A program made the position numbers and the translations under genes. DNA of 32,000 nucleotides, taken from NCBI GenBank assembly GCA_963711835.1, contig CAVQFQ010000023.1, positions 6,238-38,237 on the forward strand, given 5' to 3'. Numbering within the stretch: the stretch's first letter is position 1; every line of letters starts with the position of its first letter. This DNA is from an uncultured delta proteobacterium (lineage in GTDB: Bacteria; Desulfobacterota; RBG-13-43-22). Positions 1 to 32,000 of the stretch are shown here, piece by piece. The notes under the pieces were generated by a model. It had not been told where the DNA came from and did no database searches. It was given only the letters and a program-made list of their open reading frames with translations.

Positions 1-385
1 CGTCAAACTGCCCCAGTCCCTTTTCCTTGCCGATAAACAGGGTATCCAGGGCCGGTATGACCGGCAGGACCAGCTGACGGGCTACGGTTTGAACTCCGAA
101 GGCACAGGTCATGATCAGCAGGGCGTTGGCCTGGCTGATCTGGGGGCTGAATTCCTTCAGGGCCTCTTCGGTCAGGTTGTCACAGGCCACCGGCAAGATC
201 AGGGTTCCGGTCACCATTTTCCCCTTTTTGGAGAGCTTGTCCTTCATCTCCCTGACCTCGGGTTCTCCCCCGGTTCGGCAGAGGGTCACACAGGTTCCGC
301 AGCCGATGATAAAAATCCTGCCCAGGCCCTCTAAAAGCTGATCAATCTCTGCTTCGGTTTTTTGACGTGTAATAGACCGGATCAT
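1..385 (-). CDS. MetV-like Cys-rich redox protein (methylene-THF reductase C-terminal-domain family), N-terminal part only, runs off the window
   Basis: My own translation of the minus strand, not in the ORF track because it is open at the edge. ATG at 383-385 is preceded by AGGAGAG. It reads MIRSITRQKTEAEIDQLLEGLGRIFIIGCGTCVTLCRTGGEPEVREMKDKLSKKGKMVTG...LIMTCAFGVQTV...PALDTLFIGKE. The IIGCGTC...TGGE..V.EMK block resembles the N-terminal part of MetV proteins as I remember them. It lies 9 nt downstream of the NuoF-GltD stop. Confidence 0.4.
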   Translation of the reverse strand, partial: MIRSITRQKTEAEIDQLLEGLGRIFIIGCGTCVTLCRTGGEPEVREMKDKLSKKGKMVTGTLILPVACDNLTEEALKEFSPQISQANALLIMTCAFGVQTVARQLVLPVIPALDTLFIGKEKGLGQFD

Positions 386-394
386 GGCACTCTC

Positions 395-3300
395 CTATTT
401 TTTTTCCAGGTCACAGCGGAGACATCTGCGGGCCTCCTGATGGGCCTGGGATTCCTCTAAGCCTCGTTCGACTTCCCGAAAATCTTTGATGCGCACCCCG
501 GGGTCCTCCAGGGTGATTTTGATCCTGGGCCTGGCCGGGATGGATTCCTCTTCCAGGGCCAGGAGCGACTCTTCCTTCATCTCGGTTTTTTCATCCGGCA
601 GTTGAACCGGCCCCTGCACGCCCTGAAGGAACTGGTCGATGGAGACGGCGGCCCTGCGTCCCGACCCGATAGCCCGGATGACAAAGGTCGGACCGGTGGT
701 AAAGTCCCCGCCGGCAAAGATGCCCGGGATATTGGTGCTGAGGGTATTGTCATTGATCTCCAGGGTTCCCCAGAGGGCCCTTTCCAGTTGGCTGTCCTCG
801 GAGAGGAAAGAGAGGTCCGGGGCCTGACCGATGGAAATGATGACCGTATCGGCCTCCACGGTCCGGGTGATATCCGGATCGAAGGTCGGTTTGAAACGGC
901 CTTCGGAATCAAAAACCGCCAGGCAGCGCCTGAAGGTGATACCGGTGATCTTTCTTTCCTCCTGAAGGATCTGAACCGGGCCCCAGGAAGGATGAATGAT
1001 GATCCCCTCCTCGATGGCCTCGTGAATTTCTTTTTCCCAGGCCGGCATCTCCTGGCGGGCCTCCAGGCAGTAAAGCAGGACCTCCTCCGCCCCCAAGCGC
1101 AAGGCGGTCCGAGCCACATCGATGGCCACGTTGCCGCCTCCGACGACCACGGCCTTGCCCTTCAGTTCAGGGGCCTGGCCGGTCTTGGCCTGGCTTAAGA
1201 ATTGGAGACCGTAATAAAGCCCTTCCAGGTCTTCTTCTTCTCCAGGTACGCCGATGCGCTTGCTGGACTGGGCCCCGGCGGCAATAAAGATGGCGCTATA
1301 GCCTTCCTTTTTCAGGTCATTAACCGTATGCCGGGCATTGATGGGGGAATTGTAGCGGATTTCCACCCCGCAGCTTTCAATGTAGTCGATTTCCTTCTGG
1401 ATAATCTCCCGGGGAAGGCGGAATTCCGGAACCGTAATCCCTAACATCCCTCCGGCAACCGACTGGGCTTCGAACACCGTTACCGGGTAGCCTGATTTGG
1501 CCAGGAAATAAGCACAGGTCAGGCCGGCCGGCCCGGCGCCCACAATGGCCACCTTTTGCCTTTGGGTTTTGCTAAAGGGTTGCCGGGCCGTCTGGAGATG
1601 GTCAAAATACCAATCGGCCGCAAACCGTTTCAGGGATCGGATAGCCACCGGCTCATCCAATTCCCCCCGGCGGCATTTGAATTCGCAGGGATGGATGCAG
1701 ATACGGCCGCAGACCGCCGGAAACGGGTTCTTTTCCCGGATGATCTCTACCGCCTGTTCATACTTGCCCATGGCGATGGCCGCCACATAGTTGGGCACGT
1801 CGATCCCGGCCGGGCAGGTGTGCTGGCAGGCCGAGATGACCATGGCATCGCAGGTAGCGGCCGGGCAGCGCTTTTCCCGGATATGGGCCTCGTATTCGTC
1901 CCGAAAATACTGGATGGTCGTCAGGACCGGGTTGGCGCAGGATTGGCCCAGTCCGCAGAGGGAGGAGGCCTTGACGGCCTGGCCTACAGTCAGAAGCGTC
2001 TCAATATCCCCTTCCCGTCCTTCACCCCGGGTGATCCGGGTCAGGATCTTGAGCATCTGGGTGGTGCCCAGGCGGCAGGGGCTGCATTTGCCGCAGGATT
2101 CATCCTGGGTAAAGGAGAGAAAATAGCGGGCAATATCCACCATGCAGGTATTTTCATCCATGACGATCATGCCCCCGGAACCCATCATGGAGCCCACGCG
2201 GCGCAGGGAGTCATAATCAATAGGCAGATCCAGGAAGCGGGCCGGGATGCATCCGCCCGAAGGTCCCCCCATCTGAACGGCTTTAAATTTCCGGCCTTTG
2301 GGAACTCCGCCGCCGATATCAAAGATGACCTCCCGCAAGGTCGTCCCCATGGGGACTTCCACCAGACCGGTATTATTGATCCGGCCGGTTACGGAAAAAA
2401 TTTTGGTCCCTTTGCTCTTTTCCGTTCCCAGGCCGGCGTACCATTCCCAGCCCTTTAAAATGATGGTCCGGATATTGGCAAAGGTTTCCACGTTGTTGAT
2501 GGAGGTGGGTTGGCCTCTAAGCCCGGCCTGGGCCGGATAGGGCGGCCGGATTCGAGGCATGCCTCGCCGTCCTTCGACCGAGGCAATCAGGGCGGTTTCC
2601 TCTCCGCAGACAAAGGCCCCGGCCCCTTCCTTGATTTGAATAGCGAAGTCAAAGCCGGATCCAAGAATATTTTTTCCCAGAAGCCCCGCTTCCGTAGCCC
2701 GGCCGATGGCAATCTTGAGGTGCTTGGTGGCAATGGGATATTCGGCCCGGACATAGATAATCCCTTCGGCGGCCCCGATGGCGTACCCGGCAATGGCCAT
2801 CCCCTCGATAACGGAATGGGGATTCCCCTCCAGGACGCTGCGGTCCATAAAGGCCCCCGGATCCCCTTCATCGGCGTTACAGATGATGTATTTGGCCTTC
2901 CCGGGATTTTGACGGGCCGTTCTCCATTTGACCCCGGTGGGAAAGCCGGCTCCCCCCCGGCCCCGGAGGCCTGATTTTTCAACGGTCTCGATCACCTCCT
3001 CCGGGGTCATGAAGGCCAGGACCTTGCTCAGGGCCCCGTAGCCCTGGTAGGTAATGTAATCCTCGAGGGAGGTCGGATCGATCCGGCCGTTCTCCCCGAG
3101 AACCAGACGTTTTTGTTTTTGGTAAAAGGGGACTTCATGGCTGTAAATGTAGGGTTTGCCGCTTACCGGATCCTTGTAAAGCAGGCGCCCGATGATATTC
3201 TTTTTCTCCACCGTTTCGGAAACGATCTCCGGGACATCCTCCGGGGTGATTTGCTGATAAAATATCTCCTGGGGGGCAACGACCAGTAAGGGGGCCCGCT

Positions 3301-3517
3301 CACAGAACCCGTGGCAGCCGGTCTTCTTGATGGCCACCTGCCGGCCGAGTTTCCTGGCTTCGATTTCCCGAAGCAGGGCCTCATAGACTTCCCCGCTGCC
3401 GTAAGCGCTGCACCCGGGACCATCACACAGATAGATGGTGGTCTGCTGAGGATCCTGGAGGTCCAGTAAGGACTGATGCCACTGATGTAACTGTTCAAAA
3501 TTTTTAACGCGCTCCAT
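395..3517 (-). CDS. NuoF-like NADH/FMN subunit with an N-terminal thioredoxin-like [2Fe-2S] domain, fused to a GltD/NfnB-like NAD(P)H:FAD oxidoreductase domain
   Basis: N-terminus has CDGPGCSAYG...CHGFCERAP (2Fe-2S). NuoF motifs are GLRGRGGAGFPTGVKW, ICNADEGDPGAFMDR and ESCGKCSPCRLG. Then come ferredoxin-like Cys clusters (CQHTCPAG, CGRICIHPCEFKC) and a GltD-like Rossmann block KVAIVGAGPAGLTCAYFL...GGMLGITVPEFRLP...VVVGGGNVAIDVAR. The tail ends in ARRCLRCD. I prefer the ATG at 3517 (AGAAAGG 7 nt upstream) over the TTG at 3553 used in the track. Confidence 0.85.
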   Translation of the reverse strand: MERVKNFEQLHQWHQSLLDLQDPQQTTIYLCDGPGCSAYGSGEVYEALLREIEARKLGRQVAIKKTGCHGFCERAPLLVVAPQEIFYQQITPEDVPEIVSETVEKKNIIGRLLYKDPVSGKPYIYSHEVPFYQKQKRLVLGENGRIDPTSLEDYITYQGYGALSKVLAFMTPEEVIETVEKSGLRGRGGAGFPTGVKWRTARQNPGKAKYIICNADEGDPGAFMDRSVLEGNPHSVIEGMAIAGYAIGAAEGIIYVRAEYPIATKHLKIAIGRATEAGLLGKNILGSGFDFAIQIKEGAGAFVCGEETALIASVEGRRGMPRIRPPYPAQAGLRGQPTSINNVETFANIRTIILKGWEWYAGLGTEKSKGTKIFSVTGRINNTGLVEVPMGTTLREVIFDIGGGVPKGRKFKAVQMGGPSGGCIPARFLDLPIDYDSLRRVGSMMGSGGMIVMDENTCMVDIARYFLSFTQDESCGKCSPCRLGTTQMLKILTRITRGEGREGDIETLLTVGQAVKASSLCGLGQSCANPVLTTIQYFRDEYEAHIREKRCPAATCDAMVISACQHTCPAGIDVPNYVAAIAMGKYEQAVEIIREKNPFPAVCGRICIHPCEFKCRRGELDEPVAIRSLKRFAADWYFDHLQTARQPFSKTQRQKVAIVGAGPAGLTCAYFLAKSGYPVTVFEAQSVAGGMLGITVPEFRLPREIIQKEIDYIESCGVEIRYNSPINARHTVNDLKKEGYSAIFIAAGAQSSKRIGVPGEEEDLEGLYYGLQFLSQAKTGQAPELKGKAVVVGGGNVAIDVARTALRLGAEEVLLYCLEARQEMPAWEKEIHEAIEEGIIIHPSWGPVQILQEERKITGITFRRCLAVFDSEGRFKPTFDPDITRTVEADTVIISIGQAPDLSFLSEDSQLERALWGTLEINDNTLSTNIPGIFAGGDFTTGPTFVIRAIGSGRRAAVSIDQFLQGVQGPVQLPDEKTEMKEESLLALEEESIPARPRIKITLEDPGVRIKDFREVERGLEESQAHQEARRCLRCDLEKK

Positions 3518-3561
3518 GCTCAGCCTTTCTGATCCGATAGCTTTTTGTTCCAAGCCATCGA

Positions 3562-4017
3562 CTATGAGCGGTATTTGTTAAGAATCGTTTCAATGCGTTT
3601 CGGGGTCATCTTGCCGAAATAGGTTTGATTTACCACCATAACTGGTGATAAGGCGCAGGCCCCCAGTCAGGCCACCGTTTCCAGGGTGAAAGAGTAATCC
3701 GGCGCGGTTTCTCCCTCTTCCAAGTCCAGATCTTTTTGCACCACCCGCAAAACGCCTCGGCCGCCCCGGACGTGGCAGGCTGTTCCACGACAGACCTTGA
3801 CCACGGTTTTTCCCCTGGGATGGGTGTAAAACTGGGAATAAAAGGTGACCACCCCCTGGACTTGACTGGGAGTCACCCCCAAGGCTTCGGCGATTTGAGG
3901 CACCACCTCTTCAGGGAGATAACCAAGGCGCTCCTGAACCTGCTGCAGGAGAGGGATTAAGGCCTCTTTGTTTCTGCCAAAGGTCTGCAAGATGTCCTGG
4001 ATATCTGGGCTGGTCAT
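3562..4017 (-). CDS. NuoE/HoxE-type thioredoxin-like [2Fe-2S] subunit with an in-frame TGA (3667-3669), candidate selenoprotein
   Basis: The track ORF 3667-4017 ends ...CRGTACHVRGG...FTLETVA-TGA. The same frame continues for 34 codons (LGACALSPVMVVNQTYFGKMTPKRIETILNKYRS) to TAG at 3562-3564. The joined protein has the spacing C-x4-C-x35-[TGA]-x3-C, which equals the NuoE cluster-ligand spacing. The start overlaps the upstream gene stop (ATGA at 4014-4017). Confidence 0.7.
3630..3651 (-). promoter_or_regulatory. SECIS-like stem-loop downstream of the in-frame UGA
   Basis: The mRNA reads UGA-CUGGGGGCCUGCGCC-UUAUCACCA-GUUA-UGGUGGUAA. This gives a 9-bp stem (one G-U pair) and a 4-nt loop beginning with GU. 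The loop starts 24 nt after the UGA, inside the roughly 16-37 nt range I recall being used for bacterial SECIS searches. Confidence 0.5.
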
Positions 4018-6665
4018 TCGAACGCTCCTATTTTATGGATTTTCACCGGACAGATCTTATGAAGAGACCCTTTGCTGCTGGGATCCCAAAAGGCCTCCAA
4101 CAGGCCGGGAATCTTTAACTCGGGATAAGGCAGGGGAAGAAAAACAACCCCGGGCAACACCTGGTCTTCAATAAGGGCCGATACCTGCAGGCTGCCCCGC
4201 CGGGAACAAATTTCGACCGGATCCCCGGACCGTATCTCCAACCGTTGGGCATCGTCCAGAGAGAGGGTTAGTTTAGGCGGGGGGGTTACGGACTTCAAAC
4301 GCCGGTCTTTCCAGGTGCGGGTACCGGCCCCCAAATGCAGAACCAGGCTGCCCCAGATAAGCAGGAAAGGATAATCCGGATCCTGGGCCAATCTTTCTAA
4401 TTGTATCTTGGGAATGAGAAAAGGAAACGGTTTGCCTGTCGGCTGGAAGGGCGGGAGGAAAACAGGTCCCTTGGATAACCGGTCTGGATTGATCTGATTA
4501 TAACTCGGGACCAGCCCCTGGATTTCCCTGAAGAGTTCAGCCGGGGCATAGGCAGCCTGAGGGACCCCGAAGGCCTGGAAAAGGGAATGAAAGATTTCCC
4601 CATCGGCTTTGGCTTCTCCCGGGGGAGGAATCGCCTGTTGCAAGGCCTGGACCCGTCGTTCCAGGCTGGTAAAGGTCCCCTCTTTTTCTGCGAAAGCGGC
4701 TGTTGGAAGGACCACCTGGGCCTTTTGGGCCGTTTCGGATAAAAAAAGATCCTGAACGACTAAAAAGTCCAGACGGTCCAAGGCCCCTTCAACCCAATTT
4801 CGATCCGGGTAGGTCCCCAGAGGGTCTTCGCCGGCCAGGTATAATCCCTTCAATTCCCCCTGTTGGGCCGAGGCCATCATTTCCAGGGCCGACAAACCCG
4901 GCCCTGGAGGGACTGGGACACCCCAGGTTTCCTCAAATTTTTTAACGGCCTGAAAGTCGGTCAGGTTATGATAGCCCGGGAGATAATCCGGCAAGACCCC
5001 CATATCCCAGGCCCCCTGGGCATTGCTTTCCTTCAAAATAGGATAAAGGCCGCTCCCGGGTTTTCCCCATTGCCCGGTGAGGAGCATTAAATTCATTAGG
5101 CCCATCACCAGGGCCGTGGCCTGCAATTGCTGGTTCACCCCGGAGCCCAGGACCAGGGCCACCCCCCTGGCTGAAGCAAACCCTTCAGCAGCCCTACGGA
5201 CTTCCTGGGAAGACAAACCGATAGTCTTCCTTAAGGATTTCAGGTCCTGTTTTAGGAAGGACTCCTTCCATTCCAGGAATCCTTCCGTTTGGGAATAAAC
5301 AAACCCCTGGTTCCAGAGGTTCTCACTAAGCAGATGGGCGATCAGGAGTTGGATCAGGGCCAGATCCGAACCCGGCTGAATTTGGAGCCAGAGGTCGGCC
5401 CGGGTGGCCAGCTTGGTCTTCCTGGGATCCACAACCGTCAGCTTAGCCCCTTTCTGGGCTACCGCCCTTTTGACCATATAGCCTAAGACCGGGCTGCTTT
5501 CCGTGGGATTGCCCCCCATGACCCAGATCAAATCGGCCTCCAAAAGCCGGTGGAGCGGGGCCATGGCCCCGGCCTGCCCCCAGACCTTGGCCATCACAGT
5601 CATGATCGGGGCCATTGATAACCGGGATCCGTTGTCCACATGAGGGGTCTTTAGTCCAGCCCGAGCCAGCTTTTGGAAAAGGTAAAGCTCCTCATTAGTT
5701 AAATGAGGACTGGCCAGACAACCGATCCGATCCGATCCCCATTCCTTCTGTATTCGACTGAACCCCTCCTTTACCGTGCTTAGGGCCTCTTCCCAGGAGG
5801 CCTTCTCCAGGGTTCCGTTCCTCCGAATCAGGGGATAGAGCAGGCGATCCGGACTATGGACATAATTAAATCCGAAATGTCCTTTGACACAGAGAACCGG
5901 GCCCTTCTCGCCGTCGTTGGCCGGCGTGACTCGTATAATCCGATCGGAGTGGGTTTCCAGGACCAGGGAACAGCCGCAGCCGCAGTGCGAACAGACCGTT
6001 ACCGTCCGGGTTGGGATGGCCCCCTGGTGAAACAACTGGGTTTCGGTCAGGGCCCCGGTGGGACAGAGGGAGAGGCAGGTCCCGCAAAAAGTACAGGCCG
6101 ACTGCTCCAAGGGGACGTTTTGAAAGGTGGCCGGACGGGCCTTAAAGCCCCGGTTAATATAGTCCAAAACCCCTTCCACCACCAGCTCCTGGTCGCCCCG
6201 GATGCATTTCCCGCAGAGGATGCACTTGCTCATATCCCGCTTAAAGAAAGGATTACTATCATAGGTCGGGAAGTACTGGGGCATGGGATCCAGAAGAATC
6301 GCCCCCAATCCCAGTTCAGCGGCCACGCTTCTGAGCTGGCAGCGGTTCCCCTTGTCGCAAACAATGCAGGATTCAGGATGACTGGCCAACATGAGCCCAA
6401 TGACGGCCCGGCGGCTCTCCAGGACCCGAGGGGAATGGGTCTTAAGTATCATCCCGGGAGCAATGGTCGTTACGCAGGAGGGCAACAGGACACCCCGGCT
6501 CTCTTCTTCCACCAGACAGATCCGGCAGGCCCCGGCCGCCGGAAGATGCGGGTCATGGCAAAGGGTTGGGATAGGGATTCCCAGATCCTGGGCCAACTCC
6601 AGGATAGTCATTCCGGCCTTACCACTTACAGTCTGCTCGTTGATCTGTACGGTTACGCTACTCAC
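4014..6665 (-). CDS. NuoG / formate-dehydrogenase-alpha-like molybdopterin-fold Fe-S subunit lacking the catalytic Sec/Cys
   Basis: N-terminal 2Fe-2S (CHDPHL..GACRICLV..C), a His-ligated cluster (HPESCIVCDKGNRC), two ferredoxin motifs (CILCGKCIRG, CTFCGTCLSLCP), the MopB 4Fe-4S (CSHCGCGCS...LCVKG) and a C-terminal MGD-binding beta-barrel (DDAQRLEIRSGDPVEI). GTG start at 6665 has AAAGGGGAA upstream. The active-site stretch reads VDNGSRLSMAP where FdhH has VD..ARV-U-HGP. Confidence 0.8.
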   Translation of the reverse strand: MSSVTVQINEQTVSGKAGMTILELAQDLGIPIPTLCHDPHLPAAGACRICLVEEESRGVLLPSCVTTIAPGMILKTHSPRVLESRRAVIGLMLASHPESCIVCDKGNRCQLRSVAAELGLGAILLDPMPQYFPTYDSNPFFKRDMSKCILCGKCIRGDQELVVEGVLDYINRGFKARPATFQNVPLEQSACTFCGTCLSLCPTGALTETQLFHQGAIPTRTVTVCSHCGCGCSLVLETHSDRIIRVTPANDGEKGPVLCVKGHFGFNYVHSPDRLLYPLIRRNGTLEKASWEEALSTVKEGFSRIQKEWGSDRIGCLASPHLTNEELYLFQKLARAGLKTPHVDNGSRLSMAPIMTVMAKVWGQAGAMAPLHRLLEADLIWVMGGNPTESSPVLGYMVKRAVAQKGAKLTVVDPRKTKLATRADLWLQIQPGSDLALIQLLIAHLLSENLWNQGFVYSQTEGFLEWKESFLKQDLKSLRKTIGLSSQEVRRAAEGFASARGVALVLGSGVNQQLQATALVMGLMNLMLLTGQWGKPGSGLYPILKESNAQGAWDMGVLPDYLPGYHNLTDFQAVKKFEETWGVPVPPGPGLSALEMMASAQQGELKGLYLAGEDPLGTYPDRNWVEGALDRLDFLVVQDLFLSETAQKAQVVLPTAAFAEKEGTFTSLERRVQALQQAIPPPGEAKADGEIFHSLFQAFGVPQAAYAPAELFREIQGLVPSYNQINPDRLSKGPVFLPPFQPTGKPFPFLIPKIQLERLAQDPDYPFLLIWGSLVLHLGAGTRTWKDRRLKSVTPPPKLTLSLDDAQRLEIRSGDPVEICSRRGSLQVSALIEDQVLPGVVFLPLPYPELKIPGLLEAFWDPSSKGSLHKICPVKIHKIGAFE

Positions 6666-6679
6666 GGCATTCCCCTTTG

Positions 6680-7078
6680 TTAATCGAGTTTGCGATTCCC
6701 GCCGGCCGCCAGCCTTTCCCAGGCGTTTCGGACAGCCAACAGTAATTCTTCGGGACCGAAGGTCTTAACATGGTAGTAATAAATCGGATTTTGACGGATT
6801 CGGGCTTCCAGCTCCGGTGTATTTTCTCTGGCCGTGACAATAATCAGCAAAGAAGGATCCACCCCTTTTAGGATGGATATGGCTTCATAGGCCTTCATTT
6901 CCGGCATCTCCGCCGCCATGATCAAGATTTCGACTTTTTCCTGTTGGACGATCTGGATAGCCTGGATGCTTCTGGCGGCGGTAAAAATCTGGAATCCTTC
7001 TTCTCCCAGGGTCCTTGACCAATGGGAAAGGAATTGGGCATCCGGATCAGCGATCAAAATTGTCCCTGGTTTTTCCAT
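6680..7078 (-). CDS. Single-domain receiver-like protein lacking the phospho-acceptor Asp (pseudo-receiver)
   Basis: MEKPGTILIADPDAQF...VEILIMAAEMPEMKAY...LIIVTARE...YYHVKTF shows the receiver fold pattern with the Thr and Lys positions kept. The usual LLD-I-x-MP acceptor reads IMA-A-E-MP (Ala55, codon 6914-6916). The ATG at 7078 is preferred because the longer track ORF (start 7123) would run through the promoter motif. Confidence 0.65.
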   Translation of the reverse strand: MEKPGTILIADPDAQFLSHWSRTLGEEGFQIFTAARSIQAIQIVQQEKVEILIMAAEMPEMKAYEAISILKGVDPSLLIIVTARENTPELEARIRQNPIYYYHVKTFGPEELLLAVRNAWERLAAGGNRKLD

Positions 7079-7094
7079 GGCAGCCTTCAATAAG

Positions 7095-7110
7095 AGCAAA
7101 GGGCATACCA
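7095..7110 (-). promoter_or_regulatory. sigma54 (-24/-12) type promoter for the redox operon
   Basis: The minus strand reads C-TGGTATG-CCCT-TTGCT. GG and GC have the canonical spacing of the TGGCACG-N4-TTGCW consensus. It sits about 17 nt upstream of the receiver ATG and directly downstream of an NtrC-type activator gene. Confidence 0.5.
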
Positions 7111-7224
7111 GGAGGCGCCTCATCCTTAATGGGTTAATTTTACTGTTGATCAGGTAAATGGAGGGAAAGGCTGGGAGGATACGGCTGTTACAAAATGCCT
7201 CAGGTGTGTAGTTTCACCTCACCT

Positions 7225-8595
7225 TTACAAGCGGTATTTTTTGATCTTTTCCAGGAGGGTCTTGCGATTGATGCCCAGCAGTTCAGCGGCCTGGGAACGA
7301 TTGCCCTGGGTCTTTTTTAAAACCTGTCCGATGTACTCTTTTTCCAACTCCTGCAGGGTGGCCACCTTTTCCTCGGATAGGGGAAGGTCTTGATGCTTCC
7401 GTTGGATAAACCAGGGGATGTCCTCCGGCCTGAGGATCGGCCCATCCTCCAATATGACGATGCGCTCGATTAAATGCTTCAGCTCCCGGACGTTGCCCGG
7501 CCAGTCATATTCCATCAGCAGTTCCAGGGCCTCCGGGGAAATCCCCTGGATCGTTTTTTTATTTTTTTTGCTGAATTGGCGGAGAAAATAATCGACCAGC
7601 AGGGGGATGTCTTCCCTTCTTTCCTTAAGGGACGGCAAGTGGATGGGAACCACGCTCAGGCGGTAGAAGAGATCCTCACGGAAGAGTCCCTGCCGGATGG
7701 CCTGGCGAAGATCCTGGTTGGTGGAGGCGATGATGCGGATATCGACCTTGATTTTCTTCTCACTGCCGACCTTGATGAATTCCCTCTCCTGGATAACCCG
7801 CAATAATTTGGCCTGGATGTTCAAGCTGAGGTTGGAGATTTCGTCAAAGAAAAAGGTCCCTCCGTTGGCCAGTTCCAAAAAGCCGTGTTTGGTCTGAATG
7901 GCCCCGGTGAAGGAACCCTTGACATGGCCGAAGAGCTCGCTCTCCATCAAGGTCTCCACCAGAGCCGAGCAGTCTACAGCCACGAACTCTTTGTCCCCCC
8001 GGAGGCTGTGTTGCTGGATGGCCCGGGCCACCAGTTCCTTGCCGGTGCCGCTGAAACCATAAATCAGGACCGTGCTGTCGGTGGGGGCCACTTTCTCAAT
8101 GGTCTGAAAGATCTTTTGCATGGCCCGGCTCTTGCCGATCAGCGGGTCGAGACCGCCTTTCAGTTCCATCTGCTTTCTCAAGAGATGGTTCTCCCAGAGG
8201 AGCTGCCTGTGTTCCAGGGCTTTGCGGATGGCCAGCTTCAACTGGTCCGGGCTGAACGGCTTGGTCAGGTAATCAAAGGCCCCCTGCTTAATGGATTGAA
8301 CGGCTGTTCCAATTTCAGGGTAGCCGGTAATCATGATGATTTCAAGCGCACCGCGGACTTCCGATTCGGTAATAGTTCTCAAAACCTCCAGGCCGTCCAT
8401 ATCCGGCATCTTGATATCCAGAAGCACCAGGCTGTAGGCGTTCTGGGCTACTTCTTCCAGGGCCTCCCGGCCGGTGGCCACGGCCTTGACCAGAAAGCCT
8501 TCTTTGATCAAGACCCGACTGATGCCTTCCCGGATGACCGCCTCATCATCCACCACCAGGATTCGGATATCGGGACTCTTCCTAAGCTCCTGCAT
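7225..8595 (-). CDS. sigma54-dependent response regulator (NtrC/Fis family: receiver + AAA+ + HTH)
   Basis: ILVVDDE...LLDIKMPDMDG (receiver), GFSGTGKELVARAI (Walker A), ESELFGHVKGSFTGA (GAFTGA-type loop), and a C-terminal Fis-type HTH NRSQAAELLGINRKTL. Confidence 0.9.
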   Translation of the reverse strand: MQELRKSPDIRILVVDDEAVIREGISRVLIKEGFLVKAVATGREALEEVAQNAYSLVLLDIKMPDMDGLEVLRTITESEVRGALEIIMITGYPEIGTAVQSIKQGAFDYLTKPFSPDQLKLAIRKALEHRQLLWENHLLRKQMELKGGLDPLIGKSRAMQKIFQTIEKVAPTDSTVLIYGFSGTGKELVARAIQQHSLRGDKEFVAVDCSALVETLMESELFGHVKGSFTGAIQTKHGFLELANGGTFFFDEISNLSLNIQAKLLRVIQEREFIKVGSEKKIKVDIRIIASTNQDLRQAIRQGLFREDLFYRLSVVPIHLPSLKERREDIPLLVDYFLRQFSKKNKKTIQGISPEALELLMEYDWPGNVRELKHLIERIVILEDGPILRPEDIPWFIQRKHQDLPLSEEKVATLQELEKEYIGQVLKKTQGNRSQAAELLGINRKTLLEKIKKYRL

Positions 8596-8601
8596 GCGGA
8601 C

Positions 8602-9084
8602 TTATTCCATTCCCGGCACTTCGAAAGCCTGCTCAATGGCCTTAACCGCTGTGGATAAATCGGAGGCCCTGATGACGCAGGAACAAGTGGAGATTGAGGT
8701 ACTGATGGCCATGATATTGATGTTGCGCAAATTCAGGGCCGCGAAAAAAGAGCCGGCAATCCCGGGACGCTCCCGGAAATGGGGGCCGAAGATCGAAACC
8801 ACCGCAATATCCGGATTGGATGTGAGATTTAAAAATTGGATTTGGGGTTTCAGTTCATTTAAAACCGCCAGGGCCTCATCGGCGGCCGAACGGGAGATAC
8901 AGAGGATGACCTGGCTTTCTCCGCGCTGGCTCAAGCAGTGCATGATGAACTCCACGTTGAGGCCCCGACGACCCAGGGATTGAAAAATCAAACCGGCGAC
9001 ACCCGGCCGGTCGGGGATGTTTTCAATACTGACCAGGCTTAAATCGGTGTGCTCGATGATTCCACCCAGTTTGATCTTTTTCAT
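8602..9084 (-). CDS. Tandem ACT-domain protein (aspartate-kinase regulatory-domain-like)
   Basis: 160 aa with two repeats of the ACT-type pattern (IPDRPGVAGLIFQSLGRRGLNVEFI; FRERPGIAGSFFAALNLRNINIMAI). No catalytic domain is present. Confidence 0.6.
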   Translation of the reverse strand: MKKIKLGGIIEHTDLSLVSIENIPDRPGVAGLIFQSLGRRGLNVEFIMHCLSQRGESQVILCISRSAADEALAVLNELKPQIQFLNLTSNPDIAVVSIFGPHFRERPGIAGSFFAALNLRNINIMAISTSISTCSCVIRASDLSTAVKAIEQAFEVPGME

Positions 9085-9309
9085 TTTTTTCCTTTTGGCG
9101 CTTGTTCCAGCCGCTATCCGCTACCAGCTCAACACTCTGAACTCTTAATATCGTTCAAAGGTTTTGGCACTGGTGTAGCATGGCCTGACTTGGGGACCGG
9201 GATCAGGCTGCCGGCGTTTTGGCGGACAATCCTTCAAATCGAGACCCCCGGTCCCTTTCCATCGGGTATCAGAAACATAATACCACAACCTTTGGACGAT
9301 ACCGAACTC

Positions 9310-9756
9310 TTAGATTTGCCCCATCAGGAGCCGGCGGGTGCGCTGCAGGCGTTTGGCAATGATGATGCACAAATTCCGCATCACTTTAAAGCCCAGCGCC
9401 GGATGTTGCGTTAGGACTTGGTTGAACGCTTTTCGCTCGAACGATAAGACCCGGGTTTTTTCCAGGCAGATGGCCGTGGCGCTAAGCTGATACGGTTCAA
9501 CCAGGGCTGACCAGCCGAAGGGGCTGCCTTTTTTTTTAATTATTTCAAAGGTGACCTCCAGACCTTCGGACAGGGCTGTTTTCACGGCCACTACCCCTCG
9601 ATCCAGCAGATAGACCCTTTCGCCCAGGGTATCCTGATAAAAGATGATCGACCCGGTAGGAAAGGTTTCGGCCTCGGCCAGTGGAGTTAAGAGTTCCAGA
9701 TCGTGGGAGGATATCTTGTTAAACAATTCACTCTGTTTGACTGGGCTAAGAACCAT
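9310..9756 (-). CDS. Cyclic-nucleotide-binding domain protein (no DNA-binding domain)
   Basis: 148 aa with a Crp/cNMP beta-roll pattern (FYQDTLGERVYLLDRGVVAV...GSPFGWSAL...ATAICLEKTRVLSFERKAF). The start overlaps the upstream kinase stop by 11 nt. Confidence 0.7.
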   Translation of the reverse strand: MVLSPVKQSELFNKISSHDLELLTPLAEAETFPTGSIIFYQDTLGERVYLLDRGVVAVKTALSEGLEVTFEIIKKKGSPFGWSALVEPYQLSATAICLEKTRVLSFERKAFNQVLTQHPALGFKVMRNLCIIIAKRLQRTRRLLMGQI

Positions 9757-11248
9757 GGCTATCCCTTTCTGTTGGAATGGATGGAATCAGGACCTTAAAG
9801 CAGGTGCCCCGGTCCGGATGACTTTCCACCTGAATGTACCCCAAATGGGCCTCGACCAGACGCTTGACAATAGGCAATCCCAAACCGGTTCCGATGATCT
9901 GCCGGGTTTTCTCATTTTTTACCCGGAAAAAGCGATCAAAGATCCTCGGAAGATCCTGGGGGGATATGCCTATGCCGGTGTCTGAAACCTGGATGAGGAG
10001 GTATTCCGCTTCAGGGCTTAGGGAAACCTGAATAGACCCTCCTTCCGGCGTATATTTGACGGCGTTATGAACCAGGTTGGTCAAAATTTCCTCCATGGCC
10101 TGGGGATCGGCATGGACCAAGGGTAGGGGCGAACCGGCTTTTAGGGACAGCTTCTGATTTCTGGCCTCTGCCTGCGGTTTGAACAGGTCAAGGGTCCTTT
10201 CAACCAGGGGCAGAAGCTGGAGCGGCTCTTTTTGTTGAAACTGAATCCCGGCCTCGATCTGGGAAATATCCAAAAGATTGCGGATGAGTTCCAGGAGACC
10301 GGACACCCTCTCCTTGGATCGACCCAGGAGTTCTTTCTGCTTGGGGCTGACTTCCCCGGCCAGTCCCTCCAGGATAACCGAGATCTGCTGCGAAATAGCG
10401 GACAAAGGGGCCCTGAGCTCATGGGAAACCATGGCCACAAACTCGCTTTTCATCTGATCCAGGGCCTTCAGGTAGCTGATATCCTGGAGCACGGTCACCG
10501 ACCCCAGCATCTCTTCGGAATCTCCCCGGACCGCGGCGGTATGGGCCCGCAAATAAACCGGATCGTTTTGTCCTAAAGAAAATTCCTGGGAAATCACCGA
10601 AGGGCTTTCTCCCTGAGTTAAGACCTGGCCGATGGCCTCGGAAAGGAGTTTTAATTCAGAAGAGTCGGGCAAGGGCTTACCCAGGAGATCCAGGGGCGGC
10701 AACCTGAGTAAATGGATCGAAGCCGGATTATGGAGGACGATGTTTTGGTCCCGGTCGGTTACCAGCACCCCGCTGGCCATGCAGTGAATGATGGTCTGAA
10801 TCCGTCCTTTCTCCGTGGCGATGTCTTTAAGGCTTTTTGCCTGTTCTTGGCGCAACCGCTCGGCTTCGATCTGGAGGGCCCTTTTCTCTAAGGCTCGACG
10901 GACAACCAAACGGAGCTGATCCGGTGTGAAGGGCTTGGTAATAATGTCATAGGCCCCGCGCTTCATGGCCTCCACAGCCAGTTCCACGGTGGCATGTCCG
11001 GTGATGATGAGTACGATTTGATCGGGGGAAAGAGCCTGAACCTTTTCCAGAACATCCATGCCGTTCATGACGGGCATCATGATGTCCAGCAGGACCAGAT
11101 CAAACGGTTTTTTCTGTAAGAGTTCCCAGGCCTGGGCCCCATTTTCTACCAAGGTGATTTGATATTTTTCCCTGGAAAGGATGCGCTGGATCCCGTCTCG
11201 AATTACTTTTTCGTCATCAGCCAAAAGTAAGGAATAGTCTGAACCCAT
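9746..11248 (-). CDS. Hybrid receiver-PAS-histidine kinase
   Basis: N-terminal receiver (LLADDE...LLDIMMPVMNGMD...KPF), a coiled linker, a PAS-like segment, HisKA (FVAMVSHELRAPL) and HATPase_c (NLVHNAVKYTPEGG...DTGIGI...GTGLGLPIVK). Confidence 0.9.
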   Translation of the reverse strand: MGSDYSLLLADDEKVIRDGIQRILSREKYQITLVENGAQAWELLQKKPFDLVLLDIMMPVMNGMDVLEKVQALSPDQIVLIITGHATVELAVEAMKRGAYDIITKPFTPDQLRLVVRRALEKRALQIEAERLRQEQAKSLKDIATEKGRIQTIIHCMASGVLVTDRDQNIVLHNPASIHLLRLPPLDLLGKPLPDSSELKLLSEAIGQVLTQGESPSVISQEFSLGQNDPVYLRAHTAAVRGDSEEMLGSVTVLQDISYLKALDQMKSEFVAMVSHELRAPLSAISQQISVILEGLAGEVSPKQKELLGRSKERVSGLLELIRNLLDISQIEAGIQFQQKEPLQLLPLVERTLDLFKPQAEARNQKLSLKAGSPLPLVHADPQAMEEILTNLVHNAVKYTPEGGSIQVSLSPEAEYLLIQVSDTGIGISPQDLPRIFDRFFRVKNEKTRQIIGTGLGLPIVKRLVEAHLGYIQVESHPDRGTCFKVLIPSIPTERDSHGS

Positions 11249-11322
11249 TTATGAAAAAACCTCTTTTTATTCCATTGATCTCATTTTTTTAGGACCAGCG
11301 GTTATGGGCTTTGGCGGATAAA

Positions 11323-13284
11323 CTAACTGATCCCCAGCAGGGCTGACTCCTTGGCCTCTTTCTGGGAGGAAGGACCTTCCAGCGGCAGGTGGATGAGGAA
11401 GGTAGTTCCTTGACCTACCTGGCTTTGGACTTCAATGGTTCCCCCGTGTTCTTGGATGATCCCGTAGACCGTACTCAACCCCAACCCGGTTCCTTTCCCG
11501 ACCTCTTTGGTGGTAAAGAAGGGGTCGAAGATCCGGGAAAGGATTTCAGGAGGGATTCCAGCCCCGGTATCGCTGAGTTCCAAGGCGATTTTATCGTCGC
11601 CGGGAAGAGTGTAGGTGCGCAAGGTCAAGGTTCCGTTACCGCCCATGGCATCAGCGGCGTTGGTCATTAAATTGATAATGACCTGATTCAACTGCCCGGG
11701 ATCGGTGATGATTTCAGGCAGCCCGGGATCCAGCTCCTCCACCACGTGGATATTATGGAACAGGGCTTGTTTTCCCAAGAGGCTGACGGTCTGCTTTACC
11801 GATTGATTGGGGTTCCAGGGAACCCAGCGATGCTGGGTCTGGCGGCTGAATTCGAGCAGCTCCTTGACGATCTCCTTGCAGCGCATGGTTTGTTCAACAA
11901 TCTGAGCCAGGTCGTCCCACCGGGAATCTTCCCGGCCTGTTTCTTCCAATAGCATATTGGCGTAGATGAGGATTCCACCCAGGGGGTTATTGATTTCATG
12001 GGCCACTCCGGCCGCCAATTTACCCAGCGAGGCCATCTTCTCCGAATGCAGCAGCTTGAGATGGGTTTCTTCCAGCTCCTTTTGCAAACGGATTCGTTCT
12101 CGAAGATCCGTAAAAATCCCCACACTGGCAATTTCCTGCCCGTTTTCATCATAGATTAAGGCTGCGGAAAGATTGGCGGGAAAGGATTCCCCCAGCTTGG
12201 TAACCAGGGTGACCTGGGTGCCGCCCAATTTTCCCGGGGGGCCATAATCACTGCTGCGAAGCCGGCGCATGATATCTTTGGCCAGGCCCTCCGGGTAAAT
12301 CTGGGTGATATGGAATTGTTCCAAAGCCACTTCGGCAGTGTAACCCAGCAAGCGTTCCGCCCCCTGATTAAAGACGATTATTTTCCCTTTCATATCAGCG
12401 GCGATAATGCCGTCCACGGAACTGATAATGATGTTTTTCAGAAAATTATTGGTTTTTCGGAGTTCGTTTTCAAAACGGATCCGTTCAGAAAGATCCCGCA
12501 GGTAAGCATAGGTCTTGAGTTGCCCTTCAATCGCGGCCAGGGCCAGACAAATCTCCACTTCCCGGGGGATACGGGAGGCACTGATAATTTTAAACTGGGT
12601 GCAGACTTTACGGTTTTCATTGGATTTCAGGCGCATCTGGGTCGGCAGAGCCAAAAGAAATTCCCGATCTTCTTCGGAGAGTAAGGACCGGAAATCCAAG
12701 CCGATCAGTTGGTCCTTGGAGAAACCGGTAATATCGGAAGCCAGGGAATTGGCGAATTCGATCCGGTAATTCTGGTCAAAAACCAGGATGCCGTCGTTGC
12801 CCATTTCAATTATTTTCTGAAGGGCCTGGTGAACGTCCAGCAACCGCCTTTCCATGGACTTATAGGCCGAGATATCCCGGAGCAGGGCATAAATCTGATT
12901 TCGTTCAAAAAGGCTGGGGCTGGAAAACAGGGTCAGTTCCGCATCCTTGATTTCCTGCTGGGGAGTCAGCAGTTTAACCTCGGAAGAGACCTTGAGTTTC
13001 GATTTCAGAATCGGGGGCTGGAGCATGTCCCGGAGGATAGGCTGGTCCTGAGGAGTGAAAAGAGAAAAAATATCCTGGTGAATCAAGTTGGGCAGGGAGG
13101 TGCCGGTAATGAGGGCCGCCTGTTCATTGGCCCAATTGATTTTCATGTCGGAGCCTAAAATCACCAGCCCCTCTCCGCCGATCTGGCCCATGGTCTGGAG
13201 GGTTTCCTCTAGATAGACCAGGCGCTGCTCAGGGGACAGCGAGGGCTGGTTCACCAGATGAGAGGGACTGCCAGCTTCGTTCAT
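11323..13284 (-). CDS. Multi-PAS sensor histidine kinase
   Basis: Several PAS-like repeats, an H-box ([12 protein letters not shown]) and HATPase_c ([10 protein letters not shown]...DTGAGIPPE...[13 protein letters not shown]). The ATG at 13284 is preferred (GGGAG 8 nt upstream). The track starts 3 nt earlier at TTG. Confidence 0.9.
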
Positions 13285-13667
13285 CAATAGAACTCCCTAC
13301 CACACCGAGAAGGTCTAAGAAGAGTTGCCAGATAAACCGGAAGACAAAAAGAGAGCCTATCTTATCAGAAAAATAGCCCCAGTCAATTCAATACCGGAAG
13401 GTGACCGCCTTTTTAACGGGAGGATCATAAACCCGGGGCTCCTATTTTTTACCAGCCGACCTGGTCTTTTTTCGACATGGCCGCCGCCAATCGGTCCTGG
13501 ATATCAATGATCGTTAAAGATGGAAACCCGTTGTCCCGGCCTGATAAGCCCAATGGCTTCCCTGGCCTTGGATCGCTTCCCCATGTAATTATCGGCTGAA
13601 CCCCTGACGCCCATGGAATTCTCTTGAGGAAGCGGTCCGGCGCTTCGGAAAAGGATCGGCTTTGGGA

Positions 13668-13696
13668 TATACATTCCGGGGAAAGGATGGTACAAT
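13668..13696 (+). promoter_or_regulatory. Candidate sigma70 promoter with extended -10 for the GalT-like/glgA genes
   Basis: TATACA (13668-13673), a 17-nt spacer, then TGgTACAAT (-10 at 13691-13696). It lies about 45 nt upstream of the ATG at 13741. Confidence 0.35.
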
Positions 13697-13740
13697 ACCA
13701 GCCGGTTTTGAAAAGGATTGGGGTCGGGAAGGAGGAAGTA

Positions 13741-14745
13741 ATGCCGGAACTGCGCAAGGATCCTGTTGTCGGACGGTGGGTCATCATATCGACGGAACGG
13801 GCCAGAAGGCCTCATGATTTCGCCCCGGAAGAGGAGACGGTGAAGGGGGGATTCTGCCCCTTTGACCCGGGCAATGAAAAAGTCACCCCGCCCGAAATCA
13901 TCGCTTATCGTCAACCGGGCACCCAGCCCGACAGCGAGGGCTGGACCCTCCGGGTAGTGGCCAACAAATTCCCCGCCCTGGTTATTGAAGGGACCTTAAG
14001 TAAGGTCGGGGAAGGGCTCTACGACAAAATGAACGGCATCGGGGCCCATGAGGTTATTATTGAAACCCCCCATCACGAGGAAACCCTTTCCACCATGGCG
14101 GTGGACCGTTTTGCCGATGTCCTCCGGGCCTACCGGGATCGTATCATCGATCTCTCCCGAGACCCTCGTTTTCGCTATATCTTAATTTTCAAGAACCAGG
14201 GCCGCTCCGCCGGCGCTTCCCTGGAGCACAGCCATTCCCAACTGATCGCCCTGCCCGTCATACCGGAGATTGCTTCCGAGGAACTGAACGGTTCCAAAAG
14301 ATATTACAGTTACCGGGACCGGTGCGTCTATTGTGATATTGTCCGCCAGGAATTGGAGGCCAAGGTCAGGGTCATAACCGAAAACCAGGATTTTTTGGTT
14401 TGCGCTCCCTATGCCCCCCGCTCCCCCTTTGAAGTCTGGATCATTCCCAAAGAACATAACGCCGTCTATACCGAACTGGAAGAGGCCAAATTCCCCTCGC
14501 TGGCCCGAATTTTTTCCGAAACCTTGAAAAGGCTGGACAAGGCCCTGGATTCCAGGCCTTACAATTTTATGCTCCATACTTCCCCCCTGAAGGAAAACCA
14601 CCAGGATTATTATCACTGGCATTTCGAAATCGTCCCCAAACTGACCCGCATTGCCGGTTTTGAATGGGGATCGGGATTTTATATCAATCCCACGCCTCCC
14701 GAGGAAGCGGCCCGGTTTTTAAGAGAGGTTAATCTGGAGGAGTAA
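13741..14745 (+). CDS. galT: GalT-family (HIT superfamily) hexose-1-phosphate nucleotidyltransferase / ADP-glucose phosphorylase-like protein
   Basis: MPELRKDPVVGRWVIIS..RA.RP, CPFDPGNE and the HSHSQ nucleotidyl-His motif. A strong RBS GGAAGGAGGAAGTA precedes the ATG at 13741. The longer track ORF from 13624 has no support. The stop is 2 nt before glgA. Confidence 0.75.
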   Translation: MPELRKDPVVGRWVIISTERARRPHDFAPEEETVKGGFCPFDPGNEKVTPPEIIAYRQPGTQPDSEGWTLRVVANKFPALVIEGTLSKVGEGLYDKMNGIGAHEVIIETPHHEETLSTMAVDRFADVLRAYRDRIIDLSRDPRFRYILIFKNQGRSAGASLEHSHSQLIALPVIPEIASEELNGSKRYYSYRDRCVYCDIVRQELEAKVRVITENQDFLVCAPYAPRSPFEVWIIPKEHNAVYTELEEAKFPSLARIFSETLKRLDKALDSRPYNFMLHTSPLKENHQDYYHWHFEIVPKLTRIAGFEWGSGFYINPTPPEEAARFLREVNLEE

Positions 14746-14747
14746 CT

Positions 14748-16208
14748 ATGAAGATTCTGTTTGTTACATCCGAAATCAGTCCTTTTTCACGGGCCGGCGG
14801 CTTAGCTGATATTTCTCAGGCCCTGCCTGTCACTCTGGCTAAAATGGGCCATGAATTGCTTATTGTTTCTCCCAAATACCGACAAGTCCAGAACTTTAAG
14901 TCTTCTCTGAAACTGCTCGATACCGTCCTGGAGGTACCGATTTCCTGGATGAAAAAGCCCGCTCAGATTTATCAGGCCGACCTGGCGGAGGGGGTGGAGG
15001 TTTACTTCATCTCTCGCGATGAACTCTACAACCGCGAGGATTTATACGGGAATGAGTACGGCGATTACCAGGATAATGCCGAGCGGTTTATTTTTTTCTC
15101 CCGGGCTACCCTGGAGTTATGCCGGGCCTTGCATCTTTCCCCGGATATTATTCATTGTAATGACTGGCAAACCGGCCTCATCCCGGTTTACCTGAAAACC
15201 CTTTATGCTCAGGACCCGGAGTTTAAATCCGCCGCCTCGCTCTTTACGATTCATAACCTGGGCTATCAGGGTCTTTTCTGGCACTATGATCTCCACCTGA
15301 CCGGTCTGGGCTGGGAACTGTTCACCCCCCAGGCCTTGGAATTTTTTGGAAAAATCAATCTAATGAAAGGAGGGATCTTTTTTGCCGATCTTTTGAACAC
15401 CGTCAGCCCCACCTATCGAAAGGAGATCCTTTCGCCTGAAAACGGTTTCGGATTGGAAGGCGTCTTACGCACACGGGAAAAGGATTTATACGCCGTTCTG
15501 AACGGGGTCGATTACAACATCTGGGACCCGGCCCGGGATCCCCTTCTTCCGGCGCCCTACAGCGCCGACAAGCCGGAAAATAAAAAGGCCGCCAAGTCTC
15601 ATCTCCAGGATTTATTCCACCTGAAAAAAAAGTCGGAAGTCTCTTTGGTGGCCATCATCTCCCGCCTTTTGGACCGCAAAGGACTGGATCTGGTAAGTCA
15701 AATCTTCCCGCGCCTGATGGAGCTGGAGGTGGAGATCATTCTGATGGGCCAGGGGGTGGATCACTATCAAAGTTGGGCCTTGGAAATGAGCCGAAAGTAC
15801 CCCGGTCTGGTCGGGGTCGAAATGGGCTATAACGATTCCCTGGCCCATAAGATACAGGCCGGAGCCGATATCCTGCTCATGCCTTCCCGGTATGAACCCT
15901 GCGGCCTGGATCAATTGCATGCCTTGAAGTACGGCACGATTCCGATCGTCCGGGCCGTAGGAGGCTTGGATGATACGGTCGAGGACTACCATGCCGAGAC
16001 CGATCAGGGAACGGGCTTTAAATTTAAGGAATATGAAGTTGAAAAATTATGGCAGGCCATCCAGAGGGCCTTGGCGGTTTACCGGGACAAACCCCGCTGG
16101 CTTCGTTTGGTTCAAAGGGCCATGACCCAGGATTTTTCCTGGAATAAGTCGGCTTCCCAATACCTGGCCCTGTATCAAAAAGCCCTGGAAAAAAAGAGAA
16201 GGACCTAA
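14748..16208 (+). CDS. glgA: Glycogen (starch) synthase, ADP-glucose type
   Basis: MKILFVTSEISPFSRAGGLADISQALP is the classic GlgA N-terminus (KxGGL-like). Also IHCNDWQTGLIP and a C-terminal GT-B block PSRYEPCGLDQLHALKYGTIPIVRAVGGLDDTV. Confidence 0.9.
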   Translation: MKILFVTSEISPFSRAGGLADISQALPVTLAKMGHELLIVSPKYRQVQNFKSSLKLLDTVLEVPISWMKKPAQIYQADLAEGVEVYFISRDELYNREDLYGNEYGDYQDNAERFIFFSRATLELCRALHLSPDIIHCNDWQTGLIPVYLKTLYAQDPEFKSAASLFTIHNLGYQGLFWHYDLHLTGLGWELFTPQALEFFGKINLMKGGIFFADLLNTVSPTYRKEILSPENGFGLEGVLRTREKDLYAVLNGVDYNIWDPARDPLLPAPYSADKPENKKAAKSHLQDLFHLKKKSEVSLVAIISRLLDRKGLDLVSQIFPRLMELEVEIILMGQGVDHYQSWALEMSRKYPGLVGVEMGYNDSLAHKIQAGADILLMPSRYEPCGLDQLHALKYGTIPIVRAVGGLDDTVEDYHAETDQGTGFKFKEYEVEKLWQAIQRALAVYRDKPRWLRLVQRAMTQDFSWNKSASQYLALYQKALEKKRRT

Positions 16209-16211
16209 CTT

Positions 16212-18620
16212 GTGGCCAAAGAGATTGAGCTTTTAAAAAAGGTTATTCGGCTGGCCAACTCGAACATCGGTTTTGACGACCGCCTCCGGGGTATTATGGA
16301 TCTCCTGGTCCGTCGAGAAGAATGGGAAAAAGGTCTTTTATTTATCAAGGCCTCGGAAGAGGGACCTTTATCCCTGAAGGTGGCCAGTCCCCGGGACCCG
16401 GCCGGGGAACAGCAGCCGGTGATCCTGCCTAAAACCCCTTTGGATGCCTGCTGCCAGCGCGGGCAAACCGTTTTCATAGGCCGCTTGAATCGAAAAGAAC
16501 ACAAGGCCTTGCTGAAAATCCCTCTCTTCAAGGGCTATCTGTCCCTGATCGCCCTGCCCATCCAGGACGATACCGTCATTTATGGGATCGTTTGTTTGTT
16601 GTCGCGCCAAACCTTGAGCCTCGATCCCCAGGAGCAGGACCTGCTGGACATGATTTCCCGGGAACTGGCCGGGATCATCCGCAATTCCCAGATCTATACC
16701 GAATCCAGGAAACGGATTTCCGAACTGAGCGTTCTCTATCAGGTCGGGAAGGTCATCGGTTCGACTTTGGAATTGGAGGATCTGCTTAAGCGGACCGTGG
16801 CCATCATCGCCCAGGTGATTAATGCCAAGGGGGCGGCTCTGCTGATGACGGATAAACATTCCGAGTCCGTTAAGGTGGAATCCGAATTTGGAGCCATCCC
16901 GGCTTTTATTAAAGAAAAAATCTTAAAGGACATCCGGGACCAAAAAGGCGATTATATCTTTTCGGAGGACCGGACCCAGGCCGGGACCACCTGGGTCCCC
17001 CCTTCAGCCGGGGAAGAAGGCTTGAACGAGCCCTCCGGGGATCGGGTCCCCTCCTTTATGTGCATCCCCCTACTTTTCAAGGGTCCTTACCGGGGCCGAC
17101 TCTGTGTCTACCAGAAGATAACCTTCAGCGGCGGACCGGAGCCGAGATTTACTGAAGATGATCTCTCCATCCTGTCGACCATCGGCAATATCATCGCCAG
17201 TTCCTTGGAAAATGCCTTGACCTTTCAGGAAATGGAAACCCTGGCCCGAAACAACGAATGGATGGTCAAAAACCTCTCGACCCTTTATCAGATCGACAGC
17301 GCCATGATGACCACCTCTTCTCTCCAGGAACTCTTGCAGATTATTCTGGAGGCCATTACCCTGAAGCAAGGTCTGGGTTTTAGCCGGGCCCTGCTTTTCT
17401 TAGTTGACGAGAACGGCCAGACCCTGAAGGCCATGGCCAATTCAGTCCAGAGGGAGGATTCCAAGGCCGCCGGGGATTCAGGCGGCCGGAACCTCGCGGA
17501 TCCTGACTTAAGCCATTTTCTGACCAATCAAGGCGCCCACCACCGGGAACAGGAGATCCCGACCGATCCCTTCATAAAAGACCTCAAGATCCCGCTTTCC
17601 GGGGATGAAGGCATTCTGGCCCGAACGGTTCTGGAGGGGCGCTCTTTCTTCATTACCGACGCCCTTCAGGATCCCCGGACCAATAAGGTCCTGGTCAAAC
17701 GGTTGGGGACCGAATCCTTCGCCTCGCTGCCTCTCCGGGCCAAGGATAAGGTTATCGGCGTCATTGTCGTGGATAATTTTCTCGACAAGCATCCGATCTC
17801 CGAAGAGGATCTGCGCCTTTTGGAAATGCTGGCCCATCAGGCCGGTCTGGCCATTGAGAACACCCGTCTATACGCCTTTATTGAAAAGACCAATCAGGAA
17901 TTGAAAGCCGCCCGGGAACAGCTCCTGGAATCGGAAAAATTGGTCGCCCTGGGGGAAATGGCCGCCGGCATGGCCCATGAGATTAGAAATCCCCTGGTTT
18001 CGATCGGCGGTTTCGTCCGCCGCCTTTATAAAAGATTTCAGGGGGACCAGCAGGTTGAAACCTATTTCGAGGTCATCATCAGTGAAGTGGAACGGCTGGA
18101 AAAAACCCTCAACGAGATCATGGATTTTTCCCATGATCCGAGGGGAAAATACCGAGAAGAGGAGTTCAACCCAATTGTGGAAGGGGCCCTGGAATTGATT
18201 CAAAGGGAATTGGATGAGGCCCAGGTGGTAGTCCAGAAGGAACTGGGCAAAATACCCCGGGTTTTTTGCGATGAAGGTCAAATGCGCCATGTTTTTTATA
18301 ACCTCTTTCTCAACTCTTCCCAAGCCATGACCCAGGGTGGTTTATTGGTGATCCGGACTTACACCGAGAAAGGCCCGGAACACGCCTGGGCGGTCTGTGA
18401 GGTAAGGGACACCGGCGGCGGAATCCCTCCGGAATTACTGCATAATATTTTTAACCCCTTTTTTACCACGAAAGCCAACGGCTCAGGTTTGGGCCTTCCG
18501 ATTGTTCATAAAATCGTCACCCGTCACGACGGAGAAGTCGAAATCGACAACCGGCCCGGTGAAGGCGTGGCCTTCATTATAAAGTTGCCCCTGGCTAAAA
18601 ATTCCCAGCAGCCTTTTTGA
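16212..18620 (+). CDS. Multi-GAF sensor histidine kinase
   Basis: 802 aa with repeated GAF-like segments, an H-box ([12 protein letters not shown]) and HATPase_c ([11 protein letters not shown]...DTGGGIPPE...[13 protein letters not shown]). GTG start. Confidence 0.85.
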
Positions 18621-18648
18621 AAAGGACCATTCTGGGGGGAGGAGGAAC

Positions 18649-19008
18649 ATGAAACGCATTCTAATCGCTGACGATGAAGAGGCCTTACAAAGGCTTTACC
18701 AGGAGGAATTTGAAGAAGACGGCTATGAGGTGATCTTGGCCGGCAATGGGAAGGAGGTCCTTTCCCGCCTGGAAGATCCCGATCATCTCCCGGATTTAAT
18801 TATTATGGATATCCGGATGCCCGAGATGAACGGCATTGATACCCTCCGGTTTATTAAAGAAAAATATCCCCGGATCCCCGTCATTCTCTGCTCGGCCTAT
18901 AGCGAATTTAAACAGGATTTTTCGGTCTGGGCTTCCGATGATTATGTGGTTAAATCGTCGGACCTGACCGAACTCAAGGAAGTGGTCAAGAAACATTTAA
19001 GAGACTGA
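18649..19008 (+). CDS. Single-domain CheY-like response regulator
   Basis: ILIADDEE...LIIMDIRMPEMNGID...ILCSAY...VVKS. Strong RBS GGGAGGAGG. Confidence 0.9.
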   Translation: MKRILIADDEEALQRLYQEEFEEDGYEVILAGNGKEVLSRLEDPDHLPDLIIMDIRMPEMNGIDTLRFIKEKYPRIPVILCSAYSEFKQDFSVWASDDYVVKSSDLTELKEVVKKHLRD

Positions 19009-19065
19009 TCAGCTTTCAGCCATCATCAAACATCTTAAAAAATAATGGGTTAAGCTGACTGCTGA
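19009..19065. terminator. Imperfect hairpin built from TCAGC repeats between convergent genes
   Basis: TCAGCTTTCAGC (19009-19020) pairs with GCTGACTGCTGA (19054-19065) at 10 of 12 positions. It sits between the receiver stop (19008) and the LysR stop (19104). There is no clear U-tract. Confidence 0.3.
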
Positions 19066-19103
19066 ACGCTCCCTTCGTAAATCGGAAATTTCCGGATGGG
19101 CAC

Positions 19104-20009
19104 TCAGGGGCTTCCCGGTCTCAAGGGATCGGCCCGATCCTGCAGAAGGGTCAGAAAAGACTGGGCCGAAGGGGAAAGGGCCCTCTTTTTTAGATAGACG
19201 ATATCCACGTTCAAGAAAAGAGGGCCTTCCATCAGGGGCCGGGTTTTCAAGGCCCCCTTCTTTAATTCTTCCTTAACCGCCGACTCAACCACAAAAGAAA
19301 TCCCTTTCCCGGCCTCCACTAATTCCTTTATAAAATCCACATTGCCGGCTTCGGTCAGGATAGAGGGTTTGATCCGGGCTTCCCGGTATTTATCCAAAAT
19401 GAGTTCCCGGGTTCCGGACCCTTTTTCACGAATAATCAGGGGCTGCTGGGCCAGATCCTTTAAAGAAATCCGGCGCAGACGGGTTAAGGGATGGCTCCGC
19501 CCCAGGATCAAAAGCAGGTTCTCCCGGGTAAAGGCCAGGACTTGTAAGGGGGGCGGATAGGAGGACTTGGCAATCAGCCCCAATTCATTTTTCTGTACGA
19601 TCAGGCTGTTGGAGATTTCCGCCGAACTGCCTTCGTTGAGAATGACATGAATCCCCGGGTGCTTTTCCTGGAAGGCTGAAATCAAGGCCGGCATCATGTG
19701 CTTGGCATAAGTTTTGGTGGTCCCGACCTTCAGGACGCCGGTTTCCAAATCCTTCAGCTCCCAGATCGACCTCTCGGCCTGGGCGGCCCAATCAAAGATC
19801 TTCCGGGCATAACCGAAAAGGACCTGGCCGGCCTCGGTCAGTTCGATTCGTTTCCCGTGACGATGAAAAAGCTTCAGATTGAAATAGTCTTCCAACTGCC
19901 GGACCTGCATCGTCACCGCCGGCTGGGACAAAAGGAGTTCTTCGGCTGCCGCGGAAAAACTTTGCTTCTTTCCGGAAATATAAAATAATTTCAATTGATT
20001 CAAATTCAT
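19104..20009 (-). CDS. LysR-family transcriptional regulator
   Basis: MNLNQLKLFYISGKKQSFSAAAEELLLSQPAVTMQVRQLE is a canonical LysR wHTH, followed by a roughly 200-aa effector domain. It is divergent from the aromatic cluster. Confidence 0.9.
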   Translation of the reverse strand: MNLNQLKLFYISGKKQSFSAAAEELLLSQPAVTMQVRQLEDYFNLKLFHRHGKRIELTEAGQVLFGYARKIFDWAAQAERSIWELKDLETGVLKVGTTKTYAKHMMPALISAFQEKHPGIHVILNEGSSAEISNSLIVQKNELGLIAKSSYPPPLQVLAFTRENLLLILGRSHPLTRLRRISLKDLAQQPLIIREKGSGTRELILDKYREARIKPSILTEAGNVDFIKELVEAGKGISFVVESAVKEELKKGALKTRPLMEGPLFLNVDIVYLKKRALSPSAQSFLTLLQDRADPLRPGSP

Positions 20010-20024
20010 CCAAATCTGTCCGAT

Positions 20025-20041
20025 TATAAATTTTATTTATA
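20025..20041. promoter_or_regulatory. Perfect 7-3-7 palindrome, candidate LysR-type binding box
   Basis: TATAAAT-TTT-ATTTATA lies 16 nt upstream of the LysR start and 21 nt upstream of a perfect TTGACA. It is AT-rich and of the T-N11-A type. Confidence 0.35.
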
Positions 20042-20061
20042 GTAACATAAAATCATTTGTC

Positions 20062-20091
20062 TTGACAAGCCCCCTGCTAATAACCAACAAT
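20062..20091 (+). promoter_or_regulatory. Candidate sigma70 promoter of the aromatic cluster
   Basis: TTGACA (20062-20067), an 18-nt spacer, then AACAAT (20086-20091). It would give a leader of about 220 nt before the ATG at 20321. Confidence 0.3.
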
Positions 20092-20320
20092 AGGAGCGTT
20101 AGCGTTCATCCGAAGAAGGGCGTAAAAATTTCCGGAATGGCTTTCTCCCAGGCCTTCCTTAGCCGGTCGATTCTCCCGGTCGGTCCGAAACCGCCCCCAC
20201 TCTTTACAAGCTATTTGGTCTGACTCCTATTACCCTTAAGAGAAAGGAGGTAGGTTTTTTACCAGAATGGAAACCAGGGTTTTTTGCTCTTAACCTTTTT
20301 TTAAACGAAGGAGAAGCAAG

Positions 20321-22165
20321 ATGACCGACACCAAATTGAAGTTTCCCGATCCGCATCAAATACCCACCATCCCCGGCACCGAAGGTTGGGAACGTATGTA
20401 TCCTTATCATTATCAATTTACCACCGACGACCCGGAGCGCACGGCCTACGAAAAAAGCATGTTCTGGTTTAATGACGGGCTTCACTATCCGGAACCGATG
20501 TACCCTTTTGACATCATCTGGGATGAAGCCTGGTTTCTGGCCCTTTCTCAGAACAACACCCGGGTTTTTATCGTTCCCCCGGCCCTCGGGGTGGATCACC
20601 GTATTATCAACGGCAACATCTACATCACCCCGGTTCCGGTGGCCGATCCGAGTACGATCCCGGCGCGGGTCGAACTCTTCATGAAACGGGCCGGGTATTA
20701 TTATCAGAACTGGGATCGCCTCCATGATCAATGGGAAAAGAAGATGCGGGAGGTGATTGAAAAGTTAGCGGCCATCGAAATAGCCGATCTCCCGGAAATG
20801 GAAGAAGAATCAGTGGTTACGGAGGGTTTGGGGATCAGCAGCGGTTACAAGCTTCTGAAAAAATACGACGATCTGATCGATCTGGGCATCCTGGCCTGGC
20901 AGTATCATTTTGAATTTCTAAACCTGGGCTACGCCGCTTACGTGGTTTTCCTGGATTTCTGCCAGAAGGCCTTTCCGGATATTCCGATTCAACGGGTCAC
21001 CCAAATGGTCTCCGGTGTGGATGTCATCATGTACCAGCCGGATGAAGAGTTAAAGAAACTGGCCAAGCAGGCCGTAGAATTGAATTTAACCGAACTCATC
21101 CTGCAGCCTCTAAAGATCGATCAGCTCTGGCCCAAACTGCAGGCTACCGAGGCCGGCTTAAAATGGACCGCCGCCTTTGATAAGGCCAAATACCCCTGGT
21201 TCTACATCTCCACCGGGACCGGCTGGTACCACCACGACTCCTGCTGGCTGGATGACCTCAATGTCCCTCTGGATTCCATCCGCATTTATATCGGCACCCT
21301 GAAAAAGGGCGGAACCATTGAACGGCCCCTGGCTGATGTGCGGGAAGAACGGGACAAGATCACCACCGAGTACCGCAAGCTCCTGAAAACCGATGAAGAC
21401 CGGGCCACCTTTGATCAGCTCCTGGGAACCTCCAAGACCGTTTTTCCTTATGTGGAAAACCACCTCTTTTATGTCGAGCACTGGTTCCACAGCATCTTCT
21501 GGAACAAGATGCGCCAGGTCTCCCAGATCATGGTGAATCACGGTTTTATTAAAGACATTGAAGATATCTGGTATCTCTCCCGCAGCGAAATCAAAGAGGC
21601 CCTCTGGGATCTGGTAACCGGCTGGGCCACGGGCACCAAGGCTCGGGGACCCCTCCATTGGCCCAAGGAAATCGCCTGGCGGAAAGGGGTCATGGAAAAA
21701 TTCCGGCAATGGACCCCTCCCCCGGCTGTTGGGACGGCCCCGGAAGTCATTAACGAACCCTTTACCATTGTCCTCTGGGGGGTCACCTCGGAGAGCATGG
21801 CCAACTGGGCCAAGGCCAAAGAAGTGGGTGACTTGAGCACCCTGACCGAGCTGAAAGGCTTCCCCGGATCTCCGGGATCAGTTGAAGGTCCGGCCCGGGT
21901 CTGCCGCAGCGTCAAGGAAATCGATCAGCTCCAGGAAGGGGAAATCCTGGTGGCCCCCACCACTTCGCCCAGTTGGGCCCCGGCCTTCCAGAAGATCAAG
22001 GCCTGCATCACCGACGTGGGCGGCGTCATGTGCCACGCGGCCATCGTCTGCCGTGAATACGGCGTGCCGGCCATTGTCGGAACCGGGGTCGGCACCCAGG
22101 CCATCAAGACCGGGGATTACCTCGTCGTGGATGGCGGTACCGGTTTGATTAAAATCAGGAGGTAG
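20321..22165 (+). CDS. PEP-utilising-enzyme family protein with C-terminal phosphohistidine swivel domain, phenylphosphate-synthase PpsA-like (large subunit)
   Basis: 614 aa (about 70 kDa). The C-terminus reads GSPGSVEGPARV...GEILVAPTTSPSWAPAF..IKACITDVGGVMCHAAIVCREYGVPAIVGTG (mobile His domain). The N-terminal roughly 500 aa are not ATP-grasp. RBS GAAGGAG. Confidence 0.65.
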   Translation: MTDTKLKFPDPHQIPTIPGTEGWERMYPYHYQFTTDDPERTAYEKSMFWFNDGLHYPEPMYPFDIIWDEAWFLALSQNNTRVFIVPPALGVDHRIINGNIYITPVPVADPSTIPARVELFMKRAGYYYQNWDRLHDQWEKKMREVIEKLAAIEIADLPEMEEESVVTEGLGISSGYKLLKKYDDLIDLGILAWQYHFEFLNLGYAAYVVFLDFCQKAFPDIPIQRVTQMVSGVDVIMYQPDEELKKLAKQAVELNLTELILQPLKIDQLWPKLQATEAGLKWTAAFDKAKYPWFYISTGTGWYHHDSCWLDDLNVPLDSIRIYIGTLKKGGTIERPLADVREERDKITTEYRKLLKTDEDRATFDQLLGTSKTVFPYVENHLFYVEHWFHSIFWNKMRQVSQIMVNHGFIKDIEDIWYLSRSEIKEALWDLVTGWATGTKARGPLHWPKEIAWRKGVMEKFRQWTPPPAVGTAPEVINEPFTIVLWGVTSESMANWAKAKEVGDLSTLTELKGFPGSPGSVEGPARVCRSVKEIDQLQEGEILVAPTTSPSWAPAFQKIKACITDVGGVMCHAAIVCREYGVPAIVGTGVGTQAIKTGDYLVVDGGTGLIKIRR

Positions 22166-22168
22166 TTC

Positions 22169-23254
22169 ATGTCCGACGAAGGCAGACTGCCTTACATCTT
22201 CAATTTGAATGAATGTGATCTTACTTCTCTGCCTTATGTGGGCGGGAAGAATGCCAGCCTGGGTGAAATGATCCGGGCTGGCCTTCCCGTGCCCCCCGGG
22301 TTTGCCGTAACCACCGAGGCCTATAGAAAATTTATAAGTCAAAATAGACTTAGAAAACCCATTAACGACCTGATGCGGGACTTGAATCCCCGGGATATTG
22401 AACAGGTGAACGCCACCAGCCAATCCATCCGGCAGATGATCGAAGAGGCCCCTATCTCGGAAGGCATTGCCGTGGTCATTGAGGATGCCTACAACCGACT
22501 CTGGAGGTCCCTGCAGATGCCCCTGGTGCCGGTAGCGGTTCGGTCCAGCGCTACGGCCGAGGACCTCCCCGGGGCCAGTTTCGCCGGCCAGCAGGAAACC
22601 TACCTGTTTGTCCGTACCGCCGATGAGGTCATCGACAAGGTCAGAAAATGCTGGTCCTCCCTGTTTACCCCCCGGGCCATCACCTACCGGATCCGGCAAG
22701 GCTTCGACCATGAAAAGGTCCTGATCAGTGTGGGCGTGCAAAAGATGGTCAATTCCTTTACCGCCGGAGTCATGTTTACCCTGAATCCGGCCACCGGGGA
22801 TGTTTCGGTCATCGTCATCGATGCCAACTGGGGTGTGGGCGAGTCGGTGGTCAGCGGGGTGGTGACCCCGGACCAGTTTGTGGTGGATAAGATTAATCTG
22901 GAGATCCTCAAAAAGACCATTTCCCGAAAAGACGTCTATTTCACCACCAGTCCCGAACGGAACAAACTGGTGGAGATGGAAGTCGAAGAGGAACGTAAGG
23001 AAGTCCAATCGGTCATCGACAAGGACATTAAGGAACTGGCCCGGTTCGGCAAGTTGATCGAGGCCCATTACGGGAAGGCCATGGACATCGAATGGGCTAT
23101 TGATAAGGACCTGCCGGCCGGCGGCAATGTGCGCATCCTGCAGTCCCGCCCGGAAACGGTCTGGAGCCAGAAAAAGGTGGAACCGGTGGTTCAACCCAAG
23201 GCCTCGGCCCTGGAACATATCGTAGCCGGGATGCTGCAGGGAAAGAAGTTCTAA
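22169..23254 (+). CDS. PEP synthase/PPDK N-terminal ATP-grasp (nucleotide-binding) protein, phenylphosphate-synthase PpsB-like
   Basis: 361 aa (about 40 kDa). VGGKNASLGEMIRAGLPVPPGFAVTTEAY, VAVRSSATAEDLPGASFAGQQETYL and MDIEWAI...LQSRPET. It starts 3 nt after the preceding stop. Confidence 0.7.
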   Translation: MSDEGRLPYIFNLNECDLTSLPYVGGKNASLGEMIRAGLPVPPGFAVTTEAYRKFISQNRLRKPINDLMRDLNPRDIEQVNATSQSIRQMIEEAPISEGIAVVIEDAYNRLWRSLQMPLVPVAVRSSATAEDLPGASFAGQQETYLFVRTADEVIDKVRKCWSSLFTPRAITYRIRQGFDHEKVLISVGVQKMVNSFTAGVMFTLNPATGDVSVIVIDANWGVGESVVSGVVTPDQFVVDKINLEILKKTISRKDVYFTTSPERNKLVEMEVEEERKEVQSVIDKDIKELARFGKLIEAHYGKAMDIEWAIDKDLPAGGNVRILQSRPETVWSQKKVEPVVQPKASALEHIVAGMLQGKKF

Positions 23255-23268
23255 CAGGATAAAAAAGC

Positions 23269-23363
23269 GATACTGGATACTCGATACTGGATTCTGGATA
23301 AGCACGAGAGGGTCTATAAATATTTTTGGTTAGGCTGTTATCCAGCATCCAGTATCCAGTATC
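23269..23363. repeat. Palindromic intercistronic element built from GATACTG heptamers
   Basis: The left arm is GATACTG GATACTC GATACTG GATTCTG GATAAGC. The right arm is GCTGTTATCCAGCATCCAGTATCCAGTATC, the reverse complement minus one heptamer. The stem is about 28 bp with a 7-nt bulge and a roughly 30-nt loop. Confidence 0.8.
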
Positions 23364-23412
23364 AACCATCATAATCCAAAACAATTAAACCCAAGGAGGA
23401 AACAGCAGAATT

Positions 23413-24819
23413 ATGAAAGATTTACGCGATTTTATTGCCGTCTGTGAGCCTGAGGGATTGGTCCACCGGGTCAAAGCAGAGGTAGACTGGAACCTGGAAT
23501 TGTCTCACATCGCCAAACTGAACGAAGAAAAACTTGGTCCGGCCCTGCTGTTTGAAAACGTGAAGGGCTATACCAGCCCGGTCATAACCAGCGTCTGTAC
23601 CACCACCCAGCGACTGGCGGTGCTCATGCGCATGCCCAAGGAAACCAGCCTGGTGGGGCTGATGGAGCAGTGGGTCAAGGTGGGCGACAACCTGCTCCCG
23701 CCGGTCTGGGTGGAGCGGGACAAGGCCCCCTGCAAGGAAAACATCATGAAGGGAAAGGACATCGACCTGTTCAAATTCCCGGTGCCCAAGTGGTATCCCA
23801 AGGATGGAGGCCGCTTTATCGGCACGGCCCATTACATCATCAGCAAGGACCCGGATTCCGGCTGGATTAACCTGGGGACCTACCGCTCCCAGTTGCTGGA
23901 AAAGGACAAGATCGGCACCCAGTTCATCAAGGGCAAACACGCCGACATCATGCTCAAGAAATACCAGGCTTTGAAAAAGCCCATGCCGGTGGCCTCGGTC
24001 ATCGGGGGCGATCCCCTGCTGTTTATTCTGGGGGCGGCCAGGCTTTCAGCCTTCACCTCCGAATACGATGTAGCCGGGGCCATTGTCGGCTCCCCCATCG
24101 AGGTGGTCAAGGGGGAGACGGTCGACCTGCCCATCCCGGCCTATGCCGAGATCGTTATTGAGGGATTGGTGGACGCGGAAAAATTTCTCCCCGAAGGCCC
24201 CTTCGGGGAATACACCGGCTACTATTCCGGAGTGGGCACGGACCCCCGGAATTATATTGATGTCCAATGCGTCACCTTTCGAAACAACCCTATTCTCTGG
24301 GGGACCACGGTCGGCCGGGCCGTGACCGACACCCACATGACCATGGCCCTCTCCTATGGGGCAACCCTCTGGCAGCAGTTGACCGCCATGAAGATCCCGG
24401 GCATCAAATCGGTTTATTGCCCTCCGGAAGGCTCGGGCCGGTTTCTGGCCATTATCTCCATGAAGCAGATGTATCCGGGGCACGCCGACCAGGTCTTGAC
24501 CGCGGCCATCTCCACCGAAATGGGGGCCTACGGATTGAAGACCGTCATCGTAGTGGACGACGACATCGACGCCTGGGACATCCCCCGGGTCCTGTATGCC
24601 CTGAGCTTCCGCTTTCAACCCAACCGCAGCCAGGTCATCAAGCGCGGCAGATCCACGCCTTTGGACCCCTCCCTGCCCATCGATGCCCGGGATATCACCG
24701 GCCGGCTGCTCTTGGACGCCACCATTCCCTATGATTGGAAGGAGAAACCGATTCCGATCGCCCTGGATCCGGACATCGTCAAACAGGTTCAGGGCCGCTG
24801 GAAGGAATTGGGGTTCTAA
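23413..24819 (+). CDS. UbiD-family prFMN-dependent (de)carboxylase, phenylphosphate-carboxylase-subunit-like
   Basis: 468 aa. MKDLRDFIAVCEPEGLVHRVKAEVDWNLELS is a typical UbiD N-terminus. Also FIGTAHYIISKDPDSGWINLGTYR and EGPFGEYTGYYSG. RBS AAGGAGGA. Confidence 0.85.
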   Translation: MKDLRDFIAVCEPEGLVHRVKAEVDWNLELSHIAKLNEEKLGPALLFENVKGYTSPVITSVCTTTQRLAVLMRMPKETSLVGLMEQWVKVGDNLLPPVWVERDKAPCKENIMKGKDIDLFKFPVPKWYPKDGGRFIGTAHYIISKDPDSGWINLGTYRSQLLEKDKIGTQFIKGKHADIMLKKYQALKKPMPVASVIGGDPLLFILGAARLSAFTSEYDVAGAIVGSPIEVVKGETVDLPIPAYAEIVIEGLVDAEKFLPEGPFGEYTGYYSGVGTDPRNYIDVQCVTFRNNPILWGTTVGRAVTDTHMTMALSYGATLWQQLTAMKIPGIKSVYCPPEGSGRFLAIISMKQMYPGHADQVLTAAISTEMGAYGLKTVIVVDDDIDAWDIPRVLYALSFRFQPNRSQVIKRGRSTPLDPSLPIDARDITGRLLLDATIPYDWKEKPIPIALDPDIVKQVQGRWKELGF

Positions 24820-24854
24820 CCGCCTGAACCGTAGTCGGCATCCTCCTCATTTTT

Positions 24855-24899
24855 CCCTGGCCCCTCTCTTTCCTTTGGCAGGAAAGGGAGGGGCCAGGG
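24855..24899 (+). other. Very stable 20-bp GC-rich stem-loop after the UbiD gene
   Basis: CCCTGGCCCCTCTCTTTCCT-TTGGC-AGGAAAGGGAGGGGCCAGGG has 20 pairs (one G-U). It is followed by GGGAGUUUCAG, so only a weak U-tract. Confidence 0.6.
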
Positions 24900-24954
24900 G
24901 GGAGTTTCAGCTTCGCGGGTGTCCGCCGCGGGCCGGGGGTTTAATACGAAAACA

Positions 24955-25049
24955 AAAACGAATAATGAATATCGAACGCCGAATGGTGAATTACGAAGTA
25001 AGAAACTTCATCATTCATTATTCCTTGTTCGGCGTTCGATATTCGTTTT
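24955..25049. repeat. 95-nt imperfect palindrome with 7-nt periodicity (NGAANNN units)
   Basis: The left side reads CGAATAA TGAATAT CGAACGC CGAATGG TGAATTA CGAAGTA AGAAACT. It is mirrored by TCATCAT TCATTAT TCCTTGT TCGGCGT TCGATAT TCGTTTT. The outer arms AAAACGAATA..TCGAACGCCGAA / TTCGGCGTTCGATATTCGTTTT pair with a 7-nt slip. The inner stem is GAAGT-AAGAA-ACTTC. Confidence 0.75.
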
Positions 25050-25070
25050 AATTCTTAATGGAGGTCCCTT

Positions 25071-26723
25071 TTGAAACCCATACGCTACACGCAGGAAATG
25101 GTCGATGAATATACTCGTGACGGGTACTGGACCAATGAAACTTTTTATGATTTTTATGATCGCAATGTGCGGGAATTCGGGGACCGCGAGGCCCTGGTGG
25201 ATTCCAAATACCGCTTGACCTGGGCCCAGGCTAAACGGCTGACCGACGGTATTGCCCAGACCTGGGCCAAAATGGGCCTGGCCAAGGATGCCCGCATCAT
25301 TATCCAGTCTCCCAATAGTGTCTATGGATTCCTGGCCCGGATTGCCAGCGAGCGGGCCGGCCTGATTTCTCTGACGGTCTATCCCTATTTGCGGGAGCGG
25401 GAGTTGGAACACTTCGTGGAACGCACCCAGGCCGAGGCGGTCATCATTTGTTATATTTACCGCAACTTCAATTACCTGGAAATGTATAAGGGATTGCAGG
25501 CCCGCTTCCCCTTCCTGAAGCACATCTTTCTTTTTGAGGAGACGGTCCCCCCGGAGGCCCCGGAGAACACCTATTCCCTGATCAAACTGGCGGAGGAATC
25601 TCTGGGCAAACCGATCGACGAAGCCCTGCTCAATTCGCGGCGCTTCGATCCCAAGTGGGACGTAGGCCTGCTGACCAGTACCACCGGGACCACCGGTCTG
25701 CCCAAGCTGGTCGAATGGCCCCTCGCCCCCCGGGTCTGCACCTCCAAGGGCCGGGTGGATATCTGGAAGCTGAATAGAAACGACATCACCATGGCCATTG
25801 CCCCCCATGCCGGCGGAGCAGCCGGAACGCTGACCTACTTTGCCGCCCCTCTGGCCGGGGCCAAAACCGTTATGCTGGAGGAATTCAACCCCGAGGCGGC
25901 CCTGGCCCTGATCGAAAAGGAAAAGGCCACGGCCATCGGAGTGGTCCCGACCCACCTGGTCCGGATGCTGGAGGTCGATACATCGAAGTATGACTTGAGC
26001 TCCCTGCGTTTCATCCGTTCAGCCGGCGGCTACTTGTCGCCCCAGGTGGCCGAGGAGGCTGAAAAGGCCTTCGGCGCGGCTATCACCAGTGATCTGGGCA
26101 CTCAGGATGTAGGCTCCGTCTCCGGCTGTTCGGTGGATGACTCCAAAGACCTGCGCCGCCGGACGGTGGGGCGGATGCTCCCGGGCAATAAGGTCATCCT
26201 TAAAGACGAACAGGGCCAGCCGGTCCCCGATGGAGAACCCGGGATCCTCTGGTTCCGGGGCCCCCATGCCCCGGCCGGTTACTTTCGCGATCCCGAATTG
26301 ACCGCCACGGTATTTGATAAGGACGGCTGGACCACCACCGGCGACATCGTCAAGTTCGACCAGGGCTGCCTCTGGATCCTGGGCCGGGCCAAAGACATGA
26401 TCATCCGGGGCGGACAGAACATTTACCCGGCGGAGATTGAAGGCCTGCTGAACGGCCATCCAAAGGTGGCCAGTGTGGCCGTGGTCGGCTACCCCGATAA
26501 GGAGATGGGCGAACGGGCCTGCGCCTATGTGGTCCCCAAAGCCGGACAGTCCCTCACCTTTGAAGAGATGAAGGCCTTCCTGAAAGAGAAAAAGATCTCC
26601 GCCTATAAACTGCCGGAGCGCCTGGAAGTGGTCTCGGCCCTGCCGACCGTGGGCGACTCCGGCAAGATTGACAAGAAGGTCCTGAAAACGCAGTTGGAAG
26701 AACTGGTCAAAGCGGGAACATAA
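25071..26723 (+). CDS. AMP-forming aryl-acid CoA ligase (EntE/AliA-like adenylate-forming enzyme)
   Basis: 550 aa. YTRDGYW near the N-terminus, an AMP-binding motif (LLTSTTGTTGLPKLVEW), GWTTTGDIV, RAKDMIIRGGQNIYPAEIE and a C-terminal SGKIDKK. TTG start has GGAGG 8 nt upstream. Confidence 0.8.
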   Translation: MKPIRYTQEMVDEYTRDGYWTNETFYDFYDRNVREFGDREALVDSKYRLTWAQAKRLTDGIAQTWAKMGLAKDARIIIQSPNSVYGFLARIASERAGLISLTVYPYLRERELEHFVERTQAEAVIICYIYRNFNYLEMYKGLQARFPFLKHIFLFEETVPPEAPENTYSLIKLAEESLGKPIDEALLNSRRFDPKWDVGLLTSTTGTTGLPKLVEWPLAPRVCTSKGRVDIWKLNRNDITMAIAPHAGGAAGTLTYFAAPLAGAKTVMLEEFNPEAALALIEKEKATAIGVVPTHLVRMLEVDTSKYDLSSLRFIRSAGGYLSPQVAEEAEKAFGAAITSDLGTQDVGSVSGCSVDDSKDLRRRTVGRMLPGNKVILKDEQGQPVPDGEPGILWFRGPHAPAGYFRDPELTATVFDKDGWTTTGDIVKFDQGCLWILGRAKDMIIRGGQNIYPAEIEGLLNGHPKVASVAVVGYPDKEMGERACAYVVPKAGQSLTFEEMKAFLKEKKISAYKLPERLEVVSALPTVGDSGKIDKKVLKTQLEELVKAGT

Positions 26724-26726
26724 TCC

Positions 26727-26845
26727 GGATACTGGATAAAGACCAAAAACGATACTGGAAAACTACTTAAGACATAATTCAAACAATGGATCTCTTATGT
26801 ATTATCCAGTCATCCAGTATCGTTTTTGGTCATTATCCAGTATCC
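26727..26845. repeat. 33-bp near-perfect inverted repeat sharing the GATACTGGA motif
   Basis: GGATACTGGATAAAGACCAAAAACGATACTGGA (26727-26759) pairs with TCCAGTATCGTTTTTGGTCATTATCCAGTATCC (26813-26845) at 32 of 33 positions. The loop is 53 nt. It starts 4 nt after the ligase stop. Confidence 0.85.
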
Positions 26846-26890
26846 AGCATCAGCAAGTTAAATTTTCCATATTAAAAGGCCGATGAGGAA

Positions 26891-28114
26891 ATGGACCCAT
26901 CCATTCTAATCCTATCCACCCTCGACACCAAATCCGCAGAAACCTTTTATCTCCGCGATCGGATCCAGGCCTTGGGCTGCCGGACCTTGACCATGGATCT
27001 CTCCATGGCTGCACCGGCCAAGGAAAAAGCGGACATTTCGCCGGATGAGGTGGCCCGGCAGGGCGGCACCGCGATTGAGACCGTACGCGCCTCCCGCGAC
27101 CGGACCGCCATTACCAGGGATATGACCCAGGGGGCAATCAAAATCGCCCGAAAGCTGCTGGAGGAAGGGCGGTTGGCCGGTGCCGTCGGCTTGGGCGGCG
27201 CCACCCTTTCCATGATTGCCACCACGATCATGCGCTCCCTGCCCTTTGGGGTCCCCAAGTTAATGATTTCCTCTTCTGCGGCCCTGCCCGGCCTTTCAAC
27301 CCGCTACATCGGCACCGGGGATATCGTCCTCTTTCACACGGTTATTGAACTTTCAGGATTAAGTCCTCACCTCCGTAATGTGCTTAATCGTGCAGCCAGG
27401 ACTATCTGCGCCATGAGCCAGGAACCTTCTTTTTCTTCCCAATCGGCCAAAGAACCTGGAACCAGACAAATAGCCCTTTCCATGTTCGGGCCCTGTGATA
27501 AATGCGCCCATATAATCCAAGAGAGTTTGACGAAAAAGGGATTTCAGGTGATTGGGTTTCATGCCGCCGGTATTTGCGACCGGGCCATGGAAGAGATGAT
27601 CGGACAGGGATTTTTTGACGGGGTAGTGGACCTGGCGCCGGCCGGGGTGACCGAACAGGTGCTGGGGGGCATGAGGGCCGCCGGGCCCGGCCGAATGGAG
27701 GCAGCCGGGAAAATGGGGATCCCGCAGGTAATCGCCCCCAGCGGGGTAAATTTCATGAGCCCCAATCGCAAAAATTACAAACCCGATTATTCCCAACGCC
27801 GCAAACACGACCTGGATAAGGACCGCACCTGGCTTCGCTTAAACACCGAGGAATTAAAGCAGGTAGCTCAGGTCATGGCCCAAAAGCTGAATCAGTCCCA
27901 GGGCCCGGTATATTTCCTCATCCCCACTCAAGGCTGGTCAACAGCCGATGAACCAGGAAGCGCCGCCTACGATCCGGCGGAGGACCAGATCTTTACGGAA
28001 ACCTTAAGAAAGCTGTGCAAACCGGAAGTTACCATACAAACGGTCGAAACCTATCTCAATGACGCGGTCTTCGCCCAAGTCGTGGTGGAAACCCTAACCA
28101 AAGCCTTCAAATAA
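26891..28114 (+). CDS. UPF0261 family protein (Tm-1 N-terminal-like ATP-binding fold), paralog 1
   Basis: 407 aa. ILILSTLDTKSAE, AVGLGGATLSMIATTIMRSLPFGVPKLMISS, GTGDIVLFHTVIELSGL and NVLNRAARTI. These blocks recur in the ORF at 29068-30306. Confidence 0.6.
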   Translation: MDPSILILSTLDTKSAETFYLRDRIQALGCRTLTMDLSMAAPAKEKADISPDEVARQGGTAIETVRASRDRTAITRDMTQGAIKIARKLLEEGRLAGAVGLGGATLSMIATTIMRSLPFGVPKLMISSSAALPGLSTRYIGTGDIVLFHTVIELSGLSPHLRNVLNRAARTICAMSQEPSFSSQSAKEPGTRQIALSMFGPCDKCAHIIQESLTKKGFQVIGFHAAGICDRAMEEMIGQGFFDGVVDLAPAGVTEQVLGGMRAAGPGRMEAAGKMGIPQVIAPSGVNFMSPNRKNYKPDYSQRRKHDLDKDRTWLRLNTEELKQVAQVMAQKLNQSQGPVYFLIPTQGWSTADEPGSAAYDPAEDQIFTETLRKLCKPEVTIQTVETYLNDAVFAQVVVETLTKAFK

Positions 28115-28503
28115 TGAAACCCTTTTCTTGGTCCGTAAAAAAGGACCGTTTTCTTTTAAAGGCCTCGGGACATCTGATCGGGCAGGATCTATTGATTGCC
28201 ATCTGGGGAGGCACTCATCCCCACATCGGAGCCGTGGGCTTGGCCGTTCCGCGTCCCAGTTTGCGTAATAAAAGGAAGACCAGTGCCACCTCTTCAGTTT
28301 TAGCCTTGCTGGGACACAAGGAGGATGGTACGGTCAAGATGGTTTCGGAGGCCCTCGCTTCAGCCCTGAAAAAAAATGTAGTGGTGACGGCTGGTATTCA
28401 CTGGGATAATTTAAAGACCGAGGAGATTGAAATCATCGTCTTAATGACGGGGCGGTTGACCGAGAAGATTATTGAAAAAATAATGAGAGTCAGCCATGTC
28501 TAA
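28114..28503 (+). CDS. lpdD: LpdD-like small protein (prenylated-flavin chaperone family)
   Basis: 129 aa. LIAIWGGTHPHIGAVGLAVPRPSL....TSATSSVLALLGHKEDGTVKMVSEALASAL..NVVVTAGIHWDN matches my recollection of LpdD-type proteins encoded next to ubiX/ubiD. The start overlaps the previous stop (TAATG). Confidence 0.55.
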   Translation: MKPFSWSVKKDRFLLKASGHLIGQDLLIAIWGGTHPHIGAVGLAVPRPSLRNKRKTSATSSVLALLGHKEDGTVKMVSEALASALKKNVVVTAGIHWDNLKTEEIEIIVLMTGRLTEKIIEKIMRVSHV

Positions 28504-29071
28504 CAAAGGATTAATCGTCGGCATCTCCGGGGCCTCGGGAGCCATCTACGGCATCCGGCTCTTGGAGATGTTAAATAAAATAGGGGTTGCTACTCACCTG
28601 ATCATCACCGGCGCCGCTCAAAAAACCATTCAGTTGGAAACCGATTACACGCTGGATGAGGTAAAGACGCTGGCTACGGTTTGTTATGATCTCGATGATA
28701 TCGCCGCCCCTGTTTCCAGCGGCTCTTTTAATATGACCAGGGGCATGGTGATATTGCCCTGTTCCATCAAGACCCTCTCGGCCCTGGCCAATTCCTTCAA
28801 TGTCAACATCCTGATCCGGGCTGCTGATGTGACCCTGAAAGAACGGAGAAAATTGGTGGTGGCCATCCGGGAAACCCCCTTGCATGAGGGGCATCTGGAT
28901 TTGATGCTTCGCCTGACCCGGATGGGGGCTATTTTATTTCCCCCGGTTCCGGCCTTTTACCATCATCCCAAAACCCTGGAAGATATCATTCATCACAGCC
29001 TGGGAAAGATTTTAGATCTCTTTGATTTGGAGGCCCCCTCCTTTAAACGCTGGACCGGAGTGCCTAAATGA
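28496..29071 (+). CDS. ubiX: UbiX/Pad1 flavin prenyltransferase
   Basis: GLIVGISGASGAIYGIRLLEML...THLIITGAA..TI, ILPCSIKTLSALANS, AADVTLKERRKLVV..RETPLH..HL..M..L...GAILFPP.PAFY. It overlaps the preceding ORF by 8 nt. Confidence 0.9.
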   Translation: MSNKGLIVGISGASGAIYGIRLLEMLNKIGVATHLIITGAAQKTIQLETDYTLDEVKTLATVCYDLDDIAAPVSSGSFNMTRGMVILPCSIKTLSALANSFNVNILIRAADVTLKERRKLVVAIRETPLHEGHLDLMLRLTRMGAILFPPVPAFYHHPKTLEDIIHHSLGKILDLFDLEAPSFKRWTGVPK

Positions 29072-30306
29072 AGGGTCGTGGTTCCAAAGCCATCGTAGCC
29101 GTACTGGCCACCCTGGATACCAAAGGGGTCGAGGTGGCTTTCTTAAGGGATCGTCTTCGGGAGGCCGGGGTTCAGGTGAGGATAATTGACGCCGGGATCA
29201 TGGGACCCCCGACCATTCCCCCGGATATCCCCGCCAGCCTTTTGGCTCGAAAAGCGGGGAGCTCCTTATCCGCCATCCGGAGCCTGGGCCACGAGGGTCA
29301 GGCTATGGGACGAATGATTCAGGGTGCGGTTCGGGTCGTTCATGACCTTTATCGCCAGGGTGATATCCATGGTCTTATCGGTCTCGGAGGCTCCATGGGT
29401 ACCTCATTGGGTACGGGTGTTATGAGGACCCTGCCCTTCGGCTTTCCTAAACTGATGGTTTCCACAATGGCCTCTCGCGACACCCGCCCTTTCGTGGGCT
29501 CCAAGGATATCCTGATGTACCATTCGGTGGTGGACCTGGTGGGTTTGAACCGTATGACCCGTCAGGTGTTGACCCGTGCTGCTTGGGCCGTGGCGGGAAT
29601 GGTCCAGGCCAAGGACGTCAATGACCCTTCATCCCGGTCCCCGCTGGTTGCCGTCAGCACCCTGGGTACCACCGAGGCCTGTATCAGACATTTCAAACCG
29701 GATCTGGAAAAAGCCGGCTGGGAAATGGCTGTCTTCCATACGGTCGGCTCCGGTGGATTGGCCCTGGAGGAATTGGTCGAAGAGGGTATTGCCCAGGCGG
29801 TTATCGAAGTTTCCCTTCATGAATTGGTGGACCACTTGTTTAAAGGCTCTTACGATGCCGGCCCCTATCGCCTGGAAGCCTCCCTGAAAAAAGGGCTTCC
29901 CACCCTGTTGATCCCGGGGAACATAGATTTTATTGTCAGCGGCCCCCCGGAAAGCCTGCCATCTCGATATAAAAACCGCCCGATTCATGTACACAACTCA
30001 GCCATTTGTGTAGTCCGGACCAATGCTCAGGAAATGAAGCGTCTGGCTTCCTGGCTGGCGGATCGTCTCCGCCTGGCCACCGGACCGGTAGCCTTACTTA
30101 TTCCCACCCTGGGCTTTTCAGCTTTTGACAGTCCGGGAAAACCGTTTTATGACTTGAGAACCGACCAGGTTTTTACGGACACCATAAAGAAACGGATCCC
30201 AAAAAACATCATCGTTAAGGAGATCGCAACCCATATTAATGATCCCCTGTTCGCCTGGGAGGTGTCGGGAATCTTTAACCAACTGATTCGCAGCCACCGT
30301 TCATGA
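29068..30306 (+). CDS. UPF0261 family protein, paralog 2
   Basis: 412 aa. IVAVLATLDTKGVE, LIGLGGSMGTSLGTGVMRTLPFGFPKLMVST, GSKDILMYHSVVDLVGL and QVLTRAAWAV. ATGA overlap with the ubiX stop. Confidence 0.6.
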   Translation: MKGRGSKAIVAVLATLDTKGVEVAFLRDRLREAGVQVRIIDAGIMGPPTIPPDIPASLLARKAGSSLSAIRSLGHEGQAMGRMIQGAVRVVHDLYRQGDIHGLIGLGGSMGTSLGTGVMRTLPFGFPKLMVSTMASRDTRPFVGSKDILMYHSVVDLVGLNRMTRQVLTRAAWAVAGMVQAKDVNDPSSRSPLVAVSTLGTTEACIRHFKPDLEKAGWEMAVFHTVGSGGLALEELVEEGIAQAVIEVSLHELVDHLFKGSYDAGPYRLEASLKKGLPTLLIPGNIDFIVSGPPESLPSRYKNRPIHVHNSAICVVRTNAQEMKRLASWLADRLRLATGPVALLIPTLGFSAFDSPGKPFYDLRTDQVFTDTIKKRIPKNIIVKEIATHINDPLFAWEVSGIFNQLIRSHRS

Positions 30307-30920
30307 GATCTTCACTTTCCGAATGGGTAACCCAGCTTAAGGAAAAAGCCCGTCCCTACTTGATTAAAGGGAGGTCGGACGATTGGGAGCATACGCTGCG
30401 GGCCCTGGAATATGGAAAGACCCTTAACCAAGAGGAAGGCGGTGACCCGGAGATAATCCTGACCGCCCTGGTGCTGCATGATATCGGCTGGAGCCGGGTG
30501 GCCTTGAACGATTTTTTGGAGGCCCCCATGTTCGAGAAAAAGGACACAAAAAGTGCCCTGAAGCACATGGAGCAGAGCACTCTTCTGGCCCGGGAGATCC
30601 TTCAGGAACTCAAATTTCCCAAAGAAAAAATGGGTCCGGTCTTGACCATTATTGCCGATCATGACCGACCGGATCGCCTTCGGGAAATGAAATGGTTGGA
30701 GGCCACGCTGGTCTTTGAAGCGGATCGGCTGGATCGTTTCGGGCCGGAAAGCCTCCGGCGTTATGAAAAAATGTTCGGCCGGGAATTTCTCCAGGAAGGC
30801 CGCCGCTACCTCCTGGAAGGGGCAAAAGTCTGGTTTCAGACCTCCACGGGAAAAAGGATGGTCCATGAAATATTAGTCCAAGACCCGCCTGTGCTGGAAG
30901 ATACACGGAAAGAAAAATAG
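30303..30920 (+). CDS. HD-domain metal-dependent phosphohydrolase
   Basis: 205 aa. WEHTLRAL...LTALVLHDIGW...IIADHD...EADRLDRFG gives the H...HD...D pattern. ATGA overlap with the preceding stop. Confidence 0.7.
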   Translation: MRSSLSEWVTQLKEKARPYLIKGRSDDWEHTLRALEYGKTLNQEEGGDPEIILTALVLHDIGWSRVALNDFLEAPMFEKKDTKSALKHMEQSTLLAREILQELKFPKEKMGPVLTIIADHDRPDRLREMKWLEATLVFEADRLDRFGPESLRRYEKMFGREFLQEGRRYLLEGAKVWFQTSTGKRMVHEILVQDPPVLEDTRKEK

Positions 30921-30980
30921 CCTGTGAGTCCCCATGGATGAATTCGTAATAGGTGAATGGAATAGAGGTGATTGATCCGT

Positions 30981-31724
30981 ATGCTCACGGCCGACGAACG
31001 GCAAAGGTACGACCGCCAAATCCTGATAAAGGAAATCGGGGAGGAAGGGCAGGAGAAGCTCAAACGGGCCAAAGTGTTGGTGGCCGGTGCCGGCGGCCTT
31101 GGATCCCCTATTTGCCTCTATCTGGCCGCGGCCGGGATCGGGATGATCCGTATTGTTGACCATGATACGGTTGATCTCAGCAATCTGAATCGTCAGATAT
31201 TGCACGGCACTGCAGATATAGGTCGTCCCAAGGTGGATTCGGCCAAGGACAAACTGGCAATCCTGAATGCCGCAGTAAAAATTGAAGCCATTTCAGTGGC
31301 TATCACCGAAGACAACATCAATAGCCTTATCAAGGACTGCGATCTCATGGTCGACGCTATGGACAACTTGCCGACACGATATATCTTAAATAAAGCAGCT
31401 ATTGAAAAAGGCCTTCCCTTTTTTCATGGGGCGGTGCGGGGGCTTGAGGGAAGGGCGATGACTATTATCCCGGGCAAGACGCCGTGTCTGAGGTGTATGT
31501 ATCACGGCGATGTGCCCCAAGAAAAATTCCCGGTAATCGGGGTCGCACCGGCGGTTATCGGCAGCATCCAGGCCACGGAAGTCATTAAATACCTGGTTGG
31601 TATGGGTGACCTTCTAACCGGCAGGTTGTTGATCTATGATGGAATGCGTATGGAATTTAGGGAATTCAAGGTGATGAGAAATCCGCAATGCGAGCATTGT
31701 GGTGAAAAAATGAAGAGGAGTTGA
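30981..31724 (+). CDS. ThiF/MoeB/HesA-family E1-like adenylyltransferase
   Basis: RYDRQILIKEIGEEGQEKLKRAKVLVAGAGGLGSPICLYLAAAGIG.IRIVDHD.VDLSNLNRQIL, plus CLRC...CEHC zinc-type pairs. The ATG at 30981 has GAGGTG 10 nt upstream. The track starts at TTG 30972. Confidence 0.85.
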   Translation: MLTADERQRYDRQILIKEIGEEGQEKLKRAKVLVAGAGGLGSPICLYLAAAGIGMIRIVDHDTVDLSNLNRQILHGTADIGRPKVDSAKDKLAILNAAVKIEAISVAITEDNINSLIKDCDLMVDAMDNLPTRYILNKAAIEKGLPFFHGAVRGLEGRAMTIIPGKTPCLRCMYHGDVPQEKFPVIGVAPAVIGSIQATEVIKYLVGMGDLLTGRLLIYDGMRMEFREFKVMRNPQCEHCGEKMKRS

Positions 31725-31727
31725 TGC

Positions 31728-32000
31728 ATGGCCATACAAATTAACCTTCATAAGACACACCGACAATATGCCGGCGGTAAAGAGTCCGTTGATGTGGAGG
31801 GCAGGACCGTAGGAGAGTGCCTGAAAGACTTGATTCGCCAGTATCCCCCCTTGGGAAAGGAGGTATTCGGCAAGGATGGTAAACTGAGCGGAATTGTGGA
31901 GGTCTATCTTAACGGGGCAACCGCCTATCCGGATGAATTGGCCAAACCCGTGAAGGATGGGGATAAGATTCAATTAGTTTATTTTCTGGCAGGAGGATGA
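31728..32000 (+). CDS. MoaD/ThiS-family ubiquitin-like sulfur-carrier protein
   Basis: 90 aa ending ...DGDKIQLVYFLAGG-stop (C-terminal Gly-Gly). It starts 3 nt after the E1-like gene. Confidence 0.75.
   Translation: MAIQINLHKTHRQYAGGKESVDVEGRTVGECLKDLIRQYPPLGKEVFGKDGKLSGIVEVYLNGATAYPDELAKPVKDGDKIQLVYFLAGG

Follow-up and report, generated by a model that had tools for sequence, protein, structure and literature searches.

A NuoF::GltD fusion and a predicted selenocysteine ligand in a putative X-type methylene-THF reductase locus of a sulfate-reducing delta proteobacterium

What is a NuoEFG-like flavin and Fe-S module doing directly upstream of the genes for a methylene-THF reductase (MTHFR)? 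The question arose from a 32,000-nucleotide stretch of DNA from an uncultured delta proteobacterium (the window), for which the original prediction was that three coupled genes precede metV and that, with a nearby metF, they might form an NAD(P)H-linked, possibly electron-bifurcating enzyme. As set out below, domain content and gene linkage suggest that the five genes encode one soluble complex, an X-type methylene-THF reductase, a reading to which we assign a probability of roughly 0.6. The host is a sediment sulfate reducer with acetyl-CoA synthase; its genome encodes DsrA/B and FTHFS as well. It carries three differently wired MetVF sets: the one described here, an Hdr-MvhD-MetVF set on contig C10, and a set on contig C21 with a 1475-aa HdrA/GltD-like protein. 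The X-type set therefore need not carry the main flux.

Layout of the locus

All genes lie on the minus strand, in the order FDH-like subunit, NuoE-like subunit, NuoF::GltD fusion, metV and metF (Table 1). ORF calls and Pfam bore out the strand, sizes and domains predicted for the three window genes. The stop codon of the FDH-like gene overlaps the start of the NuoE-like gene (ATGA, 4014-4017), and only 9 nt separate the fusion from the metV ATG (385) and 4 nt metV from metF. The partial ORF at the window edge (2-385) had no Pfam match by itself, and MetV was recognisable only once the gene had been completed outside the window. In the extended locus (L009), the completed protein matched PF12225 (E = 2.9e-34), as expected of MetV, and metF, which had been anticipated to the left of the window, was found directly after it (PF02219, E = 1.2e-40). 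Thus, metVF adjoin NuoE/F/G-homologue genes on the same strand, which is the arrangement described for Dethiosulfatarculus sandiegensis as a hypothetical "X type" (group III) MTHFR (Yi et al. 2021, Microbiol Spectr, PMC8515935). The same authors called it widespread in Desulfobacterales and Chloroflexi and speculated about bifurcation. The layout itself is therefore not new.

The operon may begin with a gene for a receiver-domain-only response regulator, 14 nt ahead of the FDH-like gene, for which the ATG at 7076 is probably the true start. Downstream of the NtrC-type activator gene there is a sigma-54-like GG-N10-GC site at 7095-7110(-), a motif that occurs in the window about as often as chance predicts. 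The NuoE region and the fusion/metV junction are both represented in RNA-library contigs, although this is no proof of a single transcript.

Table 1. Features of the locus, numbered from the first nucleotide of the window except where contig C23 is named.
Feature	Position	Strand	Remarks
metF, 294 aa from ATG	C23:5071-5955, outside window		PF02219
metV 5' part	1..385	-	whole gene C23:5963-6622, 220 aa
Fusion NuoF::GltD, 1040 aa	ATG 3517 to 398, stop 395-397	-	
GltD/NfnL-like part of fusion, residues ~563-1040	398..1831	-	PDB matches
NuoF/HydB-like part of fusion, residues 1-~562	1832..3517	-	Pfam, PDB matches
NuoE/HydC/NfnC-like subunit (BfuC-like), 151 aa with read-through	3565..4017	-	stop TAG 3562-3564
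SECIS-like hairpin, nuoE gene	3630..3651	-	fold prediction
In-frame UGA, third Cys ligand of [2Fe-2S] in NuoE-like gene	3667..3669	-	predicted to be read as selenocysteine
FDH/NuoG-like Fe-S subunit (BfuA-like), 883 aa	4014..6665	-	GTG start; Pfam
Receiver-domain-only response regulator	6680..7123	-	PF00072
NtrC-type activator gene	7225-8595		

Composition of the upstream subunits

Pfam and PDB matches agreed with the original description of the fusion as a NuoF-like protein with an extra N-terminal [2Fe-2S] domain, joined to a GltD/NfnB-like domain. The Pfam domains follow one another as a thioredoxin-like [2Fe-2S] domain (residues 20-101), Complex1_51K, SLBB, NADH_4Fe-4S, Fer4_20 and Pyr_redox_2. 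The NuoF part holds the elements of a BfuB subunit, namely the N-terminal B5 domain ([2Fe-2S] or Zn in Bfu enzymes; PF01257-like, with the HydB alignment starting at residue 8), the FMN/NAD(H) site with the adjacent B1 [4Fe-4S] cluster (PF01512, 1.5e-48; PF10589, 8.9e-33), and the B2 Cys motif. It matched HydB of NiFe-HydABCSL (7t2r_B, 757 bits), and also FeFe HydB, NfnB (9bov_B/9n5u_B) and StnB (8oh5_B) at about 670 bits. The C-terminal domain of BfuB, whose B3 and B4 [4Fe-4S] clusters reduce ferredoxin (PMC11829005), is missing: the StnB/NfnB alignments end at residue 529/584, and no Fer4 dicluster domain was matched in the fusion. The fusion is therefore not expected to support the usual ferredoxin-linked reaction of Bfu enzymes.

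In place of this domain, BfuB residue ~529 is joined to NfnA residue ~104. The GltD part, with two [4Fe-4S] clusters (Fer4_20), FAD and a second dinucleotide site, was most similar to residues 104-567 of NfnA (9bov_A, 346 bits), followed by 9n5u_A, StnC (8oh5_C) and NfnL (4ylf_B, 286 bits). By its sequence, the fusion is a BfuB that has lost the ferredoxin-reducing B3/B4 domain and gained the GltD-like module found in subunit A of NfnABC/Stn. It ends in ...ARRCLRCDLEKK, and the terminal R-C-L-R-C-D/E is almost invariant among 80 fusion homologues. This tail, previously considered an orphan motif, is nothing of the kind, for it aligns with "RCLECG" of Clostridium saccharolyticus NfnA (9bov_A residues 562-567) and with "RCMSCG" of 9n5u_A.

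The second nucleotide site departs from its relatives. GltD/NfnL enzymes carry Y-R-R after the second GxGxxA, which we take to be their NADPH motif, but the window fusion reads Y-C-L-E-A-R at this position and so lacks the motif that marks the NADPH site of NfnABC/Stn. Our motif survey found YRR in all fusions of the free form (class B) and in many X-type orthologues, while CLE is common to the window fusion and a set of relatives (G011-G013, G272, G249, G054, G056 and L034). Judging by this motif, the FAD-side site of this lineage looks like an NADH-type rather than an NADPH-type site.

The large subunit comprises Fer2_4, NADH-G_4Fe-4S_3, 2x[4Fe-4S] Fer4_Nqo3, Molybdop_Fe4S4, Molybdopterin and Molydop_binding domains. 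These correspond to the A1 [2Fe-2S] cluster, a His-ligated [4Fe-4S] cluster, two further [4Fe-4S] clusters, an FDH-type [4Fe-4S] cluster and a molybdopterin-like domain, so that the A1 cluster and the three or more [4Fe-4S] clusters of a BfuA subunit are all present. Its closest PDB structures are true FDH alpha subunits, with Rhodobacter capsulatus FdsA first (6tg9_A, 480 bits) and 9wxb_B (FdsA) and Methylorubrum extorquens FDH1 (7e5z_A) at about 480 bits. These matches and the two molybdopterin domains would fit a functional formate dehydrogenase. However, in the alignment the Sec/Cys-His dyad and the Arg required for FDH catalysis are gone, with FdsA Cys386, His387 and Arg587 replaced by Ser, Met and Lys. 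None of these positions is conserved across 10 orthologues, which have Y, R, S, L, G, E and other residues there, yet the CxxCxxxC...C cluster motif persists. Furthermore, the subunit is just 31-61% identical across loci, compared to 70-88% for MetF. Formate oxidation by this subunit is thus very improbable, and the active site of its molybdopterin-like domain is, as far as the alignment can tell, dead.

For the NuoE-like subunit, plain ORF calling stops at an in-frame TGA and yields a 116-aa stump; the frame is open only with read-through, a correction to the original prediction. With the TGA counted as a residue, the protein matches PF01257 over its full length (1-145/145, 175.9 bits), with HydC (7t2r_C, 157.6 bits) as the best PDB match and NfnC (9n5u_C) as another. 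The TGA falls within the C1 [2Fe-2S] motif of a BfuC subunit, C76-x4-C81-x35-U117-x3-C121, where a selenocysteine would replace the third Cys of a cluster that is part of the B1-FMN-C1 flavobicluster. We considered whether a nonsense mutation or an assembly error might have produced the codon, with a broken module and a decaying operon as the result. Besides the truncated ORF call, the genome assembly has a contamination of 6.4% and carries a second copy of the metF-metV end (95-99% identical) on contig C21, and the hairpin that follows the codon matched no Rfam family, SECIS models included. However, TGA occupies the same codon in five species-level genomes (G000, G011, G012, G013 and G019; 71-73% protein identity), all other orthologues, including the next relatives, have Cys (TGT/TGC), and the 34 codons past the TGA are conserved. 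The hairpin, UUAUCACCA-GUUA-UGGUGGUAA, has an apical loop that begins 24 nt past the UGA, at the distance of a bacterial SECIS; its core, UCACCA-GUUA-UGGUGA, is identical in 5/5 TGA forms and absent from 5/5 Cys forms. The genome has a full Sec machinery (tRNA-Sec, selA, selB and a Sec-containing selD), and contigs from two RNA libraries and two independent DNA runs, taken from other samples, carry the same TGA. We therefore give hardly any credence to a mutation or assembly error. The UGA/Cys exchange, conserved downstream frame, stem-loop and Sec machinery expected of a bacterial selenoprotein gene are all in place, a signature of Sec decoding from which we predict that the nuoE UGA encodes selenocysteine as a [2Fe-2S] ligand.

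Linkage to MetVF and proposed function

Fusions with a GltD part at least 53% identical, here termed class A, occur in 37 of the 301 genomes of the phylum, spanning at least 12 families. Wherever both genes were on one contig, the class-A fusion adjoined an orthologous X-type MetV (35/35). When a species-level genome collection was searched, 13 of the 80 best loci, Dehalococcoidia (Chloroflexota) MAGs among them, showed the identical five-gene order, and Planctomycetota loci (L060, L063) had it permuted to metV-metF-nuoE-fusion-FDH-like. X-type MetV orthologues are 52-83% identical. X-type MetF, 70-88% identical across loci, shares only 41% identity with the genome's two other MetF paralogues, values that would fit a MetFV clade of its own, such as group III of Yi et al. 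(2021).

We infer from this linkage and the domain content that MetF (flavin and folate site) and MetV (Fe-S) would be wired through the Fe-S chain of the catalytically dead BfuA-like subunit to a hydrogenase-type BfuB/BfuC core, consisting of the FMN with its NAD(H) site, the B1 [4Fe-4S] and the C1 [2Fe-2S] cluster. In Bfu enzymes, B1-FMN-C1 is the smallest unit needed for bifurcation (PMC11829005), and low-potential electrons pass from C1 via B3/B4 to ferredoxin. Here, the B3/B4 position is taken by the GltD/NfnL-type module with its two [4Fe-4S] clusters, FAD and second pyridine-nucleotide site. Three two-electron couples might thereby be connected: methylene-/methyl-THF, NAD(H) at the FMN and NAD(P)(H) at the FAD. 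This would probably work by flavin-based bifurcation or confurcation, with B1-FMN-C1 as the site. If true, such coupling would exploit the exergonic reduction of methylene-THF or drive the otherwise unfavourable oxidation of methyl-THF. The folate side of the original prediction thus gained from the metVF linkage, whereas its NAD(P)H-linked, bifurcating side is tempered by the lack of the usual Bfu ferredoxin domain and of the NADPH-marking Arg-Arg pair.

The upstream trimer could instead be a free, Bfu-derived Nfn/Stn-like oxidoreductase or transhydrogenase that shares no more than a transcript with a stand-alone MetVF, supplying or recycling reduced carriers for MetVF or the Wood-Ljungdahl pathway with no physical complex. 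Its domain inventory (NuoE-like, NuoF-like, GltD-like and dead FDH-like) is that of NfnABC/Stn, and MetVF dimers of acetogens are active alone, as in Clostridium ljungdahlii, where the activity depends on reduced ferredoxin (PMC8515935, PMC8760232). Furthermore, NuoE, NuoF::GltD and a full-length FDH-like subunit occur together without metVF in other phyla (L044, L059, L061, L065-L067, L069 and L111), so the trimer can work alone. Far commoner is a form with a short HydA-N-terminal-like third subunit, which many phyla likewise have without metVF; the stretches numbered at least 581, and metVF is absent from most of the best 80 loci. Against this stand the invariable pairing with X-type MetV on shared contigs and its permuted recurrence in another phylum. 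Moreover, the GltD parts of class A stand apart in identity (52-79%, versus 38-44% for the free form), the domain with which Nfn-Bfu enzymes reduce ferredoxin is missing, and the loss of the Arg pair in this lineage would leave a transhydrogenase without an NADP site. On balance, we consider a free trimer the less likely reading, and prefer the five-protein X-type reductase.

Comparison with known systems

The domain set of the proposed X-type reductase is that of NfnABC/Stn (9bov, C. saccharolyticus; 9n5u, archaeal; 8oh5, S. ovata; PMC11829005, PMC12018979): a NuoE-like C1 subunit, a NuoF-like chain with FMN, B1, B2 and B5, a GltD/NfnL-like FAD module and a non-catalytic FDH-like domain. In NfnABC/Stn, however, subunit A carries the GltD module as an insert (~104-567) and B keeps B3/B4, whereas here the module ends the B-like chain, and Pfam and PDB alignments gave no GltD insert in the FDH-like subunit. 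NfnABC/Stn also lack the attached MetVF genes. With the GltD module replacing B3/B4 and MetVF attached, the substrates cannot simply be NADPH, NAD and ferredoxin, and the different location of the module means that the electron path cannot be copied from the known structures. NfnSL (NfnAB) large subunits and GltD (4ylf_B, 5jca_L, 2vdc_G) share the FAD domain and two N-terminal [4Fe-4S] clusters, but end ~65 residues earlier, without the RCLRCD tail, and keep YRR where the window protein has CLE.

HydABC/NiFe-HydABCSL (7t2r, 7q4v, 8a6t) are closest to the NuoF part and NuoE, and share the N-terminal [2Fe-2S] domain of B. Unlike them, the locus has neither a hydrogenase subunit nor B3/B4, and its A subunit is FDH-like, not HydA. 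MetFV-HdrABC-MvhD of Moorella ("6S") and MetFV-RnfC2 of Acetobacterium ("3S") likewise combine a MetVF core with an NADH-binding flavin/Fe-S input module; as originally predicted, the composition here differs, and the input modules are unrelated to the NuoEF/FDH-like module. For the Moorella enzyme, bifurcation with an unknown second acceptor is a suspicion of long standing (PMC8515935). The X type of Yi et al. (2021) matches our locus in both taxa and layout, and was described without domain analysis or biochemistry. To that description we add the NuoF::GltD fusion, the loss of the FDH active site and of B3/B4, the predicted NuoE selenocysteine and the change from YRR to CLE.

Gene order and genomic setting of the cassette

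The three minus-strand genes have the sizes, domains and 9-base spacing given in the original prediction, as judged by ORF and Pfam analysis. The 883-aa protein opens with a NuoG/HydA-type N-terminus (Fer2_4, NADH-G_4Fe-4S_3 and a 2x[4Fe-4S] domain in Pfam), followed by the Molybdop_Fe4S4, Molybdopterin and Molydop_binding domains, and its stop codon overlaps the ATG of the NuoE-like gene in an ATGA at 4014–4017. The NuoE-like gene was likewise confirmed, except that its description had omitted an in-frame TGA at 3667–3669, which breaks the frame. When the TGA is read through, the product matches PF01257 over the full profile (1–145 of 145, 175.9 bits). In the fusion protein, a thioredoxin-like [2Fe-2S] domain (residues 20–101) precedes Complex1_51K, SLBB, NADH_4Fe-4S, Fer4_20 and Pyr_redox_2, and the chain ends in ...RCLRCDLEKK. 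This C-terminal CxxC motif had been called an orphan, a description that has to be withdrawn, since R-C-L-R-C-D/E hardly varies across the fusion family and aligns with the “RCLECG” and “RCMSCG” of two NfnA structures.

An ORF starting at 385, 9 bases past the fusion, runs out of the window. Completed with the 6.2 kb to the left (locus L009), it encodes 220 aa with the MetV signature (PF12225, E = 2.9e-34), as had been supposed from the part within the window. It is followed after 4 nt by the MetF that had been expected outside the window (PF02219, E = 1.2e-40), beyond which lies a receiver-domain gene. Because both signatures were found left of the window, the ORF at 1–385 is not unlike MetV, nor is a nearby metF lacking.

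The window corresponds to positions 6238–38237 of contig C23. The source MAG (3.9 Mb, 89% complete, 6.4% contaminated) encodes DsrA/B, acetyl-CoA synthase and FTHFS, which identifies the host as a sulfate or sulfite reducer with a Wood-Ljungdahl pathway. The X-type cassette, in which metVF adjoins NuoEFG homologues, is one of three MetVF sets in this genome. Since the two other MetV-MetF pairs have different partners, the genome holds three input modules for methylene-THF reductase (MTHFR). Contig C21 repeats, at 1–8714, positions 1–7966 of the window's contig (C23) at 93–98.5% identity. The repeat takes in the 3' portion of the fusion gene together with metV, metF and sequence past them, and strain heterogeneity within the MAG is its probable cause. 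Further copies of a DUF4143/AAA_14 ATPase gene (C23:1002–2348) occur elsewhere on C21, at 97% identity.

A regulatory array lies upstream of the operon on the same strand, and a GG-N10-GC sigma-54-like site is present at 7095–7110. A search for TGGCAC-N5-TTGCW with up to two mismatches gave 12 matches versus 11.4 expected; as the motif thus occurs at chance frequency, this well-placed site is only a hint.

Coordinates of the cassette, the adjoining regulatory genes and the other MetVF sets (window positions unless a contig is named)
Feature	Position	Strand	Remarks
FDH/NuoG-like subunit, 883 aa	4014–6665	minus	GTG start behind AAAGGGGA Shine-Dalgarno
NuoF::GltD fusion, 1040 aa	ATG 3517, stop 395–397	minus	Pfam domains
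Regulatory array upstream of operon, from receiver-only gene	6680–13287	minus	Pfam
NtrC-type sigma-54 activator	7225–8595	minus	
Double ACT protein	8602–9084	minus	
Hybrid receiver-PAS histidine kinase	9746–11248	minus	
PAS histidine kinase	11323–13287	minus	
Receiver gene after metF	C23:4637–5023		
Moorella-type set	C10:196946–202997 (L123)		CCG(HdrB-like)-HdrA-Fer4-MvhD-MetV-MetF (HdrB/C-like genes)
Third MetVF set	C21:62964–69617 (L122)		FTHFS, 1475-aa HdrA/GltD/Fer4 giant protein, MetV, MetF

Domain wiring of the fusion and the FDH-like subunit

The NuoF part of the fusion is nearest to HydB of the bifurcating NiFe/FeFe hydrogenases (757 and 707 bits), compared to about 670 bits for NfnB/StnB. 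The GltD part is nearest to NfnA residues 104–567 (9bov_A, 346 bits), 9n5u_A and StnC (8oh5_C). When the query spanned the junction, the StnB/NfnB alignments stopped at residue 529 of 584, just past the B2-site Cys motif, and beyond this point the chain goes straight into NfnA residue 103/104. In Bfu enzymes, B1-FMN-C1 is the minimal bifurcation site, C1 carries the low-potential electron, and the C-terminal B3/B4 clusters of BfuB hand that electron to ferredoxin (PMC11829005). The B3/B4 domain is absent from the fusion, and a GltD-type 2x[4Fe-4S]-FAD-dinucleotide module stands in its place. Judged by these alignments, the fusion links a GltD module to a BfuB that has no B3/B4. In the solved NfnABC and Stn complexes the GltD module resides in subunit A, whereas here it is located at the end of subunit B.

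Proteins of the GltD/NfnL type bind the 2'-phosphate of NADPH through a Y-R-R at the end of the strand that follows the second GxGxxA; an acidic residue in this position usually signals a preference for NADH. A motif survey showed that YRR(S/T) is retained in all free fusions (those with no metVF beside them) and in many X-type orthologues. The window has Y-C-L-E-A-R, and the C-L-E is common to genomes G011–G013, G272, G249, G054 and G056 and to locus L034. Thus, there are two conserved sub-variants of the cassette, and that in the window may use NADH at both nucleotide sites.

The best matches of the 883-aa subunit are genuine formate dehydrogenases (R. capsulatus FdsA, 6tg9_A, 480 bits). In the alignment, however, Cys386-His387 of FdsA are replaced by Ser-Met and Arg587 by Lys. 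The catalytic positions are unconserved in ten X-type orthologues, which retain the FDH-type CxxCxxxC...C cluster motif, and the subunit is only 31–61% identical among loci whose MetF proteins share 70–88%. With the catalytic residues gone, the cluster motif kept and the identity low next to that of MetF, the large subunit is best read as a dead FDH that would serve as an iron-sulfur wire; we consider it very improbable that it works as a formate dehydrogenase.

The in-frame TGA of nuoE

The TGA occupies the third ligand position of the C-x4-C-x35-C-x3-C motif for the NuoE [2Fe-2S] cluster, C1 of the flavobicluster. NuoE orthologues were searched for in 61 related genomes with stops read through. 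The four closest (in G011, G012, G013 and G019; 71–73% identical) have TGA at exactly the same codon, and every more distant one has TGT or TGC. The 34 codons past the TGA are conserved. A hairpin with the core UCACCA-GUUA-UGGUGA, whose loop lies 24 nt after the UGA, has an identical core in the five TGA forms, whereas the Cys forms lack it. In the stem extension, species differ by changes that preserve pairing (U.G to U-A, A-U to G.U). The genome has tRNA-Sec, selA, selB and selD. The selD gene (C6:87193–88110, L145; 388.7 bits to TIGR00476) contains a single in-frame TGA, which fits a selenophosphate synthetase that itself carries Sec and shows that this organism makes use of Sec decoding. 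Furthermore, the TGA site is unchanged in contigs of about 98% identity that come from other sediment samples (two metatranscriptome libraries, two DNA runs). These observations provide evidence, at the level of sequence, that the NuoE TGA is decoded as selenocysteine; the other way to explain the interrupted frame, a broken nuoE, appears highly unlikely. An Rfam scan of 3450–3800 with E up to 10 returned no SECIS or other relevant family, a result that is uninformative because bacterial SECIS elements are poorly covered.

Two other TGA codons were rejected as Sec candidates. A second TGA-containing NuoE match, in genome G044, is a true stop codon. The FTHFS gene on C21 (69810–71405; 12808–14571 of L122) lacks the first ~80 profile positions in frame, and since the upstream frame holds five TGAs, its TGA is not Sec but a frameshift, truncated start or assembly error. 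In G019 (C31:153500–153913, L017), the frame of the Sec-type nuoE diverges close to the 3' end and continues for 1219 codons into the fusion gene, which means a frameshift or else a triple fusion, NuoE-NuoF-GltD.

Neither NuoE nor NADH dehydrogenase has an entry in a 2026 review of prokaryotic selenoproteins (PMC13188914), and none of the papers found to name selenocysteine and NuoE describes a NuoE selenoprotein. If the Sec assignment is true, this family is missing from that catalogue, would extend the selenoproteome by an Fe-S ligand case, and would mean that a bifurcation site naturally contains a Se-ligated cluster. Sec at a C1 ligand would also offer a natural Sec/Cys pair for probing how the cluster potential controls bifurcation.

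Distribution and proposed reaction

Scanning one genome per species for NuoF::GltD fusions yielded at least 581 stretches, and the best 80 of these were compared with the six protein parts of the window and sorted into four groups. The order FDH-like, NuoE, fusion, MetV, MetF was found in 13 of the best 80 loci, from Thermodesulfobacteriota (including Desulfomonile, Syntrophaceae and Desulfarculales MAGs) and Dehalococcoidia MAGs; at one further locus, L055, the contig ends after the first three genes of this order. Two Planctomycetota MAGs (L060 and L063) contain a permuted cassette, metV-metF-nuoE-nuoF::gltD-FDH-like. Their MetF is just 38–39% identical to that of the window, and it looks as if MetVF had been joined independently to the same module. 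About eight of the 80 have the trimer with a full-length FDH-like subunit and no metVF, while most combine NuoE and the fusion with a short HydA-N-terminal-like Fe-S protein. This last, three-gene form is very widespread (L044–L112, most of the 80 loci), with hosts among the Aminicenantes, Ignavibacteria, KSB1, Zixibacteria, Bacteroidota, Planctomycetota and other groups. Related to NfnABC/Stn but with its domains permuted, it likewise lacks B3/B4, and we found no publication on it.

We also sampled 301 genomes evenly from the window's phylum, counting fusions with a GltD part at least 53% identical; X-type MetV orthologues were likewise at least 53% identical, with paralogues clearly apart at 51% or less. 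The fusion occurred in 37 genomes from at least 12 families. It directly adjoins the X-type MetV in all 35 genomes that have both on one contig, the remaining two being contig-end cases. MetF is 70–88% identical among X-type loci, versus 41% to the two other MetF of the same genome. In G044, which has an X-type cassette on contig C6, another locus (C21:38000–52000, L144) encodes on one strand a 1397-aa giant flavoprotein, MetV, MetF, a 256-aa ORF, a NuoE-like protein and a 622-aa HydB-like protein.

The most likely reading, to which we assign a probability of roughly 0.6, is that the cassette encodes a five-subunit X-type MTHFR. MetVF would be wired via the cluster chain of the dead FDH to B1-FMN-C1, and from C1 electrons would pass to the fused FAD module, so that the enzyme would link methylene-/methyl-THF, NAD(H) and a second pyridine nucleotide without a canonical ferredoxin exit. 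In the main alternative, the trimer would be a free Nfn-like enzyme that is only co-transcribed with MetVF, a view supported by the occurrence of the trimer without metVF. However, the strict adjacency of fusion and MetV, the separate sequence class formed by the X-type fusions, the missing ferredoxin domain and, in the window, the missing NADPH motif all argue against a free enzyme, which we regard as rather unlikely.

With the folate couple at an E0' of about −200 mV and the nucleotides at about −320 mV, bifurcation or confurcation by the five-subunit MTHFR would make thermodynamic sense in either direction. A more specific and decidedly tentative proposal is a new reaction type, ferredoxin-independent flavin-based bifurcation or confurcation. 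NADH would be split at B1-FMN-C1 between methylene-THF, reached via the dead-FDH wire and MetVF, and a pyridine nucleotide at the GltD-type FAD; the reverse direction would bring methyl-THF oxidation within reach of acetate-oxidising sulfate reducers. The C1 [2Fe-2S] cluster would act as a low-potential gate, selenocysteine-ligated in the window's lineage. With no ferredoxin domain and two nucleotide sites, the wiring of the cassette offers a concrete reaction to test.

In the Wood-Ljungdahl pathway, the energetic coupling of methylene-THF reduction is one of the open points: the Moorella-type enzyme still lacks an assigned electron partner, and MetVF-only enzymes use ferredoxin in vitro only. 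The X-type cassette, with five soluble proteins, is a compact candidate for such coupling. It occurs in about one-eighth of the Thermodesulfobacteriota species sampled and also in Dehalococcoidia, a group abundant in sediments. Our literature search found no characterisation, description or test of a MetVF-NuoF::GltD complex, and Sewell et al. (2017) reported only the Hdr type in marine Chloroflexi (PMC5736913). Yi et al., who pointed to the arrangement in Dethiosulfatarculus sandiegensis and described it as widespread in Desulfobacterales and Chloroflexi, named it X type and speculated on bifurcation, stating that “it has not been studied” (PMC8515935). The arrangement is thus already flagged in print, and to it the window adds a variant that is CLE-type and apparently Sec-bearing, together with a clearer wiring diagram.

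Follow-up and report, generated by a model that had tools for sequence, protein, structure and literature searches.

An in-frame UGA at the third cluster-ligand position of a NuoE/HydC-type [2Fe-2S] subunit, very likely read as selenocysteine

Comparative evidence makes it very likely, though it does not prove, that UGA codon 117 of a 151-residue NuoE/HydC-type subunit is read as selenocysteine (Sec), with the identity of the inserted residue being inferred. The UGA is kept at the third cluster-ligand position across a whole clade. A first-pass annotation, made from the sequence alone, had proposed this codon as a candidate Sec ligand of an Fe-S cluster, and that proposal is now strongly supported but not proven, as incorporation has not been shown.

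Results

A NuoE/HydC-type gene with UGA at a ligand codon

The window, by which we mean the whole stretch of 32,000 nucleotides analysed here from an uncultured delta proteobacterium, carries the gene on its minus strand, where it is translated from 4017 to 3562 and begins with an ATG (4017-4015) that overlaps the TGA stop of the upstream gene as ATGA (Table 1). The first-pass annotation had described a TGA at 3667-3669 after ...FTLETVA, a frame open for 34 more codons to a TAG, and the ligand spacing of NuoE/HydC-type proteins with TGA at ligand 3. All of this held, and the spacing, C76-x4-C81-x35-[TGA117]-x3-C121, is exact for the family. The gene contains only three Cys codons besides the TGA and thus has no spare cysteine to stand in for ligand 3.

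When codon 117 is translated as Cys, the joined protein aligns with PF01257 over profile positions 1-145 of 145 (E = 5.7e-52), and because the domain is covered end to end, the tail after the UGA is part of it. The NCBIfam NuoE model NF005722 scores 158.7 bits against a cutoff of 141, and the HydC chain 7t2r_C in the PDB matches at E = 1.7e-45. The fold and the ligand positions of the product are inferred from sequence homology to such solved chains (E = 1e-45).

Table 1. Features of the window around the NuoE/HydC-type gene, in window coordinates
Feature	Position	Strand	Detail or basis
NuoG/FdhA-like upstream subunit, 883 aa	4014..6665	-	2Fe-2S, 4Fe-4S and molybdopterin-type domains (Pfam)
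NuoE/HydC-type thioredoxin-like [2Fe-2S] subunit gene, complete	3562..4017	-	151 codons including UGA117, plus TAG stop
Cys76 codon, ligand 1	3790..3792	-	C-x4-C motif aligned with solved HydC chains
Cys81 codon, ligand 2	3775..3777	-	Translation and alignment with solved HydC chains
UGA codon 117, proposed Sec, aligned with third Cys ligand of the [2Fe-2S] cluster	3667..3669	-	Cys in homologs and solved HydC/NfnC chains; TGA in seven DNA-verified lineages
34-codon C-terminal domain part after the UGA, with Cys121	3565..3666	-	LGACALSPVMVVNQTYFGKMTPKRIETILNKYRS; open to TAG at 3564-3562; translated only if the UGA is decoded
Tail-derived peptide, example within the 34-codon part			MTPKRIETILNK
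Cys121 codon, ligand 4, 3′ of the UGA	3655..3657	-	Translation and alignment with solved HydC chains
Candidate bacterial SECIS hairpin	3630..3651	-	9-bp stem UUAUCACCA/UGGUGGUAA, apical loop GUUA
NuoF-like downstream subunit fused to GltD/NfnB-like FAD/NAD(P)H domain, 1040 aa	395..3517	-	Pfam and NCBIfam
MetV-like (DUF5981) gene, start portion	2..385	-	Translation

The operon probably encodes a soluble module

The operon runs NuoG-like, NuoE, NuoF-GltD, MetV, MetF, with regulators also among the neighbours, and the MetF (MTHFR) gene comes next just beyond the window, as seen in the gene tables of loci L004, L020, L021 and L028. It had been claimed earlier that the neighbours are coupled to the NuoE gene by the ATGA overlap upstream and that the downstream gene has its own ribosome-binding site; this also held, the downstream NuoF-GltD gene starting with an ATG at 3517, 44 nt past the TAG, with GAAAGG in front of it. 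The NuoF-like part of its product has an N-terminal 2Fe-2S thioredoxin-like domain, an FMN/NADH site and a 4Fe-4S domain, and its Pfam domains (Complex1_51K, NADH_4Fe-4S and SLBB) qualify it as a NuoF-like FMN/NAD(H) partner. With its NuoE-, NuoF-, GltD- and NuoG-like members, the operon meets the domain set of the Stn/NfnABC/HydABC type.

Two other assignments were considered and rejected. The upstream product does not qualify as a metal-dependent formate dehydrogenase, for which a Cys or Sec ligating Mo/W and, directly after it, the catalytic His are required; it lacks this pair, and its SRLSMAP aligns with ARVCHSP of R. capsulatus FdsA, placing Ser-Met where FdsA has Cys-His. The NuoE of respiratory complex I (cluster N1a) has a homologous domain and the same kind of ligand motif, but the gene has no nuoA-N context, its neighbours being the NuoG/FdhA-like, NuoF-GltD, MetV, MetF and regulator genes. 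From these neighbours we infer that the NuoE gene belongs to a soluble module and not to complex I.

The UGA is conserved and alternates with Cys

Every independent assembly of the species has TGA117: besides the window, nine loci from different ENA, JGI and Logan samples carry it, which lie 4-18 substitutions from the window, the assemblies differing by synonymous changes. Outside the species, five genuine NuoE genes with TGA at the site (L011, L012, L013, L014 and L016) were recovered when JGI metagenomes were scanned with a degenerate DNA pattern, and two more lineages (L028/L029 and L030) also have TGA at ligand 3. In all, TGA117 is found in the DNA of seven lineages, at identities down to about 67%. 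At the protein level, a profile search returned 17 clusters (at 90% identity) with 55 member sequences of 111-116 residues, every one ending in ...LETVA and so cut off exactly at residue 117. One database protein on a 925-bp contig, P0005, has a Trp at site 117, which we take to be TGA called under genetic code 4, a gene-caller artefact being the simplest account. When such code-4 mistranslations were sought with a 52-residue query carrying Trp at the site, only 12 short Cys-containing fragments were returned, and a scan of a genome collection with the NuoE protein alone gave only two distant paralogs in one MAG.

The first-pass annotation had suggested looking for Cys/TGA alternation among orthologs, and this was found at exactly column 117. 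Orthologs L018-L027, which lie in the same operon order (FdhA-like, NuoE, NuoF-GltD, MetV, MetF), have TGT or TGC at the ligand 3 column. The column is Cys in 113 of 114 full-length, motif-matching homologs and in the solved HydC and NfnC chains. In a neighbour-joining tree the Cys form P0002 is nested among the TGA forms P0210 and P0211, and the bootstrap support for the Sec clade is weak (32/100, on 116 residues). We conclude that column 117 alternates between Cys and TGA among orthologs that share the operon.

The codons after the UGA are under purifying selection

Between TGA lineages, dN/dS after the TGA is 0.03-0.32 at dS 0.35-1.4, and before the TGA it is 0.05-0.18, so that the two parts evolve alike; synonymous divergence between these lineages is often near saturation. 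Within the species, the tail after the TGA shows a single change, a synonymous TGC>TGT at Cys121, while the 16 nt 3′ of the TAG show 4-5 changes, and divergence jumps directly past the TAG. From these comparisons we conclude that the 34 codons after the UGA are under protein-coding purifying selection.

A SECIS-like hairpin follows the UGA

An earlier claim was that a 9-bp hairpin with a GUUA loop begins 15 nt past the UGA, and it held: UUAUCACCA-GUUA-UGGUGGUAA starts at that distance, with 24 nt from the UGA to the loop. We took as reference the published bacterial SECIS (bSECIS) consensus as quoted in PMC13188914, and the window hairpin meets it (a 4-nt GUNN loop, 7-9 bp, 24 nt from UGA to loop, -10.9 kcal/mol). 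Folded alone, the hairpin has a z-score of -4.4 and none of 200 shuffles folds as well; folded within a 73-nt context, it reaches no more than -1.1. Six distinct TGA sequences pair the 7-bp core completely, and L028 keeps 6 of the 7 core pairs with a 6-nt loop. In the other TGA lineages the hairpin has 6-7 bp; the loop is of the GUNN type in five of them and CGUGAU in L028, and since these hairpins fold at -7.4 to -9.1 kcal/mol, some are borderline against the consensus.

The hairpin tracks the TGA and is whole or almost whole in all seven TGA lineages. In Cys orthologs it is weakened throughout, with 4-6 of the 7 core pairs; a 5-bp core remains in some of them, as it is partly dictated by the conserved peptide [S/A]PVMV. 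Given the peptide, the probability of the 7-bp core is 0.5-1.7%. The Ser codon within the hairpin is TCA in all seven TGA lineages versus TCC in the three Ser-bearing Cys orthologs (3/3), and the hairpin uses codons that are rare in this genome (TCA makes up 5% of the codons for Ser, CCA 3% of those for Pro). Changes in the helix are compatible on one side only (A-U to G-U), and no double compensatory pair was found among the compared sequences; this weighs against the Sec reading, as do the 5-bp core in some Cys orthologs and the incomplete hairpin of L028. An Rfam scan at the gathering threshold and at a permissive setting (E up to 10) gave no SECIS match, the sole match being a spurious one to an lncRNA family (E = 2.6); bacterial SECIS elements are too sequence-diverse for this to be counted against the Sec reading. 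The data thus show a hairpin that lies after the UGA, occurs together with TGA and conforms to the SECIS consensus; that it recruits SelB is inferred.

TGA is otherwise a stop codon

The 14 genes of the window end in TAA (7), TAG (4) or TGA (3), the last including the gene immediately upstream of NuoE, and in L013 the NuoE gene itself terminates at a TGA, 33 codons past its in-frame TGA. None of the window's other long ORFs is interrupted by a TGA in frame. When the window and loci L004, L011, L012 and L021 were scanned for TGA-interrupted genes, only the NuoE gene proved to encode coherent protein before as well as after a TGA, the other matches being off-frame noise or, in L004, a frameshift. 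From these data we conclude that TGA remains a normal stop in the neighbouring genes. Neither the window nor the retrieved loci, which do not cover the whole genome, contain selA, selB, selD or a tRNA-Sec gene, and ARAGORN found no tRNA-Sec in the window and 12 loci; the Sec capacity of the organism is thus an inference.

Discussion

Alternative explanations

The alternative that retains most weight, unlikely as it is, is readthrough of the UGA without Sec, where a near-cognate or suppressor tRNA, perhaps aided by the hairpin, would put Trp, Cys or Gly at ligand 3. In its favour, the comparative data prove only that the UGA is decoded and not which residue is inserted, and the available sequence (the window and the retrieved loci) contains no Sec machinery. 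Against it, the site is a strictly conserved Cys metal ligand, Cys in those 113 of 114 homologs, which is the classic signature of a Sec/Cys pair; the hairpin fits a SelB-type SECIS consensus; TGA acts as a stop in the neighbouring genes and also terminates the L013 NuoE gene; and neither Trp nor Gly could ligate the cluster. A reassigned genetic code (4 or 25), under which TGA is a sense codon and the site simply Trp or Gly, can draw on the Trp in P0005 and is all but excluded by the absence of any other in-frame TGA in the long window ORFs, by the 3 of 14 genes that end in TGA and by the TGA stop of the L013 NuoE gene.

It is very improbable that the gene is truncated, with a functional N-terminal fragment of 116 residues and a tail that is untranslated or decaying as in a pseudogene. 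Public annotations (NCBI, JGI and ENA) do call proteins of 111-116 residues; however, the tail is in frame and under purifying selection in all TGA lineages (dN/dS about 0.1 at dS about 1), the short product would retain only two of the four ligands and be without the final quarter of PF01257, and within the species constraint stops at the TAG and not at the TGA. A truncated NuoE accompanied by a separate small ORF, which the first-pass annotation had named as a refuting outcome, was not found. Independent translation of the tail was also considered and rejected, as there is no start codon before Cys121 and the first in-frame ATG is codon 127. The annotation had further asked whether sequencing or assembly had wrongly turned a TGC or TGT into the TGA. 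We found no point in support of this, and it is virtually ruled out by the presence of TGA in seven diverged lineages and in more than 10 independent assemblies (ENA, JGI and Logan) that stem from different samples and were made by different pipelines.

Proposed mechanism

Under the Sec reading, the hairpin would recruit SelB with Sec-tRNA(Sec), and Sec117 would give a selenolate ligand to the [2Fe-2S] cluster together with Cys76, Cys81 and Cys121; this ligation is inferred and has not been measured. In a soluble NuoG-like + NuoE + NuoF-GltD complex, the predicted docking partner of the NuoE subunit is the NuoF-like subunit that contains FMN; by homology with HydABC and Stn/NfnABC, the cluster would adjoin the flavin there. 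The exchange of Se for S at the ligand may tune the potential or the robustness of the cluster. In a Desulfobacca-like organism, the complex would probably connect the methylene-/methyl-tetrahydrofolate step of the Wood-Ljungdahl pathway with NAD(P)H and possibly also with ferredoxin.

Comparison with known systems

HydC, NuoE, NDUFV2, FdsG, StnA and NfnC (PF01257) are like the NuoE gene product in having the full-length domain with C-x4-C-x35-C-x3-C and in adjoining a NuoF-like FMN subunit, and the closest solved chains are 7t2r_C (NiFe-HydC), 8a6t_C (HydC) and 9n5u_C (NfnC). All solved or characterised members have four Cys; the window gene differs in having UGA for ligand 3. In the NiFe-HydABCSL structure, cluster C1 accepts the low-potential electron from the flavin (PMC8880783). 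The Sporomusa-type Nfn (StnABC) is a complex of NuoE-like, NuoF-like and GltD/NuoG-like subunits whose genes adjoin metVF (PMC7483475). The window operon has the same domain set (NuoE, NuoF, GltD-like, and a molybdopterin-type NuoG-like subunit without formate dehydrogenase features) and shares the genomic tie to MetV/MetF. Unlike the StnC-type fusion, in which GltD lies N-terminal to the NuoG-like part, it has GltD on the C-terminus of NuoF and the NuoG-like part as a separate gene; it also differs from StnABC in gene order, in the UGA of its NuoE-like subunit and in that no biochemistry exists for the window version.

Several Fe-S selenoproteins have been predicted, among them the Csac_0668 family, a CopZ/BFD-like 2Fe-2S protein, HgcB, an Fe-S cluster domain protein and MvhD/VhuD (Table 1 of PMC13188914). 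They resemble the NuoE gene in that Sec replaces Cys in a cluster-binding motif and in that the evidence is Sec/Cys homology plus a SECIS, but they have unrelated folds and families, and none is in a NuoEF module of the NADH-dehydrogenase type. Direct ligation of their clusters by Sec is predicted and not demonstrated in the literature that we searched. The "NADH:ubiquinone oxidoreductase subunit E" selenoprotein of the GOS survey resembles the NuoE gene only in name and was set aside: it is NqrE (PF02508/COG2209), which has a TxxU motif, sits in the membrane as part of the Na+-translocating NQR and is unrelated to PF01257. No report of a Sec-containing NuoE, HydC, HndA, HoxE or FdsG was found in the literature searched, and the suspicion of novelty in the first-pass annotation agrees with a 2026 inventory, in which PF01257 is absent from the 119 prokaryotic selenoprotein families listed.

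Implications

A bolder reading, which taken as a whole we consider likely, is that a clade of Desulfobacca-like and related anaerobes has a natural Sec ligand on the flavin-proximal [2Fe-2S] cluster of a NuoE/HydC-type subunit, as an ancestral trait with occasional reversion to Cys, and that this would be the first NuoEF/Bfu selenoprotein, in an uncharacterised NuoG-like/NuoE/NuoF-GltD complex coupled to MetVF.

If the Sec reading is true, it adds a new selenoprotein family within the NuoE/NuoF flavin-plus-[2Fe-2S] unit, which is one of biology's best-studied electron-transfer modules and is common to complex I, NAD-linked hydrogenases, formate dehydrogenases and the electron-bifurcating HydABC/Nfn. 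Work on the role and potential of the cluster (N1a in complex I, C1 in HydABC) continues (PMC8880783), and with Sec and Cys orthologs occurring naturally in the same operon, Se and S ligation could be compared directly. 77Se would add a spectroscopic handle. For annotation, at least 17 public clusters are mis-called as truncations of 111-116 residues, and one has a spurious Trp. For the biology of these organisms, the finding points to an uncharacterised MetVF-associated redox complex in sulfate reducers and syntrophs that use the Wood-Ljungdahl pathway.

An in-frame TGA at a [2Fe-2S] ligand position

The first-pass annotation had claimed an ORF with an in-frame TGA at a cluster-ligand position of a NuoE-like gene, with the ligand spacing of that protein type, and the window sequence bears out both claims: the joined sequence reads C76-x4-C81-x35-[UGA117]-x3-C121. 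A C was placed at codon 117 for the Pfam search, in which the joined protein covered PF01257 (thioredoxin-like [2Fe-2S] ferredoxin) over 1-145 of 145 positions (E = 5.7e-52); it also passed the NCBIfam NuoE model NF005722. The solved HydC/NfnC chains 7t2r_C (E = 1.7e-45), 8a6t_C, and 9n5u_C align with it from end to end, and every one of them has Cys in the codon-117 column. Apart from the UGA, the gene contains just three Cys codons, and thus the 116-residue product would retain two of the four ligands.

Features of the NuoE gene and its surroundings in the window
Feature	Position	Strand	Remark
NuoE ORF start	ATG 4017	minus	overlaps upstream gene's TGA stop (ATGA)
In-frame TGA, codon 117	3669-3667	minus	after ...FTLETVA
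Tail, 34 codons LGACALSPVMVVNQTYFGKMTPKRIETILNKYRS	ends TAG 3564-3562	minus	same frame as upstream part
Hairpin UUAUCACCA-GUUA-UGGUGGUAA	3651-3630	minus	from folding
Next gene start	ATG 3517	minus	preceded by GAAAGG ribosome-binding site

The TGA and its tail are conserved

The 90%-identity cluster containing the 116-residue product holds eight distinct sequences of that length (NCBI, ENA, JGI, Logan). The TGA and an identical tail are present in all nine loci of the window's species, which come from different samples (L001, L004-L010, and L014), and a base-by-base comparison found 4-18 substitutions relative to the window in eight of the nine. Among eight loci compared, the 102 nt after the TGA contain one change, a synonymous TGC>TGT at Cys121, versus 4-5 in the first 16 nt beyond the TAG, and therefore constraint stops at the TAG and not at the TGA.

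JGI metagenome contigs were searched with a degenerate DNA pattern for E-x-V-x-TGA-L-G-A-C-A-x-x-P. Seven matches were obtained. Five are true NuoE genes that have the TGA and stay in frame through the tail (the three different sequences L011, L012, and L013; L014, from the window's species; and L016); the remaining two are chance matches. TGA-bearing sequences from this search share 66-73% identity with the window protein. A wider search, with a profile made from truncated N-terminal parts, returned 17 clusters at 90% identity; their 55 members are 111-116 residues long and all end in ...LETVA. For two more clusters the TGA and in-frame tail were confirmed on DNA (L028 and L029 for P0208, L030 for P0210), and the DNA-verified TGA lineages total seven.

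Between TGA-bearing lineages, dN/dS is 0.05-0.18 before the site (90 codons) and 0.03-0.32 after it (31 codons) at dS of 0.35-1.4. Because a true stop could not keep the downstream frame under such selection across such divergence, we conclude from the dN/dS after the TGA that the tail is translated.

A SECIS-like hairpin follows the UGA

The hairpin has an MFE of -10.9 kcal/mol (z = -4.4), and none of 200 shuffles was equally stable. The bacterial SECIS consensus calls for a 3-9-nt apical loop whose first two positions include a G (usually as G[G/U]), an upper stem of 4-16 bp, a UGA-to-loop distance of 16-37 nt, and an MFE at or below -7.5 kcal/mol (PMC13188914). With its GUUA loop, 9 bp, and 24 nt, the window hairpin satisfies all four, and the earlier claim of a SECIS-like hairpin at a suitable distance holds against this consensus. 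An Rfam search with the element matched no family.

The 7-bp core is completely paired in six distinct TGA sequences, in which three pairs vary and only between A-U and G-U, and the 4-nt GUNN loop is kept in five of the seven TGA lineages; the TGA lineage L028 has six of seven core pairs and a CGUGAU loop. Cys orthologs form at most 4-6 of the seven pairs. No double compensatory change was seen at any hairpin pair in the aligned TGA sequences, and a 5-bp core is partly dictated by the conserved peptide [S/A]PVMV. The Ser codon in the stem is TCA in all seven TGA lineages, whereas the three Cys orthologs that have Ser here all use TCC, and one close pair differs at both sites (L030, TGA and TCA, versus L019, TGT and TCC). 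These counts (7/7 versus 0/3) are from related lineages, not independent trials, although most of the lineages are near saturation relative to one another at synonymous sites. The stem is built from TTA-TCA-CCA...GTA despite the rarity of these codons in 14 window genes (TCA, 5% of Ser; CCA, 3% of Pro; TTA, 7% of Leu; GTA, 10% of Val). When synonymous codons were sampled for the same peptide, the 7-bp core arose in 0.5-1.7% of trials; the window's own genes supplied the codon usage for all lineages.

The stretch directly between the UGA and the SECIS-like stem holds a second small hairpin, GGGGC-CUGY-GCCUU (window 3652-3663, minus), which the six aligned TGA sequences share. Because this hairpin coincides with the invariant LGAC codons and a similar sequence is present in Cys orthologs, it may be only a side effect of the coding sequence.

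Other decodings of the TGA

A sequencing or assembly error, or a one-off event, is ruled out by the TGA in independent samples of the species and in other lineages. Purifying selection on the tail at large divergence speaks against a pseudogene or a functional truncation at the TGA, which is all but excluded. A reassigned code, in which TGA is a sense codon, can be dismissed, and the genetic code is standard: when TGA-interrupted frames were scanned, only the NuoE gene had coherent protein on either side of a TGA, the stops of fourteen genes are seven TAA, four TAG, and three TGA, a TGA ends the upstream gene where it overlaps the NuoE ATG, and the L013 NuoE gene itself terminates in TGA, 33 codons past the internal one.

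That the tail is translated from a start of its own is very unlikely, as its first in-frame ATG is codon 127, beyond Cys121. Readthrough inserting a residue other than Sec is not formally excluded; it is improbable given that the Cys ligand at this site is strictly conserved and that a SelB-type hairpin comes after it. We therefore consider it very likely that UGA117 is read as Sec, although the inserted residue is inferred and the Sec machinery was not examined.

Cys orthologs, annotation, and novelty

The nearest full-length homologs (P0001, P0002, and P0004-P0011, with Syntrophales MAGs among P0004-P0011) have TGT at the site codon. Where context was available (L020, L021, and L024), Cys orthologs have the order FdhA-like > NuoE > NuoF-GltD, continued by MetV > MetF in L020 and L021. 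A neighbour-joining tree groups P0001 and P0002 with all TGA forms in one clade, sister to a Syntrophales-type Cys clade, and P0002 falls within the TGA forms P0210/P0211. The simplest history would be that Sec replaced Cys once and that Cys was restored at least twice, and this is tentative because bootstrap support is only 32/100 on 116 residues.

Public annotation (NCBI, JGI, ENA) presents the TGA-form genes as 111-116-residue proteins, and gene calls stop at residue 115/116 in 17 clusters (P0196-P0211 and P0003). The same profile search returned P0005 (JGI 3300075153), in which the site residue is W; the simplest account is probably that genetic code 4 was applied to the TGA when its 925-bp contig was gene-called. 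Together, the truncated calls and the one Trp call amount to systematic mis-annotation.

A May 2026 review lists 119 prokaryotic selenoprotein families/subfamilies, GenBank-annotated ones included, in a Table 1 termed the most comprehensive inventory to date (PMC13188914), and that table has no entry for PF01257, NuoE, HydC, or HoxE. The protein listed there as "NADH:ubiquinone oxidoreductase subunit E" is in fact NqrE (PF02508), unrelated to PF01257. The full-text literature searched held nothing relevant on Sec-containing NuoE-like, HydC, HndA, HoxE, or FdsG proteins. The first-pass suggestion that no Sec-ligated [2Fe-2S] cluster of NADH-dehydrogenase type had been described thus held within this inventory and literature. 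Other families, unrelated to PF01257, already include predicted cases of Sec as an Fe-S ligand, and so the phenomenon is known in kind; the PF01257 selenoprotein family is likely new within the literature searched.

Genomic context and proposed function

The order NuoG-like > NuoE > NuoF-GltD fusion > MetV > MetF is conserved (window 2-6665, minus; L004, L020, L021, and L028) in Desulfobacca-like and Syntrophales MAGs; MetV starts at window 385, and MetF is next in those four loci. The upstream protein (883 residues, NuoG/FdhA-like, window 4014-6665, minus) aligns SRLSMAP with the active-site ARVCHSP of R. capsulatus FdsA, with Ser-Met where formate dehydrogenases carry the Mo-ligating Cys/Sec-His pair. 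Both the Mo ligand (Cys/Sec) and the catalytic His are therefore absent, and we infer from sequence alone that the protein is probably no formate dehydrogenase. The 1040-residue downstream protein fuses a NuoF-like part (N-terminal 2Fe-2S thioredoxin-like domain, FMN/NADH site, and 4Fe-4S cluster) to a GltD/NfnB-like FAD/NAD(P)H domain.

A dense regulatory block upstream of the operon (window 6680-13287, minus) contains response regulators, a sigma-54 activator, an ACT-domain protein, a cNMP-binding protein, and two PAS histidine kinases. In the TGA lineages L011 and L028 this block is kept in synteny, but it is placed differently with respect to the operon. One PAS kinase is a 654-residue ORF (window 11323-13287) that in the sister strain's 83.9-kb contig L004 (733-2695) is separate 463- and 187-residue genes, through either a frameshift or an assembly error. 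At window 20321-24819 (plus), genes for PEP-utilising and pyruvate-phosphate-dikinase-like proteins precede one for a UbiD-family protein, whose cluster-mates are named phenylphosphate carboxylase beta subunit; this group might be an anaerobic phenol-carboxylation cluster. The delta-proteobacterial MAG contig CAWAEI010000016.1 has two distant NuoE-like copies about 12 kb apart, L002 and L003; the latter, whose translation is broken by internal stops and scrambled over its C-terminal half, is likely a frameshifted or decaying duplicate.

The Sporomusa-type Nfn (StnABC) has the same domain set as the operon and is likewise encoded beside metVF, but its fusion pattern differs (PMC7483475); the NuoG-like part of StnC resembles the 883-residue protein. 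Among the proteins that cluster with a window protein at 90% identity, one carries the annotation Desulfobacca sp., which, as a weak taxonomic link, might agree with an acetate-oxidising Wood-Ljungdahl organism. The closest solved relative is NiFe-HydABCSL, where the HydC [2Fe-2S] cluster C1, on a mobile domain, takes the low-potential electron from the bifurcating FMN (PMC8880783); C1 is equivalent to the proposed Sec117-ligated cluster. By this analogy, Sec117 would ligate the equivalent cluster and tune it. The operon may encode an uncharacterised type of methylene-THF reductase complex, and the inferred function of that complex would probably be to couple NAD(P)H, and perhaps ferredoxin as well, to the methylene-THF reductase step.

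What the first reader, a model, noticed from the sequence alone, without database searches (positions are those of the whole stretch)
26891..30920. Translationally coupled five-gene module UPF0261 - LpdD-like - UbiX - UPF0261 - HD hydrolase next to a UbiD carboxylase: candidate undescribed prFMN/UbiD accessory system
All four junctions overlap: TAATG at 28112-28116, ATGTCTAA at 28496-28503, ATGA at 29068-29071 and ATGA at 30303-30306. These five proteins are therefore almost certainly made together, probably in fixed ratios. UbiX makes prFMN, and LpdD-type proteins are reported to help deliver it to UbiD enzymes. The other three have no assigned role in that chemistry. Two are UPF0261 paralogs sharing LDTK, GLGG, LPFG.PKLM and VL.RAA blocks. 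Their fold is known from the ATP-binding N-terminal domain of tomato Tm-1, and as far as I know the bacterial function is unknown. The TIM-barrel partner usually mentioned with this family is absent here. The third is an HD phosphohydrolase. Two ATP-binding paralogs bracketing lpdD-ubiX suggest a heteromeric ATP-dependent factor. Possible roles are prenyl-phosphate supply, prFMN maturation or loading, or ATP-driven activation of the carboxylase. I cannot recall such a system being described.
Basis: partly seen in the sequence, partly recalled or inferred. Interest (0 to 1): 0.85.

Follow-up and report, generated by a model that had tools for sequence, protein, structure and literature searches.

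The report
Overlooked kinase-like genes in anaerobic phenol operon
The five overlapping genes are real and form the back half of a conserved operon that strict anaerobes use to turn phenol into 4-hydroxybenzoyl-CoA. The two "unknown" proteins belong to a family recently shown to phosphorylate phenolic compounds with ATP, so they more likely handle the phenol/phenylphosphate substrate than build the flavin cofactor, and their place in this pathway has apparently never been discussed.

Summary
There are five same-strand ORFs and all four junctions overlap exactly as stated. The Pfam, NCBIfam and PDB assignments are UPF0261, LpdD, UbiX, UPF0261 and HD. The module lies in a complete anaerobic phenol cluster: LysR, PpsA, PpsB, a PpcB-type UbiD, an aryl-CoA ligase, the module, then MoeB/MoaD. 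Relatives continue with 4-hydroxybenzoyl-CoA reductase.

MarK (JBC 2025, PDB 9MPY) is a UPF0261 protein that phosphorylates phenolic OH groups with ATP, yielding ADP. Paralog 2 falls in the MarK clade and keeps D-T-K, G195, H219 and H304. Paralog 1 defines a separate clade with an intact nucleotide motif and a remodelled pocket. In 80 metagenome loci, paralog 1 follows the CoA ligase in 43 of 45 cases and has UbiX within 2.5 kb in 26 of 43. In long loci it always co-occurs with PpsAB.

In Desulfatiglans anilini, the UPF0261 gene in the corresponding position is about 50-fold phenol-induced and far more abundant than UbiX. A second UPF0261 gene sits in the aniline cluster, where no ubiX was reported.

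Best reading: these are substrate-level aryl phosphotransfer proteins plus a phosphatase, co-transcribed with prFMN supply. A prFMN/UbiD accessory role is not excluded. This is a new variant of a known kind, with interest about 0.6.

The parts
19104..20009 (-). LysR-type regulator, divergent from the phenol operon
   Evidence: PF00126 + PF03466. A LysR gene sits in the same position in L002, L004, L005, L006 and L169.
20321..22165 (+). Phenylphosphate synthase alpha-like subunit (PpsA; phospho-His swivel domain)
   Evidence: PF00391; NF006152 scores 1028 bits against a cut-off of 723.
22169..23254 (+). Phenylphosphate synthase beta-like subunit (PpsB; ATP-grasp domain of PEP synthase type)
   Evidence: PF01326, 396 bits.
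23255..23412 (.). Intergenic spacer with inverted GATACTGGA/TCCAGTATC repeats
   Evidence: It carries exact copies at 23269 and 23283 (+) and at 23348 and 23355 (-). The only other copies in the window are in the 26724-26890 spacer.
23413..24819 (+). UbiD-family carboxylase of the phenylphosphate carboxylase beta (PpcB) type
   Evidence: PF20695/PF01977/PF20696; TIGR02724 scores 483.8 against a cut-off of 468.95. Best PDB match is 7pda, a UbiD family decarboxylase.
25071..26723 (+). Aryl-acid AMP/CoA ligase, presumed 4-hydroxybenzoate-CoA ligase. It is the conserved upstream neighbour of paralog 1.
   Evidence: PF00501 + PF13193. It lies upstream of paralog 1 in 43/45 loci. In D. anilini, H567DRAFT_02058, a 552-aa AMP ligase in the corresponding position (its sequence was not compared here), is strongly phenol-induced.
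26727..26845 (.). Long hairpin (51-nt arms) between the ligase gene and paralog 1
   Evidence: The arms are 86% complementary. The RNA fold is -69.6 kcal/mol with z = -9.98. The same element is in L089.
26891..28114 (+). UPF0261 paralog 1 ('P1' clade). The nucleotide motif is intact and the acceptor pocket is remodelled.
   Evidence: PF06792 + PF23189. It is 28% identical to MarK. The AlphaFold model has pLDDT 90.5 and TM 0.84-0.86 to Tm-1. Clade-wide, D-T-K is kept in 91-99%; G225 becomes Asp (100%), N305 becomes Asp (100%), F345 becomes Trp (100%), H304 becomes Leu (91%) and H219 becomes Ser (80%, though the window keeps His).
28114..28503 (+). LpdD-like prFMNH2-binding chaperone
   Evidence: PF21758, 118.7 bits. 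PDB LpdD 8p4w at E 2.5e-6 with GGTxPHIG conserved. LpdD function is described in PMC10865409.
28496..29071 (+). UbiX flavin prenyltransferase
   Evidence: PF02441; TIGR00421 scores 247 bits against a cut-off of 108.9.
29068..30306 (+). UPF0261 paralog 2 ('P2'), a MarK-clade protein and predicted ATP-dependent phenolic kinase
   Evidence: PDB 9mpy at E 3.7e-87, 39% identity. D17-T18-K19, TLGTTE, FH(224) and HVHN are kept, and MarK H348 is Phe here. In the NJ tree, MarK falls within the same stand-alone clade.
30303..30920 (+). HD-domain phosphohydrolase of unassigned specificity
   Evidence: PF01966, 45.9 bits. Only uncharacterised HD structures match (3djb, YedJ). HD is present in 8 related loci; elsewhere NUDIX, HAD or ARMT1/DUF89 genes lie in the same neighbourhoods.
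30972..31724 (+). MoeB/ThiF-type adenylyltransferase
   Evidence: PF00899, 264 bits; NF006444 MoeB.
31728..32000 (+). MoaD/ThiS-like small protein ending in Gly-Gly
   Evidence: TIGR01687 and NF041918 hits fall below their cut-offs. The C-terminal GG is visible in the sequence. A ThiS gene follows the HD gene in L002 and L003.

Best explanation
The five genes are the distal part of a conserved operon for anaerobic phenol carboxylation (phenol to phenylphosphate to 4-hydroxybenzoate to 4-hydroxybenzoyl-CoA) in strictly anaerobic Desulfobacterota. They combine two functions.

(a) Cofactor supply, inferred from the characterised homologues. UbiX makes prFMNH2 and LpdD hands it to the PpcB-type UbiD carboxylase encoded upstream.

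(b) Substrate-level phosphoryl transfer, inferred.
- Paralog 2 is a MarK-type kinase that uses ATP (giving ADP) to phosphorylate the phenolic OH. It would make phenylphosphate alongside, or together with, the PpsAB dikinase.
- Paralog 1 is a cluster-specific sister family. It still binds nucleotide but has a rebuilt acceptor pocket with two invariant Asp and an invariant Trp. It most likely acts as the hetero-oligomeric partner of paralog 2. Alternatively it works on the aryl-phosphate/4-hydroxybenzoate side, next to the CoA ligase with which it is almost always co-transcribed.
- The HD protein is the phosphohydrolase partner, acting on an aryl phosphate or on DMAPP to give DMAP.

Shown: gene identities, synteny, residue conservation, and phenol-induced expression of a UPF0261 gene in the corresponding position in D. 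anilini (its sequence was not compared here). Inferred: substrates, heteromer formation and the direction of phosphoryl transfer.
For: - MarK (Saro_1862) is a UPF0261 homodimer that phosphorylates acetovanillone and other phenolics with ATP, yielding ADP. It replaces the PpsAB-like dikinase AcvAB/HpeHI in its operon (PMC12624787).
- Paralog 2 matches 9mpy at E 3.7e-87 and 39% identity. It keeps D14/T15/K16, G195/T196, H219 and H304; only the ketone-binding H348 is changed, to Phe.
- In the NJ tree, MarK lies inside the stand-alone clade that holds paralog 2, apart from the TIM-barrel-linked clade.
- P2-clade genes sit next to PpsA/PpsB-like dikinase genes more often than next to ubiX. Of 19 loci (L005-L022 and L073), 8 have Pps genes, 4 have UbiD and 2 have UbiX.
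- L084 (Bacillota) has a MarK-like gene directly upstream of a full PpcB-PpcD-PpcA-PpcC-UbiX set.
- Paralog-1 clade: the ligase is upstream in 43/45 loci, often with a 4-30 nt gap. PpsA, PpsB and the ligase are each present in 20/20 long loci, and 14/20 have two or more UPF0261 paralogs.
- Adjacent paralog pairs overlap in L006, L022, L073 and L125.
- L110 and L125 carry an operon of PpsBA-like, ARMT1 phosphatase, P2, ligase, P1 and P2 genes with no UbiD/UbiX in 21 kb.
- D. anilini proteome. H567DRAFT_02057 (UPF0261, between the ligase 02058 and UbiX 02056) has area 2.5e9 on phenol against 0 to 5e7 on the other substrates. UbiX reaches only 3.9e7. A second UPF0261 (03869) sits in the ani cluster, whose listed genes 03867-03872 include no ubiX, and is found only in aniline- and 4-aminobenzoate-grown cells.
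- Phosphohydrolase genes of four different families (HD, NUDIX, HAD, ARMT1) recur in the UPF0261 gene neighbourhoods, as AcvF does beside MarK.
Against: - PpsAB is present in the same operon, so a second phenol kinase looks redundant.
- Whether MarK accepts plain phenol could not be read from the text; it is shown only in a figure.
- The paralog-1 clade has lost H304, T196 and, in most members, H219. It is therefore not a MarK-like phenol kinase itself, and its substrate is unknown.
- Flavin-related neighbours fit a cofactor role:
  - LpdD/UbiX lie directly downstream of paralog 1 in many loci.
  - A Flavin_Reduct gene lies upstream of the P1b-P2 pair in L005 and L006 and beside P1b in L166. 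A CTP-dependent riboflavin kinase gene lies divergent from the pair in L005, L006 and L015.
  - A riboflavin kinase gene follows UbiX in L152 and L153.
- In D. anilini, aniline to 4-aminobenzoate was reconstituted from two synthase and two carboxylase subunits without any UPF0261 protein. These proteins are therefore not strictly required in vitro.
- No biochemical data exist for any member of the P1, P1b or Desulfobacterota P2 clades.
Confidence: 0.45

Rival explanations
1. The UPF0261 pair, with HD, is an ATP-dependent accessory system for prFMN or UbiD. It would make dimethylallyl phosphate for UbiX (prenol kinase plus DMAPP phosphohydrolase), or mature or load prFMN without oxygen, or activate or repair the carboxylase at the expense of ATP.
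For: - All five genes are translationally coupled, with lpdD and ubiX in the middle.
- UbiX lies within 2.5 kb downstream of paralog 1 in 26/43 loci and LpdD in at least 12/43.
- P1b sits directly upstream of LpdD-UbiX in L163 and L165, and L166 reads P1-HD-LpdD-UbiX-P1b-Flavin_Reduct.
- In L005 and L006 a Flavin_Reduct gene lies upstream of the P1b-P2 pair. In L005, L006 and L015 a divergent CTP-dependent riboflavin kinase-HAD unit lies alongside it.
- PhdC, a prFMN maturase, belongs to the HpaC-like flavin-reductase family.
- In E. coli, DMAP is made either by Nudix hydrolases from DMAPP or by a kinase (ThiM) from prenol (PMC12359138). NUDIX genes sit beside paralog 1 and near UbiX in L001, L094 and L169.
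- The invariant Asp residues in the paralog-1 pocket would suit an aliphatic alcohol acceptor (inference).
- How strict anaerobes oxidise prFMNH2 is an open question.
Against: - The association is with Ppc-type UbiD clusters that use an aryl phosphate, not with UbiD/UbiX in general. As published, the LpdBCD system and the benzene carboxylase cluster (abcA, abcD, bzlA, ubiX) are described without such genes.
- The listed genes of the D. anilini ani cluster (03867-03872) include a UPF0261 gene but no ubiX, and that paper locates ubiX in the phe cluster.
- L110 and L125 have three UPF0261 genes and no UbiD/UbiX/LpdD in 21 kb.
- The strongest neighbour of paralog 1 is the CoA ligase (43/45).
- In D. 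anilini the UPF0261 protein 02057 is about 65 times more abundant than UbiX, which is unexpected for an enzyme that only feeds UbiX.
- Paralog 2 keeps the MarK phenol-binding residues.
- The L005 Flavin_Reduct protein gave only generic flavin-reductase matches in the PDB search, and none of the listed chains is named PhdC.
Confidence: 0.25
2. Paralog 1 is a component of the carboxylase itself. Strict anaerobes lack the gamma and delta (phosphatase) subunits and the clustered alpha subunit of the Thauera enzyme. Paralog 1 would bind phenylphosphate and remove its phosphoryl group, passing it to water or to ADP and so recovering ATP. It would then hand phenolate to the single PpcB-type UbiD, with the adjacent CoA ligase pulling the reaction. 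Paralog 2 would still be a MarK-type kinase.
For: - No PpcC (PF09662) or PpcD-like gene was found in the window or in any paralog-1 locus. The only locus that has them (L084) has no paralog 1.
- D. anilini and G. metallireducens lack ppcC. Only ppcB is in their clusters, and phenylphosphate carboxylase activity has never been measured in their extracts. The authors suggest a different catalytic mechanism (PMC6114531).
- Paralog 1 sits between the UbiD-ligase pair and UbiX. In D. anilini, the UPF0261 protein 02057 in that position is expressed at about one seventh of the UbiD level.
- The nucleotide motif is conserved and the pocket gains two invariant Asp residues, a possible metal or phosphate site. 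The Thauera enzyme needs Mn2+/K+.
Against: - This model is purely inferential.
- D. anilini phenylphosphoamidate carboxylase worked in vitro with two UbiD subunits alone.
- Some paralog-1 operons have no UbiD within 10 kb (L110, L125).
- If ATP were recovered, little driving force would remain for the carboxylation (own thermodynamic reasoning, not computed).
Confidence: 0.2
3. The UPF0261 and HD genes have no specific role in this pathway. They are passengers of the operon, with general housekeeping or regulatory ATP-binding functions.
For: Reconstituted aniline carboxylation did not need them. Their positions within the clusters vary.
Against: - Paralog-1 loci down to about 51% protein identity, with hits named for Desulfomonilaceae, Desulfarculaceae, Desulfobacca and others, keep paralog 1 in the cluster.
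- The paralog-1 clade was found only in such clusters among the 80 best metagenome loci.
- The D. anilini proteins are induced by specific substrates.
- The pocket residues of the paralog-1 clade are invariant, which indicates purifying selection on a specific site.
Confidence: 0.05

Closest known systems
MarK (Saro_1862) of Novosphingobium aromaticivorans, PDB 9MPY: UPF0261 'multiple aromatic kinase'
   Same: Both have the two-domain UPF0261 fold and lack the TIM-barrel partner. Paralog 2 is 39% identical and keeps D-T-K, G195/T196, H219 and H304. Like MarK, it is encoded in an operon with a carboxylase and a phosphohydrolase, and it co-occurs with or replaces a PpsAB-like dikinase.
   Different: MarK is a homodimer from an aerobe, and its operon encodes the acvCDEF/hpeCBAD-type carboxylase and phosphatase genes rather than a UbiD carboxylase. 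Here there are two or three diverged paralogs in a strict anaerobe, next to a prFMN-dependent UbiD carboxylase, LpdD, UbiX and a CoA ligase. The ketone-binding H348 is Phe. Paralog 1 has lost H304 and T196 and, in most of its clade, H219.
Tomato Tm-1 N-terminal region (PDB 3WRV-3WRY)
   Same: It has the same fold; the paralog-1 model aligns at TM 0.84-0.86. The ATP-binding Lys of the DTK motif is shared.
   Different: Tm-1 is fused to the PF09370 TIM-barrel domain and acts by binding a viral replicase. The TIM-barrel-linked bacterial clade is phylogenetically separate from both paralogs here.
Phenylphosphate synthase/carboxylase of Thauera aromatica (PpsABC, PpcABCD)
   Same: [quoted passage not shown]
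   Different: The window has no PpcC (gamma), no PpcD (HAD phosphatase), no second UbiD (alpha) and no CBS-type PpsC. In their place are two UPF0261 proteins, LpdD and an HD hydrolase.
LpdB-LpdD / LpdC gallate decarboxylase system of Lactiplantibacillus plantarum
   Same: An lpdD-like gene is co-transcribed with ubiX and serves a UbiD enzyme. The LpdD fold family and motif are conserved.
   Different: No UPF0261, HD or dikinase genes are described for that system. That enzyme is a decarboxylase of a free acid, not a carboxylase fed by an aryl phosphate.
AcvAB/HpeHI - AcvCDE - AcvF acetovanillone pathway
   Same: The logic is the same: phosphorylate the phenolic OH, carboxylate, then remove the phosphate. 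A kinase and a phosphatase are encoded together.
   Different: The carboxylase is unrelated to UbiD, there is no prFMN, and the hosts are aerobic.

Membership tests
UPF0261 / Tm-1-like ATP-binding family (PF06792 + PF23189) | Both Pfam domains above the gathering score | tested here: met
   Paralog 1 scores 161.7 and 220.3 bits; paralog 2 scores 206.4 and 225.8 bits, against a cut-off of 27. NF002674 is also passed by both.
UPF0261 / Tm-1-like ATP-binding family (PF06792 + PF23189) | N-terminal nucleotide motif D-T-K (MarK D14/T15/K16; Tm-1 K20) | tested here: met
   LDTK is present in both paralogs. It is kept in 91-99% of the paralog-1 clade and 98-99% of the P2 group.
UPF0261 / Tm-1-like ATP-binding family (PF06792 + PF23189) | Tm-1/MarK two-domain fold | tested here: met
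   The paralog-1 AlphaFold model has pLDDT 90.5. Foldseek gives Tm-1 at TM 0.84-0.86 and MarK at E 6e-31. Paralog 2 was not modelled; it matches 9mpy by sequence at E 3.7e-87.
MarK-type aromatic (phenolic) kinase | Acceptor-pocket residues G195, T196, H219 and H304 | tested here: met
   For paralog 2, all four are kept (TLGTTE, FH, HVHN). H348 is Phe.
MarK-type aromatic (phenolic) kinase | The same pocket residues in paralog 1 | tested here: not met
   In the window, T196 is Pro and H304 is Leu. Clade-wide, H219 is Ser in 80%, G225 is Asp in 100% and N305 is Asp in 100%. Paralog 1 should not be filed as a MarK-type phenol kinase.
MarK-type aromatic (phenolic) kinase | Stand-alone gene (no PF09370 partner) that clusters phylogenetically with MarK | tested here: met
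   Paralog 2 and MarK fall in one clade of an NJ tree made without bootstrap. TIM-linked genes form a separate clade.
MarK-type aromatic (phenolic) kinase | ATP-dependent, ADP-forming phosphorylation of a phenolic OH | not testable with these tools
   This needs an enzyme assay.
LpdD prFMNH2 chaperone (PF21758) | Family HMM hit, similarity to solved LpdD, and adjacency to ubiX | tested here: met
   118.7 bits against a cut-off of 27; 8p4w at E 2.5e-6; the gene overlaps the ubiX start.
LpdD prFMNH2 chaperone (PF21758) | Specific binding of reduced prFMN | not testable with these tools
   This is a biochemical property reported in PMC10865409.
UbiX flavin prenyltransferase | TIGR00421 / NF004685 above the cut-off | tested here: met
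   247.2 against 108.9, and 240.6 against 188.
Thauera-type phenylphosphate carboxylase PpcABCD | Beta subunit (TIGR02724) | tested here: met
   483.8 against a cut-off of 468.95.
Thauera-type phenylphosphate carboxylase PpcABCD | Gamma (PF09662) and delta (HAD/KdsC-like) subunits and a second UbiD-type alpha subunit in the cluster | tested here: not met
   tblastn with L084 PpcC and PpcD seeds finds nothing in the window or in the paralog-1 loci. The window has only one UbiD. The alpha model TIGR02723 scores 211.9 against a cut-off of 564.6.
Phenylphosphate synthase PpsAB(C) | PpsA-like (PEP-utilizers) and PpsB-like (PPDK_N) pair; CBS-type PpsC | tested here: inconclusive
   The PpsA and PpsB homologues are clear. 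No CBS protein is in the window, although 17 related loci have one. Substrate specificity was not tested.
HD-domain phosphohydrolase | HD domain with the H...HD...D metal ligands | tested here: met
   PF01966, 45.9 bits. The 'LHDIGW' motif is visible in the sequence. The substrate is unknown, because only uncharacterised structures match.

The most novel reading that the evidence does not exclude
The paralog-1 clade of UPF0261, with paralog 2/P1b and an interchangeable phosphohydrolase, is the missing part of the phenylphosphate (and phenylphosphoamidate) carboxylase of strict anaerobes. It would be a nucleotide-dependent phosphotransfer or activation module. One version strips the phosphoryl group from the aryl phosphate, possibly onto ADP, which would halve the ATP cost of phenol activation. 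Another version activates the single PpcB-type UbiD/prFMN centre at the expense of ATP. Either would explain why the activity has never been reconstituted from extracts of Geobacter or Desulfatiglans.
Probability: 0.2. Interest if true: 0.85.

Novelty: new variant of a known kind. Interest (0 to 1): 0.6.

Why it matters
Anaerobic phenol carboxylation in sulfate reducers, iron reducers and syntrophs is only partly understood. Their clusters lack three of the four Thauera carboxylase subunits. The carboxylase activity has not been measured in their extracts. The four ATP equivalents charged to the pathway are hard to reconcile with their energy budgets (PMC6114531).

This work shows that one to three UPF0261 genes are a near-constant, substrate-induced and so far undiscussed part of these clusters. 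One of them belongs to the clade of the only characterised UPF0261 enzyme, an ADP-forming phenolic kinase. That yields concrete, testable candidates for the missing functions: a cheaper phenol kinase, a phenylphosphate-handling subunit or a UbiD activator. It also defines a second UPF0261 subfamily with a differently built active site. The practical interest is in bioremediation and in the use of UbiD enzymes for CO2 fixation.

Tried and rejected
The best named relatives are Desulfobacca and Desulfobacterota MAGs.
- I asked whether the Flavin_Reduct gene next to the UPF0261 pair in L005 is a PhdC-type prFMN maturase. The PDB search gave only generic HpaC-like reductases, so this stays open.
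- Literature searches for 'UPF0261', 'Tm-1-like' with phenylphosphate, MarK with UbiD, and 'Tm-1-like ATP-binding' found no paper linking the family to phenol or UbiD clusters. The D. anilini papers never mention 02057 or 03869 in the text. The Thauera gene paper (PMC94709) is not held.
- The LpdD homologue search returned only close relatives (56% identity or more), so LpdD contexts outside phenol clusters could not be sampled.
- I rejected filing paralog 1 as a MarK-type kinase because the pocket residues are not conserved.
- I rejected a role for the TIM-barrel partner because it is absent from all phenol-type loci.
- I rejected using 4-aminobenzoate induction of 03869 as evidence for a downstream role, because the whole ani cluster is co-induced.
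- The small conserved protein 'unk139' has no family or structure match.
- The promoter and terminator scans were at background level and were not used.

Full report
**Observation.** The window carries five + strand ORFs at 26891-28114, 28114-28503, 28496-29071, 29068-30306 and 30303-30920. Reading the sequence confirms all four overlaps: TAATG at 28112-28116, ATGTCTAA at 28496-28503, ATGA at 29068-29071 and ATGA at 30303-30306.

Profile searches confirm every assignment:
- Both 400-aa proteins carry the UPF0261 N and C domains (PF06792 and PF23189).
- The 129-aa protein is PF21758. It matches solved LpdD (8p4w, E 2.5e-6) and keeps the GGTxPHIG motif.
- The 191-aa protein is UbiX (TIGR00421, 247 bits).
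- The last protein has an HD domain.

The two UPF0261 paralogs are 32% identical.

**Context.** The module is the distal part of a larger same-strand cluster:
- a divergent LysR regulator (19104-20009);
- PpsA-like (20321-22165) and PpsB-like (22169-23254) phenylphosphate synthase subunits;
- a UbiD that passes the phenylphosphate carboxylase beta model (23413-24819; TIGR02724, 483.8 against 468.95);
- an aryl-acid CoA ligase (25071-26723);
- the five genes;
- MoeB/ThiF and a MoaD-like GG protein.

Loci whose proteins are 68-95% identical keep the same order and continue with ThiS, a small unknown protein and the three subunits of a 4-hydroxybenzoyl-CoA reductase-type molybdoenzyme (L001-L004). 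This is therefore a complete anaerobic pathway cluster from phenol to benzoyl-CoA. L001 has an extra NUDIX gene between paralog 1 and lpdD, and L004 lacks the HD gene.

**UPF0261 is no longer function-unknown.** A 2025 JBC paper (PMC12624787) shows that Saro_1862, named MarK, is a UPF0261 homodimer that phosphorylates acetovanillone and other phenolics with ATP and produces ADP. It is the first gene of an operon with the acvCDEF carboxylase and phosphatase genes. There it takes the place of the PpsAB-like dikinase AcvAB/HpeHI. The paper names D14/T15/K16 as the ATP site and G195, H219 and H304 as the conserved phenol site.

Paralog 2 matches the MarK structure 9mpy at E 3.7e-87 and 39% identity. 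It keeps all of these residues plus T196. Only H348, which binds the ketone oxygen of acetovanillone, is changed, to Phe. A rough neighbour-joining tree, made without bootstrap, places MarK inside the stand-alone clade that contains paralog 2. Genes that have the PF09370 TIM-barrel neighbour form a separate clade.

**Paralog 1 is different.** It is only 28% identical to MarK. Its AlphaFold model is confident (pLDDT 90.5) and superposes on Tm-1 at TM 0.84-0.86. I aligned 87 members of its clade with MarK:
- The nucleotide motif is kept (D 91%, T 98%, K 99%).
- The acceptor pocket is rebuilt: T196 to Pro (91%), H304 to Leu (91%), H219 to Ser (80%; the window and its closest relatives keep His), G225 to Asp (100%), N305 to Asp (100%) and F345 to Trp (100%).

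A third clade, P1b, shares Asp305 and Trp345 but keeps H219. The new residues are invariant, so the site has been re-specialised rather than degraded.

**Comparative genomics.** One scan of GTDB species genomes used a mixed UPF0261 alignment. One scan of metagenome contigs used a paralog-1 alignment. Each returned 80 loci, which I annotated by tblastn with seeds from the window and related loci.

For paralog-1 relatives of 50% identity or more:
- The upstream neighbour is the CoA ligase in 43 of 45 loci, often with a gap of only 4-30 nt.
- UbiX lies within 2.5 kb downstream in 26 of 43, and LpdD in at least 12 of 43.
- Within 3 kb downstream, a CBS (PpsC-like) gene is present in 10 of 39 and the reductase genes in 11 of 39.
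- In the 20 loci with at least 7 kb on both sides, PpsA, PpsB and the ligase are each present in 20, UbiD in 18, UbiX in 17, and two or more UPF0261 paralogs in 14.

Gene orders vary:
- L013 reads PpsA-PpsB-response regulator-P2-P1b, then UbiD-ligase-P1-LpdD-UbiX.
- L163 and L165 read UbiD-ligase-P1-Hcr-PpsA-PpsB-P1b-LpdD-UbiX.
- L166 reads ligase-P1-HD-LpdD-UbiX-P1b-Flavin_Reduct.
- Desulfoferula mesophila, a cultured species, has ligase-P1-NUDIX-CBS-UbiX-Hcr-ARMT1.

Adjacent paralogs often overlap, as in L006, L022, L073 and L125. This fits hetero-oligomers, since MarK is a dimer.

Among the 66 more distant genome loci (38-44% identity, L023-L088), only L084 has UbiD/UbiX, while 40 carry the TIM-barrel gene. 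The UbiD/UbiX association is therefore real but specific to these clades. The exact order P1-LpdD-UbiX-P2-HD belongs to one narrow clade.

**Evidence that separates the models.**
1. P2-clade genes lie beside PpsA/PpsB-like dikinase genes more often than beside ubiX. In the 19 loci L005-L022 and L073, the counts are 8 (Pps), 4 (UbiD) and 2 (UbiX).
2. L110 and L125 carry an operon of PpsB-PpsA-like, unknown, ARMT1 phosphatase, P2, transglutaminase-like, ligase, P1 and P2 genes, with no UbiD, UbiX or LpdD in the 21 kb fetched.
3. L084 (Bacillota) has a MarK-like gene directly upstream of a full Thauera-type set: PpcB-like UbiD, HAD (PpcD-like), PpcA-like UbiD, Phenyl_P_gamma and UbiX. It is the only locus with gamma and delta subunits, and it has no paralog 1.
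4. The supplementary proteome of Desulfatiglans anilini (PMC7500099, Table_1) lists H567DRAFT_02057, 'UPF0261 family', 403 aa.
   - It lies between the ligase 02058 and UbiX 02056, downstream of the UbiD 02059. I identify it with paralog 1 by annotation and position only; its sequence was not compared.
   - Its areas are 0 (4-aminobenzoate), 5.0e7 (aniline), 5.3e7 (benzoate) and 2.5e9 (phenol).
   - On phenol, UbiD reaches 1.8e10, the ligase 1.3e10 and UbiX only 3.9e7.
   - A second UPF0261 protein, 03869 (411 aa), lies in the aniline cluster between the PpsB-like 03868 and the acyl-CoA synthetase 03870.
   - It is next to the PpsA-like 03871 and the UbiD 03872, and is detected only in aniline- and 4-aminobenzoate-grown cells.
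   - None of the listed cluster genes (03867-03872) is a ubiX, and that paper locates ubiX in the phe cluster.
   - Neither protein is mentioned in the text of that paper.
5. In the same paper, aniline was converted to 4-aminobenzoate in vitro with two synthase and two carboxylase subunits only. UPF0261 is therefore not strictly required.
6. The phenol paper on the same organism notes that ppcC is missing, that only ppcB is in the cluster, and that carboxylase activity could not be measured. The authors suggest a different mechanism in strict anaerobes and discuss a cost of up to four ATP equivalents (PMC6114531).

- lpdD and ubiX are translationally coupled between the paralogs here.
- P1 or P1b directly precedes LpdD-UbiX in many loci.
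- In L005 and L006, an HpaC-like Flavin_Reduct gene lies upstream of the P1b-P2 pair. In L005, L006 and L015, a divergent unit of UbiE-like methyltransferase, CTP-dependent riboflavin kinase and HAD genes lies alongside it.
- PhdC, a prFMN maturase, belongs to that reductase family.
- In E. coli, DMAP for UbiX can come from Nudix hydrolysis of DMAPP or from a kinase acting on prenol (PMC12359138).

These facts make a DMAP-supplying role plausible for the HD and NUDIX proteins. They keep a cofactor role for paralog 1 alive.

**Weighing.** Five things favour substrate-level aryl phosphoryl transfer over prFMN biosynthesis for the UPF0261 proteins (confidence about 0.45 against 0.25):
- the MarK precedent and the conserved pocket of paralog 2;
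- the stronger linkage to dikinase and ligase genes than to ubiX;
- operons without any UbiD/UbiX;
- the aniline cluster, where no ubiX was reported;
- the high protein abundance relative to UbiX.

A more novel variant makes paralog 1 the functional replacement for the missing carboxylase subunits (confidence about 0.2). It fits the observation that PpcC/PpcD and paralog 1 were never found together, and it fits paralog 1's position between UbiD-ligase and UbiX. It has no direct evidence.

**Novelty.** Each protein family is known, and one UPF0261 enzyme has been characterised. Two things appear undescribed: the systematic, substrate-induced presence of one to three UPF0261 paralogs in strict-anaerobe phenol and aniline carboxylation clusters, and a dedicated subfamily with a rebuilt pocket that is coupled to the CoA ligase. 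I rate this a new variant of a known kind.

**Limits.**
- Neighbourhoods were annotated with tblastn seeds and a crude ORF caller, so short genes such as lpdD are undercounted.
- The two scans return the best 80 loci only, so the samples are biased toward relatives of the queries.
- The tree has no support values.
- No complex prediction or biochemistry was possible.

Noticed in passing
window 23255-23412 and 26724-26890: Two intergenic spacers (PpsB/UbiD and ligase/paralog 1) are built from inverted arrays of GATACTGGA/TCCAGTATC. There are 4 + 4 exact copies, found nowhere else in the 32 kb. The second spacer forms a hairpin with 51-nt arms (RNA fold -69.6 kcal/mol, z = -9.98). The same element occupies both spacers in L089 and another spacer in L004. 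Most related loci lack it and have only a 4-30 nt ligase-to-P1 gap. It could be a REP/MITE-like insertion, an mRNA processing or stability element, or an operator.
   Followed up: partly
window 24855-24899 and 24955-25049: Two further inverted repeats, with 20-nt arms (95% complementary) and 45-nt arms (73%), lie in the 251-nt spacer between the UbiD gene and the CoA ligase gene.
   Followed up: no
window 30972-32000: A MoeB/ThiF adenylyltransferase gene and a MoaD/SAMP-like small protein ending in GG follow the HD gene. In relatives, ThiS, an unknown 139-aa protein and the 4-hydroxybenzoyl-CoA reductase genes come next. These are probably a molybdenum-cofactor supply embedded in the catabolic cluster, parallel to UbiX/LpdD for the UbiD.
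   Followed up: partly
L002:12209-12628 (also L115, L157): A conserved 139-aa protein has no Pfam, NCBIfam or meaningful PDB match. It sits between ThiS and the reductase genes. In L115 and L157 it overlaps the end of paralog 1.
   Followed up: partly
L084:2-5638 (Bacillota MAG DUNV01000133.1): A MarK-like UPF0261 gene lies directly upstream of a complete Thauera-type set: PpcB-like UbiD, HAD (PpcD-like), PpcA-like UbiD, Phenyl_P_gamma and UbiX. The contig starts inside the UPF0261 gene, so it is unknown whether PpsAB lies upstream.
   Followed up: partly
L017:6680-11212 (Syntrophorhabdus aromaticivorans UI, NZ_KI867151.1): A divergent LysR gene is followed by a 563-aa PpsA-like protein (PEP-utilizers domain) and, immediately after it, a P2-clade UPF0261 gene. 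No PpsB-like gene is present in the 21 kb. One possibility is a UPF0261 protein working with the phospho-His carrier.
   Followed up: no
L005:3888-11221, L006:5593-11230, L015:6391-11194: In L005 and L006, a Flavin_Reduct gene lies upstream of the P1b-P2 pair. In all three loci the pair faces a divergent unit of UbiE-like methyltransferase, CTP-dependent (archaeal-type) riboflavin kinase and HAD hydrolase genes. In L005 and L006, LysR and PpsAB lie a few kb downstream, followed by a UbiD gene in L005.
   Followed up: partly
L010, L020, L028, L096, L110, L125, L163, L169: ARMT1/DUF89 'damage-control' phosphatase genes recur in the UPF0261 loci. Together with HD, NUDIX and HAD genes, this looks like non-orthologous displacement of a phosphohydrolase partner.
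   Followed up: partly
Desulfatiglans anilini H567DRAFT_03867-03872 (PMC7500099 supplementary Table_1): The aniline cluster also contains a UPF0261 gene (03869). Its protein is detected only in aniline- and 4-aminobenzoate-grown cells and is never discussed in the paper. The 552-aa ligase 02058 next to the phenol-cluster UPF0261 gene is one of the most abundant phenol-induced proteins, yet the earlier phenol paper assigned the ligase step to 02049.
   Followed up: partly
L001:4417-6070 and 11277-11892: In this otherwise syntenic locus, the CoA ligase and HD genes are each split into two called ORFs. This points to frameshifts or assembly errors.
   Followed up: no
window 395-6665 (- strand): A 1052-aa fusion protein (NuoF-like FMN/Fe-S domains plus a pyridine-nucleotide disulfide oxidoreductase domain) lies next to an 883-aa molybdopterin oxidoreductase with NuoG-like Fe-S domains. 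This looks like a formate dehydrogenase or electron-bifurcating type complex and is unrelated to the finding.
   Followed up: no
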